DNA from: an uncultured Bacteroidota bacterium | GTDB lineage: Bacteria > Bacteroidota > Ignavibacteria > UBA10030 > UBA6906 | Length of the DNA: 64,000 nucleotides | NCBI GenBank assembly: GCA_963700635.1 | Contig: CAVOYH010000004.1 | Location: forward strand, 192,001 to 256,000 | Direction of reading: 5' to 3' | Part shown: positions 1 to 64,000 of the stretch, piece by piece | Layout of the letters: each line of letters begins with the position of its first letter | How positions within the stretch are numbered: the stretch's first letter is position 1 | Made by a program: the position numbers and the translations under genes | The notes under the pieces: model-generated | Database searches by the model: none | The model's input: the letters and a program-made list of their open reading frames with translations, nothing else | What the model was told of the DNA's origin: nothing

Positions 1-40
1 CAGGGCATGGGGGTGTACTCGACAGGTTCGACAGCGTCAT
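1..40 (-). CDS. Possible 5' end of a divergently transcribed gene running off the left edge
   Basis: Minus-strand ATG at 40-38 with GGAGA ~8 nt upstream; only 13 codons visible (MTLSNLSSTPPCP). Confidence 0.3.
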   Translation of the reverse strand, partial: MTLSNLSSTPPCP

Positions 41-93
41 GATGGCGTCTCCGTTTCTTTTTCTGTATCTCGACTTTATAGTGTTTTGAAGGG

Positions 94-1416
94 TTGGTGA
101 TGGTGAAGCGAGTCCGTGCGGGTGGTGCAGGCAGGCCCAGCGTCCATGTGATTACCATGGGGTGCGCGAAGAACACCGTTGATTCCGAAAAACTGCTGGC
201 ACAGTTGCGGATCAACCGGATTCCTATTGCCGGTTCCATCGAAGACGCCGATGTAGCGGTGATCAATACGTGCGGGTTTATCGACGCTGCCAAAGAAGAG
301 TCGATTGACATGATCATTGCAAACGTGAAGCGGAAGGGGAAGGGCCGACTCCGCAAAGTGCTTGCGATGGGATGCCTCACCGAGAGGTACCGGGTGGATC
401 TGGAACGGGAGATTCCCGAAGTTGACCGGTTCTTTGGTTCGCATCAGTTGGCTGATGTTATCGAAGAGCTGGGCGGTCATCTCCGGAAAGAGCTCCTCGG
501 TGAACGTTTGTTGACCACCCCCTCGCATACGGCCTATCTGAAGATCTCGGAGGGGTGCGACCATCCCTGTTCTTTTTGCGCCATCCCGCAGATGCGGGGG
601 ACGCACGTCAGCCGGCCCATGAAAGAGATCATGGCAGAGGCCCGTCTTCTTGCCGAGGGGGGGGTGAAGGAGCTGGTGGTAATCGGACAGGACACGACAT
701 ATTACGGGATGGACCGATGGGGCGAACGGAGACTTGCCCGATTGCTGGAACAGCTGACGTCTGTGGATGGCATTGAATGGATCCGCCTCATGTACGCCTA
801 TCCCGCCCACTTCCCGTTGGATGTGTTCGATGTTATGGCTGAGAATGACCGCATCTGCAACTATATTGACATGCCGGTGCAGCACGCTTCCGAAACCGTG
901 CTCAAATCCATGCGCCGGGGAATGTCAGCCCGCACGCTGAGGGAGGTCATAACACAGGCCAGGACGCGTGTTCCCGGTATTTGCCTTCGCACGACGCTTA
1001 TTGTGGGCTATCCTGATGAAGGCGAAAAGGAATTTGAGGAACTTCTCTCCTTCGTCAGGGAAACCCGGTTTGACCGTCTGGGAGTTTTTACGTATTCCCG
1101 GGAGGAAGGCACAACAGCCCATCCGCTGGGCGATCCGGTGTCTCCATCAGAAAAAGAGAGGAGAAGGGGAGCAGTGATGGAGGCTCAGAGGGAGGTCTCG
1201 GAGGCCAAAAACGGGGCGCTGATAGGGTCAAATCAGCATGTGCTTGTAGATCGCGAGGAAGGGGGAACGTTTTACGGGAGAACCAGAATGGATGCTCCGG
1301 AAATCGACAATGAGGTGATCCTGCCCCCCAATCCGGCCTTGTTGGTGGGGAGCTTTTACGACGCCGTAATTGTTGATGCTTATGAGTATGATCTTATTGG
1401 AAGGGTAACTTCATGA
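94..1416 (+). CDS. rimO: Ribosomal protein S12 methylthiotransferase RimO
   Basis: N-terminal MGCAKNTVDSE and NTCGFI motifs, radical SAM CxxxCxxC (CDHPCSFC), C-terminal TRAM-like DAPEID...YDLIG; true start may be ATG 100. Confidence 0.95.
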   Translation: MVMVKRVRAGGAGRPSVHVITMGCAKNTVDSEKLLAQLRINRIPIAGSIEDADVAVINTCGFIDAAKEESIDMIIANVKRKGKGRLRKVLAMGCLTERYRVDLEREIPEVDRFFGSHQLADVIEELGGHLRKELLGERLLTTPSHTAYLKISEGCDHPCSFCAIPQMRGTHVSRPMKEIMAEARLLAEGGVKELVVIGQDTTYYGMDRWGERRLARLLEQLTSVDGIEWIRLMYAYPAHFPLDVFDVMAENDRICNYIDMPVQHASETVLKSMRRGMSARTLREVITQARTRVPGICLRTTLIVGYPDEGEKEFEELLSFVRETRFDRLGVFTYSREEGTTAHPLGDPVSPSEKERRRGAVMEAQREVSEAKNGALIGSNQHVLVDREEGGTFYGRTRMDAPEIDNEVILPPNPALLVGSFYDAVIVDAYEYDLIGRVTS

Positions 1417-2732
1417 CAACCATCGGGCGATCATCAAACCGTCTTCTTCGAATCGTTGGGATGGCCATGTGCCTCTACACAGCGGATACGGCTGCCCAGG
1501 TGGAGGTAAGTGGCGTGGTCCCCGATCCCATGGGTCAATCCTTTTTTATTGATGCCATTGCTTTTGCTGGACGGGACGGCCAGAGCAGCCGCCTCGACGT
1601 TTTTGCCATGGTTGGGTATGATATTCTGAGCTTTGTGAAGAGTAACGATCTGTATGATGCCTCCTATGAGATGACCATCTCCATTTTTGATTCGTCCAAC
1701 ACGCTTATCAGCGAAAAACTGTGGACGGAGGACATCAAAAGTGTTCCCTTTGAACGGTCTGTCTCTCCCGGGGCCATGAGCATCACGCAAAGAGTTTTTA
1801 CCCTTGCGCCGGGCCGCTACGCCGTGCGGGCAGTCATGAGGGACAGGGAGAGCAAGGCCTCCCGGCAGATCGTCCGTCAATTGCTGGTATCCGACTATGC
1901 CGCCTCTGACTTTAGCATAAGTGACATCATGCTGCTCAGCCGGGTCTCGATGCAGGGTGGGCGCCGCTCCATTACACCGAGTGTCTCACCCAATATCGCA
2001 CTCCTCCCTGATGCCTTCTTCATGTACCTCGAGGTGTACAATACGCGCTCACTGGACTCCGTCTCGTTCGTCAGTGCCATTCTGGACAAGAAAGGGGACC
2101 CGGTGTTCTCGGCCGATACGCTGGTGGTTCTCAATCCCGACCGCAACGAACTTATTCTGCGGGTTGCTCATGGAAATCTCCCCATCGGCGACTACCGACT
2201 GATTGTGAGCGCGCGTGACATCCATGCGGCCGAAGATGACCGGTCGCTGGCATCCACCAACCGGACGGTTGTTGTACGGTGGCAGGGGCTCCCCCGCTCG
2301 ATCAAGGATATGGACCTTGCCATCGAACAGTTGCGGTACATTGCCAAGGATGACGAGTTCTCCATTCTCAAAAATGCAGTCACTCCCGAAGAGAAACAGG
2401 CCAGGTTCCAGGAGTTCTGGAAGAAACGGGATCCTAATCCCAACACACCGCGAAATGAAAAGATGGAAGACTACTACGCGCGGATCGAGTATGCAAACAA
2501 GCACTTTAGTCACTACATTGAAGGGTGGCGGACGGATATGGGGATGATCTATATCATCTTCGGCGCGCCCAACAATGTCGACCGCCATCCGTTCGAAGTC
2601 GATTCCAAACCATACGAAGTGTGGGCGTACTACGATCTCAACTATAACATCATTTTCGTGGATGAAACGGGGTTTGGCGACTACCGCCTTCAAACTCCGA
2701 TTTGGGAAATCTGGCAGCGGGTGCGCAACTGA
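1413..2732 (+). CDS. GWxTD domain-containing secreted protein
   Basis: Signal peptide; FWKKRDPNPNTPRNE and EGWRTDMGMIYIIFGAP motifs; ATGA overlap with rimO. Confidence 0.9.
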   Translation: MTTIGRSSNRLLRIVGMAMCLYTADTAAQVEVSGVVPDPMGQSFFIDAIAFAGRDGQSSRLDVFAMVGYDILSFVKSNDLYDASYEMTISIFDSSNTLISEKLWTEDIKSVPFERSVSPGAMSITQRVFTLAPGRYAVRAVMRDRESKASRQIVRQLLVSDYAASDFSISDIMLLSRVSMQGGRRSITPSVSPNIALLPDAFFMYLEVYNTRSLDSVSFVSAILDKKGDPVFSADTLVVLNPDRNELILRVAHGNLPIGDYRLIVSARDIHAAEDDRSLASTNRTVVVRWQGLPRSIKDMDLAIEQLRYIAKDDEFSILKNAVTPEEKQARFQEFWKKRDPNPNTPRNEKMEDYYARIEYANKHFSHYIEGWRTDMGMIYIIFGAPNNVDRHPFEVDSKPYEVWAYYDLNYNIIFVDETGFGDYRLQTPIWEIWQRVRN

Positions 2733-2733
2733 C

Positions 2734-4524
2734 ATGAACCTCGCACGGACCCGGCCGATGAGACTCTGCGGTCTGGTCCTTTGTATCACTGCCTGCGGCA
2801 TGCTGCACGCCCAGCCTGCCGGAGGGAGTGTCGGAAGCCGCGCGCCGCGTATTACATCCATTCTCTTCCAGAACCATCCCGCATTTACCGCACGGGAGAT
2901 AGCCGGATGGCTCTTCACCCGCCCGCAAGAACGTTACTCCCCTGAACGGCTCCAGAGCGATCTGATCACAATCCGTGATCGGTACCGCGCCGCAGGCTTC
3001 TACGGCGCTGAAGTAATGCTGGCAGAATGTCTCTTCTCAGCCGACACAAGCACGGTTGACCTCACGATTAATATTGTGGAAGGGAAACAAACCGTATTTG
3101 CCGGGATACGTGTCCTCGGTGGAACACAACCCGGCACCGGAGCATTCGCCGCACTTCTGGAGAGCAAGGTTGGCGATCCGGTGAATGTACGGGTCCTGGA
3201 GGGGGATATCTCGGCCCTGCTGGATCGGTATGACCGGTACGGGTTTGCTCTTGCGGATTGCCGGATCGACAGTGTGGCCATACGGCACGGTGACCAGGTC
3301 GACTCCGCAGAAGTCTTTGTGAAGGTATCAGAGGGACCGAGATTCTTGATTGACGAAGTGCGGGTCGAGGGAAACAAGGAAACGCAGACCGCGGTAATCC
3401 TCCGCGAAGCCCGGCTGCAACCCGGCGAGCCATTTGATCCCGCGCGCGCCTCTGCGATACGGCAACGGCTCATGCGGCTGAACATCTTCTCACAGGTTTC
3501 TGAACCCGCATTGTATATGAGGGGGGACCGCGGGGGATTACTGATACAGGTGCAGGAAGGCTCCACCAATACCTTCGACGGCGTCGTCGGGTATATTCCG
3601 GGCAGCGTAGCCGGAGAGGGGGGCACGTTCACGGGCATGGTGACCATCGTCATGCGTAATCTCTTCGGGACTGGCCGGAAGATGAATCTGCGGTGGCAGA
3701 AAGAAGACCGTACCACGCAGGATCTCGCGCTCGCGTACACGGAACCATGGCTGTTTGGCCTTCCGGTGAATGTCGGGGCCGAATTCCAGCAAAGGAGGCA
3801 GGACACCACCTACGTCCGGCAGGCGGGGCGATTACGCGCGGAACTTATGGTCTCGGAAGAGCTATCGGTCAGCGTCGTGGGTGGATCGGAAAGTGTTATT
3901 CCATCTTCCGATACCCTGACAACGAGAGTTCCGCGCAGCTCCATGCTCACCATCGGGGGGGAGGCGTTGTATGATACCAGGGATGATCTCTACAACCCCG
4001 CCCGTGGCGCCCGGTACAGAGCGGACTACCACTTCGGAAGGAAGCGGGTAAACGAATCTCCGGGTGCTGTTCCGGTAACCGCCTCGGTTCAGCGTTTCGG
4101 ACTCGATCTTGAGTTCTATATCTCACCGTTCGCGCGACAGGTTATAGCAATGGGCCTTCATGGACGTCAGGTTCAGGGAGGAAGTATTGATGACAGCGAG
4201 TTGTTCCGATTTGGCGGTGCCAATACCCTGCGCGGGTACAGAGAAAACCAGTTTGTCGGCGCGAGGGTCGCGTGGACAAATACCGAGTACCGTCTGGTCG
4301 TTGGACGCCAGTCGTTCCTCTACGGATTCTTTGACACGGGGTATTACAGCCGACCGGGCAGTGTCGTACGATCCACACCCGGGTCCGAAGCCTTTCATTT
4401 CGGCTATGGGATCGGCATGCGGTTTGATACCCCCCTGGGAAATCTCGGCGTGAGCTTCGCACTCGGAAAGGGAGATTCCTTCGCACAGGGGAAGGTCCAT
4501 TTTGGGATTCTGAATGAATTCTGA
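2734..4524 (+). CDS. Omp85/BamA-TamA family outer membrane protein with POTRA domains
   Basis: Signal peptide from ATG 2734, POTRA motifs (VEGNKETQTAVILRE), NLFGTG, GGANTLRGY, C-terminal Phe. Confidence 0.88.
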   Translation: MNLARTRPMRLCGLVLCITACGMLHAQPAGGSVGSRAPRITSILFQNHPAFTAREIAGWLFTRPQERYSPERLQSDLITIRDRYRAAGFYGAEVMLAECLFSADTSTVDLTINIVEGKQTVFAGIRVLGGTQPGTGAFAALLESKVGDPVNVRVLEGDISALLDRYDRYGFALADCRIDSVAIRHGDQVDSAEVFVKVSEGPRFLIDEVRVEGNKETQTAVILREARLQPGEPFDPARASAIRQRLMRLNIFSQVSEPALYMRGDRGGLLIQVQEGSTNTFDGVVGYIPGSVAGEGGTFTGMVTIVMRNLFGTGRKMNLRWQKEDRTTQDLALAYTEPWLFGLPVNVGAEFQQRRQDTTYVRQAGRLRAELMVSEELSVSVVGGSESVIPSSDTLTTRVPRSSMLTIGGEALYDTRDDLYNPARGARYRADYHFGRKRVNESPGAVPVTASVQRFGLDLEFYISPFARQVIAMGLHGRQVQGGSIDDSELFRFGGANTLRGYRENQFVGARVAWTNTEYRLVVGRQSFLYGFFDTGYYSRPGSVVRSTPGSEAFHFGYGIGMRFDTPLGNLGVSFALGKGDSFAQGKVHFGILNEF

Positions 4525-5221
4525 CCCCGGCCTACATCCCGGCATTAGCACGCTCCATGAAGAAATACTCTGGAGGCAGGGAAGCCTGCACATCGCCGGA
4601 GTTGACGAGGCCGGACGGGGACCCCTCGCGGGTCCGGTCGTGGCCGCAGCAGTAATTTTTCCTCCCCACCTCACGTTACCCGGTGTGGATGATTCGAAAA
4701 AGCTCACCCCCGATCGCCGGGAACAACTCTTTGAAATCATTCACGCCCGGGCGCTTGCCGTTGGATGTGGTGTTGTCGGACACCTCGAAATCGACAGCAT
4801 CAATATCCTGCAGGCGACGTACAAGGCGATGCACCTGGCCCTGGCCTCCCTGCCGGTAACCCCGCAACACGTTCTGGTTGACGGAAACAGCTTCCCTGGA
4901 ACGGGAATTCCCTACACGACGATTGTGAATGGGGATGCCTTATGTCATACGATTGCTGCAGCCTCCATCATTGCAAAGGTCACACGCGACCGCCTCATGT
5001 CAGAGTCTGATCTTCTCTATCCGGGCTACGGATTTGCCAGGCATAAGGGGTACGGTACCGTTGCGCATCGTGAAGCCCTGGCACGATTGGGCCCCTGTCC
5101 GATTCACCGCCGTACATTTCTGCGGAACCTCAGACCGATTTGTCCGGGCGAAGTTCCGGGGGAGGGAAATCAAAAAGGAGAAATGATGACCGGGGGGAAG
5201 GGGCGTGACCAACTGGGGTAG
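4514..5221 (+). CDS. rnhB: Ribonuclease HII
   Basis: AGVDEAGRGPLAGPVVAAAV, DDSKKL, IAAASIIAKVTRD, HKGYGT motifs. Confidence 0.96.
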   Translation: MNSDPGLHPGISTLHEEILWRQGSLHIAGVDEAGRGPLAGPVVAAAVIFPPHLTLPGVDDSKKLTPDRREQLFEIIHARALAVGCGVVGHLEIDSINILQATYKAMHLALASLPVTPQHVLVDGNSFPGTGIPYTTIVNGDALCHTIAAASIIAKVTRDRLMSESDLLYPGYGFARHKGYGTVAHREALARLGPCPIHRRTFLRNLRPICPGEVPGEGNQKGEMMTGGKGRDQLG

Positions 5222-5552
5222 TGTTGGCGAGTCTCTTGCGCAAACGTATCTTGCGAACCATGGATTCCGGATACGTGCCACCAATTACCGGTTCCACCAC
5301 GGGGAAATCGATATTGTTGCCGAAGAAGGAGAAGTGCTTGTATTCTGTGAGGTAAAAACCAGAACGAACACGGAGTTTGGCCCGCCGGAGTGTGCGTTGT
5401 CCGTGCAAAAACAGCGCCAGCTGCGTCGGCTGGCGCAGGCGTACCTGACTGTACACCATGTTCACGACCGGATCTGCAGGTTCGACGTTATCGCAATTCG
5501 TGTCGAAGCAGGGCAGGCACATATTCATCACATCCGCGACGCTTTCCGATAG
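5205..5552 (+). CDS. yraN: YraN family (UPF0102) putative endonuclease
   Basis: GEIDIVA...FCEVKTR and CRFDVI motifs; usual rnhB neighbour. Confidence 0.92.
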   Translation: MTNWGSVGESLAQTYLANHGFRIRATNYRFHHGEIDIVAEEGEVLVFCEVKTRTNTEFGPPECALSVQKQRQLRRLAQAYLTVHHVHDRICRFDVIAIRVEAGQAHIHHIRDAFR

Positions 5553-5622
5553 CCGAATCCCCGGTTTACATCTTCCCCCCCCCGGTCGTTCCCCTCGATT
5601 CCTGCCTGGTAGACGTTAGTGT

Positions 5623-7284
5623 CTACCCTTCTACGGCTGTGACAATCGCCGGCACGCCGGAGCGCCGCAGACGCTTGTACACTTCATACGCGATGATGAT
5701 TCCAAGCAGCATCAGTACCACAGCGATGATTCCAAGGGCGACATTGTTCCCCGGGATGTACTGCCAGAAGAGCTGATAGAACAGGGCAGCCTCTGTGGTA
5801 AGGAGCATAAACAGGCCCGGGATGAGAGTGTACGCAGTCCGGCGTTTGAACCCGAAGAGGTAGGCTGAAACGACGAGCAGAGAAAGGGCGGCAATGAGCT
5901 GATTCGCTGCGCCGAAGGCCGGCCAGAGTACTTCGCCGCCGTGGCCGAGAGTAAGGAGGTAAGCCACAACGAGTCCGGCCGCAGTTGCGGTGTACCGGTT
6001 GTTGAGAACCGGGACCTTTTTTCCGACACTCTCGGTCACAATAAAGCGGGTCAGGCGTGTACAGGTGTCGAGGGTGGTCAGGATAAACGCGTTCAGCATG
6101 AGTACACCAAATGCCGTTCCGTACACAAGCGGGATACCGATACTCTCCATAACCCTTCCCATTGCCGTCCCGAATGTGATATTCGGTCCCTTGTCCGCCA
6201 GCAGGGTCTGGAACACGAATCCGGAAAGGTCCCCGGACGGAGGAATCGTCCAGTAAAGCACACTGGCCATAAGGAGGATCACAATTGCGGCGAGCGCTCC
6301 TTCTGTGAGCATTCCGCCAAAGGCGACTTTTCGCCCGTCGCTCTCCTTGCGGAGTTGTTTGGCTGTGGTCCCGCTGGAGACCACAGAATGGAAACCGGAT
6401 ACCGCCCCGCACGCTACGGTAATAAACAGGATTGGCCAGAGCGGACCCTTTGCGCTGTCGAAGGTGACAAAGGCCGGACCGGTTATTTCCGGTTGCAGGA
6501 CGAGGAGCGAAACAAACGCCAGGCCGAGGCCGGCGATGAGGATGTACATCGACAGGTAATCACGCGGTTGGAGGAGCACCCACACCGGCAGGGTTGCGGC
6601 CATGAAGCAGTAGATAAGCGAGAACACCAGCCAGAACTCATACGTTGCCGGAACCGGGACCAGATCGCCGACGATGATGAGGCCGACCATCAGAACAAGC
6701 GCGAACACAGTACCTACCCAGACGTTAACACCTTTGCGGTACACGGCAAAGCCGAAGCCGACCGCCAGCAGCACAAGACCCAATGTCGGGATAACAATTT
6801 CGGGTTGCTGGGCCAGTGTTTGGGCCGTGAACACAGCAAACACGGCGATAACAAGAACAAGTGCGAGCCAGAGGAATGCGGAGAAAATCCAGCGTGCCGT
6901 GCTGGAGACGTGTTTTTCCGCGAGGTCGGCGATGGAGACGCCCTTGTGTCTGACCGACGCCATAAGCGATGTATAATCGTGCACGGCGCCAATGAACACC
7001 GATCCGAGCAGCACCCACAATAAAGCGGGAAGCCAGCCGAAGAGCGAATATGCCAGAATCGGTCCGACGATCGGCCCTGCCCCGGCTATCGAAGAAAAAT
7101 GGTGGCCGAAGAGTATTCCGGGCTGGGTGGGCATGTAATCGATATCGTCTCTTTCGGTATGCGCGGGTGTGGGCAAATCATCGGATGGCCGGACGACCTG
7201 TTTGTCTATGATATTCCCATACCAACGGTACATAAACGCGAACCAGAGTGCGCCGAGGACACCAATCAGGGCGGCATTCAGCAT
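5623..7284 (-). CDS. cstA: Carbon starvation protein A family transporter
   Basis: FGHHFSSIAGAGPIVGP, LLQPRDY, ITVACGAVSGFH motifs; many TM segments. Confidence 0.93.
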   Translation of the reverse strand: MLNAALIGVLGALWFAFMYRWYGNIIDKQVVRPSDDLPTPAHTERDDIDYMPTQPGILFGHHFSSIAGAGPIVGPILAYSLFGWLPALLWVLLGSVFIGAVHDYTSLMASVRHKGVSIADLAEKHVSSTARWIFSAFLWLALVLVIAVFAVFTAQTLAQQPEIVIPTLGLVLLAVGFGFAVYRKGVNVWVGTVFALVLMVGLIIVGDLVPVPATYEFWLVFSLIYCFMAATLPVWVLLQPRDYLSMYILIAGLGLAFVSLLVLQPEITGPAFVTFDSAKGPLWPILFITVACGAVSGFHSVVSSGTTAKQLRKESDGRKVAFGGMLTEGALAAIVILLMASVLYWTIPPSGDLSGFVFQTLLADKGPNITFGTAMGRVMESIGIPLVYGTAFGVLMLNAFILTTLDTCTRLTRFIVTESVGKKVPVLNNRYTATAAGLVVAYLLTLGHGGEVLWPAFGAANQLIAALSLLVVSAYLFGFKRRTAYTLIPGLFMLLTTEAALFYQLFWQYIPGNNVALGIIAVVLMLLGIIIAYEVYKRLRRSGVPAIVTAVEG

Positions 7285-7396
7285 GAGGCAGTCTCCATTT
7301 TGAAGCGTGGTGTAATCCTGCGCGGGGAGCGCAGAGTATTAGAACAAAGCTACAGATTTTTTGGCGCCGGGGCAACTGCCTCTGTTTCATATGCGG

Positions 7397-8353
7397 TCAC
7401 GCATTGACCACATTACGGGGCTGGCCGTTCAGAAACGCCCGTACGTTCTCGACGACTTCTTCGAGCAATCGACCGCGTGCCGCCGTACTCGCCCAGGCAA
7501 AATGCGGGGTGACGTAGCAGTTCCGCGCTGTCAACAGCGGATGATCCGCGGGGGGAGGTTCTTGCTCCAGGACATCCAGGCCAGCCCCGGCAATGCTCCC
7601 GGTTTCGAGTGCTTCATGGAGAGCACGTTCATCAATGACCTGGCCGCGGCTGGTGTTGATGAGGAACGCCGTCGGTTTCATCATCCCCAGGCGTTTCCGG
7701 TTCACCAGGTGCGTCGTTTCAGGAGTCAAAGGACAGTGGAGCGTGAGCACATCAGCGTGCGAAAACAGGTCTTCCAGCGTGACCATCCGGATCTGTGGGG
7801 GTGCTGAGACTGTTGAGGAGGGGTCGAACGCGATGACCTCCATGTTCAACGCCTCCGCCACACGTGCCACCGATCCGCCTATACGCCCCAGCCCCACAAT
7901 TCCCATGGTCTTCCGGCTCAGTTCTATCAGCGGAGCATCCCAGAACGCAAAATCAGCGGATGCCGACCAACGGCCGTTGCGCACCGCATCCGTGTGAAAC
8001 GCGATGCGGTGTGTCAGATTCAGGAGATGCGCAAACACAACCTGCACAACGGACATCGTGCCGTAGCTGGGGACGTTGGTGACGGGGATTCCCCGTTCCC
8101 GTGCAGCGGCGGCATCAACAATGTTGTAACCCGTGGCGAGAACGCCGATATATCGGAGCGAAGGAAGCAACGCGATCGTCTCCGCGGAAAGGGGGGTCTT
8201 GTTCGTGAGGACAATATCGGCCGGTGCAGCGCGCGTGACGATGTCTGAAACCGGGGTCCGATCGTATACCGTACACTCACCGAGTGCCTCAAGCGTATCC
8301 CAACGAAGATCGCCGGGATTGAGTGTAAATCCGTCGAGCACAACGATTCTCAT
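7397..8353 (-). CDS. D-2-hydroxyacid dehydrogenase (glycerate dehydrogenase/hydroxypyruvate reductase-like)
   Basis: MRIVVLDGFTLNPGDL start, GLGRIG Rossmann motif, INTSRG, TPHFAW. Confidence 0.9.
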   Translation of the reverse strand: MRIVVLDGFTLNPGDLRWDTLEALGECTVYDRTPVSDIVTRAAPADIVLTNKTPLSAETIALLPSLRYIGVLATGYNIVDAAAARERGIPVTNVPSYGTMSVVQVVFAHLLNLTHRIAFHTDAVRNGRWSASADFAFWDAPLIELSRKTMGIVGLGRIGGSVARVAEALNMEVIAFDPSSTVSAPPQIRMVTLEDLFSHADVLTLHCPLTPETTHLVNRKRLGMMKPTAFLINTSRGQVIDERALHEALETGSIAGAGLDVLEQEPPPADHPLLTARNCYVTPHFAWASTAARGRLLEEVVENVRAFLNGQPRNVVNA

Positions 8354-8429
8354 AGTTCCTCTCTGATATCGTGTAATAGTAACATGTTTACGCTTTACCC
8401 GCAACGGTCATCTTCCGTTGATCCGCGCA

Positions 8430-8458
8430 TTGCAGAAAAGCCGCTATTGTCGTATATT
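8430..8458 (+). promoter_or_regulatory. Sigma70-type promoter upstream of carB
   Basis: TTGCAG-N17-TATATT. Confidence 0.55.
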
Positions 8459-8487
8459 CATGCGCAACTATCCAGGAACATCCCCCA

Positions 8488-11400
8488 TTGCCAAAACGGA
8501 CTGACCTTCACTCCATCCTCCTGATTGGATCCGGCCCGATCGTCATCGGCCAGGCGTGTGAATTTGACTATTCCGGCACGCAGGCCTGCAAAGTGCTTCG
8601 TGACGAAGGATTTCGTGTTATCCTCATCAACAGTAATCCCGCCACCATCATGACAGATCCGGACATTGCGGATCGTACCTACATTGAGCCGATTACACCG
8701 GAGTTTGTGGCAAAGATCATCGAGCGCGAACGCCCTGATGCAATTCTGCCTACCATGGGAGGCCAGACTGCGCTCAACACCGCGGTCGCTCTCGCTGAAC
8801 AGGGTGTGCTTGAACGGTACAACGTCGAGCTGATCGGCGCGAAACTGGATGCCATCAAAAAGGCTGAAGGGCGCGAGTTGTTCAAATCGGTAATGGATCA
8901 GGCCGGACTCGAGACCCCGAGGGGCGGGTTCGTGCATTCGATGGAAAATGCCGAAGAACTCGTCGCACAGTTCGGATTTCCGGTCATCATCCGTCCGTCC
9001 TTCACATTGGGCGGGACAGGGGGCGGCATTGCCATGAACGCGGATGAATTCGAGGAGAAAGTTCTGTACGGCCTCGAAGCAAGCCCGGTCCATGAAGTCC
9101 TGCTTGAAGAGTCCGTCATCGGCTGGAAAGAATACGAGCTGGAGGTCATGCGGGACCTCAAGGACAACGTCGTGATTGTCTGCTCCATCGAAAACCTGGA
9201 TCCCATGGGAGTGCACACGGGGGATTCCATCACTGTGGCACCGCAGCAGACCCTCACGGACAAAGAGTATCAGGCCATGCGCGATGACGCAATAAAGATC
9301 ATCCGTGCAATCGGGGTTGAGACCGGCGGATCGAACATCCAGTTCGCCGTGAACCCGCAGACGGGGAGGCGGCTTGTGATCGAGATGAACCCCCGGGTCT
9401 CCCGCTCTTCCGCGCTCGCGTCAAAGGCGACGGGTTTTGCCATTGCGAAGATCGCCACCAAACTTGCAATCGGCTATACACTTGATGAAATTCCCAATGA
9501 TATCACCCGCGTAACGCCCGCCTCCTTTGAACCAAGCATTGACTACTGTGTCGTGAAGATCCCACGCTGGGATTTTGAGAAATTTAAGGGCGTCGACGAG
9601 ATTCTGGGCGTGCAAATGAAATCCGTCGGCGAAGTTATGGCATTCGGGAGGACGTTCAAAGAGGCCCTCCAGAAGGCGCTGCGCTCGCTGGAACAGGATC
9701 GCCATGGCCTCGGGGCTGACGGAAGAGACACATGTAACGTTGTGTCTCTGTCAGAAGAGGAGCGTAAAGACTGGCGGCAACGGGTCAGGGACTACGTGGC
9801 CAAACCCCGTGCAGACCGCCTCTTTTATCTCCGGTATGGCATGCAACTCGGGATGGGTGATGCGGAGTTGTACGAACTTACCGGGATTGATCCCTGGTTT
9901 CTCGCTCAAATCCGGTCGATCGTTGACATGGAGGAGACCGTCCGCTCCGCGCCGGCACTTGAGCGCGAGTTGCTCTGGCAATCAAAACAATATGGCTTTT
10001 CTGACAGACAGCTGGCGTTCCTCCGGTCGACCGATCAGAACAGCATCCGCGCCCTTCGCAAGTCCCTGGGCGTTGTGCCGGTGTACAAGACAGTAGATAC
10101 ATGCGGTGCTGAATTCCAGGCCGAGACCCCGTACCACTATTCAACCTACGAGCAGGAAAACGAGGCAAGACGGTCAGACCGGAAGAAGATCGTGATCCTG
10201 GGCGGTGGCCCGAACCGTATCGGACAGGGAATTGAATTTGATTATTGCTGTGTGCACGGGGTCATGGGGCTGGCGGAAGAGGGTTACGAGACCATCATGG
10301 TCAACTGCAACCCTGAGACAGTATCCACCGATTACGACACGACGGACAAGCTGTACTTCGAACCGCTGACGTTGGAAGACGTGTTGAATATCTGTGATCT
10401 CGAGCAACCGGATGGCGTGATCGTGAGTTTTGGCGGTCAGACACCGCTCAAGCTTGCGCATGCACTGGAATCACACGGATATCGCATTCTGGGGACGACG
10501 ACCGATGGGATTGACCTTGCGGAAGACCGCAAACGGTTCGGTGCGTTGCTGGATGAACTCGGGATTGCTTGCCCGGCATACGGAACCGCATCCGACCTCG
10601 ACGGTGCCCTTCAAGCGGCACACCGGATCGGATATCCGGTCCTGATCCGTCCGTCCTATGTGCTCGGAGGGCGAGCCATGGAGATCTGCTATTCCGACGC
10701 TGGTCTGCGGGAGTACATGGCCAAAGCCGTGCACGTTTCAGAGGAGCGTCCCGTCTTAATCGACCGGTTCCTGGAAGATGCGTTTGAGTTTGATGTAGAT
10801 GCATTGTGTGATGGCACGGATGTGTACATCGGTGGCATAATGCAACATATTGAAGAGGCGGGGGTACATTCCGGAGACAGTGCCTGCGTGCTGCCCCCGT
10901 ACGCGGTGACCCCGCAACAACTCCACGATCTGGTCACCCACACGCGGCGCCTCGCGCTGGCATTACACGCGGTTGGACTGGTGAACATCCAGTATGCGAT
11001 GCAGAACGGCGTGGTAAGTGTCCTTGAGGTAAACCCGCGTGCTTCGCGCACCACTCCGTTTGTCAGCAAAGCCACCGGGGTTCCCCTTGCAAAAATCGCC
11101 GCGAAGTTGAAAGTCGGTCGGACCCTGAAAGACCTGGGTGTGCAGGGGTATTCCTGGGCAAAACACGTGTCGATCAAGGAATCGGTCTTCCCGTTCTCGA
11201 AATTCCCTCAGGCGCGACATTTCCTGGGGCCGGAGATGCGTTCGACGGGGGAGGTGATGGGTATCTCCGACAGCTTCGGTGCGTCTTTTGCGAAAGCTTC
11301 ACTGGCGGCGGGCACCGTTCTGCCGACAAAAGGCACGGTGTTTGTCAGTGTGAATGACAATGACAAGCAGCTGCGTGCGGTCAATATTGTGCGTTCCTAC

Positions 11401-11814
11401 ATACGACTGGGTTTTAACATCATCGCCACCGAAGGGACGTCGGCTTTTCTGAAGACGCAGGGGATCAGAAACCGCACGGTGCTGAAGGCCAGCGAAGGCA
11501 CCTTGAACATCATTGACGTGATCAGGAACGGATGGGTTCAACTCATCATCAACACCCCCCTCGGGCAGGTGTCGCGGCAGGACGAGCATGCGATTGGCCG
11601 TGCGGCATACGAATGTAGGGTGCCATTCCTTACCACCCTCTCGGCTGCTGCGTCGGCGGCGAAGAGTATCGAGCGGCTGCGGCAGGCGGATTTGCCGGTC
11701 GTGAGCGTGCAGGAATACCATGAACTCGCCCGGCAGGGTGGCGCACCCCGGCAGCTCGAGACCCTGGAAGACTGTACCCGGCTGGTTGAGTATATCCGGT
11801 CGTTCCAGATGTAA
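8488..11814 (+). CDS. carB: Carbamoyl-phosphate synthase large subunit
   Basis: MPKRTD...[17 protein letters not shown], duplicated ATP-grasp halves, C-terminal MGS-like domain; TTG start. Confidence 0.97.
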
Positions 11815-11826
11815 GGGGATTCTGTC

Positions 11827-13656
11827 GTGCCAACACCTGCGTATATACTCGGCATTTCCTGCTACTATCATGATGCGGCCGCCGCGCTTCTGCGTGACGG
11901 AGAGATCCTCGCTGCGGCGCAGGAGGAACGGTTCAGCCGGGTGAAGCATGATTCGCGCTTTCCTTCAGCTGCCATATCCTACTGTATGGCTGAGGCGGGG
12001 ATCACAGCATCCGATCTGACGGCCGTGGTGTTCTATGACAAACCACTGCTCAAGTTCGAGAGAATCCTCGAGACCTCTCTCGCGTATGCGCCGCGGGGCC
12101 TCCGCTCTTTTCTGACGGCAATGCCGGTCTGGCTGAAAGAAAAACTCTGGATCCCTTCCCAAATCCGCAAGGAACTGGACTACGACGGTCTCCTCCTGTT
12201 CACCGAACACCACGAATCGCACGCCGCATCCGCCTTTTTCCCGTCTCCGTACGAACGGGCGGCAATAATCACGATGGATGGCGTAGGGGAGTGGGCCACC
12301 GCAAGCTACGGGGTGGGGAACGGGAACAGCATCACGCTTCTCGGAGAACTCCGGTTCCCGCACTCTCTCGGGCTTCTGTATTCCGCATTCACATACTACA
12401 CCGGGTTCAAAGTAAATTCTGCGGAGTACAAGGTGATGGGCCTTGCACCCTATGGCGAACCACGGTATGTTCAGACCATGTATGACCACCTGATCGATCT
12501 GAAGGACGATGGATCATTCAGGATGAATATGGAGTTTTTTGATTACTGCACCGGTCTCAGGATGACCAGTCGGAAGTTTGACCTCCTGTTCGGGGGGCCC
12601 CCGCGTACGCCGGAGTCGCCGCTGACACAACGCGAGATGGATCTCGCCCGGTCGCTGCAGGATGTCACGGAGGAAATCATGCTGCGAATGGCGCGGCATG
12701 TTCATCACGAGACGGGCGAACAGAATCTTGTGCTTGCCGGCGGGGTCGCCTTAAATTGTGTAGGGAACGGCCGTGTGCTCCGCGAAGGACCTTTTGACCA
12801 TCTCTGGATTCAACCGGCTGCGGGTGATGCGGGCGGGGCACTCGGAGCGGCGCTTTTTGGCTGGCACGTGTATTACAATGCGCCACGCAGCGCCGATAAC
12901 ACACATGACAGGCAAAAGGGGTCGTATCTCGGACCGGCATTCCCGGATGAAGCCATCGAAGCATTCCTGAACGCCCGGGGTTCATCATATCAGCGTCTGG
13001 AGCCGGAGCAACTTGTTGATCATGTCGCCGATCTGCTTGCGGCGGGTGCCGTGGTGGGCTGGTTCGCCGGCAGGATGGAATTCGGTCCAAGAGCGCTCGG
13101 CGCAAGAAGTATCCTGGGTGACGCCCGGTCCGGAACGATGCAGGCCACGATGAACCTGAAGATCAAGTTCCGCGAGTCGTTCAGACCATTTGCGCCGAGC
13201 ATTCTCCGGGAGCGGGCTGCAGAGTACTTCGAGCTGGATCACGATAGCCCGTACATGCTGCTCGTTGCACCGATCGTTGCCGCCAGGCGCACGCCGGTGA
13301 CGGATGAACAGAATCGCCTGTTCGGAATCGACAAGCTGAACATTGTTCGGTCCGATATTCCTGCCGTGACCCACGTGGATTATTCCGCCCGCGTGCAGAC
13401 AGTCAGCCGGGAAGATCACCCGCTGTATTACGATCTGATCAAGGCTTTTGAGCGCCGCACGGGATGTCCCGTGGTCATCAATACGTCGTTTAATGTCCGG
13501 GGTGAACCTATTGTGTGCCGGCCGGAAGAGGCGTACCGTTGTTTCATGCGCACGGACATGGACGCCCTGGTGATGGGAAGTTTTGTGCTGGCGAAGAAAG
13601 ACCAGAGTCCTCTCGAGGAGGAGGGAAACTGGAGGAAGGAGTTCGCACTTGACTGA
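11827..13656 (+). CDS. O-carbamoyltransferase, NodU/CmcH (SxtI-like) family
   Basis: ILGISCYYHDAAAAL, EHHESHAAS, GGVALNC, EFGPRALG, NTSFNVRGEPIV motifs. Confidence 0.93.
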   Translation: MPTPAYILGISCYYHDAAAALLRDGEILAAAQEERFSRVKHDSRFPSAAISYCMAEAGITASDLTAVVFYDKPLLKFERILETSLAYAPRGLRSFLTAMPVWLKEKLWIPSQIRKELDYDGLLLFTEHHESHAASAFFPSPYERAAIITMDGVGEWATASYGVGNGNSITLLGELRFPHSLGLLYSAFTYYTGFKVNSAEYKVMGLAPYGEPRYVQTMYDHLIDLKDDGSFRMNMEFFDYCTGLRMTSRKFDLLFGGPPRTPESPLTQREMDLARSLQDVTEEIMLRMARHVHHETGEQNLVLAGGVALNCVGNGRVLREGPFDHLWIQPAAGDAGGALGAALFGWHVYYNAPRSADNTHDRQKGSYLGPAFPDEAIEAFLNARGSSYQRLEPEQLVDHVADLLAAGAVVGWFAGRMEFGPRALGARSILGDARSGTMQATMNLKIKFRESFRPFAPSILRERAAEYFELDHDSPYMLLVAPIVAARRTPVTDEQNRLFGIDKLNIVRSDIPAVTHVDYSARVQTVSREDHPLYYDLIKAFERRTGCPVVINTSFNVRGEPIVCRPEEAYRCFMRTDMDALVMGSFVLAKKDQSPLEEEGNWRKEFALD

Positions 13657-14053
13657 TGAAGGATTAACCGGGACCCGCGACCTGCGGCGTTTTGGATTAC
13701 TCTTTGGTGGTCTGGGGTTAGCGCTTGCCGGTTACTGGTGGTGGCAGAACACCACATACTGGTGGGCTCCGGCCTTGTGGGCGGCACTGTTCGCGGGTAC
13801 AGGGATCTTAGCGCCGTCCCTGCTCCGTCCTCTGCACGCCGGTTGGATGAAGTTTGCACAGTTCCTGGGATGGCTTAATACCCGGATACTTCTCACGCTG
13901 TTCTTCTATATGGTGATAACGCCTGTGGCGATTATCCTGAAGGTTTTCCGGAAGGAGCTTCTGGAAGAATACAGAGGGAAACCTGCCGCTACGTATTGGA
14001 AGCGCAGGCCGGATGTTGTGGTCGAAAAATCACGATACGAGAATCTCTTTTAA
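13649..14053 (+). CDS. SxtJ family membrane protein
   Basis: LRRFGL...TM...WMKFAQFLGWLNTRILL...TYW...YENLF pattern; TTG start after GGAGG/AAGGA overlapping upstream stop. Confidence 0.82.
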   Translation: MTDEGLTGTRDLRRFGLLFGGLGLALAGYWWWQNTTYWWAPALWAALFAGTGILAPSLLRPLHAGWMKFAQFLGWLNTRILLTLFFYMVITPVAIILKVFRKELLEEYRGKPAATYWKRRPDVVVEKSRYENLF

Positions 14054-14068
14054 CAACCCATACCACCT

Positions 14069-14242
14069 ATGCCTCACAAGAAACACAATCGCATCTCGAT
14101 CCTTGCCGAACTCTGGGCATTCATGAAGGTCCGCAAGAAGTGGTGGCTCGGACCAATCTTCCTGATGCTTCTCGTGCTGGGCCTGATCGTGGTGATGACG
14201 CAGGGTTCCGCTCTCGCACCGTTTATCTACACGTTGTTCTGA
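14069..14242 (+). CDS. Small membrane protein, DUF5989/SxtK-like (57 aa, absent from ORF track)
   Basis: Translates to MPHKKHNRISILAELWAFMKVRKKWWLGPIFLMLLVLGLIVVMTQGSALAPFIYTLF; RKKWWL-P and APFIYTLF are family hallmarks. Confidence 0.9.
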   Translation: MPHKKHNRISILAELWAFMKVRKKWWLGPIFLMLLVLGLIVVMTQGSALAPFIYTLF

Positions 14243-14263
14243 GAGGCGCGACGCCTCCGACGT

Positions 14264-15061
14264 CTACGGCAGTCCCGAGAGAAACGTATTCAGGTGTTCA
14301 TTGACCGCGCCGGGATTCTCAAGGGGGCTCATGTGTGCGGCTCCCGGAATGATATGGAGTTGAGATCCGCGGATACGTTCAAACATTGATCGGGATGCCT
14401 CCGGAGGGGTGGTCGTATCGTGCTCGCCGACGAGAATCAGCGTGGGCACGGCGATCGCGGCCAGAGATGACGTGGTATCCGTCCGCGCCGCAAGGGCCAG
14501 CAGCATCCCTGCGATTGCCAGGGGTGGCGTATGTGCAATCGTCGTGCGTATCAATTCGACGGCATCGGGCACACGCGCAAAGGATTCCGGCGCAAAGATC
14601 TTCTTGACAAAGTCCTCCGCGAACCAGAGGGAGCCGCGTGATTTCACGGCCGCCATTGCCCGCGCCCTCGAAATCTTTGCTTCATTGCCATCCGCCTCGC
14701 TCCGTGTGTTACACAGAACGGCGGCCCGGAATCGTTCAGGATTCCGTTCCAACGCGCGGAGTGTAATGTATCCTCCCATGGACATACCGACGACCACGGT
14801 CTGCTGGATTTCCAGATGATCGAGCAGGGCAATCAGATCATCCACGTGACCTTCGATGGTGTATTGGCCGTCGCCCATGCTGCTTTCGCCGAGGCCGCGC
14901 AGGTCATACGCGATCGTGCGAAAGGATGAGCTGACGGCTTCCCGCTGAGAGGCCCACATTTTGTGACTGAAGGGGAATCCGTGAATAAACACGATGGGTG
15001 GTGCGCCCGCATCTCCCTTCTCGGCCACATGCAGGAGCGCAGTCTGTACCTGAACATGCAT
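14264..15061 (-). CDS. Alpha/beta hydrolase (enol-lactonase-like)
   Basis: FIHGFP, YDLRGLGES, GMSMGG nucleophile elbow, AAHMSPLE. Confidence 0.88.
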   Translation of the reverse strand: MHVQVQTALLHVAEKGDAGAPPIVFIHGFPFSHKMWASQREAVSSSFRTIAYDLRGLGESSMGDGQYTIEGHVDDLIALLDHLEIQQTVVVGMSMGGYITLRALERNPERFRAAVLCNTRSEADGNEAKISRARAMAAVKSRGSLWFAEDFVKKIFAPESFARVPDAVELIRTTIAHTPPLAIAGMLLALAARTDTTSSLAAIAVPTLILVGEHDTTTPPEASRSMFERIRGSQLHIIPGAAHMSPLENPGAVNEHLNTFLSGLP

Positions 15062-15133
15062 AGTCGTGCCTCCAAGATGTCGTACGGAAATCTACACAAA
15101 TATGGGGTGATTGTCACGTGGAGGGCGCAAATC

Positions 15134-15162
15134 TTGCTCCTCGTGCCCTGATATACTATATT
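15134..15162 (+). promoter_or_regulatory. Sigma70-type promoter upstream of M20 peptidase
   Basis: TTGCTC-N17-TATATT. Confidence 0.5.
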
Positions 15163-15202
15163 AAACCATCTCTTCGATCGTCTCCCAACATCCGGGGCTC
15201 AT

Positions 15203-16588
15203 ATGAACGACGTTCTTTCGCACATACAGAGCAACAGTACGCGCTACGTACGTGAGTTAACAGATCTCCTTGCGATTCCGAGTGTGAGCACAAATCCTGA
15301 GAACGTGCCGGATATCCGGCGCTGTGCAGAGTGGGTGGCCGGGCATCTTCGGGGGATAGGAATACCCGATGCCCGTGTGATACCCACCCCGGGGCACCCG
15401 GTGGTGTACGGGTCATGGATGAACGCGCCGGGGAAACCAACACTCCTGATCTACGGACACTATGACGTTCAGCCTCCCGAGCCGCTCGACTTGTGGACAT
15501 CGCCCCCGTTTGAAGCGACTATCCGTGGTGACAATCTGTATGCGCGCGGTTCATCCGACGATAAAGGTCAGTTCTTTGTTCATCTGAAAAGTATAGAAGC
15601 GTTTCTCAAGACAACCGGTACACTTCCCCTGAATGTGAAGTTCCTTATTGAGGGGGAGGAGGAGATTGGGAGCGAACATCTGGAGGAGTTTGTGCGGGCG
15701 CAGACCGATCTGCTCAAGGCCGATCTTGTTATGATCTCGGATTCTTCCATGTTTGCGCGGAATGTTCCGTCGATCTGCTACGGACTCCGCGGGCTCTCGT
15801 ACATGCAGGTCGAGCTTGTCGGACCGAGCCGTGATCTTCATTCCGGATCGTTCGGAGGATCGGTGCTGAACCCGATTCAGGCCCTGGCCGAGATGATTGC
15901 GCGGCTTCACGACCGTCACGGCCGGATTACCATTCCCGGTTTTTATGACGATGTGCGGCCCCTCAGCAGGAAGGAGCGCGCGGCGTATAAACAACTTCCC
16001 TGGAATGACAGGACCTATGCAAAGGAGCTGGGTGTACGGGCACTGTATGGCGAGAAGGGGTTTACGACGCTGGAACGCCTCTGGGCGCGGCCAACCCTGG
16101 AATGTAACGGCATCTGGGGTGGCTTCACGGAGGAAGGCGCCAAGACGGTTCTCCCATCAAAAGCCTCCGCAAAGATTTCGATGCGTCTTGTGCCTGATCA
16201 GACTTCACAAAAAGCCAGTGCGCTCTTCACCCGATACATGAAGAAGATTCTTCCCCCCGGCGTCCGGATGACCGTGCGCTCCCTCCACGGCGGCGAACCG
16301 GCCATTACGCCGATTGACAGTCCCGGCGTCCGTGCCGCAGTCTCTGCTCTGGAGAAAGGATTTGGAAAAAAACCATTGTATCAGCGGGAGGGCGGGTCAA
16401 TTCCCATTGTTGTACAATTCAAGAAGCTCCTGAAGATAGATACGGTGTTGCTGGGATTTGGCCTGCCGGATGAGAATGCGCATGCTCCGGATGAGTTTCT
16501 CCACCTGCCCAATTTTTACGGTGGCATCCGCACATCGGCGCATTTTCTGAGTGAACTTCCATCCTTTATGGGAAAGGCCGGGGCATAG
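15203..16588 (+). CDS. M20 family dipeptidase
   Basis: YGHYDVQP, ARGSSDDKGQ, EGEEEIGS, EGGSIP, NAHAPDE motifs. Confidence 0.92.
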   Translation: MNDVLSHIQSNSTRYVRELTDLLAIPSVSTNPENVPDIRRCAEWVAGHLRGIGIPDARVIPTPGHPVVYGSWMNAPGKPTLLIYGHYDVQPPEPLDLWTSPPFEATIRGDNLYARGSSDDKGQFFVHLKSIEAFLKTTGTLPLNVKFLIEGEEEIGSEHLEEFVRAQTDLLKADLVMISDSSMFARNVPSICYGLRGLSYMQVELVGPSRDLHSGSFGGSVLNPIQALAEMIARLHDRHGRITIPGFYDDVRPLSRKERAAYKQLPWNDRTYAKELGVRALYGEKGFTTLERLWARPTLECNGIWGGFTEEGAKTVLPSKASAKISMRLVPDQTSQKASALFTRYMKKILPPGVRMTVRSLHGGEPAITPIDSPGVRAAVSALEKGFGKKPLYQREGGSIPIVVQFKKLLKIDTVLLGFGLPDENAHAPDEFLHLPNFYGGIRTSAHFLSELPSFMGKAGA

Positions 16589-16599
16589 CCCACCGCACA

Positions 16600-17568
16600 G
16601 TGCTGCGCATAAATCTGCTTGTCCACATTCACAGCGCCGGATTACGGCGCGACCTGAGGGTGTTCCAGGAAGCCCTGAAGGGCCTCCCCGTCCGGCTGAC
16701 GGTTACCGCATTTGATCCCGCATGGCTCCCGCGGCTCGGGCGGGGCATCCGTCGGGCGACAGGGACAGTACTCCCCGGGAAACTCTACGACATTAATCTT
16801 TTTGTGGAAGAGATCGCCCCGGCGTGGATGCCCCTTGCCCGGGTGAATTGCCTGGTGCCTCACCAGGAGTGGTTTACCGATCTTACCCGGACCCATCTGC
16901 AGCGCATGGACTGGGTCCTCTGCAAATCACAGTTTGCGGTACAGATGTTTGAATCAATCGGGTCCCGCACAGCGTACACCGGATTCACCACCCTCGATCG
17001 TTATGATCCTTCTGTCCGCAAAGACTTTTCTGAATCCGTGCATGTCGGCGGAAGCAGTCGCCAGAAAGGCTCGGCCACGGTCAACACTGTCTGGTTGCAA
17101 CACCCTCAATGGCCCATGCTGACGATCCACTGGTACGAGCCTGCGGCACATCCCGTGGAGGCCTCGAACATCCGGTGTGTGAGATCATTTGTGGATGAAC
17201 GTACGTTAAGCAACACGCAGAACAGGTGTGGGATACACCTGTGTCCCTCGGAAGCGGAAGGATTCGGACATTATCTCGTTGAGGCAATGAGTTGTGCCGC
17301 TGTTGTGCTGACGACCGCCGCTCCGCCAATGAACGAACTGGTTCAACCGGAGAGGGGAGTGCTTGTCGGATATCATCGTCAGGCCCCCCAGGGGGTTGGC
17401 ATGAACTACTACGTCGATCCGGTCCTGCTCGGGGAAGCCGTGGAAGGGGTGCTGGGTACAAGTCTGCTCGAGCGTGAACGGATGGGCAAACGGGCAAGGG
17501 AGTGGTTCCTTGAGAATGACCGCCTTTTTCGCACCAGGTTGTGGGAAGTGCTCCAGGGAATTGCCTGA
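16600..17568 (+). CDS. GT-B (GT4-like) glycosyltransferase
   Basis: HLCPSEAEGFGHYLVEAMS (EX7E) and PPMNEL motifs. Confidence 0.78.
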   Translation: MLRINLLVHIHSAGLRRDLRVFQEALKGLPVRLTVTAFDPAWLPRLGRGIRRATGTVLPGKLYDINLFVEEIAPAWMPLARVNCLVPHQEWFTDLTRTHLQRMDWVLCKSQFAVQMFESIGSRTAYTGFTTLDRYDPSVRKDFSESVHVGGSSRQKGSATVNTVWLQHPQWPMLTIHWYEPAAHPVEASNIRCVRSFVDERTLSNTQNRCGIHLCPSEAEGFGHYLVEAMSCAAVVLTTAAPPMNELVQPERGVLVGYHRQAPQGVGMNYYVDPVLLGEAVEGVLGTSLLERERMGKRAREWFLENDRLFRTRLWEVLQGIA

Positions 17569-17597
17569 AAATGGGACGAGCCGATTTGACTACGGTA

Positions 17598-17626
17598 TTG
17601 AAAATTTCTGAGAGAAGTCGTATATT
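17598..17626 (+). promoter_or_regulatory. Sigma70-type promoter for tRNA-His/hisS/hutH
   Basis: TTGAAA-N17-TATATT ending 10 nt before the tRNA. Confidence 0.65.
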
Positions 17627-17636
17627 AAGTATTCTT

Positions 17637-17710
17637 GCTGGCGTAGCTCAGTTGGTTAGAGCACCAGATTGTGGATCTGGGGGTCACAGGTTCAAATCCT
17701 GTCGCCAGTA
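17637..17710 (+). tRNA. tRNA-His(GTG), non-canonical acceptor (no G-1, G1:U72, A73), CCA not encoded
   Basis: Acceptor GCTGGCG/CGCCAGT, D-arm GCTCAGTTGGTTAGAGC, anticodon stem CCAGA/TCTGG with loop TTGTGGA, T-arm ACAGG-TTCAAAT-CCTGT. Confidence 0.95.
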
Positions 17711-17748
17711 CACCCTCCCCCTCCTCATACGCGAACGCAATTCCGACT

Positions 17749-19213
17749 ATGGCCGACGACCGAACTGTTGAACCACGGCTGCTGCGCGGATTCAGGGATT
17801 ACCTGCCCGCGCAGATGAACGCCCGACTCAAACTCATTGCCACCATCCGCCAGGTCTACGAACGGTATGGGTTTCTTCCCCTTGAAACGCCCGCGCAGGA
17901 ATACAAGGTCACGCTCCTGGGGTATGGCGAAGAAAACACCAAACAAATCTTCTGCTTTAAGAACCCCGAAGAAGAAGATGTAGCGCTGCGGTTCGATCTG
18001 ACCGTTCCCCTCGCCCGTGTTGTCGCACAATACCCCGATCTGCCTCTCCCGTTTCGCCGTTACCAGATTGCGCCGGTCTGGCGTGCCGACAAACCGGATC
18101 CGGGCCGGTTCAGGGAGTTCCTGCAATTCGATCTCGACTCCGTGGGAGTGTCGTCTCTCGCCGCCGATGCGGAGATTCTGACCGGTATGTACGATACGCT
18201 TGAGGCGCTTGGACTGCATCAGTCCGTTGTCCGGTTCAGCAGCCGGAAAGTGCTGAACAGCCTGCTGGACTATGCCGGGATACCCCGTACGATGGCGCAT
18301 GGGGTGTTTCGTGTGCTGGACAAGCTGGAGAAAATTGGCCGGGAAAACGTCGCGGCGGAACTTGCCGGAGGACGTGTTGATGTCTCGGGCGACAAAATTC
18401 CGGGGTTGGGCCTCGGCAGAAAAGCTATAGACCACATTGAAGAGTTTCTGGTTTTGCCGAAAGGGACGCGGGAAGAGGTCTTGCAGGGAATCACACGTCT
18501 GTTTGCCGGGGTCGATACAGCTTCCGAGGCAATACACGAGCTCGATTTTCTCTGCACATCACTTGACGTTCTGGAGATTCCAGAGGAAAGAGTGGCCCTT
18601 GACCTGAGCATTGCGCGGGGGCTGGACTACTATACCGGACCGGTGTTTGAAGCGATGCTCACAGAAGCTCCCGAGTTCGGGTCAATCTTCGGGGGGGGGA
18701 AGATACGACGGTCTTGTTGAACGATTCCTGGGTCGGAAGATTCCCGCTGTCGGGGCCTCTATCGGTGTAGACCGCCTCTTTGCGGCCATGCAGAAGCTTG
18801 GCCTCTTCTCCATGGGGAATGCCACGGCGCAGGTTCTGGTAACCATCATGGAACCCGGCCGGCTGGCGGATTATCAGCGCCTTACGAGACAGCTGCGGAA
18901 CGAAGGCATCAACACGGAAATGTATCTTGGCGAAGAGCGTAGTCCGGGCAAACAACTCCAGTACGCCAACCGGCAGCATATCCCTGTCGCCATCCTCATG
19001 GGCAGCAACGAGTTCCAACATGGCGAGGTAACGATCAAGGACCTTGTGCTGGGTGCAGCAATGCAGGACAAAAAGAAAACCATGACCGGAAAAGACCGAG
19101 AACGGTATCTTCAGGAAACGCGGACGGTGCAGGTGACGGTTCCTCTTGCCGAATGTGCCGTCACGATCAGATCGATCCTCGCCCGTCACGATAAATCACA
19201 ACCTCCGGGATGA
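17749..19213 (+). CDS. hisS: Histidine--tRNA ligase, split by +1 frameshift in G9 run at 18691-18699
   Basis: RGFRD, LRFDLTVPLAR, motif 2 RADKPDPGRFREF, IARGLDYYTG, GGGRYDGL restored by removing one G, anticodon-binding domain. Confidence 0.93.
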
Positions 19214-19228
19214 ACGAGGGATCAACCC

Positions 19229-20746
19229 ATGCCCAAGACTCTTCAGATTGATGGTAGCTCGCTGACCATCGATCGTGTTGTTTCGGTGGCGCGTCATGGT
19301 GTGCGGGCACGCCTCTCGCCGCTGGCACGTGAAGGAATGCGACGTTCCCGCGAATGGGTAGAGCGTGCGGTCCGTGAACACGCGGTGGTGTACGGTGTGA
19401 CCACGGGGTTCGGGGCATTTCAGAACGTTTCCGTCCGTTCCGAACGCCTCCGGGAGCTTCAACGGAATCTCATCCTCAGCCACTGTGCCGGAGTGGGCCC
19501 TCCGTTCGCGGAAGAAATTGTCCGTGCCATGCTCCTCCTTCGCGCGAATGCGCTCGCACGGGGTCATTCGGGGATACGTATCGCCGTCGTCGAGCGGCTC
19601 CTGGAGATGCTTCACTGTGGTGTCCATCCTATTGTGCCCGAACAGGGCTCTGTGGGCTCGAGCGGTGATCTGGCTCCACTTTCGCATGCTGCGGCAGTCC
19701 TCATCGGTGAAGGTGAGGCGATCTATCGGGGGAAACGGATGAGCGGGAGGAAGGCGATGCGCGCTGCCGGTCTCAAACCGGTCGTGCTGGAAGCGAAGGA
19801 AGGACTGGCTCTAAACAACGGCACACAGGCAATGACCGCCGTTGGGGTGCTGGCTGTTCATGATGCCGGCCGCCTGGCGGATCTTGCTGATATTGCAGCC
19901 GCATTGAGTCTGGAAGCTGTCAAGGGAAAAAGTACCCCGTTTGCGGAAAAAGCCCTGGCCACACGCCCTCATGCAGGACAGGCCCGCTCCGCCCGTAATA
20001 TCCGGACAATGATCGCCGGGAGCCGGCTGGTGGACCGTGTAGACCATGATACCCGGAACAAGGTTCAGGACTCGTATTCTATCCGCTGCGCTCCGCAGGT
20101 GCACGGGGCATCTCGGGACGCCATTGAATACGTGGCGCGCGTTGTGGAGACGGAGATCAATGCGACAACCGACAATCCGCTGATCTTCCCGGATTCCAAC
20201 GAAGTCTTCAGTGTCGGGAATTTTCACGGACAACCCGTTGCTCTCGCAATGGATTTTCTCGCGCTCGCGGTTGCAGAGCTTGGAAATATTTCGGAGCGGC
20301 GGACTGCCAAATTGATGGACCGCGAGCACAGCTGCGGCCTCCCGCCGTTTCTTGCCGTGGATGGCGGACTCGAGTCGGGCCTGATGATCGAGCAATATAC
20401 CGCTGCAGCGCTGGTGTCGGAGAACAAAGTCCTCATCCATCCTGCCAGCGGTGATTCGATCCCGACCTCTGCGAACCAGGAAGACCATGTGAGCATGGGG
20501 ACCATCGCGGCCCGGCAGGCGCGCCAGGTCATTCAGAACGTGGAACACGTGATTGCCATAGAACTCCATGGCGCCATCGAGGCCCTTGCGTATCGATCCG
20601 AACGTCCGGGTGAAGGAACGCGCAAGGCGCTCCGCATGTTGCGAGAAGTGGTTCCCCCTCTCCGCGGTGACCGGCCGTTGTCTCAGGACATCGAAGCCCT
20701 TGTGCAGTTCATCCGCAACGACGCCCTTCGCGCCCTTGTCCGTTAG
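19229..20746 (+). CDS. hutH: Histidine ammonia-lyase
   Basis: VYGVTTGFG, GSVGSSGDL (MIO tripeptide SSG variant), QDSYSIRC, NQEDHVSMG. Confidence 0.9.
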   Translation: MPKTLQIDGSSLTIDRVVSVARHGVRARLSPLAREGMRRSREWVERAVREHAVVYGVTTGFGAFQNVSVRSERLRELQRNLILSHCAGVGPPFAEEIVRAMLLLRANALARGHSGIRIAVVERLLEMLHCGVHPIVPEQGSVGSSGDLAPLSHAAAVLIGEGEAIYRGKRMSGRKAMRAAGLKPVVLEAKEGLALNNGTQAMTAVGVLAVHDAGRLADLADIAAALSLEAVKGKSTPFAEKALATRPHAGQARSARNIRTMIAGSRLVDRVDHDTRNKVQDSYSIRCAPQVHGASRDAIEYVARVVETEINATTDNPLIFPDSNEVFSVGNFHGQPVALAMDFLALAVAELGNISERRTAKLMDREHSCGLPPFLAVDGGLESGLMIEQYTAAALVSENKVLIHPASGDSIPTSANQEDHVSMGTIAARQARQVIQNVEHVIAIELHGAIEALAYRSERPGEGTRKALRMLREVVPPLRGDRPLSQDIEALVQFIRNDALRALVR

Positions 20747-20782
20747 AATAACGCAGAGACACAGTGTGCCAGGGAGCCACCC

Positions 20783-21775
20783 GTGAATACATGGAAACCC
20801 GATGGTGAGCGTTATACATCCCTGATCTATCGCCGGTGCGGGCGAAGTGGTCTCAGACTTCCGCCGGTGTCGCTCGGACTCTGGCACAACTTCGGCGGCG
20901 TTGATCCGGAAGGCAATGGCCGGGCGATGCTCCGGAGAGCCTTTGACCTCGGCATCACCCACTTCGACCTTGCGAATAATTATGGTCCGCCGCCCGGATC
21001 GGCGGAAGAAACATTTGGCAGAATCTTCAAGAGTGATTTTGCTCCGTACCGTGATGAGCTGATCATATCCACAAAGGCTGGGCACCTGATGTGGCCCGGA
21101 CCGTATGGAGAATGGGGATCGCGGAAATATCTTATCGCCAGTCTGGATCAAAGTCTGAAGCGGATGGGATTGGAGTATGTTGACATCTTCTACTCCCACC
21201 GTCCCGATCCGGATACACCTCTTGAAGAAACCATGGGAGCGCTGGATTTTGCCGTTCGCTCGGGCAGGGCATTATACGCCGGCATTTCTTCGTACAATGC
21301 CGACCAGACACGCCGGGCGGCGGCCCTCCTGCGTCAGATGGGTACACCCTGCCTTATTCACCAGCCCGTCTATAACATGTTCAACCGGTGGATCGAGGGG
21401 GAACTCCTCGAAGTGCTCTCCCAGGATGGCATGGGTTGTATTGTCTTCTCCCCCCTGTCGCAGGGACTTCTGACCGAAAGGTACCTCGATGGAATTCCCC
21501 AGGACTCCCGGGCCGGAAAACCTCACGGATTTCTCAGACCCCAGCACATTACTGAAGAGAAGCTCACCCGGGTGCGGGCACTCCGGGTGATCGCCCGACG
21601 CCGGGACCAGACCGTGGCTCAGTTGGCGCTGTCATGGGTGCTGCGGCATCCGGGAGTCACTTCTGCGCTAGTCGGCGCAAGCTCCGTGGCGCAGATCGAA
21701 GAGAACCTCGCGGCGAGCGCCGCTCCCCCTCTTTCGGACGCGGAACTTCAGGAGATCGACAGGATTCTTCATTAA
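20783..21775 (+). CDS. Aldo/keto reductase, L-glyceraldehyde 3-phosphate reductase (YghZ/Gpr-like)
   Basis: SLGLWHNFG, HFDLANNYGPPPGSAE, STKAGHLMWPGPYGEWGSRKYL. Confidence 0.88.
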   Translation: MNTWKPDGERYTSLIYRRCGRSGLRLPPVSLGLWHNFGGVDPEGNGRAMLRRAFDLGITHFDLANNYGPPPGSAEETFGRIFKSDFAPYRDELIISTKAGHLMWPGPYGEWGSRKYLIASLDQSLKRMGLEYVDIFYSHRPDPDTPLEETMGALDFAVRSGRALYAGISSYNADQTRRAAALLRQMGTPCLIHQPVYNMFNRWIEGELLEVLSQDGMGCIVFSPLSQGLLTERYLDGIPQDSRAGKPHGFLRPQHITEEKLTRVRALRVIARRRDQTVAQLALSWVLRHPGVTSALVGASSVAQIEENLAASAAPPLSDAELQEIDRILH

Positions 21776-21866
21776 GAACCCCCTGCAGTCATCGTCAGCA
21801 CTCCCTCCACTCGCCGGAACCAGACAACCGCTCCTTGTGTTAGAATAGCAAAGGGAAAGATACCCC

Positions 21867-22371
21867 ATGCGGATGATTATCGGTTTTGTACTTTTCTGGG
21901 TCATTATGATAGGGAATGACGTTGAGTCTCCTCAACGTATCAAAGTCTATTCTCTTGCGTCGAAAGGATATATCTCAGTGGAAAAGGTCGTAAAGTCGGA
22001 TGAGGAATGGCGCAAGCAGTTGACGCCGGAACAATATGAAGATTACCCGCGGCCATGGGACCGAACGTGCATGTTCGGGGCTTTACTGGGCGAACCACGA
22101 AGCCGGTGTCTATTCCTGCGTGTGTTGTGATCTGGAGCTCTTTTCGTCCGGAACAAAATTTGATTCCGGAACCGGATGGCCCAGTTTCTGGGGTCCGGTG
22201 GCAAAAGAGAATATCCGGTCCGTGACGGACAGAAGTTACGGCATGGCACGGACCGAAATTCTGTGTGCCCGGTGTGACGCCCACCTGGGGCACGTGTTCG
22301 AAGACGGGCCTGCACCCACAGGACTCCGCTACTGCCTGAACTCTGTGGCATTAACATTCGCCCCGCGGTAA
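21867..22371 (+). CDS. msrB: Peptide-methionine (R)-S-oxide reductase with N-terminal signal/TM; +1 frameshift near 22038-22041
   Basis: [15 protein letters not shown] continues in next frame as ITRGHGTE...[11 protein letters not shown]...[19 protein letters not shown]. Confidence 0.88.
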
Positions 22372-22420
22372 CGCCCGGTACGCAGTGGTATCCCGCCCTC
22401 GCTCCCGGGCCGTAACCACC

Positions 22421-22449
22421 TTGCAACTCTTACCCCTTTGGTGTATCTT
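22421..22449 (+). promoter_or_regulatory. Sigma70-type promoter for glycosylation cluster
   Basis: TTGCAA-N17-TATCTT. Confidence 0.45.
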
Positions 22450-22492
22450 GCCTTGAATCTGCTGGCTTTTTATGTCTCTCCCGGGTTGACAC

Positions 22493-23479
22493 TTGCAGCG
22501 CAAGAAGATACTGTTTACCTCCAGCCTCTCCTCGCCGTTTATTCAGGAAGATCTCAGACTCTTGAAGCGGCATTTTGATGTAACGTACGTATGCACTGCC
22601 GGTCTCACCGCCCCCTTCAAAATTTTCTCGAAGGTGCGATCCCATGATGTGACATTCACATGGTTTGCATCCGTCTACGCGTTTTTCGCCGTGCTGGCCG
22701 GGCGTTTGTTTGGCAAGCGATCGATTGTCGTTATCGGAGGTGCTGACGCGTCAAAGATCCCGGAGATCCGGTACGGTATCTGGCTCTCCCCCTGGAAGGC
22801 CCAGCTGGTGAAGTGGGCGATGCGCCATGCCTATCGTGTGCTGGCGGTCGATCCCTCATTACAGAAAGAAGCAGCCCGCCTTGCGCAGTACGGAGGGGGG
22901 AATATTGAGTATGTCCCGACGGGCTATGATCCTGAAGTATGGAAACCCTCCGGACCGAAGGAAGCCTTCGTCCTGACTGTTGCCGGGTGTGACGACCGGT
23001 GGCGGATGAAGAAAAAAGGGCTGGACGTATTATTTGATGCAGCGGGAGCCTGTTCGGATGTACGTTTTGTTGTCGTGGGGATTCGCTCTGAGCTGATCAA
23101 GGAAATCCGCGAGTCTGTTCCGTCAAATGTTGAGCTGATCCCGTATCTGAGTCAGACTGACCTCCTGGCATACTACCAGCGTGCGGCCGTATATTGCCAG
23201 CCTTCTTATACGGAGGGCTTGCCCAACAGTCTTTGTGAAGCCATGCTGTGTGAATGTGTTCCGGTGGGGACAATTGCTGGAGGCATTCCCACGGCCATCA
23301 ATGATCGTGGCTACCTTGTCCCGTATGGAGATCCAGCTGTTCTGGCTGGTGCGATCCGGGAGGCATTGCAGGCGTCAGCGGGTGCGGGTAAACGGGCGCG
23401 GGAGTTCATCAGCGAGACGTTTACGCTGGAGAGAAGGGAATTGGCGTTGAACCGGGTGATAGGGGAGGCAACGCGGTGA
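22493..23479 (+). CDS. GT4 glycosyltransferase
   Basis: KKKGLD, YCQPSYTEGLPNSLCEAM (EX7E). Confidence 0.88.
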   Translation: MQRKKILFTSSLSSPFIQEDLRLLKRHFDVTYVCTAGLTAPFKIFSKVRSHDVTFTWFASVYAFFAVLAGRLFGKRSIVVIGGADASKIPEIRYGIWLSPWKAQLVKWAMRHAYRVLAVDPSLQKEAARLAQYGGGNIEYVPTGYDPEVWKPSGPKEAFVLTVAGCDDRWRMKKKGLDVLFDAAGACSDVRFVVVGIRSELIKEIRESVPSNVELIPYLSQTDLLAYYQRAAVYCQPSYTEGLPNSLCEAMLCECVPVGTIAGGIPTAINDRGYLVPYGDPAVLAGAIREALQASAGAGKRAREFISETFTLERRELALNRVIGEATR

Positions 23480-23492
23480 TGGTGTCTGGGAT

Positions 23493-24896
23493 ATGAAACG
23501 ACCGCTCCGCAACATAGCTTCACTCTTTGCTGGTGATGTTGCCAGCCGCGGGGTTGGTTTTCTTGTTACCGTCTATCTTGCCCGGGTCCTCGAGCCTGCG
23601 GGGTTTGGGCTTGTGAGTGTAGGCATGGCTCTGCTGGGACACCTGCAGATGCTCTCGAGTCCGGGCGTGCAGCTTGTAGAGACACGGAACGCCGCCCGTC
23701 CGGGCGGGATGGACGCCAGACGTTTCGGCGGCGTCCTCACACTACGCCTTGTGCTGTCGGCGATGCTGTTTGTCACCGCGGCTGTTGTCTTGTTCAGCAT
23801 TCCGTATGATCCCGCCTTCCGTGCTGTAGTCCTCTGGAGTCTGGCCTCTCTGTTTCCTCTTGCCGTTGCCACAGACTGGTATTTGCAGGGGCACGAACGT
23901 ATGGGCCCGGTTGCCCTCGCCCGATTTGTGGGCTACTGTTTTTACGGACTGGTTGCCTGGATGCTCGTCCGCTCCACAGACGACGTCACGATGGCTCCCG
24001 CAGCGTTTTTTCTGGGAAGTATCGTTACGTCGGGGATGCTCTGGAACGCTGCCGTGTCCCGGCGTTCTCCCCTCCGGCTGACCTGGGATCGGAAGCTCTG
24101 GGTGCAGGTACTGCGTGAAAACATCGCCGTCGGCGGCGCAATGTTTGTCGGGCAGATGGTCATCAACCTCCCTCCCGTGGTGATTGCGGCAACATGGAGT
24201 ACCGCAGATGCCGGACTTTATAACGCTGCCATGAAGCTTGTGTTTTTGCTTCTGATTGCCGACCGTGTTCTCAATGCGATTCTCCTTCCGGCGCTGACAA
24301 GGGTTCGCAACACAAAACCAGCCGAGCTGGAGAACCTGGTGACAATCACGACAAAACTCGTGCTCGCGGGTATCGTCTGTATCATTCTTCTCGGAAATCT
24401 CCTCGCGCCATGGGGAGTCCATCTTGTGTACGGTCAGGCCTATGAAGGTGCCGGACTGGTGTTCCGCATCCTCCTTTTGTATGTTGGACTTACGCTTATC
24501 AATTCTGTTGCATCAAATGTCCTGCTTGCGGCCGGGCAGGAGCGTGTGTACAGCGGAATCCTGGTGCGGGGATCTCTCGTCCTTGTGGTGGCCATGGTTG
24601 TCCTCACGCCGCTCTTCGGGATCGTGGGGACTGCGGCCGGAGCCGTGATCGGGGAACTGGTTACTGTAATACTGATGGCCCGGCGGGCGAGATCCGAGGG
24701 GCTTTTCCCGCGAATCGGTGTGATCGCCGCTCCTCTCCTTGCCGGCTCAGTCGCCGCGGCTGCCGGATGGATGACATGGCCGGTTTCGGGATTTCTCTCT
24801 GTGGGTGCAACGGGTGTCATATTTATAGGACTCCTGATACTTTTTAGAGTGTTTAAGAGTGAAGATTTTGTGTACATGAAGGACCGACTCGTCTGA
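23493..24896 (+). CDS. Wzx-like oligosaccharide flippase
   Basis: YLARVLEPAGFG, AGLYNAA motifs; many hydrophobic segments; GT neighbours. Confidence 0.85.
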   Translation: MKRPLRNIASLFAGDVASRGVGFLVTVYLARVLEPAGFGLVSVGMALLGHLQMLSSPGVQLVETRNAARPGGMDARRFGGVLTLRLVLSAMLFVTAAVVLFSIPYDPAFRAVVLWSLASLFPLAVATDWYLQGHERMGPVALARFVGYCFYGLVAWMLVRSTDDVTMAPAAFFLGSIVTSGMLWNAAVSRRSPLRLTWDRKLWVQVLRENIAVGGAMFVGQMVINLPPVVIAATWSTADAGLYNAAMKLVFLLLIADRVLNAILLPALTRVRNTKPAELENLVTITTKLVLAGIVCIILLGNLLAPWGVHLVYGQAYEGAGLVFRILLLYVGLTLINSVASNVLLAAGQERVYSGILVRGSLVLVVAMVVLTPLFGIVGTAAGAVIGELVTVILMARRARSEGLFPRIGVIAAPLLAGSVAAAAGWMTWPVSGFLSVGATGVIFIGLLILFRVFKSEDFVYMKDRLV

Positions 24897-26449
24897 ACAT
24901 CCTCGCAGGTCTTACACGGCGTTCCCGTACATGGGAGCAGGTACTCACGAGAGAGGGATTCCCCTGGCGCTCTGTGAATCTTTCGGATGGGGAGGGGGTG
25001 CCGGAGTGCAGCCTGCTGATTGTGACACACACACTGGATGCAACCGAGCGGGATACCATTGAACAGTACCTCCGGAGTGGAGGGGCCATCCTGGCGTATG
25101 CCCGCCATGTGGCGGGTGTCGGGGGTACAAGTGTGCGTCGTGAGCGGCTCCATTATATTCTTTCCGAGGGTGATCCGGTGTTTCCATCCATCCGGGTCAT
25201 AGATCTTGGGTGCGAAGGCCATATCCCCCGGGAGGCAAATCATCTCCGCACGCATCAGAACCAGCACGCCATATTTGCCGGCCCGCTGCTGGGCGGTTCG
25301 GCCGTCCTCCTCCCGTTTGATGTGCAACGGGTGCTTACAGACGTCCGGACGACGAACAAAGCATTTTATTCGCGCCGGGACCGCCTGCCAACAGAGCGTG
25401 TGTCACTTGTGTCACGGGGAGAGATATTCCAGCTCTGTCATCATGCGTTCGAGTACCTGCATCATTCCCGGTCGTTGCCGTATGTTCACCTCTGGTATTT
25501 CCCGGAAACGGCTGGAAATGTGCTGGCATTTCGTATTGATACAGATGGCGCGGCCCGGCATGATATCGATGCTCTCTACAGCGTTCTCCGGAACGCTCAG
25601 ACCGAGGGAACCTGGTTTCTGGATGTGGCCGCGCATGAGCCCTGGCTTCCGCATTTTTCGACCCTGGCGGGACAGGAGCTGGCCCTTCACTGTTACGAAC
25701 ACCGCATTGAAGCGGACCCCGGGCGTCAGGCCGCACAGTGGGGTCGTGCACTCGCGATGATGCGGCAGGCAGGTTTTGCCCCGCACGGCGTTGCGGCTCC
25801 GTTCGGAACGTGGACTCCGGCGCTGGGGAAGGTCATCGATGGGCTTGGCCTGTTATACTCTTCCGAGTTTTCGTATGCCTACGATACACTTCCTCTTCTT
25901 GCCGAGGCAGACGATCGGATCTACCGTACGCTTCAAGTGCCGGTGCATCCGATCAGCATCGGAAGTCTCCGCCGGGCAGGAGCGACCTCACGGCAGATGA
26001 TTGACTACTACAGATCGACGATTGACGCGCACTGGGCCCGGAATATTCCGCTTGTGTTTTACCATCACCCGGGACACCGGCACTGGGAGGTTGTTGAGGC
26101 GCTGCTGGAGTACGGGCAAACGTTCAATGTGTCACGGATGCGTCTGGGTCAAGTGGCGCAATGGTGGATGGCCCGCGGGCAGCTGGAAGCACGATTTGAA
26201 GTCCGGGAGAGCGTGTTACAGGTGGCCAATGCTGATGCTCTGGCCGAAGCGCGTATTGGAATCAGGGTCGCGCTAACGGAGGAACATTCGCTCGTGCTCC
26301 GACCCGCCGCGACCATTCTTCTGGACTCGCGTGAACAGCTTGTCCGGGCGCAGGTGCAGGTCCCTGATGACCTTCACCGGATCCGGGCTGCAGATCCGCG
26401 GCGCGTGCTCGGAGATCTTTACACAGCAATGCTCAGGAGGTTGAAGTGA
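24893..26449 (+). CDS. Polysaccharide deacetylase-like (NodB-fold) protein
   Basis: FRIDTD, GQELALHCYEH, AAPFG, YSSEFS, FYHHP motifs; frame stays open upstream of GTG 24974 to a CTG at 24893 overlapping the flippase stop. Confidence 0.65.
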   Translation: MNILAGLTRRSRTWEQVLTREGFPWRSVNLSDGEGVPECSLLIVTHTLDATERDTIEQYLRSGGAILAYARHVAGVGGTSVRRERLHYILSEGDPVFPSIRVIDLGCEGHIPREANHLRTHQNQHAIFAGPLLGGSAVLLPFDVQRVLTDVRTTNKAFYSRRDRLPTERVSLVSRGEIFQLCHHAFEYLHHSRSLPYVHLWYFPETAGNVLAFRIDTDGAARHDIDALYSVLRNAQTEGTWFLDVAAHEPWLPHFSTLAGQELALHCYEHRIEADPGRQAAQWGRALAMMRQAGFAPHGVAAPFGTWTPALGKVIDGLGLLYSSEFSYAYDTLPLLAEADDRIYRTLQVPVHPISIGSLRRAGATSRQMIDYYRSTIDAHWARNIPLVFYHHPGHRHWEVVEALLEYGQTFNVSRMRLGQVAQWWMARGQLEARFEVRESVLQVANADALAEARIGIRVALTEEHSLVLRPAATILLDSREQLVRAQVQVPDDLHRIRAADPRRVLGDLYTAMLRRLK

Positions 26450-27480
26450 CGGTCCACGTTGCGGGATATCAGGCGGTCTCCATATTACACGGCGGGCCCC
26501 GGACACAGATAGACGAAACGGTACGGCATCTGGAGGGTCTGGGGGTTAACACGGCCCTGTTTGATCCCTGGAAGCCCTTCCGTCCGGCGCCGGACGACAT
26601 TGTTCATATGTTCGCTGCGAACATCGGGACATACCACCTGGCCCGGGAGATCAGGGCGCTGGGTGTTCCGCTCGTTGTGTCACCCATTACCTACAGCCGC
26701 CATTCTCCCCGATTTATCCGAAACGTGCTGCGCACCACCCGGGTGATCCAGAAAAAGGCACGGGGAGTCTGGACGGATTACGGTCTCTGTGCGGAAATCT
26801 GTTCGTGGGCAGCCAGAGTCATGCCCAACACGCAGGCAGAAGCAGATCTGCTCGTGCGCGGTTATGGCGTTCCGGAGGGGAAGGTGCGTGTGGTCCCCAA
26901 CGGCGTCCATGAACGATTTCTTGACGCCGATCCGAAAACCTTTGAAAAGGCATACGGGTTAAAGGGTTTTATCTTGAACGTCGGGCACACGGGGCATACA
27001 CGGAAGAACGTGCTGCGACTTATTAAAGCACTCGGGCCGCTTGGCCATCCGGCGGTGATCATCGGACGGATTATCAAGAGTCCGTACGGGGACGCCTGTG
27101 TCCGCGAGGCCGCCCGGTACAAACACATCCTGCTCATTGACGGGTTGGAGAACAATTCTGCCATGCTTGCTTCGGCATACGCGGCGTGTGATGTGTTTGT
27201 GCTTCCTTCCTTATTCGAGACGCCGGGCATCGCCGCTCTTGAGGCCGGCCTTGCCGGAGCAAAGGTGGTGATCACTCCCCATGGAGGGACCCGTGAGTAT
27301 TTTGGGGATCTGGCCCGGTATGTCGATCCGTTGAGCGAAGATTCAATCCGGCAGGGGATTCAGGAAGTGTTGAGCATGACAAAAGACGAGCGGCTCAGAC
27401 GTCACATCGCCGGCCACTATCTCTGGCGGCACGTTGCGGAAAAGACTGCAGCGGTGTATCGGGAAATTATGTCCCGTTGA
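26446..27480 (+). CDS. GT4 glycosyltransferase
   Basis: VVPNGV, RKNVLRL, FVLPSLFETPGIAALEA. Confidence 0.88.
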   Translation: MTVHVAGYQAVSILHGGPRTQIDETVRHLEGLGVNTALFDPWKPFRPAPDDIVHMFAANIGTYHLAREIRALGVPLVVSPITYSRHSPRFIRNVLRTTRVIQKKARGVWTDYGLCAEICSWAARVMPNTQAEADLLVRGYGVPEGKVRVVPNGVHERFLDADPKTFEKAYGLKGFILNVGHTGHTRKNVLRLIKALGPLGHPAVIIGRIIKSPYGDACVREAARYKHILLIDGLENNSAMLASAYAACDVFVLPSLFETPGIAALEAGLAGAKVVITPHGGTREYFGDLARYVDPLSEDSIRQGIQEVLSMTKDERLRRHIAGHYLWRHVAEKTAAVYREIMSR

Positions 27481-27495
27481 TGACTTGCAGAAAAT

Positions 27496-27939
27496 CTAAT
27501 CAGCAGGCAGAGGTTCCCAGAGTAGTTCGATGTCTGTACCGCTCAGCACGCCGATCTGGATATCGTACCGTTCCTCCTGAATGGTAATCGTTCCCCATCC
27601 GGGCATGACATAGGAATTGCCCGGTCCGGCCCGCTGGAATCGCAGGACAATTCCCGTACCGAAGTCCACCGTAATCCAATCCTCTCCCTGAGCCACAGCT
27701 CTCCCTTGATCGGCAGTTGAAACCCGAAGGTAGCGGTGTCCGTCCTTCTTGAATGGCCCTTTGTCGTCCAGCGGTTCCAGAATCCCGACAGACCGGAATT
27801 CCGTATCGACGGCAATGTGGAACACACAATCTGTCAGATTGCGGGTCATCCGGACTTCGTCAGTGAACGGTGCGTATGATGGAGCACAGCCGGAGATCAT
27901 CAGCGCAAGGATCAGGGGGAGCGAGTGTCTTCTCTTCAT
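27496..27939 (-). CDS. Hypothetical lipoprotein
   Basis: MKRR plus hydrophobic stretch plus lipobox ISGC. Confidence 0.7.
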   Translation of the reverse strand: MKRRHSLPLILALMISGCAPSYAPFTDEVRMTRNLTDCVFHIAVDTEFRSVGILEPLDDKGPFKKDGHRYLRVSTADQGRAVAQGEDWITVDFGTGIVLRFQRAGPGNSYVMPGWGTITIQEERYDIQIGVLSGTDIELLWEPLPAD

Positions 27940-27950
27940 GGGAGTTGAGA

Positions 27951-28655
27951 TTATGGTTGAGAGTGATCGTGGGGGACCGGGTGGGCATCGGCGGCCATTG
28001 TGGCGGCAAGTTCATGGCCGAGATATCGGTCCACTCCGGCATGGACGAGATAGAGAATCGGCGTGATTCCCACAGCGATAAGAAATTTATAGATGTAGTT
28101 TGTGGTGCCTATGCCCAGAATCTGCATGGCGGATAATGGGCCGAGGAATGCTATGTAGAGGACGACGAATGAGTCGACCAATTGTGAGACAACGGTTGAT
28201 CCGGTCGCCCGGAGCCAGAGCATCTTTCCTCCTGTCCGGCGCCGGAGATAGTGAAAGACATAAATATCCACAAATTGTCCGATGAGGTATGCGGTGAGCG
28301 AACCAACAATGATCCGGGCCGAGACCCCGAAGACGGAATTAAACGCTTCATGTGATACCGGCGATATGGCCGCAGCCGGTATGGACATTTCAATCTGAAG
28401 GAGCACCAGGGCGAACAGGACCATTGCCATTCCCAGCAGGGTGATAAACCGTATGCCCCTGCGCCCGTAATATTCGTTAATAATATCGGTCACGATGAAG
28501 GTGATGGGAAAGGGGATCACGCCCATCGTGAGGATAAAATCCAGTTCGCCCCAGAGGGTGATCTGGATGAGTTTTCCACCGGTTATCTCCGCCAGCAGCA
28601 GGGCGGTGAGAAAAACACTTCCGAGAATAGTGAAGAGCGTGACGCGTTTGTCCAT
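27951..28655 (-). CDS. Queuosine precursor transporter (YhhQ/VUT family)
   Basis: FPITFIVTDIINEYYG, SLTAYLIGQFVD, LWLRATGSTVVSQLVDS motifs. Confidence 0.9.
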   Translation of the reverse strand: MDKRVTLFTILGSVFLTALLLAEITGGKLIQITLWGELDFILTMGVIPFPITFIVTDIINEYYGRRGIRFITLLGMAMVLFALVLLQIEMSIPAAAISPVSHEAFNSVFGVSARIIVGSLTAYLIGQFVDIYVFHYLRRRTGGKMLWLRATGSTVVSQLVDSFVVLYIAFLGPLSAMQILGIGTTNYIYKFLIAVGITPILYLVHAGVDRYLGHELAATMAADAHPVPHDHSQP

Positions 28656-28915
28656 GAGCGAGCGGTTCCGAAAATGCATCTAGTCAATTGTACTAAGATA
28701 CAAAATCTCCGGTTAATTCGTAATCATTCCATCCTCTATGCTTCCTGTTCTCAGGATGCCATAGCCGGCATGATCGGGCGACACGGGGGTGCCTCTGAAA
28801 ACCCATAGGGAGACCCGCGCGACGGTGTACAGTATCATGTCCTGCGGGAATATTGATTTTTTTCATGGAAATGCTTTGATTGAGGGCATATTGAATTGTT
28901 CTTTTCGAGAGCCCC

Positions 28916-29785
28916 GTGAAGGTGCATACAGCTTTCGTTGTTTTTCTGCTCTCTCTGGGTATGCTGGTCCCACTTGCGATCGGCCTGAGGGGATGCAGCT
29001 ACTACGCTACTGGAGTCGCGGATCGGCCTTTCCATTCGCAGTACGAAGCTCTTAAACCTTCAGGCACCGAAAGCCACGGATATGGAATCGTCGGTTCACT
29101 TCTGATTATTACTGGAGTCACGTCGTACTCCTCCCGCAAACGATGGCGGCTGCTCCGCACAGCTGGCTCGCTTCGCACCTTCCTTGAAGTCCACATTTTT
29201 CTCTGCCTTCTCGGTCCCACGCTTGTCCTGTACCATACAACATTTAAATTCGGCGGACTGATCGCCGTTGGGACCTGGAGCATGCTGGCCGTCGTCGCCA
29301 GCGGTGTAATCGGCCGGTATTTATACACCCAGATACCGAAAACGCTGCAGGGTCACGAAATGACTGTCGAGGAACTTGGCCGGGAGACCGATCGACTCAA
29401 GCAACAAATCGAGATCCAATCCGGTCTTTCGGCCGTTGAACTCGATCGACTGGATACCCTCCTCATTGCACCTGTTGGCGTCCGTCCGGAGAGCGTATTC
29501 ACAACCCTTGGCCGCACGCTTGTCTTCGACCTGACAAAATACCGACGGCTACGTGTGTTCCGGGCTGAATTGAAGCATCGTATTGCCGGTCGTGCGATTG
29601 CCGATCTTGAAAGGACAGCCCTGCGCCGCGTCAATCTCCGTCGCCGCCTGGCCTTGCTCGAACACTCCCGCAAGCTATTTCATCTCTGGCATGTTATTCA
29701 CCTCCCATTCACGATTGTTCTGTTCGTGATCCTTCTCGTGCACGTGGCAGTTGCCCTGGCATTCGGATACTGGTGGGTGTGGTAG
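28916..29785 (+). CDS. Inner-membrane protein, putative cytochrome b-like partner of multiheme cytochromes
   Basis: Multiple TM helices with His in membrane segments (EVHIFL, LYHTTF, WHVIHLPF, LVHVAV). Confidence 0.7.
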   Translation: MKVHTAFVVFLLSLGMLVPLAIGLRGCSYYATGVADRPFHSQYEALKPSGTESHGYGIVGSLLIITGVTSYSSRKRWRLLRTAGSLRTFLEVHIFLCLLGPTLVLYHTTFKFGGLIAVGTWSMLAVVASGVIGRYLYTQIPKTLQGHEMTVEELGRETDRLKQQIEIQSGLSAVELDRLDTLLIAPVGVRPESVFTTLGRTLVFDLTKYRRLRVFRAELKHRIAGRAIADLERTALRRVNLRRRLALLEHSRKLFHLWHVIHLPFTIVLFVILLVHVAVALAFGYWWVW

Positions 29786-29786
29786 G

Positions 29787-31448
29787 ATGAGACGGGCCTG
29801 CATCAGCATTCTGTTTAGCATGGTAGGGTTTGTGCTGCCGCCGGCACTTTATCCTCAGATATCCCCGGGAGAGCTTTCTGCTCCGCACGCTCATCTGGAG
29901 GGAGTCGGAAATTGTACAAAGTGTCATGCGCTGGGACGAAGCATCGACAACACGGGATGTCTGAGCTGCCATGGAGAGATTGCAGATCGTATACTTCGGC
30001 GTGCGGGGTTACACGGCGGATACGCAGATCGCCGGTGCGTTGAGTGCCACAAGGAGCACCATGGTGTCAACTTTTCGATCGTACTATTCGAGACCGGTCG
30101 TTTTGTGCATCAACGCGCCGGGTTCGACCTCAAGGGCAAACATGCCGCCCTCAGATGCGCTCAATGTCATACATCCAAGCTCATCAAGGATCCTGACGTT
30201 CGCCGAAAGGTGGAACGTGGGCGTAAGGGGACCTTCCTCGGCCTCGGACAGAATTGTGTCGATTGTCATGATGATGCCCACAGCGGACAATTTACTGCCC
30301 CGTGTGCTCAGTGCCACGGTTCGGACGCCTGGAATGTGACACCGGGATTTACGCATGAGAAAACGGCATTTCCACTGGTCGGAAAGCACGCAAACGTCGC
30401 CTGTTCACAATGTCACACCCGGACCGGCCCACGTAATACTGTTCAGTTTGCACGATTATCTTTTGGTACATGTGCGACATGCCATCAGGACCCGCACGGC
30501 GGGCGGTTCGAAAAATCCTGCGAGAGCTGCCATTCGCCTGCGGGATGGAAATCCGGTGCAGCGTCCCGGTTCGATCATCAGTCAACCCGGTTTCCGCTCA
30601 AAGGAAGACATGCATCGCTGGCGTGTGCGAAATGCCACAGCAATAGTGCGACCACCGCAAGAGGGAGATTCCGCCCCACACGGTTTCAGCTCTGTTCAGA
30701 CTGCCACATGAACGTGCACAAGACAGGATTGATCCAGCGTCGCAACAGCGTCTCGTGTGAACAGTGTCACGTGGAAAGCGGTTGGAAGGATGGCGCGGCC
30801 GGGACGTTTAGTCATGATGATACTGGTTTTCCGCTTCGGGGGAGACACAAGAATCTTCCCTGCAAAACCTGTCATGGGCAGCGCGCTCCAAGAACTGGTT
30901 CCGTGTCACTCATACGGTCAGGAGAGTCGCCTGCCTGTGTTGACTGCCACACTGATCCGCACCACGGACAGTTCTCTGATGGTAAGACTCCGGTTCCGTG
31001 TGAGAGGTGTCATGACGAAAAAAGGTTTACACCGTCGGTGTTTACCTTGATCGACCATGACCGGAGCGGCTTCCCACTGGCGGGCTCCCACCGGGCAGTA
31101 CCGTGTACTGAATGTCACAAAGAGCGAATAGTCGGCGGGGCACGGTTTCGTCAGTTCCGGTGGAAGGACCCCATGGACTGCACTCACTGTCACGAAAATG
31201 CTCACGGGGGCAAGGTCGCCCCATTTACGAAGCAGGAGTGCAGAGTTTGCCATGCGCCAGTCGGCTGGGATCAAGTGCAATATGTTCACACCGGAACTGC
31301 GTTTGTGTTGTCGGGAAAACACATCGGCCTCGCCTGCTGGAGGTGCCATGGTGACCAACGCAAGCGTAGCCCGGTTGCCACATGGCTTTTCCGGGGCACG
31401 CCGACTCGGTGCGCTGATTGTCATGGAGATGGAGTTTCGAATCGCTGA
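29787..31448 (+). CDS. Multiheme cytochrome c, 20 CxxCH motifs
   Basis: Signal peptide; 20 CxxCH counted, in repeated F-x-H-x2-T-x-FPL-x-G-x-H triheme modules. Confidence 0.93.
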   Translation: MRRACISILFSMVGFVLPPALYPQISPGELSAPHAHLEGVGNCTKCHALGRSIDNTGCLSCHGEIADRILRRAGLHGGYADRRCVECHKEHHGVNFSIVLFETGRFVHQRAGFDLKGKHAALRCAQCHTSKLIKDPDVRRKVERGRKGTFLGLGQNCVDCHDDAHSGQFTAPCAQCHGSDAWNVTPGFTHEKTAFPLVGKHANVACSQCHTRTGPRNTVQFARLSFGTCATCHQDPHGGRFEKSCESCHSPAGWKSGAASRFDHQSTRFPLKGRHASLACAKCHSNSATTARGRFRPTRFQLCSDCHMNVHKTGLIQRRNSVSCEQCHVESGWKDGAAGTFSHDDTGFPLRGRHKNLPCKTCHGQRAPRTGSVSLIRSGESPACVDCHTDPHHGQFSDGKTPVPCERCHDEKRFTPSVFTLIDHDRSGFPLAGSHRAVPCTECHKERIVGGARFRQFRWKDPMDCTHCHENAHGGKVAPFTKQECRVCHAPVGWDQVQYVHTGTAFVLSGKHIGLACWRCHGDQRKRSPVATWLFRGTPTRCADCHGDGVSNR

Positions 31449-31496
31449 GGGATCAGAAATACAGCGTAACGTCAGAAGGTAAGGACACATGGAGGG

Positions 31497-32534
31497 ATGA
31501 AGAGACCGATGAGAATGCATTGTGTGTTGATTACGCTTGGCGTATGCATCATGTTTGCGGGGGCAAAAGCCCAGAATTCCCCGCATGGGGAGCTTTCGGT
31601 ATCATGTGATGCATGCCATAACACGGAGTCCTGGAACCGGGTGGTCTCTCCTATGGGATTCAAGCACGCCACGACCGGATTTCCATTGGAAGGACGGCAT
31701 GTACAGGTGGCGTGCCGCCAGTGCCACACAACATTACGATTTGTTGAAGCTTCGGACAGATGTGCTTCCTGTCACGAAGATGTACACCGCCTGGAACTCG
31801 GCTCGACGTGCGACCGTTGCCACTCTTCCACATCCTGGCTTGTTCCGGACATGCCACAGCGACACCTTTCCACACGATTTGCGCTTCTGGGTGCTCATCG
31901 CCTTGCGCAGTGCCAATCATGTCATACCAACGTGCAAAAGCACACCTATGCGGGGGTTCCGCTGGAGTGTATCAGCTGCCACGGTAACGACTATGCGGCC
32001 ACGGTTGCACCTCCCCACAGGGCATCCGGAATCGGTACCGACTGCGAGTCATGCCACTCTGCGGCCGCAGTTTCATGGGGCGGTCACTTTGACCATACCC
32101 AGACCGGGTTTCGTCTCACCGGGGCTCATGTGGCCGTGCCATGTTCGCAGTGCCATCAAGGAAGAGTGTATGGCGGGCTCTCTGATGCGTGTTCCTCCTG
32201 CCATATCCAGCAATACGCCGCGACAACCAATCCCTCTCACACAGGCTCGGGATTTCCCACAACCTGTCAGACCTGCCATGCTACCACCGGCTGGACACCG
32301 TCCTCCTTTCAACATGACACATACTTTCCGATCTCCGCGGGCAGCACGCACCGGCCCGGACGGTGGAACGCATGTTCCGATTGCCATGTTTCGGCGGGAT
32401 CCGTCCAGCTGTTTTCTTGCTTGAATTGCCATGAGCATGCACAATCACAGGTTGATCCCAAACACACCGGAATCGCCGGCTACCGGTACGATAGCCAGGC
32501 ATGCTATTCCTGTCATCCCCGCGGTCGTCAATGA
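31497..32534 (+). CDS. Multiheme cytochrome c, 13 CxxCH motifs
   Basis: Signal peptide (AKA|Q); 13 CxxCH counted; same FPL-x-G-x-H repeat type. Confidence 0.93.
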   Translation: MKRPMRMHCVLITLGVCIMFAGAKAQNSPHGELSVSCDACHNTESWNRVVSPMGFKHATTGFPLEGRHVQVACRQCHTTLRFVEASDRCASCHEDVHRLELGSTCDRCHSSTSWLVPDMPQRHLSTRFALLGAHRLAQCQSCHTNVQKHTYAGVPLECISCHGNDYAATVAPPHRASGIGTDCESCHSAAAVSWGGHFDHTQTGFRLTGAHVAVPCSQCHQGRVYGGLSDACSSCHIQQYAATTNPSHTGSGFPTTCQTCHATTGWTPSSFQHDTYFPISAGSTHRPGRWNACSDCHVSAGSVQLFSCLNCHEHAQSQVDPKHTGIAGYRYDSQACYSCHPRGRQ

Positions 32535-34120
32535 GGTCCAAGCCGCTTTGGGGCGTACTCTTTTTTCTCGCATGGTTTATCAGGCTTTCTGCGGATGCCC
32601 AGTGGTCCGCGAACGGGTCGGTGGTCGTTCGTGGACACGTAACTTTTGTTTCCTCCGCCTCTGCCTACCTTGATGTCGGGAAGGACCGTGGTGCGGCACC
32701 CGGTGATTCGGTAGTATTTATCCGGGGCGGCCAGGTGCAGGCAGAAGGAACCATTACCGCTGTCTCCTCGGGCTCGTCGGTGGTCCCCGTTAAGGGCGAC
32801 GGACTCATCAGAGTCGGAGACAGCGTGCTCGTCCGCCATCAACGACCCGCCGTCAATGCAGAACAGTCTGCAGCCACCCTGACCCGCACGACGCAAGCAT
32901 TCCTGGCGCCGCGTGCCGTTACGGGAAGGGTGGCCCTGCAATACATCGGAGCAGGCAGCGTGAAAGAGGGAATATCCACTTCCCAACCAGCTATGGTACT
33001 TCTCCTGAATATCCCTGCACTTTTTGAAAGCGGCCTGAGTATGAGGTTTCATGGCCGGACGGCGAGGGACTTTTCACGGGAACGCTTTTCCGGAAGGGAG
33101 GGTTCGAGGACGTCCACGAGGATCTATGAACTCGCTTTTGCATCGGATGCCCCGGGACGCACGTTTGGCTTCTCGTTCGGCCGGGTGATGTCGCGTTATG
33201 TCTCCGGGCTGGGTTCCTTCGATGGAGCAGAGTTGCTGGTGCGAAAAGGCAATCTCACTGCCGGACTTGTTGGCGGGTTCCAGCCCGATCTCCGGACATC
33301 CGGCATAGATGGAAGACGCCAGACTGTTGCGATTTTTGGCAACATGACGTGGAGCGCTCGCGACAGAACGGGGGGTGATGTTACACTGGCCTATGGCCGC
33401 CAGATGTTCAAGGGGAAACTGGATCGTGATTATGCCTACATCCAAAGTAGCACGCGGATAGGAGAAACGTTATCGCTCTTTCAATCTACTGAGGTCGATG
33501 TGACCGGGATGGAGGGGGAAGTCAGGACGGAGAAATTCCGGCTCACCAATACGTTCTTCACGCTGTCGTATGGTCCCACGCCGTGGTTGAATATTGACGG
33601 AGGGTATGACGCTACGCGAACGGTGTACTACCTCGAATCTATGAATATCCGATCGGACACCCTGATGGATAACTCTATCCGTCAGGGTCTCAGAGCTGGA
33701 GTGTCTGTGCGACTGCCGTTGCGGCTGCGTGTGGGTGGGCGGATGTACGTCAGATCTGCCACCGGTGATCTTCGGGCGTCGCGGACAATCATCGGCATGG
33801 CAGGAATGAGTGACATCGGGCGTACAGGAATTAGCACGAATGTCCAGCTGGCCGGCATCACCGGTATCTATGCCGAAGGAACCAATCTCTCTGCGCGCCT
33901 GAACTATATGTCTGGCGCAGGACTCAATATAGATCTGGGGATTGAACGATATGCGTACACCCTCGTACGAACCGGCGAACAGTCACGTACGCTTACCGCC
34001 AGTGTATCGGTGCAATCCTTGATCGCACAGCGATGGTACCTTCTTGGTGGCTTCGATCAAATCTGGGAAGACGGGATTCCGTTCCAGCGAATCTTTGCTG
34101 AGGTCGGAGTCCGATTCTGA
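32531..34120 (+). CDS. Putative outer-membrane beta-barrel with small N-terminal domain
   Basis: Signal peptide (ADA|Q), alternating amphipathic strands, C-terminal beta-signal AEVGVRF; ATGA overlap with cytochrome. Confidence 0.75.
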   Translation: MRSKPLWGVLFFLAWFIRLSADAQWSANGSVVVRGHVTFVSSASAYLDVGKDRGAAPGDSVVFIRGGQVQAEGTITAVSSGSSVVPVKGDGLIRVGDSVLVRHQRPAVNAEQSAATLTRTTQAFLAPRAVTGRVALQYIGAGSVKEGISTSQPAMVLLLNIPALFESGLSMRFHGRTARDFSRERFSGREGSRTSTRIYELAFASDAPGRTFGFSFGRVMSRYVSGLGSFDGAELLVRKGNLTAGLVGGFQPDLRTSGIDGRRQTVAIFGNMTWSARDRTGGDVTLAYGRQMFKGKLDRDYAYIQSSTRIGETLSLFQSTEVDVTGMEGEVRTEKFRLTNTFFTLSYGPTPWLNIDGGYDATRTVYYLESMNIRSDTLMDNSIRQGLRAGVSVRLPLRLRVGGRMYVRSATGDLRASRTIIGMAGMSDIGRTGISTNVQLAGITGIYAEGTNLSARLNYMSGAGLNIDLGIERYAYTLVRTGEQSRTLTASVSVQSLIAQRWYLLGGFDQIWEDGIPFQRIFAEVGVRF

Positions 34121-34217
34121 ATATGTTCCTCCGGCCTGCCGAAAAGTGCGGACTGAGTGGTGCGCCCGTTCGGACGCGGCGTTCAACTGGGGTAAATCAA
34201 ACGAGACCTCCTCATCC

Positions 34218-35516
34218 TTGGAAACGCTGATTACCATTATCATCGCCGTTCTCCTGGTTGCGGGAACCGTGTTTCCGTACTACAGGAAATTTCGGCGACG
34301 CGAGGCGGAGGCTCACCAGCGGTGGGGTGATTTGAAGTTGACAGGACTCGACAAGGCCGGGGGTGTGCACCCGCATATAGACGTGCTCGCGTGCATCGGG
34401 TGTGGTGGATGTGTTGATGCGTGCCCTGAGGGGGATGTGCTGGGGGTTGTGGACGGTAAAGCGATTCTGGTGCACGGGGCAAAGTGTGTAGGTCATGGGC
34501 GCTGTGCTGATGCCTGTCCTGTGGGCGCAATTCGTCTGGTTCTGGCCCCTCCGGGCCGCGGTGCTGAACTGCCAATTCTGTCAGAGCAATTTGAAACTAA
34601 CATGCCGGGGATATTCGTTGCGGGAGAGCTGGGTGGACTCGGGCTCATCCGGAATGCAGTCGCACAGGGAGTGTCCGTAGTGCGTTCCGTTGCATCCCGT
34701 CCCAATCGAGCACCTGAAGGGGTGTTCGATGTCGTTATTGTCGGCGCTGGTCCTGCAGGATTGGCCTCTGGACTCGCGGCACAAGAGCGCGGGCTGCGAT
34801 ATCTTGTGCTTGAACAGGAGACCATCGGCGGAGCAATTCTGCATTATCCGCGACGCAAGATCGTACTGACATCGCCATTCGAGCTTCCACTCTGGGGGAC
34901 CGTAAAGTTCACCGAAGTATCAAAGGAGGACCTCCTTGTGCTGTGGGAGCGTGTTCTTGATCGCACTGGACTCGCTGTCAGGACAAGCGAAAAGGTCAAC
35001 GCCATTGTCGCCGGCCACTACGGATACGAGGTGCGGACACCTTCGGGGGTCTATCCAACGTCTGCCGTCGTGCTTGCGGTAGGACGCCGGGGGACGCCCC
35101 GGAAACTCGGCGTGCCGGGGGAAGAACAGGCAAAGGTGATGTACCGCCTTATTGATGCAGGGACTTATGTCGACTGCGATGTCCTGATTGTGGGGGGTGG
35201 GGACAGCGCGATTGAGGCGGCAATCGGTTTGTCGATGCGGATGAAGAATCGTGTCACAATTTCCTACCGAGGAGAGTCGTTCACACGGATCAAAGAGAGA
35301 AACAACCGAGCCATTGCAGAAGCTATCCGCAGAAATCATGTGCGTGTATACTACAGCTCCACTGTGCGGGAGATAGAGGCGAATTCCGTGGCACTCGATA
35401 CGGCGGAGGGATTGATGTCAGTAAAGAACGACATCGTGTTCATATTTGCGGGTGGAGAAACGCCGTTTGATTTCTTACGCAGTGTTGGTGTCGGATTTCA
35501 GACAACAATCGCATGA
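34218..35516 (+). CDS. Membrane-anchored 2x[4Fe-4S] plus TrxB-like FAD/NAD(P)H oxidoreductase
   Basis: N-terminal TM, CIGCGGCVDACP and CVGHGRCADACP, VGAGPAG and VGGGDSA Rossmann motifs; TTG start inferred. Confidence 0.85.
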   Translation: METLITIIIAVLLVAGTVFPYYRKFRRREAEAHQRWGDLKLTGLDKAGGVHPHIDVLACIGCGGCVDACPEGDVLGVVDGKAILVHGAKCVGHGRCADACPVGAIRLVLAPPGRGAELPILSEQFETNMPGIFVAGELGGLGLIRNAVAQGVSVVRSVASRPNRAPEGVFDVVIVGAGPAGLASGLAAQERGLRYLVLEQETIGGAILHYPRRKIVLTSPFELPLWGTVKFTEVSKEDLLVLWERVLDRTGLAVRTSEKVNAIVAGHYGYEVRTPSGVYPTSAVVLAVGRRGTPRKLGVPGEEQAKVMYRLIDAGTYVDCDVLIVGGGDSAIEAAIGLSMRMKNRVTISYRGESFTRIKERNNRAIAEAIRRNHVRVYYSSTVREIEANSVALDTAEGLMSVKNDIVFIFAGGETPFDFLRSVGVGFQTTIA

Positions 35517-35735
35517 GTGGGGCCGAATGCCTGCCACACACCCGCTTGGCCTATCATAATCGCCTGCACGATCTTTACGTCGCGATGTGCAATAGCAGCA
35601 AAGTCGCCTGTTGTTTTTGATGTATTGTCGCCCTCCGAAGGAGACATCCCGGGGTTCGCTGAAGATCAAGTGCACACGGTAAACCTTGTCAAGATTCTGG
35701 GTGGGCTGGCGTCGTGCGCCAGTTCGTTGATCCGG

Positions 35736-35764
35736 TTGATTGCGGACTTGACTTTTGGTAGATT
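35736..35764 (+). promoter_or_regulatory. Sigma70-type promoter for lipoprotein-protease pair
   Basis: TTGATT-N17-TAGATT. Confidence 0.45.
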
Positions 35765-35790
35765 CAGGCTAACGTGCTGTCGAGAATCGT

Positions 35791-36363
35791 ATGCCCACTC
35801 CCAGATTCAGGAGTATTCGACGAGGGAAGAGCACCGTGCCATCACATCAGTATCAGCCCCGACCCAGATTGATTGGACATTTTCTTCTGCTTTGCTCCCT
35901 TGTTCTTGTTTTAGGGTCATGCGCACCCTGTGAGCCCGATTTTATCGGCAGAAGAGATGAGCATAAACCCGCAGAGTTCTCCATCGTGCTGGGTGAGGGA
36001 GGAGGATTTGCAGGGACGTGGCAGGGGTACACCATCACCGGGAACGGTGTTGTTTTTTCCTGGAGCGGACGTGGTGCGCGGGAGAATGAGCAGGAAATTG
36101 GCCTTCTGGCCCCCGATACGCTCTGCGCGCTCTGGGATGCAGTGCAACCGCTTAGCGCTGTACCCTCAGTGGATTCCTCTGGATCTCTCGTGCAATTCCT
36201 CACGGTGGCCATTCAGGATTCAACAAGAACGTACTCCTGGAGACCACAACTCGGTGTGAACCTGACGAGAACGACGTATCAGGATCTCTATCATCGCTGT
36301 GCTGTGGCGATTCAGACTACCATCACAAATGCAACCAATACTCCGACATCAAAAAAGAAGTGA
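35791..36363 (+). CDS. Lipoprotein, possibly emfourin-like M4 protease inhibitor
   Basis: Lipobox LGSC; GEGGGFAG motif; 6 bp upstream of M4 protease; start codon uncertain. Confidence 0.55.
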   Translation: MPTPRFRSIRRGKSTVPSHQYQPRPRLIGHFLLLCSLVLVLGSCAPCEPDFIGRRDEHKPAEFSIVLGEGGGFAGTWQGYTITGNGVVFSWSGRGARENEQEIGLLAPDTLCALWDAVQPLSAVPSVDSSGSLVQFLTVAIQDSTRTYSWRPQLGVNLTRTTYQDLYHRCAVAIQTTITNATNTPTSKKK

Positions 36364-36369
36364 GGATCC

Positions 36370-39300
36370 ATGCGAGTCCATCTGAGTGTAATTCTTGCGC
36401 TGTTGATGGTGTGCGGCGGGTACGGAAAAGCAGGGGAGGGGAAGGCGCCGACGTCGTCGGGACAGGTTCGCGGGTTTGACACAAAACACTCACGTCAACG
36501 GATCCCCATGCCCGATCAACGGGCCTTGTTCGAATCCGAGGCGGCGACACTTTCGGAGCGGCTGGCGTCGGCGAAACAGAACCGGATGGATGGGGGAGTC
36601 CGCCTTACAACGACCCAAAGGACCGCAATGGAATCGCTCCGGGGATTGGGCAAAGGAAATGTGTCGATTCACTGGGATGAACTGCTCGGAGTCCCGGTAT
36701 TCGTCCAGGGCCTCCAGGCGACAGGGGGCACAGCAGGCGTGGAACGTATCGTCAGTGATGTTCAGGCACAAGAATCTGCACAAAATTTTCTGCAGGCGAA
36801 CGCCCAGCTTTTCCGGATCGATGATCCCTCCGCCGAGTTCCGCCAGCTCGACCTGACGACGGATGATCTCGGATTCACGCACATCCGGTATCAACAGATG
36901 TATCAGGGCGTGGAGGTCTGGGGACGAGATGTTCGGGTGCACCTGAACCGGGAGGGCGAAGTCGAGAGCTGGAACGGCCGGTATGTTCCGACGCCGGCTG
37001 AACGGGTGTCCGGTATGCAGGGAATAGGTATCGGTCAGGGCCGGGCGATTGCGCTGGAGCGGTTTGGATCGGGCGGAACGGTTACCGCAACGCGGCAGGT
37101 ATTTCTTCCCGATGCCGCAGGACATCTCACGCTGTGCTGGCTTATCACGGTGGAAGGATCGCTTGACCGGAAAAAGGATCTGTTCGTGGAGGTCAGCAGC
37201 GGACGGGTTGTGAAGGAGTACAGCAGGGTCATCATGGATGGTCCGGCAATTGGAAGCGGCACGGATGTAAAAGGAGTTTCACGGGCGCTTAACGTGTATC
37301 AAATCGGCGCTCAGTTTTATATGATCGATGCGAGCAAGCCGATGTTTAACCCTTCCCAGTCGCAGATGCCCAATAGCGCAAAAGGAGCGATCTACACGTT
37401 TGACGCGCAACATGGCGAGAGTAATCTTTATCACATCACTTCCACAAATCAGAACATCTGGGGCGTTGCCCCCGGGGTGTCGGCTTTGTTCACGGGCGGC
37501 AAGGTGTATGACTACTTCAGTGCCGTTCACAACAGGAACGCGATCGACAATCAGGGCGGGACAATGAACTTTGTGGTAAACTTCGCAACGAACTATAACA
37601 ATGCCTTCTGGAATGGCCAGTTTATGGTGTTCGGGAATGGTGACGGATCCATCTTCAGTGATCTGACCGGGGCGGCAGACGTGACTGCTCACGAGATGAC
37701 ACATGGCATCACAGAATGGACGGCAAACCTGCTGTATGAAAACCAGTCCGGAGCGCTGAATGAGTCGTTTTCCGACGTTTTCGGTACGCTGTTTGAATTC
37801 TGGCTGGTCGGTGCGGCAGGGAACTGGCTCATGGGCGAGGATGTGTTTACTCCGGGGACGCCGGGAGACGCTCTTCGCAGTATGTCCAATCCGGGTGGTC
37901 CCGAGGTTCCGCCGTCATCCCGGCAGCCTTCCAGCATGAGTGAGTACGTCAATCTGCCCAACACGGAAGCAGGCGATAATGGCGGTGTTCACGTGAACAG
38001 CGGAATTCCGAACAAGGCGTTCTACCTGTTTGCCACCGCACCCGGAATGACGAAAGAGAATGCGGGGAGAGTATATTATCGCGCGCTGACGACATACCTC
38101 ATAAAAAACTCACAATTTGTGGATTGCCGTCTGGCCGTCATCAAGGCTGCTGAAGATCTCTTCGGGGGTGCGGGGAACGCAACGGCACTTGCTGCTGCCG
38201 CTGCGTTTGATGCCGTGGGGATCATGGCGGGCTCCGGTACGGGCGATCCGCCCAAAGACCCCCCGGTTCAGGGCACTGAGTATCTTGCCCTTGTTGACGT
38301 TTCGAACGGCCGATTGTACCGCTGGACGGTGGGAACCAACACCTTTGCGCCGCTTTCCTCGTCGGGCCTCTCCAGCCGGCCTGCAGTGACGGATAATGGA
38401 GGGCATCTGTTCTATGTCGACCAGCAGAGTAATCTTCATGTCGTACAATCGGATGGGACGAACGATCAAACGCTGTCCAGCTCAGGGGGGTTTAACAACA
38501 TTGCAGTTTCGCGAAGCGGGCGTTACCTGGCTGCGACAACCGTGTTTTCTGAACCGAACATCTATGTCTTCGACCTTGACGACAGCGTCGGGAACACGGT
38601 GCTTCAATTGTACACGCCGACCTATCACCAGGGAGAAACCGCCGCGAGCATCCGTTATCCGGATAGAATCGACTGGACTTCGGATGAATCCAAAATCATG
38701 TACGATGCCTACAATACCACAGTTCTTACCGGGGGTGATACTCTGGGGTTCTGGGATATCAACACAGTCCGTGTAGCAGACGGGAGCATTACGCGTCTGT
38801 TTGCTTCTCAACCCCTCGGGATCAGTATCGGCAATGCGGTTTTTGCATCTAACACCGACAACATCATCGCACTTGATAGAATCGATGAGAACGACCAGGT
38901 GCTCGTCCTGGCTGTAAACCTCAACACCGGGGATGTGGGTATTGTTACGAACAACTACTCCTCTCTCGGGAGTCCGACGTTTTCCGTAGACGACAAGAAG
39001 GTGTATTACCATTATATCGACGATTTTTCGGGTCTGTACGAGGTGTGGTCAGTCGGGCTGGCTGCGGACGGGATCACGGGATCGGGCAACGACAAGATTG
39101 AGGTTGATGGGGGGATATATCCTGTGGCCTTTGCGACTGGCACTCGGCCGACGGATCTTCCCGTTACCGAAAGTACGCCGCCATCATACCTTCTGGATCA
39201 AAATTATCCAAACCCGTTTAATCCCGGAACACAAATCAGATTCCATATCCCGGCGGCGGGCCGGGTCGTCCTGAAGGTCTTCGATGTTCTGGGTCGTGAG

Positions 39301-39444
39301 GTTGTTACACTGGCAGAAGGGTCATTTGCACCGGGTGTGCATACGGTGACATTTGACGCCACAGGATTAGCGAGTGGCGTGTATCTCTCGCGGTTGGAGG
39401 CAGGCGGGGTAGTGCAGACACGCCGGATGATGTTTATGAAATAA
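36370..39444 (+). CDS. Secreted M4 (thermolysin-like) metallopeptidase with propeller-like domain and T9SS CTD
   Basis: FTP propeptide (HIRYQQMYQGVEV), NNAFWNG, HEMTH, GALNESFSD, DNGGVHVNSG; QNYPNPFNP...RRMMFMK. Confidence 0.93.
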   Translation: MRVHLSVILALLMVCGGYGKAGEGKAPTSSGQVRGFDTKHSRQRIPMPDQRALFESEAATLSERLASAKQNRMDGGVRLTTTQRTAMESLRGLGKGNVSIHWDELLGVPVFVQGLQATGGTAGVERIVSDVQAQESAQNFLQANAQLFRIDDPSAEFRQLDLTTDDLGFTHIRYQQMYQGVEVWGRDVRVHLNREGEVESWNGRYVPTPAERVSGMQGIGIGQGRAIALERFGSGGTVTATRQVFLPDAAGHLTLCWLITVEGSLDRKKDLFVEVSSGRVVKEYSRVIMDGPAIGSGTDVKGVSRALNVYQIGAQFYMIDASKPMFNPSQSQMPNSAKGAIYTFDAQHGESNLYHITSTNQNIWGVAPGVSALFTGGKVYDYFSAVHNRNAIDNQGGTMNFVVNFATNYNNAFWNGQFMVFGNGDGSIFSDLTGAADVTAHEMTHGITEWTANLLYENQSGALNESFSDVFGTLFEFWLVGAAGNWLMGEDVFTPGTPGDALRSMSNPGGPEVPPSSRQPSSMSEYVNLPNTEAGDNGGVHVNSGIPNKAFYLFATAPGMTKENAGRVYYRALTTYLIKNSQFVDCRLAVIKAAEDLFGGAGNATALAAAAAFDAVGIMAGSGTGDPPKDPPVQGTEYLALVDVSNGRLYRWTVGTNTFAPLSSSGLSSRPAVTDNGGHLFYVDQQSNLHVVQSDGTNDQTLSSSGGFNNIAVSRSGRYLAATTVFSEPNIYVFDLDDSVGNTVLQLYTPTYHQGETAASIRYPDRIDWTSDESKIMYDAYNTTVLTGGDTLGFWDINTVRVADGSITRLFASQPLGISIGNAVFASNTDNIIALDRIDENDQVLVLAVNLNTGDVGIVTNNYSSLGSPTFSVDDKKVYYHYIDDFSGLYEVWSVGLAADGITGSGNDKIEVDGGIYPVAFATGTRPTDLPVTESTPPSYLLDQNYPNPFNPGTQIRFHIPAAGRVVLKVFDVLGREVVTLAEGSFAPGVHTVTFDATGLASGVYLSRLEAGGVVQTRRMMFMK

Positions 39445-39466
39445 TTCTTCCGAAAGGAGCACGGCG

Positions 39467-40538
39467 ATGATACGACAATGGCTTGCATTATGTATGCTGG
39501 TTGTTCTCCTGCAATCACAGACCGTCTCCCAGGGACTTGATTTGGATTCCCTGTACACATCAAAGCCTACGTTGCAGGAACAATCGGCGATACTGGATTC
39601 CTTCCATATCACGCTCAAAGACGGTACCGGGCCGAATGCGCAATGGAGTTTCTACGATCCGTATTTGTTCAGGCCTGACTCGACGGCGCCCTCAGCCTAC
39701 CCCCTGATAAACTCTCTCCGGGTGATTCGGGAACAGCGGTTCTCGCTTCCCATCCCATTTGCAGGAGGGGGCTTACGGTCGTGCCTGCATCTATCAGATG
39801 TGGATCTGGAAGCACGGGTTGAACATCAGCCGGCGGAACCGTACCGCGGCAGGAATCGAGGCGAAAGAATTCCTTGCGAATCGTTTTGTGGAGCAGCCTG
39901 CGACGCATCCCCATGCGGATGTGCAGGCTATCATCGACGAGCTTGCTACGACAACGGTACGGGCAATTGAAGCGGACGCCGGTCCCGACACAACGATTAC
40001 CATTCCGTTGCCGGCCGCGGGTATTCCCGTGACGCTTGACGCAAGCCGGTCTTTCTCGGTGTATGCACCGATCGTGGAATACCGGTGGTGGTGTTCTTCG
40101 CCGTTCATTGCAATTACATCGGCGCGGCCGGATTCAACGATATTTCTTACGCCCGGAGTGTACGTCTGGATGCTTGACGTGAAGAATGCCTGGAATGGGT
40201 ATTCCCGCATCGATACCATGGTGATGAACATAGTTCGTGGCACCACGCACGCCGACGCTGATCGGGAGCTGCCGCAGCGACATCTTCTGCACGGCAATTA
40301 TCCCAACCCGTTTAATCCGGCCACGGAAATTGTTTTTGATCTGGCATCGGCGGAGCAGGTCAGGATAGTCGTACACGATCTTCTTGGGCGGGAGGTGGCG
40401 CTGGTTCTGGATGAGCGCATGGGGCCCGGTCGGCACACGGCGCAGTTCAGGGGGGCTGGGCTTTCCAGCGGGGCGTATGTGTGCCGGATGATGGCCGGTC
40501 AGTACGCGGCCACGCGGAAGATGGTGATTCTCCGGTAG
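39467..40538 (+). CDS. T9SS-CTD secreted protein with PKD-like domain, frameshifted near 39745-39760
   Basis: Signal peptide in ORF 39467; ORF 39759 carries ADAGPD...VTLDASRS (PKD-like) and NYPNPFNP...KMVILR. Confidence 0.7.
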
Positions 40539-40566
40539 ATTGGGCGGCTTGTTCATGGGCGGGATG

Positions 40567-40595
40567 TTGCCTTGGCGGACGTACTTTCGTATATT
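40567..40595 (+). promoter_or_regulatory. Sigma70-type promoter for tRNA-Ser
   Basis: TTGCCT-N17-TATATT. Confidence 0.6.
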
Positions 40596-40609
40596 TGAAC
40601 GACGAAAGT

Positions 40610-40695
<86 letters not shown>

Positions 40696-40703
40696 ATGTA
40701 CTG

Positions 40704-40728
40704 TAAGTGCTGTATTATCAATCACTTA
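40704..40728. repeat. Inverted repeat at island boundary
   Basis: TAAGTG-N13-CACTTA, 8 bp after the tRNA 3' end. Confidence 0.5.
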
Positions 40729-40802
40729 TAACTCACCTTCTGGCCACGTGTCCAAATCGTGCCCATCTTTCGATGATCTCTAGGGAAAGGTAGGGATACC
40801 AC

Positions 40803-41241
40803 ATGGCCACTCCGAGAGTCACACTCCAATCCAGAAACGTCCGTGGCAAGACGGTCTTCCATCTCGACTACCGGATAAACGGAAAGCGGTTCCGTCCAAA
40901 GGTTGGTACGAGCAAACGAGATGCGGAACTGATCCGGGCAAAAGTCGAACGTGACATTCTGCTGGGGACATACCAGGTGTCGGCCTCTAAGAAGGCCATC
41001 GGACTCGGTGGACTGATTGATGAGTTTCTCGATGCCAGGAAACACTCGATCCGAGAGACATCGCTGCATCGCTACAGGAACTACTTCGACCCGCTCCGCC
41101 ATTACTTCGACAAGTCATTTCCTGCTGTCACGTCCGACGTATCGCTGATCGAAACAAAATACCTACGCAAGTTCATAGATGACGCAGTCGACGGGAGAGC
41201 AATGGGGGGCAAGAAATGGTCCCGCCGGACTGGGAATGACG
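40803..41241 (+). pseudogene. Tyrosine integrase N-terminal half (arm-binding and core-binding domains), truncated by IS3 fragment
   Basis: FHLDYRINGKRFR...SKRDAE, IDEFL...RETSLHRYR, ...SRRTGN; next to tRNA; catalytic domain absent. Confidence 0.78.
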
Positions 41242-41566
41242 CGACCATAGGCACTGCCGTCTTGACAATTTCCTTTCGCAGAGCCTCCTCATCGGACTTG
41301 ACCACCGGGTTTCGTCTCTGCGTTGATCTGGGGTGGTCCATGGCACGACAGACACGTCGTTCTGACACCTGGAGTACTGACTGAACCTGAACTGCTGCCC
41401 GGCGCCGTTTGGCCGGGCTCAATATTTTCCCCGGCTGACTTCCTTCAGGATCATGTTATCTAACGTCAGATCGGCCACTGCCTTCTTCAGGCGGCTGTTC
41501 TCGTGTTCAAGCTCAGATAACATTTTTGTCTACAAAATCTTGGACCGAGTTTCGGGGGTCAGGACA
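41242..41566 (-). mobile_element. Inverted, internally deleted partial copy of the IS3 element at 45892-47133
   Basis: Reverse complement matches left-end 52 bp (45892-45943) joined directly to 46146-~46420. Confidence 0.9.
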
Positions 41567-41908
41567 GCACAACATCCAACCCTCACCGCACATGGGTTTG
41601 GCGTGTCGATTGACCCCAACAGACCGTGCGGAGAATTGAAGAAGCAGAATCTACTTGAGCAGGCCCGGCAGGAGCTATTGGACGCTCACCTACCCTTCGA
41701 ATATTGCTGCCAGTGGATCGACGAAAATCCGGAACTTCCGGACAAGCGGACCTCATACCACTGGAAACACCAGGTCGAGAACTGGCTCCGAGCGAACCAC
41801 TACAATCCCGATTACATCGGTGAAGGCGTCTTCACATTGGCCGCGATCTACAAGGGCTATAAAATCCACAGGATTCAAGATAGCACGGGAGCGAGGATCG
41901 AACCATGA
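41567..41908 (+). pseudogene. 5'-truncated mobile-element/phage-type hypothetical protein
   Basis: Open frame from IS end; TSYHWKH...YIGEGVFTLAAIYKGY resembles SYxLKH...YxxNGxxIAAA domains of phage/ICE proteins. Confidence 0.5.
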
Positions 41909-42111
41909 GCGCAAAGTCCAAAAGAATACTCGCACTCCTCACTGATCCGCGATACCGCTCCAAGATTCTCGATAAGCTAAACAAGGACAATGCACCGGAA
42001 GGGAGCCCCATTTCAGGTGGACCGCAGGAGATGACCATCCTCAAGGACATGAACGCGATGGACGAAGCACATGACGCGTTTATGGATTCGCTTAAGGATG
42101 GGGGGAGTTGA
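41905..42111 (+). CDS. Small hypothetical protein
   Basis: ATGA overlap with upstream frame, GAGG RBS, 68 aa. Confidence 0.5.
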   Translation: MSAKSKRILALLTDPRYRSKILDKLNKDNAPEGSPISGGPQEMTILKDMNAMDEAHDAFMDSLKDGGS

Positions 42112-42140
42112 GTCTGCTGTCCACGGTGTCGGGATTCTGC

Positions 42141-42169
42141 TTGACAATGATGCTGCGTTTCGTTAATCT
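42141..42169 (+). promoter_or_regulatory. Orphan sigma70-type promoter
   Basis: TTGACA-N17-TAATCT with no credible ORF downstream. Confidence 0.5.
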
Positions 42170-42220
42170 ATCGCAGATATTCGCGTTGGGGGCAGAGACG
42201 TGAAGGGGATTGCAGAGAGG

Positions 42221-42255
42221 GCCTCTCTTGTCCGATGAAGGATGGGAGAGGCTTT
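42221..42255 (+). terminator. Hairpin, possible intrinsic terminator
   Basis: 13-bp stem GCCTCTCTTGTCC/GGATGGGAGAGGC (3 G:U), loop GATGAA, short TTT tail. Confidence 0.45.
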
Positions 42256-42329
42256 CGTCGTTGTTGGTTTGGGTTCCGATGGAACTGCGGAGGGGGTGTC
42301 CCGGGGAGAATTTCTGCATAAATCCTTCA

Positions 42330-42471
42330 ATCTCTTCAACTACATCGAGGTCTTCTACAACCAGCAACGCCTGCATTCATCTCTCGTGTACAACACCCCG
42401 ATGCAGATGCTGCAGGAAATAATCAGCACAAAGCGGCTTAACTCGCTGTCTACAAAAGCAGGGGAACTTCA
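42330..42471 (+). mobile_element. IS3-family 3' remnant
   Basis: LFNYIEVFYNQQRLHSSLVYNTP (transposase C-terminus) then right end CTGTCTACAAAAGCAGGGGAACTTCA. Confidence 0.8.
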
Positions 42472-42960
42472 GAGTGATGAAGGGGCTTTTGAGGACTTGA
42501 AGAGTGGCGGAAATTCGGATTGACGTTGACTTTTCGAATCCGGAAACCATATTGTATCCAAGCTTACATAGGTCGAATGCGGATGATCCCGCGCCAGACC
42601 TGGAAGCGCACCTGATCTTTGCCTCTATCTGCACTCCCTCTTCGAACGCGGGTTTCGACTTCTGCATGTTGTCGTAAGGTCTTTCAGAACAGTCTCGTAT
42701 TTGCTTATATCATGGCTCACTCAGCCATCGGGCCGTTGGCCTGGACCCTGATCCTGTTTCTCCGCTATAGAGCCCACCACGACGACCGTTTGCCTGCGAG
42801 GCCTCGAACAACACGTATTTGTTTACGGCAAAAGATTTGATTGACTCGGAATAGGTGTCAGTGTGCCGCCGAGTGTTTCTGCAATGTCGTCGTACCCAAC
42901 AGCCCGTTTGTGACACCACAAGCTGTTACCCAAGTTCTATGGATGAACCGGAGGTGGTCA

Positions 42961-45093
42961 ATGAATAGAGCGATGTCCAGATTCAGCAGTCTCCTGCTGG
43001 CATCCTTCCTCTCGTTCGGCGCTGTAAAGAGCCAGGATATTGGCTGGATGGCGGGTGGATTCGGAGATGACGTAAATTGCGTCGACTTTTCACCTGACGG
43101 CACGTACTTGGCCATAAGCGGCTGGGACGGTGTGATCCGATTCTACGACAGAGTCACATTGAATCCATTCCGGGAGTTTCGTAACCCCTCCAGCGCCTAC
43201 ATGTTCGACATTTCTCCCGACGGGAAATATCTCGCCGCCGGAAGGTATACCATCAGCATATGGGATGCGGCCACGGGTACGCTTGTGAGGACTCTCGCGG
43301 GGCACAGCCAAAGAGTTGCGGCGCTCAGCTTTTCACCGGATGGCAAATATCTGGCTACGGCGAGTTACGACAGCACGCTGAAACTGTGGGAGGTTACTTC
43401 TGGCGATTCGCTGGCCGCGCTCGTCGGGCATCGGGGGAGGATTGTTGATTTGGCGTTCTCGTGTGATGGGAACTCCATCGTCACCACGGGTGCGGATAGC
43501 ACCATCCGGGTTTGGAATGTGCCGGGGAGGAATCTCACTCGCACGATTTCGGTAGGCAAATGGGTTATATCAGCGATGTTCTCTCCCGATGGACAGCACA
43601 TCGCAGCCGGGGTAGGAGACAGTACTGTTACACTTTGGAATACTGCAACCGGATCCGTGTGGAAGAAATACGGTCCAAGCTTGAATATTTACAGAGTACG
43701 TTTCTCTCCCGACGGTCAATACCTCTGCCACGGCGGAGGAGCGGATAGCAATATTACCGTCCGGGAGGTCGCAACCGGAAGCGTCGTTAAGGTGTTGAAA
43801 GCAGGTGTCTACGGGTTGGCAAGTCTTGCATATTCCCCGGATGGCAAGTATATCATGCATAGCGGGAGACTTGCGAATCTGTGGAACGTTGTCACGGGGA
43901 GCCTCGAGTCGATTGTGGCGGGACACATCGGGCAGGTAAATTCCGTGGCGTTCTCAACTCTGGGGCAGTACTTCGCATCTGGAGGCGACGACGCACAGAT
44001 CATCGTCAGGTCTGGTGCGTCGGGACAACATGTTCGTTCCTTCCATCTTGGTTCGTTCAAACGCATCTACTCCGTTGTCTTTTCTCCGAATGAGGAACTG
44101 CTTGCGGCTGGAAGTATCTCGTCAGTGTACCTGTGGCGCACGGGAACCTGGGACACTGTCAGGACTATTCCGCGCGGGGTGAACGCCATTGCCTTTGCCC
44201 CTGACGGAAGCCTGCTCGCAACCGCGGAGAGGTACGCTCCGGTTCAATTGTGGGACGTCGCGACAGGCGCATTCGTGCGGGCATTCAGTGGACAGACAGG
44301 AGAGATCCGCTCAGTCAGCTTTTCTCCTGACGGTAAGTACATTGTCGCCGCGGACGTAGGGATTTCCCAGAGTTCCTTGCGGGTCTGGGAAGTGGGTACG
44401 GGCAATAAGGTAAAGGCGTTCGTGTTTGATCCCAGTCAGGAGGGAGTTAGCTCTGCAGTTTTCTTGCCTGACGGGCAAAGGCTTGCAGCTGTTGTTGGCA
44501 GCGGTTCTATCAGAATCTGGAGGACAGTATCGTGGGATACACTATTGACCATCAATGCGAAATCCTCGGTGATGAGCTTTTCCGCGGATGCAAAGTATCT
44601 GGCGACTGGATCTGATTCGGGGTGGGTTCAGATCTGGGATGTGAGGACTGGTGCTCTCCTGAAGATCTGTGACGGATACCGTCAGTACAATTGGTCCCTG
44701 GCGTTTGCACCAGATGGCCGGACTGTTCTCTCAGGGAAAAGCGGAGGGTGTGTAATCCGCTGGAATACAGGGCTTGTGTCGGAAGTCCTGCCCTATCATA
44801 ACGCGTTTCCCGGCCGGCTAGAACTCTCTCAGAACTACCCAAACCCGTTCAACCCCTCAACGACGATCCGCTATGGTCTCCCCGCACGCTCGCACGTAAC
44901 CCTGGATGTATTCAATACATTGGGGCAGCGGGTGGCAGTTCTCGAGAGCGGAGAGCAGGACGCCGGGTACCACGAGGTCAGATTCGACGGAGCGAACCTC
45001 CCGAGCGGCGTGTATTTCTATAGGATGCAGGCGGGATCATACACAGAAACCAAACGTCTCCTATATGCTGCGCTAATCGACAGCTTTCAATGA
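42961..45093 (+). CDS. Secreted WD40-repeat protein (about 14 repeats) with T9SS CTD
   Basis: GGAGGT RBS, signal peptide (VKS|Q), 14 FSPDG-type repeats, QNYPNPFNP domain with atypical tail. Confidence 0.88.
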   Translation: MNRAMSRFSSLLLASFLSFGAVKSQDIGWMAGGFGDDVNCVDFSPDGTYLAISGWDGVIRFYDRVTLNPFREFRNPSSAYMFDISPDGKYLAAGRYTISIWDAATGTLVRTLAGHSQRVAALSFSPDGKYLATASYDSTLKLWEVTSGDSLAALVGHRGRIVDLAFSCDGNSIVTTGADSTIRVWNVPGRNLTRTISVGKWVISAMFSPDGQHIAAGVGDSTVTLWNTATGSVWKKYGPSLNIYRVRFSPDGQYLCHGGGADSNITVREVATGSVVKVLKAGVYGLASLAYSPDGKYIMHSGRLANLWNVVTGSLESIVAGHIGQVNSVAFSTLGQYFASGGDDAQIIVRSGASGQHVRSFHLGSFKRIYSVVFSPNEELLAAGSISSVYLWRTGTWDTVRTIPRGVNAIAFAPDGSLLATAERYAPVQLWDVATGAFVRAFSGQTGEIRSVSFSPDGKYIVAADVGISQSSLRVWEVGTGNKVKAFVFDPSQEGVSSAVFLPDGQRLAAVVGSGSIRIWRTVSWDTLLTINAKSSVMSFSADAKYLATGSDSGWVQIWDVRTGALLKICDGYRQYNWSLAFAPDGRTVLSGKSGGCVIRWNTGLVSEVLPYHNAFPGRLELSQNYPNPFNPSTTIRYGLPARSHVTLDVFNTLGQRVAVLESGEQDAGYHEVRFDGANLPSGVYFYRMQAGSYTETKRLLYAALIDSFQ

Positions 45094-45100
45094 CAACTAC

Positions 45101-45131
45101 CGGCCCGGCTGATCACCGGGTCGCTTTGTTT
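45101..45131 (+). terminator. Intrinsic terminator
   Basis: CGGCCCGG-CTGATCA-CCGGGTCG stem-loop followed by CTTTGTTT, 7 bp after stop. Confidence 0.6.
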
Positions 45132-45310
45132 CATGCCCTCCCGATGCATCCGTCAGAGCATCCAGGAGTATTCTGGGTAGTACCAGGCAGATGAGCACCT
45201 TCTGTGAAAGTTCCATGACGGAACCGTGACAGGAATCCTTTCAGGAGATATGATATTTCCTATGAACACAGGGGGGTCTGAAATCTGAGGACAGCACAGA
45301 AGGTGGCGCT

Positions 45311-45721
45311 ATGAAACTCATTTGTGTTTGTCTGTCTTTTGCCATCCTGCTTACAGGATGCTATTCCTATTCGTCAATTGGCGAGGATGAATCAATTCTC
45401 GATGATATGGATGCGCGATTTCACCTGACGGATGGGAGTCTCGTGGAATCACGTCAGGGCAATCACAGTCGGATAGAAGGAGGTTATCAGGTGTCTGGCA
45501 CTCTCACCAAAGAAGATATGCTACGAGAAACTTGGGTCAATGGGGTTAGCAGAACAGTCCAGCCATTTACGGGTACGATTCAGGATGCCGATATTCAAGA
45601 AATCAGTGTGTACCAGTACCAAGCTGGAGCAACAACGCTTGCTATAGTAATAGCATCACCAGCTGTTATAGTGGCCTGCCTGTTCCTCTTTAATGGGCAA
45701 GGACTCCTACTTTGTCTTTAG
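45311..45721 (+). CDS. Hypothetical lipoprotein with C-terminal hydrophobic segment
   Basis: Lipobox LTGC; AAGGTG RBS. Confidence 0.72.
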   Translation: MKLICVCLSFAILLTGCYSYSSIGEDESILDDMDARFHLTDGSLVESRQGNHSRIEGGYQVSGTLTKEDMLRETWVNGVSRTVQPFTGTIQDADIQEISVYQYQAGATTLAIVIASPAVIVACLFLFNGQGLLLCL

Positions 45722-45732
45722 GAGGGATAACC

Positions 45733-45894
45733 ATGAAACTCCTGTGCATCACGATGTCGTTCACACTCCTATTGACAGGATGCTACTCTCCTACGACCAT
45801 AACAAAGGAGAATACCGACAATTTAGACAACGAAGCAGTCACGTTCTATCCCACCGATGGCACATTTATCGAATCAAAGGCTGGTAACCACTGA
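45733..45894 (+). pseudogene. Paralogous lipoprotein truncated by IS3
   Basis: MKLLCITMSFTLLLTGCYS...TDGTFIESKAGNH aligns with upstream gene; stop codon supplied by IS terminal TGA. Confidence 0.8.
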
Positions 45895-45962
45895 CCTGAC
45901 CCCCGAAACTCGGTCCAAGATTTTGTAGACAAAAATGTTATCTTGGACCAGAAGGAGGGCAT

Positions 45963-46241
45963 ATGGGTAAGCAACGGCACACGGCAGAGCAGATTATTGC
46001 AAAGTTGCGAGAGGCGGAGGTCCTCCAGGGCAAAGGGATGTTGCTGGAGGAGGTCCTGCGGCAGATCGGGATCAGCGACGCGACGTACTACAAGTGGCGG
46101 AAAGAGTACGGAGGTTTGCGGGTCGAGCAAGCGAAGCGGCTCAAGGAGCTTGAACACGAGAACAGCCGCTTGAAGAAGGCGGTGGCCGATCTGACGTTAG
46201 ATAACATGATCCTGAAGGAAGTCAGCCGGGGAAAATATTGA
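45963..46241 (+). CDS. IS3 transposase OrfA
   Basis: HTH (ISDATYYKWRKEYGG), leucine zipper LKELEHENSRLKKAVADLTL; slippery G-GGA-AAA at 46229-46235. Confidence 0.93.
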   Translation: MGKQRHTAEQIIAKLREAEVLQGKGMLLEEVLRQIGISDATYYKWRKEYGGLRVEQAKRLKELEHENSRLKKAVADLTLDNMILKEVSRGKY

Positions 46242-47083
46242 GCCCGGCCAAACGGCGCCGGGCAGCAGTTCAGGTTCAGTCAGTACTCCAGGTGTCAGAA
46301 CGACGTGTCTGTCGTGCCATGGACCACCCCAGATCAACGCAGAGACGAAACCCGGTGGTCAAGTCCGATGAGGAGGCTCTGCGAAAGGAAATTGTCAAGA
46401 CGGCATGTGCCTACGGGCGGTATGGGTATCGGAGGGTAACGGCACTGTTGCGGAACGGTGGGTGGAGGGTAAATCATAAGCGGGTTGAGCGGATATGGCG
46501 TCAGGAAGGGCTGAAAGTGCCCAAGCGGCAGCCCAAACGGAGAAGGTTGTGGTTGAATGATGGTTCCTGTATCCGGCTGCGACCCGAGTATCCAAACCAC
46601 GTCTGGAGCTATGATTTTGTGGCTGAGCGGACCACTGACGGAAGACCACTGCGGATGTTGAACATCATGGATGAATACACGCGGGAATGCCTCAGAATCC
46701 ACATTGGACGGCAGGTCAAGGCGACAGATGTAATCTATGAATTATCTGAACTCTTCATCGAACGTGGAGCGCCGGACTACCTTAGGTCAGACAACGGATC
46801 AGAGTTTACGGCAGATCTGATTCGGGAATGGCTCGGGCGGCTCGGTGTCAAGACGCTGTTCATAGAACCGGGGAGCCCGTGGGAAAACGGCTACATCGCG
46901 TCGTTCAACGGCAAGCTCAGAGATGAACTGCTCAACGGTGAGATCTTTGACACGATCCTGGAGGCAAGGGTAATCACGGAGGACTGGAGACAGCTTTACA
47001 ACACAATCAAGCCGCACAGCTCTCTGGGCTATCGTGCACCAGCCCCGGAGGCATACACCCCGCACCAGGTCGCCAATGCCTGA
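46238..47083 (+). CDS. IS3 transposase OrfB (DDE core)
   Basis: YGYRR, WSYDF, SDNGSEF, PGSPWENG, PHSSLGY; usual catalytic Glu in NGYIESF reads Ala (NGYIASF). Confidence 0.92.
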   Translation: MSPAKRRRAAVQVQSVLQVSERRVCRAMDHPRSTQRRNPVVKSDEEALRKEIVKTACAYGRYGYRRVTALLRNGGWRVNHKRVERIWRQEGLKVPKRQPKRRRLWLNDGSCIRLRPEYPNHVWSYDFVAERTTDGRPLRMLNIMDEYTRECLRIHIGRQVKATDVIYELSELFIERGAPDYLRSDNGSEFTADLIREWLGRLGVKTLFIEPGSPWENGYIASFNGKLRDELLNGEIFDTILEARVITEDWRQLYNTIKPHSSLGYRAPAPEAYTPHQVANA

Positions 47084-47135
47084 GACAGGGAAAAAATGAA
47101 CTCAACATTGGTACACGAACCGGGGGCAGGTCACA

Positions 47136-47729
47136 TTGTTGCCTGAACTGAGCATAGGTTGGGGAACTGCATGGTGGTTTGCGGCTGCGTACGCCCTAAT
47201 CACGCTCTCCATTGTTGCGATCTATGGCAGGGAGTTCTCAAAGAGATGTTTCCGCTTCCCCAGATCCAAATCCATCAAGCATAAGATACCTGTTGCCCTC
47301 GGTGCTGCCTTGTTTGGCAGAGCGCTCATGATGTATTCGATCTTCGTGCCTCTCGAACTGAACACCCCATGGTTCTGGACTGGAGTTTCGATGTTTGGCG
47401 CTGGTGCCCTTCTCACCGCCATTGCCATGATCAATTTTGCCACAACTTCCCAGGATCAACTTGTTACAAAGGGCATGTATCGAATTTCGAGAAATCCCAT
47501 ACAGGTGCTGGCTATCATCATGTGGATAGGCGTCGGAATAGCCACAGAATCATGGATCATGTTGGTGGCATGCCTGCTCCTGGCTGTTGTATCATATCCG
47601 TCAATTCGGGCACAGGAACACTCTTGCATTGAAATCTATGGGGATGCCTATCGAGAATACATGAAGTCCACACCACGCTATTTGCCGTTCGGCAAGAACC
47701 TTCAGAGTCAATATACTGGGAGGTCATGA
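47136..47729 (+). CDS. Isoprenylcysteine carboxylmethyltransferase/PEMT-family membrane protein, native start probably removed by IS
   Basis: LVTKGMYRISRNP, YGDAYREYMKSTPRY motifs; frame begins 2 bp after IS right end. Confidence 0.75.
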   Translation: MLPELSIGWGTAWWFAAAYALITLSIVAIYGREFSKRCFRFPRSKSIKHKIPVALGAALFGRALMMYSIFVPLELNTPWFWTGVSMFGAGALLTAIAMINFATTSQDQLVTKGMYRISRNPIQVLAIIMWIGVGIATESWIMLVACLLLAVVSYPSIRAQEHSCIEIYGDAYREYMKSTPRYLPFGKNLQSQYTGRS

Positions 47730-49115
47730 TGAAGATCACCGTTCTGAATGGAAGTCCCAAGGGCGAGTTGAGCATAACACTACAGTATGCGCACTTCCTT
47801 CAGAACAAGTTCCCTCGGCATGAGCTGAAAGTCTTTCACGTCTCACAACATATCAAGAAGCTTGAAAAAGACGAGAAGGCCTTTCGGGAGATCATGGATG
47901 AAGTCAGATCGTCTGATGGTGTCTTGTGGGCGTTTGGTGTCTTTGTGCTTGCTCCACCCTCTCAGTATATGAGGTTCGTTGAGCTGATTTCCGAAAGAGG
48001 CGTGGAAGATGCCTTCAAGGGCAAGTATGCAGCGGTTCTCACTACCTCGATTCACTACTTTGACCACACCGCTCACAATTACATGAGGGCCGTATGTGAG
48101 GCCCTCAACATGAGATATGCGGATGGACTATCTCTGTATTTGCAGGACCTGACGGACAAGAACAGAAGACAAGATCTCATTGCTTTTGCTGAAAACTTCT
48201 TCGAGGCAATCGAGAAGAGGTTCACCACTGCCCGACTTTTCAAGCCACTCACGTTCACCGATTTTGTCTATGAGCCTTCCCCTCCGGAGAAGAAGACCGC
48301 CACGAAGGGCAAGAACGTTGTCGTGCTTACAGACGCGTACGACAGCAATTCGAACCTGGGAAAGATGATCAACAGATTCAAGCAGTCTTTTGTAGTGGAG
48401 ATCGAGGTAATTGACCTTCACGATATCGATATAAGAGGCGGGTGCCTAGGCTGCATGCGATGTGGATACGATTACAAGTGCGTTCAGAAGGACGGGTTTA
48501 CCGACTTCTACAACAATCGAGTAAGGACGGCCGATATCATTGTGTTTGCTGGCGAAGTCAGGGGTCCCTATCTGTCCTCGAAATGGAAGGAATTCTACGA
48601 TCGCGCCTACTTCTGGAACCATACACCATCACTGGTCGGCAAGCAATTGGGATACTTGATCTCAGGGCCTTTGAGCCAAACAGCGAATCTCATCCAGATT
48701 CTGGAAGCCTCTTCTACCATCTCGGCAGGATGCCAATCACGCAGATGTAGTCACCGACGAGTGTGAGAACTCGGCGGAGACTGACGCCTTGTTACAGAGC
48801 TTTGCGGAGCGTCTGGTCAGTTTCGCTGAAAAAGGATACGTTAGACCGCAGAACTTCCTTGGGGTTGGGGGACATAAGGTTTTTAGAGACGATATCTGGG
48901 GAAGGCTTCGCATGATTTGGCAGGCGGATCATGGATACTTCGAGAAGCACGGTAAGTATGATTTTCCCCAAAAAGAGCTCACGTTGTGGATCGCCAATCC
49001 CATCATGATGACATTGACAAAAATCCCCAGGTTCAGAAAGAAGTTCTATGCAAACCTAACCAAATTCTCCAGTGGAAGATTGAAGAAGATCGCTGAGAGA
49101 AAGGATCGAAGTTAG
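47726..49115 (+). CDS. Tandem flavodoxin-fold NAD(P)H-dependent/iron-sulfur flavoprotein; frameshift near 48720
   Basis: VLNGSPKG, second domain with GCLGCMRC...C; alternate frame RQDANHADVVTDECENSAETDALLQSFAE joins ORF 48789. Confidence 0.75.
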
Positions 49116-49347
49116 GTGCCCAGTACTCGTCCAGGGAGAACGCCACATAGCCTTTTTTGGAGACCGACCTCAGCTCGGAGACTCGTGAGATCGGCTCAAT
49201 TTGGCCGTCAGTTGGTGCGGCAAGTGTAGAGTACTTTGGGTCTCCCTCCACTCGGAAACCCGGTTGTAGACGTCCAGAGGTCCAGCATTCTCCAGTCACG
49301 TCCAAAACCTTTCCCCAAGGGAGCGACAGACAGACCCCCACCGCCCG

Positions 49348-49376
49348 TTGACAATTCCGCCCTCACGCCGTAGATT
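49348..49376 (+). promoter_or_regulatory. Sigma70-type promoter
   Basis: TTGACA-N17-TAGATT upstream of 49447 gene. Confidence 0.6.
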
Positions 49377-49446
49377 AGTTCATTCGTCGGGGGGTGTTCA
49401 GCTCGACTATTCCATTGACCAGACACCTGAAACAAGGTAGACATTT

Positions 49447-50943
49447 ATGCAGCCGCTGGCTCTTCATATTCTCCTTGCCATCCTTGTGGTACCATGTTCC
49501 ACTCAACTACGAGCTGCTGAGCAGTGGCGCATCAATTCAACAGAGGAGTGGAAGCAGTCCAGGAGCCAAAGCGACGGGCTTACGTTTGAGGAGGGGTTTG
49601 CGTTGCCCCTCGGAAAGGCCGGCTCTTATCGGAGTGTTATGCGTAGGTTCGATGACAAGACGTCGGCGTCACATATTGTTGTCGAGCAGTCTCCGGTGTG
49701 GCTCAACTGGAATGCTGTTGAGCCCATAGGCCCGACAAACCTGGTGGACGCACCCGTACTGCTGACGCTGGGTCCCGGTGACTATTGGCTCTTTGGACGC
49801 TATGGTCGCAGCACGGGCGATACGACGTTCACGTCCGAGGAAGCCAAACTTGAAGGCTTCGACATCCCGTTACGAACGACCCCTTTCAAGAATCAATTCG
49901 ACGCTGCCGGCGGGCTGAAGCCCGGACTCGGCGGATATCATGCCTGGCAAAGCAAAGATATGGTGCACTGGGTCCACCATGGACCGGTTACTGAAGCATT
50001 TTCACGCTGGGTCACCACTGCCGAGTATGTCGACGGGAAAGCGTATGTCTACTACGACTATCCGAATGACCAGGATCCGCATCTGTATATTGATGAGAAC
50101 CTGACCGATGGTGTACCCGGGAAGAATATGGGGCTGGCATTCGACGATCCCTCTGACGGATCAGATTGTGCCGTCATTCGCGACCTGGAGGGAAGGTTTC
50201 ACGTGATCTACGAAGATTGGAGCCCGATCAATGCCGGAAACCACTCATGGGATTCGCCTCTGGCCGGACATGCCGTCAGCGCGAACGGCATCGACCATTT
50301 CCGAATACTCAAGCCGGCCGTGGACCATCGAACAGAACCGACCGGGAAGTTCGCCGAATATCGCCACCCCCACTGGACACAGCATCCTCACTGGAATTCC
50401 AACATCGCAACATACGAAGTGCACGAACCCGAACAAAACGCGTATGGGGATTGGGCTGCCATCGGCATTGGCGGCCAATACTACCTCTTCGGGGATTTCC
50501 ATGCTGCCGGAAATGGCGGGGAGGAAATGAGTGTTGCCTGGTTCACCTCATCCAGCCTCGACGCACCGTTCGAGTATTGCGGGCAGATCGGGAACGGCCA
50601 TCCTGACCCGGATATTGCCTTCGCCGAGGGACAGTTCTATCTGGTCACCCAGACTGATACAGACTTCGTCAGTCCTGGCCCCTGGGTTCAGAGGGTTGAG
50701 ATCCGGGTAGGCGTTGACAGGAACGGTGATGGGCAGATTGACGTATGGACGAAGTGGCAGGAGGTCAAAGAGAGCTACGCCCCTATCAAGGGGTTCTCGA
50801 AGCAGGTTGAGCGTATTCCGGCATCGATGGAACTCACTGACCTCCCCGCGGGCTTTGGATTCTGTTTCGAGTTTCGCACGACGGACACCACCGGGAATTT
50901 GTCAGCACCGACGCTGGACAGTATCAGCATGTTTTTTGAATAA
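49447..50943 (+). CDS. Secreted protein, putative five-bladed beta-propeller glycoside hydrolase-like
   Basis: Signal peptide; DAPVLL, WQSKDMVHWVHHG, SDCAVIRD, HPDPDI motifs reminiscent of GH43/GH32 clan. Confidence 0.55.
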   Translation: MQPLALHILLAILVVPCSTQLRAAEQWRINSTEEWKQSRSQSDGLTFEEGFALPLGKAGSYRSVMRRFDDKTSASHIVVEQSPVWLNWNAVEPIGPTNLVDAPVLLTLGPGDYWLFGRYGRSTGDTTFTSEEAKLEGFDIPLRTTPFKNQFDAAGGLKPGLGGYHAWQSKDMVHWVHHGPVTEAFSRWVTTAEYVDGKAYVYYDYPNDQDPHLYIDENLTDGVPGKNMGLAFDDPSDGSDCAVIRDLEGRFHVIYEDWSPINAGNHSWDSPLAGHAVSANGIDHFRILKPAVDHRTEPTGKFAEYRHPHWTQHPHWNSNIATYEVHEPEQNAYGDWAAIGIGGQYYLFGDFHAAGNGGEEMSVAWFTSSSLDAPFEYCGQIGNGHPDPDIAFAEGQFYLVTQTDTDFVSPGPWVQRVEIRVGVDRNGDGQIDVWTKWQEVKESYAPIKGFSKQVERIPASMELTDLPAGFGFCFEFRTTDTTGNLSAPTLDSISMFFE

Positions 50944-51136
50944 GGTGCGTTGGAGCGAACGAGGCGATGGAGGGGACGACTTACCGCTCCGCTTCATCGT
51001 GCCAAAGTCTGCTTGCGGACCAGTTCTGGCGGACCCCTCCTGCAGCGTCTCCATCCAACAAGAAGGGAGCTCCGCCTGTGATTTCGCGCGGGTCTCCTGC
51101 GAATCATATTTACGGAGGAGCCTCCAGCGATGCTCC

Positions 51137-51590
51137 GTAACGGTGTGTGGAGCGTGCCCACCCGAGGCTGTCGCAGGCCTGTCGTTCGCTCGTCTGGTAG
51201 GTGCGCTCAACCTCTCGGACGATCTCCCAGCGCACGCCAGGCCTTAGAGCTTTTTTGACAACACATCCTGAAGGATCTGCTTGTCGAGCGTCAAGTCTGT
51301 CACCATGCGTTTCAGGCGACGGTTCTCGTCCTCAAGTTCTTTCAACCGATGGATCTCAGAGACCCCCACGTCCGCAAACTGCTTCTTCCACCGGTAGAAG
51401 GTCTGCTTCGTGATCCCCATCTTCCGGATGATCTCAGCAACCGTTGTACCGTTGACAGCCTGGCGAAGTGCGAGGGCAATCTGTGCTTCCGTGAACCGCT
51501 TTCTCATAGCAAGGTCCTCCTCCATCGGGTGGGCTAGGATACGAAAAAAACTAACACCCGAAATGGACCGCGAAACTGGGTCCAGACCCG
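51137..51590 (-). mobile_element. Partial IS3-family element (orfA 51507-51244 plus start of orfB)
   Basis: MRKRFTEAQI...TFYRWKKQF...DKQILQDVLSKKL, A-AAA-AAG slip site, orfB start ...SERQAC..LGWARSTHRY then lost; ends approximate. Confidence 0.85.
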
Positions 51591-51646
51591 CCCGTTGCGT
51601 GGCATGAATCCGGGTTGTATATTGGACGCATGACACGCGCAGGACA

Positions 51647-52333
51647 GTGCGGAAAAGATCTGGCCTCACGCCAGATCCCCCAGACACGGCTCCGGTGCCC
51701 CTGACCACGATCAGCCGGCGCGAATTGCTCTCGACGATGGCAATCGGCGGCGGAGCAATCGTGTCGGGCGTGGACCAGTTGTCCCACTCCCCGCGCCCCG
51801 CCGTGCCTCCGGGATCAAGGGATCATCCGGTCTTTCCGATCCGGCAACCGGACGTCCTGGCGCAGTCGTTCGGGTTCCATTCCTGGAAGACGCGGGAACC
51901 CGAGATCGCCGAGATCCTCGATGCGCACTCCTCGGTGATCGCCGTGACTTCCGGTCATCTCCACTTGACCGGCATGTCGCTCCATGGGCGAGTCCCGCAG
52001 ATTGTCTTTGCCGGGACGGCATCATACCCCCACGACGTGGGGCTGTTCACCGTCGCGGAGAGCACCGTCACCGTGGAGGCGGTACGGCTTCCTTCTCATC
52101 TCCTTGTGCCGGAAACAAACATCCACGGAATGCAGCGTCACGGGATAGACTTCACCGACCCGGATCACCCTTCGTACACGCACTCTGTGATGGGACACGT
52201 TGAAGAGCGTCGGTTCATCACACGCGTCCGTCGTTGTGACAGCGGTCAGATCGGAGTGTCGAGCCGAGACCGAATCTTATGGTCAGGGTTTCATGCCTCT
52301 CCGATTTCACCTTCACGGTGTCAGACGCAATAG
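51647..52333 (+). pseudogene. Internally deleted Tat-exported metallophosphoesterase
   Basis: Tat-like SRRELL leader joined to C-terminal HPVFP...SGHLH part; DxH, GD and GNH motifs missing. Confidence 0.55.
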
Positions 52334-52417
52334 TCGAATCCTGTTCATTCGTAACGGTTTGACAATGCTCGAGGTTTTCACGAATACTTCATCCAGCAAT
52401 GGAACGAGGAAACGCAT

Positions 52418-54583
52418 ATGAAGCCCTGTGGACTACCAGCAACGGTGCTCGCCTGTGCCGCCGCTCTTCTCTGCGCCCTGCCCGCCCCGGGCAGCAGTCA
52501 GCCGGTACTCAAGGTCATGACCTACAACATCCAGGGAATGCGCCCTGGCAGCGACCCCGAAACACGCCTCTACCACATTATCGAGAATCTCAAGCGCATC
52601 GATCCAGACATTATCGGACTGCAGGAAATCAATGAGACCCTTGGCGGGAACGGCCTCGACAACCAGGCCAGAAGGATCTCTGAAGCGCTGAGCAGTCATT
52701 TCGGGATTCCCTACTTCTGGCATGCGGTGGCAACCCACGAAGCGTGGTGGGGCCAGTTCACGGAATCGATCGGCATCATGACCAAACACAACATTCAGGC
52801 AATGGATGAGAAGAGTCTTGTGAGCACGGACTTCCCTCGCAAAGTCTACTATAATCTCATTGATACTCCCCTTGGCGCGGTGCATTTCTTCACCACCCAT
52901 CTCTCTGCCAACGAACCGACCATTGGCGCCCGGCAGGGTGCCCAGGTGAAGGCATTTGTGACGGAGAAGGAGATCGGCTCGGGCGCCATCGCATCAATCG
53001 TCACCGGAGATTTTAACGGCATCCCAACGTCTGATGTGGTGCGGTTGTTCGTGGCGGGAACCGACGATTCCTGCTACATCGATACTTTCGCCGAGACCAA
53101 TCCCACTCTCCCAGGGTACACCGCCCCTGCCGGCGCCGCTGACGCACGCATCGACTACGTTCTTCTCAAGCGAACCGGGCGCCTGATGCCCGTGACGTCG
53201 ATCGTGGAATGCGATCTCCCGTATGCAACAGACGCCTACTGCTCCGACCATTACGCCGTCGTGAGCACGTTTTCTACACCTCGGCTCGGGTATCCCCGTT
53301 CCTTGATGCACAATCCCACTCTCGTCGGACGTTCCGACACTGTGGACCTTCAACTCACAAGCCTCTCGCTCGAGCCGGTGACTGTTCTCAGCGTGATCCC
53401 GCAGACGGGCGAGTTTGAGGTGCTGCCCGGCCCGGCATTGCCGGTAACGCTCACGACGCGCGGCGCATCCGTGACCCTCCGGATCGTCTTCTCGCCCACG
53501 CGCGAAGGGGAGATCACCGATACAATCACGGTCACCACCGATGACCCTCATTGGCCGACGGCAAGGATCCCCCTTGGCGGCATCGCCGTGGGCACACTCA
53601 CGCCTGCAGCTCTCGGGCCGTGTTACACGATCTCTAGAGGCCCCGGTGGAGATCTTCTCGGGAAACTTGATCTGGTCACCGCAGTGCCGTCGACGATCGG
53701 ATCCATGGGTTTTGCCGGAATGACAGGACTTGCCGTATGTCCGACGACGGGGGATCTTTATGCGGTGAGGCCAGACTCGCCCCAGAGCACGCTTGTCCTG
53801 GTCAATGCTCAGACCGGCGCTGCCGTGTCAGGAGGGAAGCTACCGATCGCCTCATTGCGCACCATCGCGTTCGGCCTGGGTGACACGCTCTATGGCGGGA
53901 CAACGACAGGTCGTCTCGTGCGTGTCGATCTCCGCCAACGGAGCGTCTCCGACATCATGAATTTTAATGGGATGGGCTTCGGAGGGATCTGCTATGACGC
54001 CCGGCAGGGAAAGATCCTCGCAAGTACATACGTGCCTCCCTTTACCAATGACAGTCTCTATGCCATCGATCCCCGCAACGGGGCCTCGACACTAGTCGGC
54101 TCGACCGGCTTGTGGATTGTGACTTCGTCGCTCACACTTGACACAACGGGAGCGCTCTACGGCTTAACCGGCACAGCTGCCAACCTTCTGGTACGTATCG
54201 ACAAGTCCTCAGGTCTCGGTGAACCTGTGAACACCGATGCGCTCGAGCACTATGCTGCTCTCGCGATCAGACCAAAGCCACGCGGAACCACATCTGTTGA
54301 CCCGGGGCCCACCGCCCCGATCCGGTCGGGGCTTCTCGGCAACTATCCCAACCCGTTTAATGGAGGCACGCGCATCATCTTCAGGACCATGCGCGAGGAC
54401 CGTGTGGTGCTCGAAGTGTTCAACATCCTGGGGGAACTCGTTGGGACGCTCGTTGATGATATCCGTGCAGCCGGAATCTATCAGATGGATTTCCGCGATC
54501 CGACGCTCGCCGGTGGTGTCTATGTATGTCGTCTGCGCACCGGCTCCCTCTCACAGGCAGGGAGAATGCTGTATCTCAAGTAG
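52418..54583 (+). CDS. Secreted EEP (endonuclease/exonuclease/phosphatase) protein with Ig-like, propeller-like and T9SS CTD domains
   Basis: VMTYNI, DIIGLQEI, TTHL, GDFNG, RIDYV, SDH; NYPNPFN...MLYLK. Confidence 0.88.
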   Translation: MKPCGLPATVLACAAALLCALPAPGSSQPVLKVMTYNIQGMRPGSDPETRLYHIIENLKRIDPDIIGLQEINETLGGNGLDNQARRISEALSSHFGIPYFWHAVATHEAWWGQFTESIGIMTKHNIQAMDEKSLVSTDFPRKVYYNLIDTPLGAVHFFTTHLSANEPTIGARQGAQVKAFVTEKEIGSGAIASIVTGDFNGIPTSDVVRLFVAGTDDSCYIDTFAETNPTLPGYTAPAGAADARIDYVLLKRTGRLMPVTSIVECDLPYATDAYCSDHYAVVSTFSTPRLGYPRSLMHNPTLVGRSDTVDLQLTSLSLEPVTVLSVIPQTGEFEVLPGPALPVTLTTRGASVTLRIVFSPTREGEITDTITVTTDDPHWPTARIPLGGIAVGTLTPAALGPCYTISRGPGGDLLGKLDLVTAVPSTIGSMGFAGMTGLAVCPTTGDLYAVRPDSPQSTLVLVNAQTGAAVSGGKLPIASLRTIAFGLGDTLYGGTTTGRLVRVDLRQRSVSDIMNFNGMGFGGICYDARQGKILASTYVPPFTNDSLYAIDPRNGASTLVGSTGLWIVTSSLTLDTTGALYGLTGTAANLLVRIDKSSGLGEPVNTDALEHYAALAIRPKPRGTTSVDPGPTAPIRSGLLGNYPNPFNGGTRIIFRTMREDRVVLEVFNILGELVGTLVDDIRAAGIYQMDFRDPTLAGGVYVCRLRTGSLSQAGRMLYLK

Positions 54584-54748
54584 CTCCAATTGCGTCATTT
54601 GGTGCCCGGCGTGGATCACGTCATCAACTTTTGCACAAGTCCGATGCCGACCGGTGTGGTATCAGGCGCGGGTTCCACTTTCCGTATCCGAAGGAAAGCG
54701 GAATACCATACGCAAAAGAGAGGAGAGGAGGGATGGGGTGGTGTCCCG

Positions 54749-56641
54749 TCACCAGGTCTGGGTCACCACCACGCGCAGCACAGATTCATGGAATGCATCG
54801 ACTACATCGGCATACTTGCTCCACTCACCGTACACTTCCACCGTCCCGCCGGTCCACACCGGCAGAAGCGAGCGGAGATAGAGCCCCGAACGCATGACCG
54901 CGTCCCGAGAGAGAGAAACACCTGCGGTCGTCTGCCAGTTACGCGGCGTGGAATACGTTGCGGAGAGATCCCAGGTGACGATGGACGAGAGCGATGAGCC
55001 GATCCCGGTGTTCAGAAGTCCCGCCGCCAGATTGAGCGACAACGGGATCACAAACCCGACACTCTGGAAGAACATCGCATTGCGCGAGATGTACCGGCCG
55101 CCCGGAAGCTGGGTCTTTCCTTCATGATAATTGATGGAGAACATCGTGGACGACATGAGCCCTCCAGCCGTCCGGAACGTGTACCCCGCAGTACCGCTGA
55201 CTGCGAGGATGTCACTTGTGATGTTCAGGCTGTCCGCCAGGATGCGGCTCACCTGCGACAACGGAGCATAACTGATCCGGAGGTACGGCAGGTTCCGGAA
55301 ATTCAAAGAGAGCTGAGCACCAAAGGCATCGACCGTGGTTCGGTATGCCTTCGTATCCGAAAGGTTGTCCTCGTCCCTCCTGTAGAACGCTCCCACCGAT
55401 AGTTGGCGTTGTACAAAAGATTGTTCTGCTTTCCCCTCAACGCGCATATTGTCCTTGCGCAGATACGGAACACCGAGAGACGCATAGCCCGCGCCAACGC
55501 GTTTGAAATTCGCCGAGATGGATGTACCACTCTCCGGGAACCTGTACCTGCCGTCGAAGCTGAGGGCCATGTCAGCAACACTGGTGAGGTTGGCATCCGT
55601 TACCGATCCGAGCCACGAGGGGATGTCGGATTCAGCAGGCCCTGCCGCCTGAATATCGGCTGTCAGGACCGAGTACGCCACCTCGCCTCCGATGTCGAGG
55701 CGATCATTGAACAGGAACAAACGGCCATCGATACCAATGACAGCGTTCTTTTGCGGCGCCACAGGACGGTGAAGGGAATCACGAGTAAGTGACCCGGCAT
55801 CATCCGCTCCGTACACTGCATTGATGAACAGATGCGTGTCGTCCCTTGCCCCGATGCCGACCCGCCCAGCTGCAAGGGTTCGCCGGTACGCGGCATTCTC
55901 GAACACAGAGGTCCACGACTGTGAAGCTCCCACGGCCGATTGAACCTGTCCTCCGGCAACAGCAAGATAGAACATGCCGGGTGTGAATTCGAGCTGTAGT
56001 CCCGTCAGAGTGGTTCCGTCCAGCGTCAGACGGGAATATGACGGGTACGTCACGCCGAGGACAATGGTCGGAAAGAGGGAAGCGAAACTCTGCGTTGCCG
56101 ATGCGAGACCCATCGCCTGCAACTCATCCATCCGCGCCTGCAGATCGGTTTCCTTCAGGTCCCGCAGTTCCTGGAGCTTCGTCAGCAGTGCTTCCGGATC
56201 CTCCCCTCCGGTCACCGAACTCCCGAGCGACCGAAGCGAGTCCTTCGCTGCCTCCGGCGTAAGTCCGGCAAGACGGTCCTGAAGCGATGAGAGATCCTGA
56301 ATACGCCCATCGATGCGTCGTCGGATCTGATCCTGGAGGTCGCTCCTGCTGAGTCCGACGCTGAAGGCGTTGATGTGCTGGAGACTGCTGCCCTCCTCCG
56401 TTGTCGCCAGTGCCTGGATCGAGAGCGGAAGACCGTACACATTCAGGACAGAGCTGAGGTCCCATCGAAGAAATGCCGGCGGCAGCTGCTGTCCGAAACC
56501 CTGACGGTTTGCGGTCTGCCAGGTCAGATGACTGACGCCGTTGAACTGCACGGGATCGGCGTTCTGCGCATACCCCGGTGCCGCCAGCCCGAGGAGGCAA
56601 CAGAGGGCGAAGAACGACGGGACACACAGTGACCGGCTCAT
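54749..56641 (-). CDS. Putative outer-membrane beta-barrel with helical insertion
   Basis: GAGGA RBS, signal peptide (GYA|Q), amphipathic strands, terminal Trp (VLRVVVTQTW). Confidence 0.72.
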   Translation of the reverse strand: MSRSLCVPSFFALCCLLGLAAPGYAQNADPVQFNGVSHLTWQTANRQGFGQQLPPAFLRWDLSSVLNVYGLPLSIQALATTEEGSSLQHINAFSVGLSRSDLQDQIRRRIDGRIQDLSSLQDRLAGLTPEAAKDSLRSLGSSVTGGEDPEALLTKLQELRDLKETDLQARMDELQAMGLASATQSFASLFPTIVLGVTYPSYSRLTLDGTTLTGLQLEFTPGMFYLAVAGGQVQSAVGASQSWTSVFENAAYRRTLAAGRVGIGARDDTHLFINAVYGADDAGSLTRDSLHRPVAPQKNAVIGIDGRLFLFNDRLDIGGEVAYSVLTADIQAAGPAESDIPSWLGSVTDANLTSVADMALSFDGRYRFPESGTSISANFKRVGAGYASLGVPYLRKDNMRVEGKAEQSFVQRQLSVGAFYRRDEDNLSDTKAYRTTVDAFGAQLSLNFRNLPYLRISYAPLSQVSRILADSLNITSDILAVSGTAGYTFRTAGGLMSSTMFSINYHEGKTQLPGGRYISRNAMFFQSVGFVIPLSLNLAAGLLNTGIGSSLSSIVTWDLSATYSTPRNWQTTAGVSLSRDAVMRSGLYLRSLLPVWTGGTVEVYGEWSKYADVVDAFHESVLRVVVTQTW

Positions 56642-56651
56642 GCGATCCTCG

Positions 56652-59600
56652 TTAGAGTTCGATAGCATCGGCGTACACCAGGCGGGGCACAGTCTCGCCT
56701 GCAGCATCATGGTGCACTTCGAATTCGCGGACAATGATGCGGTATTGTTTGCTCCCTTGCGCCACCGGTTCACTCAGTGTGATCTCTTTCACCCAGCGCA
56801 TCTTCGTCTCATGTAATTCCGTGGGAACCATACGGTCTGCCGCATCAGGTTCATCGGCCGACCCGGGGATCATGGTACCGGAAACCGGAATCCATGTCAG
56901 GTCCCCCTCCCCGACCTTCTTCTCAAGTGTGGCAGTGAGGTACATACTCCTATTCAGCGCGGCAAGGGGCTTGACCTCACCCGGATACCGGCTGGCATAG
57001 ACACCGGCGACCTGCACGGTGATCTTCTTGTCCGTGTTGAAGGTCACCGCAGCAACCCGGTCGGGCACCACCTGGATAAAATCCGTCAGCACGGCGTGCG
57101 ATAGATGTGCATTCACGATGGAATTCGGCTGGAAGCGGACGAGCGCGAGACGGACGAATGGGAAGTATGCCTGACCCGGATCGAGGACCACGTCCGCGAA
57201 CCAGAGGTTGCGCTCCTTGTCGAACACCGGTTTGTATCCGGCAACATGCAGCGGGACCCCTGCTCCGATATTCGCCGTACCAACGGCCAGCGGAAGCTCC
57301 TCCAGTGTCACATCCACCTGCTTTCGTTCCGTGTTCTTAAAATCCGCCAGTGTTGGCGCAGCCTTAATTGCCCCACCCGACTTGACGATGGGATCGAGGC
57401 CCCACTGTGTCACAAACGGCCGCAGCCGGTTATCGTCCGGATCGTTCTCATCAAGGGGTTTGCCGCCCGGACGGATGACAATACCCAGGAGCTCGCCGTC
57501 GCCCGAGGAGAACCATGGCCGCTCCAGGAACACTCGAATACCGCCCCCGCATCGCCTGCTGATGATTGTCCGGGCATCCTCTTTCCGTTCCCACTGGAAG
57601 GTCGGCACACAATACTTCACCTTCGGTGCATGCGGACGTGCCGAATTCAGAACTGCTGCTTCGACGGACTGCTCACGGGTGAACGGGACCGGGGGTTTCA
57701 CCTTCTTCATGTCGCCCGCTGTCGGAAGCAGATCCAGAAAACATTCGCGGAACCGCGAGACCGCCACAACTGTGTATCTCACCTTCCTGTATTTTGTATC
57801 GCCAAAATCATGTCGTTGCTCTGCATGCGTGCTGGTAACGAGGCTCACCGGGCCCTGAAGTTCAGGAGCGGGTGTCGCGGTTACCGACGGCTGCGCACCA
57901 GGGAGGGTCAGCGCCATGTTCACCTGACCGCCGGCTTCCTTTCCCGGCGACTGGACCGCAACCTTCTGGTCACCGATCAACACCGACTTGTCAGTCTCCT
58001 TCACCGGCAGGGAGAAGGCCTGCCCCTTTCCATCCACCGTGGTCCACTCGGGCATGGTGATATCGTCGAACGGTTCGCTCCATTCGGCGCGGAGGTCGAA
58101 CCGGTCCGTGCTCCGGCCGTGCACCCCGATCTTTCCGTGGATCATCGCGAACGTCGCACCATAGGTTTTGACCGGGATCAGTTTCTCAACGGATGGTTCA
58201 AGGAGTGGTTGCTGGACAGCATGCACGATGATCATCTCGCGGTATGGCGTGATCATCCAGTGCTGCCCCTTTTTCGCCTCCTCTTTCACCTTGGCCGAAG
58301 CGGCGGTGGATTTGTCCGCAACCCAGCTGGCGATGCCGAGCACGTTTGCTCCGGCATCATCCACATACGAACTGTACCGCACGGTCACCACACCGGCTTT
58401 CGGGACCTTCACGATCACCAGTGTATCCCCGCCCTTTTCTACTGTCACAGCATCTGTGTGCTCCTCGATACGGATCCGGAAGGAGCGCACATCCGGCCAT
58501 CCCGTGCCGCCAGGAAGCAGATCAAGGTACTCAACCGTACCGACCGGGAGACCGTTCCAGGAGAACGACAATGCGACGCCACGTGCGAGCGGATCGGGAA
58601 GATATGGCACCGTTACACTGTCCCCTGGATAGATCTTTGCAGGAAATCCTTCGTGTGAGACGATCAACGCGTAGGCGTCGGCGGCGGAAAGTCCGTCGAA
58701 CCTGCCGTGGTACTCTGCCATCTGCTGACTGCATCGGGGGGCGAGGAGATGGCGCTCCGGCGTCGGGTCGTCCAGATCGTGGGCCTTGAGATACGCAGCA
58801 ACCGTCGCATCATAGTTGCTCCGGAGAATGACACGCTCCACGGACTCACCGGGTTTGACAGGTGTGCGCAACACCACGGCCGGTGAGGCCACTGGTTCGA
58901 GCCGGAGATATGTCGTCTCGCGCGTTGCAATGGACACATCATTCACGGAAAGCTCTGCCAGATCTCTCCCGTTCCCGGCGAGGTCAGCGATGCGCGCGCG
59001 CAAACGGTACTTCCGTCCGAACCGAAGCCGCGGCAGGGTCCCGGTCTCTGCTTCCGTGGTTGCGGACAATTTTGTGAACGTCACAGCCGGATTATCATTG
59101 TTCTCCACTTCGTCGAGGTCCGAGACCCGCTTGCCGGGTCGCGGCGCCACAAGACTCCACCCATCCCACCGGCAGATGTTCTCGCTCAGCCGCATTTCAT
59201 CGGGACTCCCGGCATCCGTTTCACCTTCCGCAGGCGGGGGGGAGGTGAGTGCGATGCTCACATACCCCTCCGTTGTTTCAGCATGAGACAGACCGGGCTT
59301 CCCGCCGAAAGACACGGCAGTCTTTCGCTTGCAGAGCGAATGCCATTTCCCTGTTGCGTCGGACCAGGCGTCCACTCTGTATCCCCGCACCAGATCCTCA
59401 GCGTACAGGCGCACCGCTGCCTTGTCCGCTTCCAATGTTGGCGGCGACGGGTTCTTCAGGACAGCAGGGTGAACCTGGGCATATGAAAGGTTGACGTTGT
59501 AGGCCGCCTGGGCGTCAATGCGGGTCAGTACTTCCGCGCTGTGATCCCGGCGGACGAGGGCGATCCCCTGGGTACGAAGCGACGGCAGTGAGATGAAGGG

Positions 59601-60893
59601 AAGCATCGGAACAGCGGTTGCCTTGATCAGGCCGTTGATCTTTTCAATCCCGGCGGCCGACGCGAGCATCACGGGCTCCGGCAGCGTCTCATCCCACGAT
59701 CCCTGTTCGATCGTTCCCATGAGCGCCTTGAGCTTCATCGCAGCACCGTCCACATCAAGCTGGACGACATCGAATTTTGTTGGATCGCTCAGATCGAAAA
59801 CACCGTCCTTGATCGCACTCACCCCCGCACGGGGTGCCGCACGAAAGTCACCCGTGGTGAGGGTGTATTTCGTTTTCGCTGAGAAATTCAGGCTGGCACT
59901 GTCCGTGAACACACTCTTCCAGTTCGCCTTTACCGCTACGAATGAGGATGCGGGGATGCCTGCCATGGCCGGAATGGTGATATCGATGACAAGGCCGAGT
60001 TTGCGCATCAGGTCGGGATAATCTCCGAGGGAAGAAACCGCCTCATGGAACTCGACTTCGGGCAGCTTGGGAAACACCTTTCCGGGTTGCACCGGTTTCA
60101 CGGGGTCCATCGGTGTGTGGAACAGGCTGAACGCCATGAAATTCTTCATTACGTTCTGACCATTCGTCAGGATACGCCGTGAAGCGGCCAGATCCTTCAA
60201 AATGCTCTGGAGGCCGGCAGCGGCACCTGATTTTAATCGCATCCCCGGTCCCTTTACCAGCTGCTCCATGCTCCGCTGCATGCGGGCCCGGACAGGTGCA
60301 CTCATCATGTTCAGGGATGGTTGGACCGTCTGGAGGGATCTGAGATCGAGGCCCGGGGACACTGCGCCGGGGGTCTTGACGGTCGCCGTGCTGCTCATGA
60401 ACTCATAGAGAGAGACATCTTCAAATGCCTTGAGCACCTCCTGCACCGGAGGATAGCTGCCAGGCCAGCCGGCAGCGATCGTCGCGTACTTCTCCTTGAT
60501 GAATTCTTCGATCTCTTTCACCGGATAGGAGAGGATCGGCACCTTTCCGAGCGATTCGATCGCATAGGGTTTCACGGGAGAAGAAGGTGTGAACATTGCC
60601 TGCCAGTATGCGGGGTCAAGCGAGACATTCCAGAGCTTGGGATCGTCAAACGGTACGGTAGGACCATTCTCGAATTCCACGGACAAACGCAGGACATCGC
60701 GCACATGTTCCGTCCAGGCCAGGAGTTTGCTAAAATCATTCAGGGTCTTCATGACGACGGGCCCGGTCGGGTCGGCGTCCGGCGAGATCTCATCCGTACT
60801 CAAACGGAATGAGATGAACACTGAGAGTTTAAGCGCACCTCCGGTCGCCTTGCCGTTCGGGAGAGCCGTCCAGAGTAATGTTTGCGTGTTCAT
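56652..60893 (-). CDS. Large hypothetical protein (1413 aa) with FN3/Ig-like segments
   Basis: Long ORF, tight spacing to neighbours; YRLRARIADLAGN and VRYTVVAVSRF resemble FN3 strands; no signal peptide. Confidence 0.8.
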   Translation of the reverse strand: MNTQTLLWTALPNGKATGGALKLSVFISFRLSTDEISPDADPTGPVVMKTLNDFSKLLAWTEHVRDVLRLSVEFENGPTVPFDDPKLWNVSLDPAYWQAMFTPSSPVKPYAIESLGKVPILSYPVKEIEEFIKEKYATIAAGWPGSYPPVQEVLKAFEDVSLYEFMSSTATVKTPGAVSPGLDLRSLQTVQPSLNMMSAPVRARMQRSMEQLVKGPGMRLKSGAAAGLQSILKDLAASRRILTNGQNVMKNFMAFSLFHTPMDPVKPVQPGKVFPKLPEVEFHEAVSSLGDYPDLMRKLGLVIDITIPAMAGIPASSFVAVKANWKSVFTDSASLNFSAKTKYTLTTGDFRAAPRAGVSAIKDGVFDLSDPTKFDVVQLDVDGAAMKLKALMGTIEQGSWDETLPEPVMLASAAGIEKINGLIKATAVPMLPFISLPSLRTQGIALVRRDHSAEVLTRIDAQAAYNVNLSYAQVHPAVLKNPSPPTLEADKAAVRLYAEDLVRGYRVDAWSDATGKWHSLCKRKTAVSFGGKPGLSHAETTEGYVSIALTSPPPAEGETDAGSPDEMRLSENICRWDGWSLVAPRPGKRVSDLDEVENNDNPAVTFTKLSATTEAETGTLPRLRFGRKYRLRARIADLAGNGRDLAELSVNDVSIATRETTYLRLEPVASPAVVLRTPVKPGESVERVILRSNYDATVAAYLKAHDLDDPTPERHLLAPRCSQQMAEYHGRFDGLSAADAYALIVSHEGFPAKIYPGDSVTVPYLPDPLARGVALSFSWNGLPVGTVEYLDLLPGGTGWPDVRSFRIRIEEHTDAVTVEKGGDTLVIVKVPKAGVVTVRYSSYVDDAGANVLGIASWVADKSTAASAKVKEEAKKGQHWMITPYREMIIVHAVQQPLLEPSVEKLIPVKTYGATFAMIHGKIGVHGRSTDRFDLRAEWSEPFDDITMPEWTTVDGKGQAFSLPVKETDKSVLIGDQKVAVQSPGKEAGGQVNMALTLPGAQPSVTATPAPELQGPVSLVTSTHAEQRHDFGDTKYRKVRYTVVAVSRFRECFLDLLPTAGDMKKVKPPVPFTREQSVEAAVLNSARPHAPKVKYCVPTFQWERKEDARTIISRRCGGGIRVFLERPWFSSGDGELLGIVIRPGGKPLDENDPDDNRLRPFVTQWGLDPIVKSGGAIKAAPTLADFKNTERKQVDVTLEELPLAVGTANIGAGVPLHVAGYKPVFDKERNLWFADVVLDPGQAYFPFVRLALVRFQPNSIVNAHLSHAVLTDFIQVVPDRVAAVTFNTDKKITVQVAGVYASRYPGEVKPLAALNRSMYLTATLEKKVGEGDLTWIPVSGTMIPGSADEPDAADRMVPTELHETKMRWVKEITLSEPVAQGSKQYRIIVREFEVHHDAAGETVPRLVYADAIEL

Positions 60894-60910
60894 ATCAGGT
60901 CCCCGAATGA

Positions 60911-63900
60911 TTATTCCACCGCGAATGCGGCACGGTACCGCCCGTACTCATCCGCATTCGTCGTGTCCTTGAACAGTGGGTCGCCGGCCGATCCCTTGAA
61001 TTGTCGCGACGTAGACATCGACACTGATTTGCTGAAGAAGGCGATCTCGATCTTCACCTTTACCGTCGCCTTCCCCTCCATCTTTCCGTTCGACGTATAA
61101 CTCAGACCCAGATAGAACTCCACGGAGAGCGTGATCAATCCGAGGATCGCCAGCGCCCCGCCCAGGCGGACGTACGCCTCATAGTTCGTCGTGTCGGAGG
61201 ACTTCATGTAATAGAAGCCGCCCATCACCACCACCCCACCCTTTGCCACACCGAGGTTGATTGCAATGGCTCCGCCAAACTCCAGGGATGCCTCGAGCAC
61301 TTCCACTCCCCGCGGGGAGATGGAGATGCCGAAGAAACCACCCCCGCCAAACAGTGAGACGGTGAGAAGGAATGGGTTCTCCCGGGAACAGAAATCAAAT
61401 CCGACATTCAACGGATTCCCGTTGAAGGGGATTCCCAGTCTGGCACCAAGAGAGATATTCTGCAGACTGAAGGCGCCGACAGCGATCGTGGGAACGGAAA
61501 GTGAATACCCGGCGGTCACCCCCGACGTATTCACCTCGAGGAACGGAGGATCACTGAATCCTTTGGTGTCAACCACTGTCAGGATCTGGTTTACGAAGGA
61601 GAGTGCGCCAATAAAGCGGAGGTCTTTGATGTCGACGTCCACATCGACCTTGTTTCCGGGTTTGATAGTAAAGACCGCGCGGTTGAATTCGATCGCCATA
61701 AACTCCTGGATCTTCGGCAACAGGCGGAGCTCAAAATTCTTGAGTTCGCTCCGGACCGTCGCCACCGGGGCCGAACCGTTCATCGGCATTCGCAGCTCCA
61801 CGGTCACGGAAAGCCCGCCGGCGGGATCCTTCGGGACGAATACCCCGTCAAAGACCGCATCCGAAGAACCTGACGGCGCGACGTTCTTCTTCAGGCGGGG
61901 AGTCCAGGTCAGCGTCGTCCGCATGTATTCCGGACACGTTTCCGTCACCATGCGTGGCATGCGCCCCGCTTCGGCGGCGATATCCGGGATCGTGGCGATC
62001 AACGTGTACAGCGGAATCCCGCCGAGGATCTTGGCGTCAGAGAGCGCAGACTTGAAGTAGTCCACGGGGTCGAAGATGCCTGTCGCGAGCGATGCCACAC
62101 TTCCGCCAAAGGCGCCGACCTTTCGCGACATTCCGGTGATGCCCAGCGAAGGAGTCACGAGACCGCCTGACTTCTTCGAGTCTGCAGCGAAGTTGATCGG
62201 CAGTTCTTTCTTAAGCGAGACGAACACTTCGCCCTTGTTCTTGTTCCCGTCGAAGCCGTTCTGGATGTACGCCGGATCAAGCACGATGGTCTGTGCTGCA
62301 GCGGCGCCCAGAAGCTGTTCGGCCGGCGAGATATGCACGGAGGCTTCTTCTACCGTTGGATAGAAGGGTGGATCGTTGGTGGACTGGAGTGCGGACATCC
62401 CGTTGATGTTCACTTCACCGCCGAACTGAAGCATCTCCGTTTCGAACGATGTGTCGCCGGGCGTGACCGGGTCTGCGAAGGCAACACGCTGGCCGCCGAG
62501 TGAGCTCTTGCGCCTCTCCTTCCACTTCATGTAGTCGGAGAGTGCAGCAGCGGCCGTTGAGCCGTCGAATGTGACACCCCGATCCAGAAACAGGATCGGC
62601 GCCGTGAACTCCGAGGGTCTCCCTTCCCAGTCCTCACCGATGCAGTGGAAACCGAACGGTGTGCCGCCCACGACAGGCCAGAATGCCGATTGCCCCTTAT
62701 TCGCGACATCAGAGTCTTCAGGCTTGTCGAGATTCGGCGTGATGAGCGTCGTGATGCGGATCCGGCGATACGGCATCCGGCGTGCTTCCGATCCGGCGGG
62801 CATCGCGTTCTGGCCCGCGCCGGGATAAATTTTGTCACGTTCCTTGAGGATGATATACATGCGCTGGCGGAGGTACGCCACCGGAACAGGCTTTCCACCG
62901 AGGCCGAGTTTCTTGAGATGAAACTTGCGTTCGGTGATCTTGATAAGGGACGCCTTGTGACCGAACGGGAACAGGAACCCGGCGTACACGACACGGACAA
63001 AATGGTCGCGCCCCAGTGTTGCACGGTGGCGCCAGTGCTCAACCGACAGGCCGGGTGGGACGGGCCATTCCCAGTCGCCGACGACATTCATCCATCCGCC
63101 GAGCCCCGAGAGCATCAGGAGCTCTGCATTCATCGGCACGGGATCATAGCCGCTGTTGTGGAACCCGGCCGTAAGGTGCACGATTTCATGCCGGTCCTGC
63201 CGGTCGAGAGATGTGCGGTAGGGAACCATCGGCAGATGACCCGGACCCTGATCGGACTTCTCCTTGTAGTGCGGGGACCAGAGCGCCCGCAACGTTCTGA
63301 GCTGCGGTGGACCATCAGAGGAATTTCCCTGTGCATCACGGATCCCCAGACGCGTGTGCCACAATTCCACACGCCCATCGGACAGGGATGGTTCTGTTTG
63401 ATGCATCCAGGCTGCACGATCGTTGGGGGACATAAATAGCGCCGACGGCAATTCCAGAGCGGTATCGGTTTCACCAGGAGGGTTCGGCTTGAGCATCTGT
63501 CCCAGAAGTCCCGGAGGAATCGCTGGCGCAACGGGTGCAAGAACACCGGTCAGTTCAACATTCGCAAGGAGTTTCTGAAGTGAGGCGGCATGGAGGGTCG
63601 CGAGTTCGGGATCGGTATCAGCTTCGTGGGCAGCGGCATTCCGGAGGGTCTCGATGCGTTTGAACACCCATCGATCAGATTGGCCCGCGCGCACAGAGAC
63701 TTCCAGCACCTTGATATTGTCATCCAGTGCCTTGAATGCACCTTGCGTGGCGTTTTTCCGCGCCGGGGCCGCTCCGGGTGTGATGTCGCGCAACGCATCG
63801 AGCGCAACACCTGCGGCCTGACGCGCCCCGGATACGCCGCTCCGGAGTGCGGCTCTATTCTGAAGCATTGTAACATACGATTGCTGTTTCTTTGACAACA

Positions 63901-64000
63901 CAGAAGCAGGGCCCGTGACATTCAGCGGCAGGGTCCGGCACGCTTCGAGGAGCCCTTTCAGCGTGTATTCGATCGGCGCAGCATTGTTGGGCACCTTGAA
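60911..64000 (-). CDS. Large hypothetical protein (over 1029 aa, 5' end beyond window) with beta-hairpin-rich C-terminus
   Basis: Frame open to window edge (FKVPNN...); C-terminal third is Gly-rich alternating hydrophobic strands. Confidence 0.8.
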   Translation of the reverse strand, partial: FKVPNNAAPIEYTLKGLLEACRTLPLNVTGPASVLSKKQQSYVTMLQNRAALRSGVSGARQAAGVALDALRDITPGAAPARKNATQGAFKALDDNIKVLEVSVRAGQSDRWVFKRIETLRNAAAHEADTDPELATLHAASLQKLLANVELTGVLAPVAPAIPPGLLGQMLKPNPPGETDTALELPSALFMSPNDRAAWMHQTEPSLSDGRVELWHTRLGIRDAQGNSSDGPPQLRTLRALWSPHYKEKSDQGPGHLPMVPYRTSLDRQDRHEIVHLTAGFHNSGYDPVPMNAELLMLSGLGGWMNVVGDWEWPVPPGLSVEHWRHRATLGRDHFVRVVYAGFLFPFGHKASLIKITERKFHLKKLGLGGKPVPVAYLRQRMYIILKERDKIYPGAGQNAMPAGSEARRMPYRRIRITTLITPNLDKPEDSDVANKGQSAFWPVVGGTPFGFHCIGEDWEGRPSEFTAPILFLDRGVTFDGSTAAAALSDYMKWKERRKSSLGGQRVAFADPVTPGDTSFETEMLQFGGEVNINGMSALQSTNDPPFYPTVEEASVHISPAEQLLGAAAAQTIVLDPAYIQNGFDGNKNKGEVFVSLKKELPINFAADSKKSGGLVTPSLGITGMSRKVGAFGGSVASLATGIFDPVDYFKSALSDAKILGGIPLYTLIATIPDIAAEAGRMPRMVTETCPEYMRTTLTWTPRLKKNVAPSGSSDAVFDGVFVPKDPAGGLSVTVELRMPMNGSAPVATVRSELKNFELRLLPKIQEFMAIEFNRAVFTIKPGNKVDVDVDIKDLRFIGALSFVNQILTVVDTKGFSDPPFLEVNTSGVTAGYSLSVPTIAVGAFSLQNISLGARLGIPFNGNPLNVGFDFCSRENPFLLTVSLFGGGGFFGISISPRGVEVLEASLEFGGAIAINLGVAKGGVVVMGGFYYMKSSDTTNYEAYVRLGGALAILGLITLSVEFYLGLSYTSNGKMEGKATVKVKIEIAFFSKSVSMSTSRQFKGSAGDPLFKDTTNADEYGRYRAAFAVE

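What the first reader, a model, noticed from the sequence alone, without database searches (positions are those of the whole stretch)
17598..19213. Non-canonical tRNA-His (no G-1, G1:U72, A73) co-located with a matching atypical HisRS outside Alphaproteobacteria
Seen: base -1 (17636) is T, first pair is G1:U72, discriminator (17710) is A, and hisS starts 38 bp later. Its motif 2 loop reads RADKPDPGRFREF rather than RxxRPQKGRYR, and it has GRVDVSGD and KDLVLG...RERY insertions. Known: almost all bacterial tRNA-His use G-1:C73, read by motif 2 residues equivalent to E. coli Arg116/Gln118. The described exception is an alphaproteobacterial group including Caulobacter, with no G-1, A73, U72 and a KPGPGRFR loop. 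Inference: an FCB-lineage organism carries this alternative identity system as a tRNA+synthetase cassette, which would explain how an incompatible pair can be transferred, and offers a new candidate orthogonal pair.
Basis: partly seen in the sequence, partly recalled or inferred. Interest (0 to 1): 0.85.

Follow-up and report, generated by a model that had tools for sequence, protein, structure and literature searches.

The report
G-1-less tRNA-His with matching synthetase
This uncultured Bacteroidota-group bacterium makes histidine tRNA without the usual extra 5' guanine and encodes the matching special synthetase right beside it, a system so far described only in some Alphaproteobacteria.

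Summary
Window 17637-17710 is a tRNA-His(GTG) with T at -1, G1:U72, A73. hisS starts 38 nt later and has the Caulobacter-type signatures: no Gln in the motif 2 loop and two shared insertions. These are the only tRNA-His and the only HisRS in a 97%-complete genome. The second HisRS-like gene is hisZ. No Thg1 was found.

This is probably an assembly error: 33 relatives are intact there, and xseA and a GH2 gene in the same genome are also broken at G runs.

The pair is not a one-off. The same HisRS type occurs in MAGs labelled as about ten phyla. In 54 of 56 typed genomes it goes with a tRNA-His that has A73, or G73 in two, and no G-1:C73; 53 of these have G1:U72. In 33 of 80 loci that tRNA lies just upstream of hisS.

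Within the window's own phylum the pair is patchy (10 of 301 genomes). Same-order relatives have G-1:C73 tRNA-His.

All these HisRS form one clade, and the alphaproteobacterial enzymes are nested inside it.

Verdict: a new member of a known kind. It has real evolutionary interest, because it argues for a widespread tRNA-synthetase module that is probably transferable.

The parts
17598..17626 (+). Promoter-like site TTGAAA-17 nt-TATATT, ending 10 nt before tRNA position 1
   Evidence: 10 of 12 consensus matches. One such site was found in 17300-19500 against 0.8 expected in shuffles, so this is weak evidence on its own. Comparable TATAT-type boxes lie upstream of the tRNA in relatives (read by eye).
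17637..17710 (+). tRNA-His(GTG) of the G-1-less type: T at -1 (17636), G1:U72 wobble, C2:G71, A73 (17710), 9-nt D loop, no encoded CCA
   Evidence: It is the only tRNA-His of 47 tRNAs in the genome.
17711..17748 (+). 38-nt spacer, C/T-rich at its 5' end. No terminator-like site on the + strand between the tRNA and hisS.
17749..18699 (+). hisS, N-terminal 317 codons: catalytic core with motif 2 loop WRADKPDPGRFREF and the GRVDVSGD insertion
   Evidence: NCBIfam TIGR00442 239.1 bits over profile positions 2-283. Pfam PF13393 131 bits.
18691..18699 (+). Run of 9 G that breaks the hisS frame (GGG GGG GGG A AGA ...). With 8 G the text reads FGGGRYDGLVERF.
   Evidence: 33 of 37 close relatives examined show an in-frame GGGRYD with G runs of at most 6; for the other 4 the region was not found in the locus.
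18701..19213 (+). hisS, C-terminal 170 codons plus stop: motif 3 and the anticodon-binding domain with the ~20-residue insertion (GAAMQDKKKTMTGKDRERYLQETRT)
   Evidence: TIGR00442 104.1 bits over profile positions 283-400. Alignment.
19229..20746 (+). hutH (histidine ammonia-lyase), 15 nt after hisS. It is the genome's only aromatic amino acid lyase and a conserved neighbour of this hisS type.
   Evidence: Pfam PF00221 655.8 bits. TIGR01225 676 bits, above the 539 cut-off. Sole copy. A homolog lies beside hisS in 42 of 80 loci.

Best explanation
This is a functional, G-1-independent histidine identity system of the kind described for Caulobacter. It is the cell's only tRNA-His and only HisRS, encoded as a tight tRNA-His -> hisS unit followed by hutH. 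Inferred mechanism, step by step: (1) The tRNA gene has its own promoter and is probably co-transcribed with hisS. (2) With U-1 opposite A73 there is no G-1:C73 pair to shift RNase P, so RNase P (type A RNA present) cuts at the ordinary -1/+1 site, leaving a 7-bp acceptor stem that begins with G1:U72. (3) CCA is added by the CCA-adding enzyme. (4) The HisRS has lost the motif 2 Gln that reads G-1:C73 and has gained an insertion in the anticodon-binding domain. It therefore recognises the GUG anticodon, U72 and, more weakly, A73, as measured for the Caulobacter enzyme. The single extra G that breaks hisS in this assembly is most likely a homopolymer error. In evolutionary terms, the pair replaced an E. 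coli-like HisRS with G-1:C73 tRNA-His in an ancestor of this family. It belongs to one large HisRS clade spread over many phyla, which probably moved as a linked tRNA+synthetase module.
For: Shown here:
- tRNA anatomy.
- Single tRNA-His.
- The only other PF13393 gene is hisZ: TIGR00443 281.6 bits against a cut-off of 271.65, directly followed by a hisG-like ORF that I recognised by eye, not by a family scan.
- No Thg1 (PF04446) in G000 or in 10 other genomes.
- RNase P RNA at 247 bits and a PolyA_pol/CCA-enzyme family gene are present.
- T is the commonest -1 base of this genome's tRNAs, 23 of 47.
- The three HisRS signatures are shared with alphaproteobacterial sequences and absent from Gln-type HisRS.
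- Trees: all non-Gln HisRS form a 53-row clade with SH-aLRT 99 in an 87-row IQ-TREE LG+G4 tree. A 160-row FastTree shows the same.
- Covariation in the window's phylum: 9 of 9 typed genomes with this HisRS have G1:U72/A73 and no G-1. 17 of 17 cleanly typed genomes with other HisRS have G-1:C73, including 5 of the same order.
- Covariation across 80 loci from many phyla: 56 non-Gln genomes were typed. 51 have G1:U72/A73, 2 have G1:U72/G73, 1 has G1:C72/A73, 1 has C1:G72/A73, and 1 tRNA is cut by a contig end. None has G-1:C73.
- Linkage: tRNA-His lies within 3 kb of hisS in 35 of 80 loci (31 upstream on the same strand, 2 divergent, 2 downstream).
- Frameshift as an error: relatives are intact, and xseA and a GH2 gene are split at G8 and G10 runs.
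From the literature: passages of Yuan et al. 2010 (PMC3064791). For Caulobacter HisRS, U72C costs 91-fold, anticodon changes 91-1000-fold, A73C 3-fold, and adding G-1 5-fold.
Against: No RNA or enzyme data exist for this organism, so the mature 5' end and the identity elements are inferred by homology. hisS is frameshifted as assembled, and I could not see reads over the G run: the one run found covers only 17644-17807. A coarse genome-wide screen found no excess of frame breaks at homopolymers: 2.0% of random positions passed, against 2.1-3.6% of runs of 6 to 9 or more. The assembly is therefore not generally error-ridden. The motif 2 position that is Gly in Alphaproteobacteria is Asp here, so recognition details may differ. 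The 9-nt D loop does not discriminate in this phylum, because G-1-type tRNA-His have it too. Co-transcription rests on a consensus scan only. No mobile-element genes flank the unit. Similarity of the tRNAs across phyla could partly reflect shared constraints from the same enzyme type.
Confidence: 0.85

Rival explanations
1. hisS here is a true pseudogene, or needs slippage on the G9 run to be expressed, and histidylation is done by something else or at a low level.
For: The frame is broken in the assembly. The genome-wide screen shows no general excess of homopolymer frame breaks. The genome is 97% complete with 6.7% contamination, so another gene could be unassembled.
Against: There is no second HisRS; the other PF13393 gene is hisZ. 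hisS is essential and otherwise perfectly conserved: 87% identity to L004 over the full length, with no other stops. The relatives examined do not have the G run, so a programmed shift is not conserved. Two unrelated genes (xseA, GH2) are broken the same way at G8 and G10 runs, which looks like a base-calling or assembly artefact.
Confidence: 0.1
2. The mature tRNA does carry a -1 nucleotide. Either G-1 is added after transcription opposite A73, as in eukaryotes, or U-1 is kept as a U-1:A73 pair that serves as the identity element.
For: A73 is the eukaryotic discriminator, opposite which Thg1 adds G-1 (PMC3245924 passages). T is at -1 in 40 of the 54 reliably typed genomes with this HisRS type and could pair with A73.
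Against: No Thg1 family gene was found in G000 or in 10 other genomes, with controls positive in Methanosarcina. The HisRS lacks the Gln tied to G-1:C73 reading. 14 of those 54 genomes have C, A or G at -1, so a U-1:A73 pair is not conserved. T is also the commonest -1 base of all tRNAs in this genome, 23 of 47, as expected for ordinary RNase P substrates; that RNase P prefers U-1 is recalled knowledge. Caulobacter HisRS fully charges a transcript that starts at +1, and adding G-1 lowers efficiency 5-fold.
Confidence: 0.04
3. The pair was not transferred as a unit. The lineage inherited it vertically from a deep ancestor, the patchy distribution reflects many losses or replacements elsewhere, and the adjacency arose for regulatory reasons.
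For: No integrase or transposase genes flank the unit. Within the family the context (hutH, aldo-keto reductase) is conserved, so recent mobility is not evident. Adjacency is not universal even in the family: in G053 the tRNA lies 8.3 kb from hisS, and in G009, G285 and G293 they are on other contigs.
Against: In the window's phylum only 10 of 301 sampled genomes have this HisRS: 1 of 24 in the same order outside the family, 2 of 42 in the class. Planctomycetota-labelled and Bacteroidota-group sequences each fall in several separate places in the HisRS tree. One genome of the same class (G213) carries a HisRS from the alphaproteobacteria-related subclade rather than the window's subclade. The window tRNA is 89% and 85% identical to Krumholzibacteriota and Planctomycetota tRNA-His, but 62-74% identical to G-1-type tRNA-His of its own order.
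Confidence: 0.2

Closest known systems
G-1-less tRNA-His / divergent HisRS pair of the alphaproteobacterial 'RRCH' group (Caulobacter crescentus, Rhizobiales, Rhodobacterales, most SAR11)
   Same: The tRNA has no templated G-1, has A73, G1:U72 and a 9-nt D loop with U20a. The HisRS lacks the motif 2 Gln and carries the extra loop in the anticodon-binding domain and the GRxD.SGD insertion. They share one HisRS clade. The alphaproteobacterial genomes sampled here have the same tRNA features, with T at -1 in all six.
   Different: The host is a Bacteroidota-group bacterium. The motif 2 loop reads DKPDP, not EKPGP (Asp where the literature stresses Gly123; PMC3937112). The tRNA gene lies directly upstream of hisS, and hutH follows; in the six alphaproteobacterial loci the tRNA is not within 3 kb. 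Biochemistry is untested.
Canonical bacterial HisRS / tRNA-His (E. coli, Thermus thermophilus; PDB 2el9, 4rdx)
   Same: Same enzyme family and the same reaction (TIGR00442, PF13393). Same-order relatives of the window use this system.
   Different: The canonical tRNA has a templated G-1 paired with C73 and G1:C72. The canonical enzyme has ERPQxGR in motif 2 (G069: FRQERPQAGRLRQF). It matches the window's protein only at E 1e-11 to 1e-18 over the N-terminal half, whereas archaeal/eukaryote-like HisRS structures match at 1e-30 to 1e-52.
G-1-independent HisRS of protists (Trypanosoma brucei, Acanthamoeba castellanii)
   Same: tRNA-His without G-1, no Thg1, and a non-canonical HisRS (PMC9976931 passage; PMC4338351 abstract). 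Trypanosome HisRS structures match the window's protein at E 1e-30 (3hri, 3hrk).
   Different: These are eukaryotic and are treated in those papers as separate cases. I made no comparison of their signature insertions.
[quoted passage not shown]
   Same: No G-1, and A73 (PMC5389517 passage).
   Different: Those tRNAs have an 8/4 acceptor/T-stem geometry, are phage-borne and have no linked synthetase. The window tRNA is a standard 7/5 cloverleaf.

Membership tests
G-1-less (Caulobacter-type) tRNA-His/HisRS identity system | tRNA-His gene without a templated G at -1 | tested here: met
   T at 17636.
G-1-less (Caulobacter-type) tRNA-His/HisRS identity system | Discriminator A73 instead of C73 | tested here: met
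   A at 17710.
G-1-less (Caulobacter-type) tRNA-His/HisRS identity system | G1:U72 first pair (U72 is a major identity element in Caulobacter) | tested here: met
   G17637 pairs with T17709. Feature list from PMC3064791.
G-1-less (Caulobacter-type) tRNA-His/HisRS identity system | 9-nt D loop with U20a | tested here: met
   AGTTGGTTA. It is not discriminating in this phylum, because G-1-type tRNA-His have it too.
G-1-less (Caulobacter-type) tRNA-His/HisRS identity system | HisRS motif 2 loop without the Gln that reads G-1:C73 (Gly123 in the alphaproteobacterial group) | tested here: met
   WRADKPDPGRF: the Gln is absent and Asp stands at the Gly position. Reference: PMC3937112 legend passage.
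G-1-less (Caulobacter-type) tRNA-His/HisRS identity system | Insertion in the anticodon-binding domain, unique among class IIa synthetases | tested here: met
   A ~20-residue insertion at the same alignment position as in alphaproteobacterial HisRS, absent from Gln-type HisRS. Reference: PMC3064791 passage.
G-1-less (Caulobacter-type) tRNA-His/HisRS identity system | HisRS groups with the alphaproteobacterial enzymes in phylogeny | tested here: met
   53-row clade with SH-aLRT 99; 50-row clade with 98.
G-1-less (Caulobacter-type) tRNA-His/HisRS identity system | Host belongs to the alphaproteobacterial clade to which the literature confines the system | tested here: not met
   Family-level relatives are labelled Bacteroidota, Ignavibacteriota or Chlorobi. 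This is a taxonomic statement, not a functional criterion.
G-1-less (Caulobacter-type) tRNA-His/HisRS identity system | Mature tRNA starts at +1, and charging is independent of G-1 but depends on the anticodon and U72 | not testable with these tools
   No RNA holder was listed. This needs end mapping and aminoacylation assays.
Canonical bacterial G-1:C73 histidine identity | Templated G-1 pairing with C73, plus the motif 2 Gln | tested here: not met
   T-1, A73 and no Gln.
Thg1-dependent G-1 addition | Presence of a Thg1/TLP gene (PF04446) | tested here: not met
   No match at E <= 0.1 in the 97%-complete genome, nor in 5 relatives.
HisZ (regulatory subunit of ATP phosphoribosyltransferase), for the second HisRS-like gene at G000:C1 | Scores above the TIGR00443 cut-off, lacks the anticodon-binding domain, and lies next to hisG | tested here: met
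   281.6 bits against a cut-off of 271.65. The ORF ends after motif 3. A 211-aa hisG-like ORF overlaps its stop; hisG was recognised by eye, not by a family scan.

The most novel reading that the evidence does not exclude
The G-1-less histidine identity system is not an alphaproteobacterial invention. It would be an old, multi-phylum module that moves horizontally (tRNA-His + hisS, often + hutH). It has repeatedly replaced the canonical G-1:C73 system wholesale, in Bacteroidota-group lineages, Zixibacteria, WOR-3, Acidobacteriota, Planctomycetota, Krumholzibacteriota and others. On this reading the ancestor of the Rhizobiales/Rhodobacterales/Caulobacterales group was one recipient, not the source. 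That would overturn the view of the trait as a unique synapomorphy with a eukaryote-derived HisRS. It would also show how a change of tRNA identity rules can cross phyla: by carrying tRNA and synthetase on one piece of DNA.
Probability: 0.45. Interest if true: 0.85.

Novelty: new member of a known kind. Interest (0 to 1): 0.7.

Why it matters
G-1 of tRNA-His is one of the most conserved identity marks in biology. Its loss in bacteria has been treated as a single event inside Alphaproteobacteria and used as a phylogenetic marker, for example in placing SAR11. This locus and its relatives show the same co-adapted tRNA/synthetase pair in many phyla, usually as adjacent genes. That offers a concrete route by which an otherwise incompatible identity system can be transferred and fixed. 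It widens the pool of natural HisRS/tRNA-His pairs that may be orthogonal to the E. coli pair. It also cautions against using the trait as a clade marker. Finally, annotation tools that assume G-1 will draw this tRNA's ends wrongly: ARAGORN reported 17637-17711.

Tried and rejected
Reading hisS through with a four-letter step (GGGA=G) failed, because the step also fired at four other in-frame places. I dropped it and used the two pieces, or X at the break.

Sequencing runs: one DNA run was listed with 0.05 of the words and no RNA holder. Its contigs lie only on 17644-17807, mostly tRNA bodies of other organisms, with one 152-nt contig identical over 17656-17807. Nothing covers the G run. This gives no evidence either way on the frameshift or on expression.

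The genome-wide homopolymer screen did not discriminate: 2.0% of random positions also pass. It was replaced by inspecting the 11 candidates at runs of 8 or more and Pfam scans of two of them.

My first regex-anchored tRNA typing mis-registered most rows and was discarded. In one search, L008 (tRNA at the locus edge) and L049 (cut by a contig end) are mis-registered. In some searches, G295, G075 and G119 are poorly registered, and I left them out of the 17 clean G-1:C73 genomes.

G037 (same family) showed no hisS and no tRNA-His, only hisZ. I read this as an assembly gap, not as absence.

tRNA-His was not found in G321 (the L076 genome) or in G306 (the L038 genome) with my queries.

The contamination or mis-binning reading was rejected: the locus lies on a 1.02-Mb contig and is shared by the family.

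Wang et al. 2007 (PMC1855720) and Ardell & Andersson 2006 (PMC1363771) are not held. What I say of them comes from passages in papers that cite them. Supplements were not consulted.

The claim that there is no report outside Alphaproteobacteria rests on six full-text searches and passages of PMC3064791, PMC3245924, PMC3937112, PMC5370408, PMC5389517 and PMC9976931. Subscription journals are not covered.

No structure prediction or complex prediction was run; they could not place the insertions relative to the tRNA.
Full report
**The locus**

ARAGORN and Rfam agree on a tRNA-His(GTG) at 17637-17710 (74.5 bits, E 1.4e-16). It folds as a normal 7/5 cloverleaf. The first pair is G1:U72, then C2:G71. 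The discriminator at 17710 is A and base -1 (17636) is T. The D loop has nine nucleotides and CCA is not encoded. A sigma-70-like site, TTGAAA-17-TATATT, lies at 17598-17626, and no terminator-like site on the + strand separates the tRNA from the next gene.

hisS starts with ATG at 17749, 38 nt after A73. Its motif 2 loop reads WRADKPDPGRFREF.

hisS is not one open frame. The first frame ends at 18720, and the rest of the protein (RYDGLVERF... to the stop at 19213) is read from 18701. The break is a run of nine G at 18691-18699. With eight G the text would be the universal FGGGRYD of motif 3. The two pieces together match NCBIfam hisS over profile positions 2-283 (239.1 bits) and 283-400 (104.1 bits).

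I think this is an assembly error, for four reasons.
- The 119 best database relatives other than the window's own product (74-86% identical) are full length, at 474-495 residues.
- 33 of 37 close loci examined have an in-frame GGGRYD with G runs of at most six. In the other four the region was not found in the locus.
- In the same genome xseA is split at profile positions 84|88 by a G8 run, and a GH2 hydrolase is split between its N and C domains by a G10 run.
- The genome has 115 G/C runs of 8 or more.

Against this, a coarse genome-wide screen found no general excess of frame breaks at homopolymers. I also could not see reads over the run.

**These are the cell's only histidine tRNA and synthetase**

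The genome is 4.2 Mb in 6 contigs, 97% complete with 6.7% contamination. It has 47 tRNA genes and one tRNA-His. Pfam PF13393 hits three places: the two hisS pieces and a gene on contig 1. That third gene is hisZ. It scores 281.6 bits on TIGR00443 (cut-off 271.65), ends after motif 3 without an anticodon-binding domain, and is followed by a hisG-like ORF that I recognised by eye.

No Thg1 family gene was found, while the control genomes responded. RNase P RNA of type A and a CCA-enzyme family gene are present.

**What kind of HisRS it is**

Against solved structures, the best matches are 6nhi, 3net, human cytoplasmic, archaeal and trypanosome HisRS (E 1e-30 to 4e-52). The Thermus, Staphylococcus, Burkholderia and E. 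coli enzymes match only at 1e-11 to 1e-18 over the N-terminal half. The enzyme therefore belongs to the archaeal/eukaryote-like branch of HisRS.

An alignment with sequences from many genomes shows three features shared with alphaproteobacterial HisRS and absent from Gln-bearing relatives:
- The Gln of the motif 2 loop is lost (KP-DP here, KP-GP in Alphaproteobacteria, PQ in the others).
- There is an insertion GRxD.SGD...GLGL in the insertion domain.
- There is an insertion of about 20 residues in the anticodon-binding domain, with a conserved R-x-x-[W/Y].

The literature describes exactly these as marks of the G-1-less system. Yuan et al. 2010 mention 'several unique insertions' and one insert unique among class IIa anticodon-binding domains (passages). 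A figure legend in Amrine et al. 2014 contrasts Gly123 with Gln123.

**Relatives and covariation**

A scan of one genome per species found 332 relatives. The best 80 loci come from MAGs labelled as follows:
- Bacteroidota/Ignavibacteriota/Chlorobi, 67-86% identity.
- Zixibacteria, WOR-3, Stahlbacteria, Acidobacteriota, Planctomycetota/Phycisphaerae, Krumholzibacteriota, Patescibacteria and Eisenbacteria.
- Alphaproteobacteria, 42-44% identity.

One of the search patterns was FREFLQFD, so this sample is biased towards that branch.

In 35 it lies within the 3-kb flanks of hisS, and in 23 it was found elsewhere with a covariance model built from 24 of these tRNAs. Results for the 56 typed genomes whose HisRS lacks the motif 2 Gln:

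| tRNA-His type | Genomes |
|---|---|
| G1:U72 with A73 | 51 |
| G1:U72 with G73 | 2 |
| G1:C72 with A73 | 1 |
| C1:G72 with A73 | 1 |
| Cut by a contig end | 1 |
| G-1:C73 | 0 |

Among Gln-type loci, two CPR genomes have ordinary G-1:C73. Two others (L073, L082) lack it.

Base -1 is T in 40 of the 54 reliable rows, and C, A or G in the other 14. T is also the commonest -1 base of all tRNAs in the window's genome (23 of 47). It is therefore better read as an ordinary RNase P context than as a U-1:A73 identity pair.

**Within the window's own phylum**

I searched 300 further genomes. Strong matches (57-80% identity) occur in:
- 6 of 7 genomes of the family. The seventh has neither hisS nor tRNA-His assembled, only hisZ.
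- 1 of 24 other genomes of the order.
- 1 of 42 genomes of the class, plus one (G213) with a divergent copy.
- None of the rest of the phylum.

Typing tRNA-His gave a clean split. All 9 genomes with this HisRS have G1:U72/A73 and no G-1. All 17 cleanly typed genomes with other HisRS have G-1:C73 and G1:C72, five of them from the same order. One same-order HisRS read here is E. coli-like (FRQERPQAGRLRQF).

The window's tRNA is 89% identical to a Krumholzibacteriota G-1-less tRNA-His and 85% to a Planctomycetota one. It is only 62-74% identical to the G-1-type tRNA-His of its own order.

**Phylogeny**

- A FastTree of 160 HisRS and an IQ-TREE LG+G4 tree of 87 (460 columns) both recover all non-Gln sequences as one clade (53 rows, SH-aLRT 99). 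This clade sits inside Gln-type archaeal/eukaryote-like HisRS.
- The window's lineage lies in a 20-row subclade (96) with Zixibacteria, WOR-3, Stahlbacteria and one Planctomycetota sequence.
- Planctomycetota-labelled and Bacteroidota-group sequences each appear in several separate places.
- The alphaproteobacterial sequences are nested. After adding 17 more from a 151-genome sample of that class, all NEKPG[PA] sequences form one clade (26 rows, 94). Successive sisters to it are two unnamed representatives, the same-class genome G213, another unnamed representative, and a Planctomycetota sequence (supports 87, 88, 99, 99).
- An AU test rejects holding all non-alphaproteobacterial members together (p 0.000126, lnL difference 144). 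That group was named after I had seen the tree.
- All supports are SH-aLRT from short searches.

**Gene order**

In 31 of 80 loci the tRNA lies upstream of hisS on the same strand, mostly 25-150 nt away. In 2 it is divergent and in 2 downstream.

In the window, hutH follows hisS after 15 nt (TIGR01225 676 bits). It is the genome's only aromatic amino acid lyase, while hutU lies on another contig. A hutH homolog sits beside hisS in 42 of 80 loci. These include Zixibacteria, Phycisphaerae, Planctomycetota and a Patescibacteria-labelled MAG. No mobile-element genes flank the unit.

**How it most likely works**

Shown: the gene-level identity features, the single-copy status, the absence of Thg1, and the covariation and linkage.

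Inferred:
- The tRNA is transcribed from its own promoter, probably together with hisS.
- RNase P cuts at -1/+1, because no G-1:C73 pair extends the stem.
- CCA is added enzymatically.
- HisRS reads the anticodon through the enlarged anticodon-binding domain, together with U72 and, weakly, A73. This matches measurements for Caulobacter HisRS (U72C 91-fold, anticodon mutants 91-1000-fold, A73C 3-fold, +G-1 5-fold).

**Comparison with the literature, and novelty**

Every statement I could read confines the system to some Alphaproteobacteria:
[quoted passage not shown] 2012, passages).
[quoted passage not shown] 2014, passage).
- The 2023 review by Giege and Eriani (passage).

Six full-text searches found no paper linking tRNA-His or HisRS of this type to other phyla.

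The mechanism is therefore known. What is new is the host range, the linked gene order and the nesting of the alphaproteobacterial clade. I rate this a new member of a known kind with interest 0.7. The evolutionary implication is substantial and easy to test, but the biochemistry is by analogy only.

Noticed in passing
window 19229-20746; loci L005-L063: hutH directly follows this hisS type in 42 of 80 loci, across several phyla (Zixibacteria L039, L040, Patescibacteria-labelled L052, Phycisphaerae L054/L056/L058, Planctomycetota L063). Within the window's lineage, two hutH variants (63-87% and ~41% identical to the window's) occupy the same position. In G000 it is the only hutH, and hutU is on another contig.
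   Followed up: partly
G000:C4 ~949957 (L192) and G000:C4 ~155013 (L193), outside the window: xseA and a GH2 glycoside hydrolase are each split by a frameshift at a G8 and a G10 run, like hisS at its G9 run. This suggests homopolymer errors at long G runs in this assembly.
   Followed up: yes
G000 tRNA-Thr(CGT) C1:389831-389904 and tRNA-Thr(TGT) C3:1617217-1617290: Both tRNA-Thr share the acceptor-stem 5' strand GCTGGCG with tRNA-His. Their 3' strands differ only at position 72 (C versus U), and their discriminator is U rather than A. U72 and A73 are thus the only acceptor-end differences between the two tRNAs.
   Followed up: no
L073:4394-4470 and L082:4398-4474: Two loci with Gln-type HisRS (GEKPQK, GEKPQL) have a tRNA-His immediately downstream of hisS. 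It has T at -1, G1:C72, A73 or U73, and an encoded CCA. No Thg1 was found in those genomes. This may be a further non-canonical histidine identity. Two CPR genomes of the same HisRS clade have normal G-1:C73.
   Followed up: partly
G213 (same class as the window): hisS C1:1031224-1031955, tRNA-His C1:1744969-1745042: This genome carries a divergent HisRS (motif 2 YETKLDPGRFREFWQLD) that groups with the alphaproteobacteria-related subclade, not with the window's. Its G1:U72/A73 tRNA-His lies 0.7 Mb away. This looks like a separate acquisition within one class.
   Followed up: partly
G322, G325, G326 (genomes of L077, L080, L081): In three alphaproteobacterial genomes the G-1-less tRNA-His lies about 11, 6 and 10 kb from hisS on what appears to be the same contig. 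Contig identity is confirmed only for G322. This is loose linkage.
   Followed up: no
L083 / L151: A MAG labelled 'uncultured Flavobacteriaceae' has an NEKPGP HisRS that sits inside the alphaproteobacterial clade, and a G1:U72/A73 tRNA-His with encoded CCA. Either the label is doubtful or this is a transfer.
   Followed up: no
L066 genome (L155): One genome with a non-Gln HisRS (YDKPEP) has a tRNA-His with C1:G72 and A73 instead of G1:U72.
   Followed up: no
window 17711-17735 and the same place in L007, L012, L014, L028, L035, L053, L061: A C/T-rich tract (for example CACCCTCCCCCTCCTC) directly follows the tRNA 3' end in the window's lineage. Its function is unknown.
   Followed up: no
window about 19655-19675 (hutH residues GSVGSSGDLAPLSH): The stretch that I recall as the MIO-forming Ala-Ser-Gly of histidine ammonia-lyases reads Ser-Ser-Gly here. 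The motif is recalled, not tested.
   Followed up: no
G301 (genome of L004): This genome has two high-scoring matches to the G-1-less tRNA-His model (100.2 and 95.7 bits) on different contigs. Only the first was read.
   Followed up: no

Follow-up and report, generated by a model that had tools for sequence, protein, structure and literature searches.

AsmA-like (RBG) bridges such as TamB, YhdP and YdbH (PMC11126948) form a beta-taco whose inner face is hydrophobic and are sometimes encoded in an operon with an outer-membrane barrel; a similar taco is predicted for the locus described here, which in some hosts also includes such a barrel. The TANFOR proteins of Bacteroidetes have been reported to be polymorphic toxins, for which export by the T9SS was proposed (Jana, Salomon and Bosis 2020, PMC7073777); the accessible part of that paper makes no mention of a barrel neighbour. 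Large beta-meander proteins are also grouped in DUF6603 (PF20248), on which no literature was found by name. In the tests made, no described family or system fits the pair of giant proteins analysed in this work (A and B), the beta-taco, FN3 and barrel being themselves familiar. Literature searches found nothing on the A-B pair, an unnamed family that is unsearchable by name, so that a paper on one member was possibly missed.

The locus was found in the 64,000-nucleotide stretch of DNA that was analysed (the window), where three genes lie on the minus strand: gene A (60911..64000), an ORF open at the window edge of which 1,029 aa are seen; gene B (56652..60893), an ORF of 1,413 aa without signal peptide; and gene C (54749..56641), an ORF of 630 aa counted from its ATG that carries a signal peptide. 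As the preliminary description had stated, these ORFs are separated by 17 bases (A/B) and 10 bases (B/C), and no enzyme family was found in A, B or C by searches of Pfam and NCBIfam. Sequence retrieved beyond the window placed the start of gene A near window-extended position 65585 (about G000:C4:257585), the full protein comprising about 1,560 aa, and its close homolog P0125 has 1,557 aa. The part of gene A beyond the window, also on the minus strand, encodes a twin-arginine leader, an optional beta-rich N-domain of about 400 aa and the start of the core. A fourth operon gene, Z, is located 21 bases upstream of gene A (window-extended 65607-66530, i.e., G000:C4:257607-258530) and encodes 307 aa with a signal peptide and two beta-sandwich domains. 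In the assembly, a one-base frameshift near 65511 splits the start codon of gene A from the twin-arginine motif, which is therefore out of frame here; gene B of the closest relative carries a stop and a frameshift, and thus both copies may be inactive. The genes are not chance ORFs: at E<=0.001, 6,370 representatives of 50%-identity clusters are relatives of A, and for B this holds for 1,598 of the 7,994 candidates scored. A promoter scan stayed at chance level, with 4 promoters found vs 4.0 expected.

A and B were adjacent in 69 of 80 genome loci and the other 11 end inside B, which gives 69/69 where enough DNA was present; among metagenome loci the pair was adjacent in 69 of 77, the remaining 8 having 118 nt or less after A (again 69/69), and the gene downstream of A was always B. 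The pair spans at least ten phyla, some without an outer membrane, and its single-membrane hosts include Actinomycetota (Amycolatopsis, Nonomuraea, Streptomyces), Paenibacillus, Symbiobacteriaceae and Dehalococcoidia (Dehalococcoidales). The co-occurrence across phyla of a multi-protein machine, probably an exported one, is supported, in line with the preliminary description. The three genes do not behave as the unit assumed there: of 157 loci, only 9 had C or Z beside A-B, and in three genomes of the phylum Bacteroidota neither of them was found with A-B within the 20 kb inspected. What is conserved is A-B alone, and the addition of C and Z to it is confined to Bacteroidota-type hosts. Presence of the pair is patchy (2 of 61 relatives, 10 of 301 genomes of the phylum), which fits an accessory, mobile system. 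The neighbourhoods scanned contained no conserved immunity or cargo gene beside the pair and no recurrent lipid-storage or metabolic gene near it. With thousands of 50%-identity clusters and two giants never seen apart, A-B is among the larger unnamed families, and its presence in the cultured genera Amycolatopsis, Nonomuraea, Paenibacillus, Geobacter and Bradyrhizobium makes a knock-out possible there.

Searches of A, B and C against Pfam, NCBIfam, PHROGs, PADLOC and PDB sequences returned no fitting family, and none of six proteins matched the PADLOC anti-phage defence models. Whole models searched by fold matched nothing over their full length (Foldseek TM by query never above 0.14), and no new fold is claimed. 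In the Atlas, the clusters near gene B were unnamed except for a PG-binding one (0.76), and gene A gave weak leads, with DUF6603 among the nearest named clusters (0.77-0.78, lead level). The preliminary description had suggested a DUF6603-like protein; like DUF6603 proteins A is a large beta-meander protein, but it has no Pfam match to that family and the comparison of its C-terminal profile gave E=16 (with one DUF6603 protein, itself split), so this assignment was rejected. Weak Foldseek matches linked A to OrfX1-OrfX3, TULIP-fold members of the OrfX/P47 proteins of toxin clusters, and to MTP-type lipid carriers, but with TM values of 0.06-0.10, no sequence match and no toxin gene beside the pair. 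The name 'Outer membrane channel', given automatically by UniRef to one A homolog, was found to have no basis.

Gene A was divided into several regions, all on the minus strand. A variable helical insertion site (63551..63961) holds lectin-like propeller repeats in L010, and it is followed by a conserved middle domain (62111..63478) with invariant His, Arg, Trp and Asp residues. A second site (61925..61951) receives a helical insert that is absent in this copy; in 94 of 257 A homologs an amphipathic insert of about 110, 230 or 420 aa was present, which beat its shuffles in amphipathicity in 5 of 6 cases tested and gave a weak ApoLp-III match below the cut-off. This site covaries with the hairpin tip at residue 913. 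As for export, a Tat-like leader (S/T-R-R-x-hydrophobic) was detected on 56 of the 121 A proteins with intact starts, and TatC is encoded in this genome. By our own rule the other 65 have no leader, and support for export consequently covers less than half of A proteins. Covariation of cysteine pairs was negative, which leaves location outside the cell without disulfide support.

The C-terminal region of A (60923..61645) is predicted to form a lipid-binding cup. It consists of a 12-strand meander with one hydrophobic face, preceded by a helix at residues 798-810 and ending in W/YxxYxxAFA, and the Gly-rich hairpins noted earlier at this end of A hold. The AlphaFold model covers the 1,029-aa part of A that the window contains (pLDDT 81.8, pTM 0.68), and strand-face hydrophobicity was read from the alignment and the secondary structure instead of from model coordinates. 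Strands 820-1000 are amphipathic, with KD values of 1.5-4.1 on the hydrophobic faces and mostly polar reverse faces, and the five hydrophobic hairpin turns all lie along one edge. In the middle of A, strands 290-385 show no such amphipathicity: their faces are mixed, and the best face has a KD of -0.8 to 1.7. Covariation, for which the alignment offered about 240 effective sequences and the threshold was set at 3.5 SD, coupled 25 of 1,573 hydrophobic-face pairs (1.6%) between non-adjacent cup strands, compared with 9 of 1,516 polar pairs, 16 of 3,090 mixed pairs and 6 of 1,848 distant hydrophobic control pairs, and 8 of the 9 coupling links of helix 798-810 go to the hydrophobic face of the cup. 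Model and covariation together predict, for the soluble state, that the hydrophobic face of the sheet faces inward, under this helix. The TULIP/MTP-type fold likewise has a sheet curled round a helix that encloses a lipophilic space. The hydrophobic groove that had been sought in A is predicted, at its end only.

Gene B encodes beta-sandwich domains with helical inserts followed by tandem FN3-like domains (about 56655-58211), a fold that was modelled on a Nonomuraea homolog (pLDDT 87.1). Both the FN3-like strands and the lack of a signal peptide in the preliminary description are borne out: of 122 B proteins, 1 was flagged for a leader, and wrongly so, its ORF having been called too long. A leader motif on one subunit (A) and none on its partner (B) is the arrangement found in Tat hitch-hikers. 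Mutual information between the A and B chains (110 pairs) was at noise level, z exceeding 6 for 13 of 1.04 million pairs. A protein of the alpha-2-macroglobulin/complement type was tried as a candidate for B and rejected (no CxEQ thioester at any of the six cysteines, Foldseek TM about 0.1).

As the best explanation, which we put forward tentatively and with somewhat less than even confidence, an exported A-B complex would bind surface glycans and take lipid from foreign membranes. A and B are likely to fold together and to leave the cell as one complex, the leaderless B riding through Tat bound to A, and leaderless copies would exit by lysis or another route. The fibronectin-like arm of B would probably grip surface sugars, and the predicted cup of A would likely dock on a foreign membrane and draw lipid in, an optional helical bundle next to the mouth of the cup perhaps adding lipid capacity. 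The lipid may come from membranes of prey, competitors or dead cells, to feed or to damage. In Bacteroidota-type hosts, the barrel C together with Z may pass the complex or anchor it at the outer membrane, and Z may be the separately encoded counterpart of the tag that TANFOR-like giants have at their own N-terminus. If true, bacteria would have, in a secreted lipid cup borne by an FN3 arm, a new means of feeding on other cells or harming them.

Gene C is predicted from its sequence to encode an outer-membrane beta-barrel. In addition to the signal peptide it has 26 amphipathic 9-mers, 2 of them inside a helical insert at 56096-56350, and its terminal Trp is conserved in 10 of 10 aligned homologs, in line with the signal-bearing barrel described earlier; C had no match in Pfam, NCBIfam or PDB sequences. 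A barrel dedicated to the A-B pair, as first supposed, is contradicted by the fact that C-like barrels and Z also serve TANFOR-like giants. Of 19 regions picked in other genomes from the best C matches, 17 have a Z domain close to that match, and Z is fused to C in three genomes (L199, L200 and L202). Z is homologous to the two N-terminal domains of TANFOR-like giants, which sit with a C-like barrel and an FN3 chain of about 700 aa. Some Z-matching giants hit TIGR02542 at E values of 1e-6 to 1e-8, under the cut-off, and 1 of 10 members of the Z family did so at E=0.053. C is best regarded as an add-on, probably an export pore in Bacteroidota-type hosts. The layout of the TANFOR-like loci, where a tag, a beta-meander giant, a chain of FN3 domains and a barrel occur together, parallels Z-A-B-C. 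However, no homology of A and B to the TANFOR-like giant or the FN3 protein that partners it was detectable (hhalign probabilities of 0.8 and 1.6), and A was rejected as a homolog of these giants; A carries no TANFOR domain (TIGR02542) and has a Tat leader instead of the Sec leader of TANFOR giants, and A-B, unlike TANFOR, has no C-terminal toxin or immunity gene and reaches far outside Bacteroidota. With a barrel fused to or adjoining a TANFOR-like domain, there is a specific candidate route other than the T9SS exit proposed for TANFOR toxins in the part of PMC7073777 cited above. On a bolder proposal, which we regard as doubtful, A-B would be an undescribed cross-phylum membrane-attack or lipid-harvesting machine with interchangeable exits (Tat, Z-C in Bacteroidota, Hcp/gp19 tubes), and Z-C an unrecognised secretion system, with a TANFOR-like domain as tag and C as pore, that exports TANFOR toxins instead of the T9SS.

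Among the rivals of the lipid-harvesting complex, the one that survives best, although we consider it unlikely, is a two-component membrane-attack toxin, close to the membrane-inserting effector also named in the preliminary description, in which B would bind the target and the hairpins of A would turn outward to build a multi-copy beta-barrel pore or deliver cargo. The long amphipathic hairpins with hydrophobic tips would suit such a role, and the sole matches that fold searches gave for the end of A were half-barrels of outer-membrane proteins, at Z of about 12: half of the porin CymA (Z 12.2, rmsd 6.7, 192 aligned) and of a SusC-type protein (Z 11.8, rmsd 2.9, 171 aligned). Barrel-half matches of this kind are also expected from a pore-forming sheet. 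A transmembrane barrel or pore has its hydrophobic face outward, whereas covariation puts the greasy face of the end of A inside, under the helix, in the soluble state, and a pre-pore state could look alike. The patchy distribution, the lectin fusions, the Hcp fused to A in two actinomycete genomes and the place of the Z-C module beside TANFOR-like giants, as well as, in one case, beside a protein whose N-terminus weakly matches the SpvB type, also speak for a toxin, and TANFOR proteins have been reported to be polymorphic toxins (PMC7073777). Against it, no conserved immunity or cargo gene adjoins the pair and the C-terminus of A is not polymorphic: tails longer than 40 aa were found in 0 of 128 locus A proteins, and a long enzyme-like C-terminal tail in one (P0314) among 257 database homologs.

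An AsmA/TamB-like bridge, one of the options named in the preliminary description, would transfer lipid within the cell's own envelope: an uncleaved Tat anchor would hold A in the inner membrane, B would serve as scaffold and C would be the dock at the outer membrane. This model fits poorly and we consider it improbable, although the long beta-meander of A ends in a hydrophobic groove, an operonic barrel accompanies it as in TamA-TamB, and many A leaders, read by eye, are without a clear cleavage site. The pair is common in monoderms, where there are not two membranes to bridge, and the groove is confined to the last third of A; because strands 290-385 have no hydrophobic face, it is not continuous, and a bridge of the AsmA/TamB type is unlikely. 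Searches of Pfam and NCBIfam did not find in A the Chorein-N/AsmA domain that comes after an N-terminal membrane anchor in such bridges. The obligate FN3 partner, the occurrence in only 2 of 61 relatives and the lectin tips, which suggest an external target, likewise separate A-B from such bridges. Weakly in favour of a bridge are Foldseek matches of A to LPD-3 (E 2.7e-3) and MTP (E 5e-4), with TM values of 0.1 or less; the whole-model searches were filled by barrel halves, LPD-3 reaching a TM of 0.10. Of the earlier interpretation, the multi-protein, probably exported machine, a Tat leader on the first gene and the groove are supported; the three-gene unit, the dedicated barrel and DUF6603 membership are not, and the bridge fits poorly.

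A marginally less probable alternative is a filament resembling a tail tube, made of orphan Hcp or gp19 proteins, for which A-B would be the base, the cap or a cargo. Such tube genes are what the pair shares with eCIS, T6SS and phage tails: one adjoins it in 10 of 140 loci with flanks, L141 among them and one on the opposite strand. Hcp-A fusions occur in L064 and L232, the sole Hcp matches of two actinomycete genomes sit at the A-B locus, and in L007 the tube protein has a signal peptide and A a Tat leader. But 130 of the 140 loci have no tube gene and five of the ten that do look like one clade, and a dedicated role of the tandem tube was rejected, as this tube also occurs in 2 genomes without an A match. 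No gp19 match was obtained in this genome, with the same family profile that matched others. A scan of 68 proteins taken from the 80 genome loci found neither sheath, baseplate nor spike, no PHROG matched and viral fold matches had a TM of about 0.1; the match to an eCIS, T6SS or phage-tail family that would have told against the preliminary description was absent. Least probable of all is a cytoplasmic lipid-handling complex (a lipid-body or membrane-remodelling scaffold, to which export was added later in some lineages), which would account for the leader missing from 65 of 121 A proteins and from all B and would agree with apolipoprotein-like bundles, which coat lipid bodies, but would not account for lectin propellers on leaderless copies (L010), for FN3 chains, cohesin and Big_2, typical of the cell exterior, or for the lack of a recurrent lipid-storage or metabolic gene nearby.

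Additional domains were observed on individual members of both families. Lectin propellers are present on B in P0099 and P0102, with the same repeats in P0096, and L010 has them on A and B alike, both proteins being leaderless. Some A proteins carry added cohesin, Big_2 or transthyretin-like domains, and in the exported reading these add-ons and the lectin propellers were counted as outward-facing. One A protein ends in a glycoside-hydrolase-like tail.

On the minus strand of the window (G000:C4:192001-256000), ORF reading placed gene A from 60911 to the window edge, gene B (1,413 aa) at 56652-60893 and gene C (630 aa) at 54749-56641, A and B encoding the two giant beta-rich proteins and C the predicted outer-membrane barrel. 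The spaces between them measured 17 and 10 bases, as in the preliminary description, which had also proposed to look upstream. When the sequence was read onward past the window edge, A proved longer than what is seen in the window and was preceded, at a distance of 21 bases, by a fourth gene, Z, encoding a 307-aa protein with a signal peptide.

The core of this arrangement is two genes, A-B, and not the three proposed as a unit. Genomes were scanned with a B alignment (587 of 600 stretches confirmed among the matches listed; at least 80 loci) and metagenomes in reverse with A (77 loci), the loci in each case being the best-scoring ones and not a random sample. A lay directly 5′ of B in 69 of the 80 listed genome loci, the remaining 11 contigs stopping within B; B lay directly 3′ of A in 69 metagenome loci, the other eight having at most 118 bases past A. 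Of 157 loci, nine had C and Z next to A-B; six of these nine have a named host, in each case Bacteroidota-type. With the exception of C/Z and tube genes, no neighbour recurred at a fixed position in the genome and metagenome loci. Hosts among the matches listed were Armatimonadota, Bacillota, Bacteroidota, Actinomycetota, Acidobacteriota, Chloroflexota, Pseudomonadota, Geobacter, Verrucomicrobiota, Myxococcota and Gemmatimonadota, which agrees with the similar giant pairs in diverse phyla mentioned at first. The pair is patchy, being present in 2 of 61 relatives, in 10 of 301 phylum genomes and in 7 of 301 from an actinomycete class. Both families are large, with 6,370 cluster representatives for A and, for B, 1,598 matches among 7,994 candidates. 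No characterised system was matched: searches of Pfam, NCBIfam, PHROGs and PADLOC with A, B, C and Z, and of PDB sequences with A, B and C, gave no significant match, and a literature search, whose coverage is thin for subscription journals, found no publication on the pair. A-B is real, widespread and undescribed within the literature and databases searched.

C-like barrels occurred in 46 of 301 genomes; among the ten phylum genomes with A, C was adjacent in seven, and neither C nor Z was found in the 20 kb examined in three. In 19 regions chosen from the best C-like barrel matches, the Z domain lay near the barrel in 17 and was fused to it in three, and it was most often the N-terminus of a giant of 1,500-3,000 aa, frequently accompanied by an FN3 chain of about 700 aa. 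Z aligned to the N-termini of giants with 99.9% probability; the matching giants gave below-threshold hits to TANFOR (TIGR02542), two of them lying no more than 12 kb away from a C-like gene, and TANFOR-type loci are present in the phylum sample. A and B showed no detectable homology to the Z-domain giant or to its FN3 partner. Because C and Z also stand beside these giants, A-B has been joined to a Z-C module that it shares with them, and C is not dedicated to the A-B pair as had been claimed. The supplements of PMC7073777 list TANFOR gene neighbours and may already include the barrel.

The Z-C fusions are found in three genomes, at L199:6924-9788, L200:9768-12905 and L202:8302-11139. In L202 the gene after the fusion is small and Z-like, and next comes a protein of 1,666 aa whose N-terminus gave a weak SpvB-type match. 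A parallel, unnamed operon in L206, L207, L208, L209, L212, L222 and L224 consists of a Z-domain giant of 1,500-2,000 aa, in most loci a signal-bearing FN3 chain of about 700 aa, and a C-like barrel, for which no match was scored in L224. L206 shares its genus with the present genome, which has A-B in place of that operon. A weak paralogous Z-plus-barrel locus is found elsewhere in this genome; at L211:8635-12855 (G000:C3) another Z-like gene, only distantly similar, accompanies a FecR-domain gene and a barrel-like gene of 804 aa.

The Tat or Sec leader to be checked on the first gene turned out to be a twin-arginine, Tat-like one. Of the 121 A proteins whose start is intact, 56 carry it, among them forms that have the optional 400-aa N-terminal domain and forms that lack it; by the simple rule applied, the other 65 have none. 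One of 122 B proteins was flagged, which was traced to an over-long ORF call, in agreement with the absence of a signal peptide noted for B. When just one of two partners bears a leader, this usually indicates that they pass through Tat together as a folded complex, and TatC was found in this genome. Among the long A forms, 30 of 37 with a leader have an LNLxxLR-like motif ahead of their twin-arginine motif, and 6 of 10 without a leader keep the LNLxxLR-like motif, which has no explanation if the leader is cleaved.

B was modelled via a 1,200-aa Nonomuraea homolog (34% identical; pLDDT 87.1) as a stand-in for the 1,413-aa protein of the window. The last 425 residues of this model matched FN3 domains both in tandem (tenascin, 262 aligned, with Z 9.4 and rmsd 14.1) and singly (with Z near 8 and rmsd near 3), consistent with the FN3-like strands first noticed. 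A lectin propeller is the final domain of some B proteins, and in L010 its repeats are also inserted in A.

When the model of the window's 1,029 A residues (pLDDT 81.8) was searched for similar folds, the only part matched was 811-1009, in each case by one half of an outer-membrane barrel. This part forms a meander of 12 strands, of which one face is strongly hydrophobic. Five turns along one edge are hydrophobic, and those along the opposite edge are polar. In order to tell the direction of the hydrophobic face, we analyzed covariation on about 390 sequences, in which the top pairs reproduced the hairpins of the model as a positive control. Among couplings of non-adjacent strands, residues of the hydrophobic face were three times as frequent as other pairs, and 8 of 9 links of helix 798-810 went to that face, across several strands. 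Because of these couplings and links, the modelled sheet probably differs from a porin in having its hydrophobic face turned inward, around a greasy interior. In 94 of 257 A homologs an amphipathic helical bundle of one, two or four units is inserted, at a site that covaries with one hairpin tip; the present copy has no such insert. TULIP-fold proteins serve as a comparison for the sheet, and apolipoproteins for the helical bundle.

The simplest account, the mechanism of which we infer, is that A and B would be exported together as a putative complex; its tips would bind glycans, and its lipid cup would enter a membrane with the rim. Such a complex may extract lipid from foreign membranes, the reading that we favour, tentatively. 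Action as a pore or toxin is a more doubtful reading of the same proteins. The envelope bridge of repeating-beta-groove type (AsmA/TamB/DUF6603-like) suggested at first retains the hydrophobic-faced sheet near the end of A, but such a face is lacking in the strands of the middle part (290-385), so that the groove is not continuous through A and a bridge appears unlikely.

A tube-linked structure is suggested by orphan gp19 or Hcp genes, which adjoin A-B in 10 of the 140 loci that have flanks, and by Hcp-A fusions in two actinomycete genomes; however, five of the ten loci seem to belong to a single clade, two genomes without A also have the tandem tube, and we judge this structure improbable, the tube genes being a recurring link without explanation. 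An Hcp gene followed by the Hcp-A fusion lies at L064:5778-9978 and L232:1510-5968, and the only Hcp matches of the L064 genome are those at this locus. At least 366 proteins belong to the tandem (two-domain) gp19 tube family, and one of them carries a signal peptide; the loci of this family at L128:558-1487, L007:13841-14821, L228 and L229 include ones with and without A-B. A cytoplasmic role for A-B is given the least weight.

In close homologs A starts about 24 residues ahead of the twin-arginine motif, and the present assembly has a frameshift of one base between this start and the motif. The nearest relative (G001) has an intact A and, in B, an early stop and a frameshift; apart from these and the frameshift in A, the 14.3 kb aligned contain no uncompensated gap within a gene. 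Six further loci (L006, L021, L050, L055, L064 and L077) likewise have A or B spread over several frames, so that a broken pair is no rarity among assemblies.

This genome has 74 ORFs with a T9SS-type tail motif, on which, together with the TANFOR-type loci of its phylum sample, the host is taken to be Bacteroidota-type. The operon sits among proteins with such tails (a WD40 protein, a phosphodiesterase and an epimerase-like protein; window 39759-54583 and upstream of Z), none of which recurs with A-B beyond the nearest relative. A tRNA-Ser (40610-40695) is followed by a truncated integrase-like ORF (40803-41384; assigned by eye, with no Pfam match), an IS3-type element (45963-47083) and transposase remnants; these features, in window 40610-47083 and 51244-51708, possibly mark the edge of an island.
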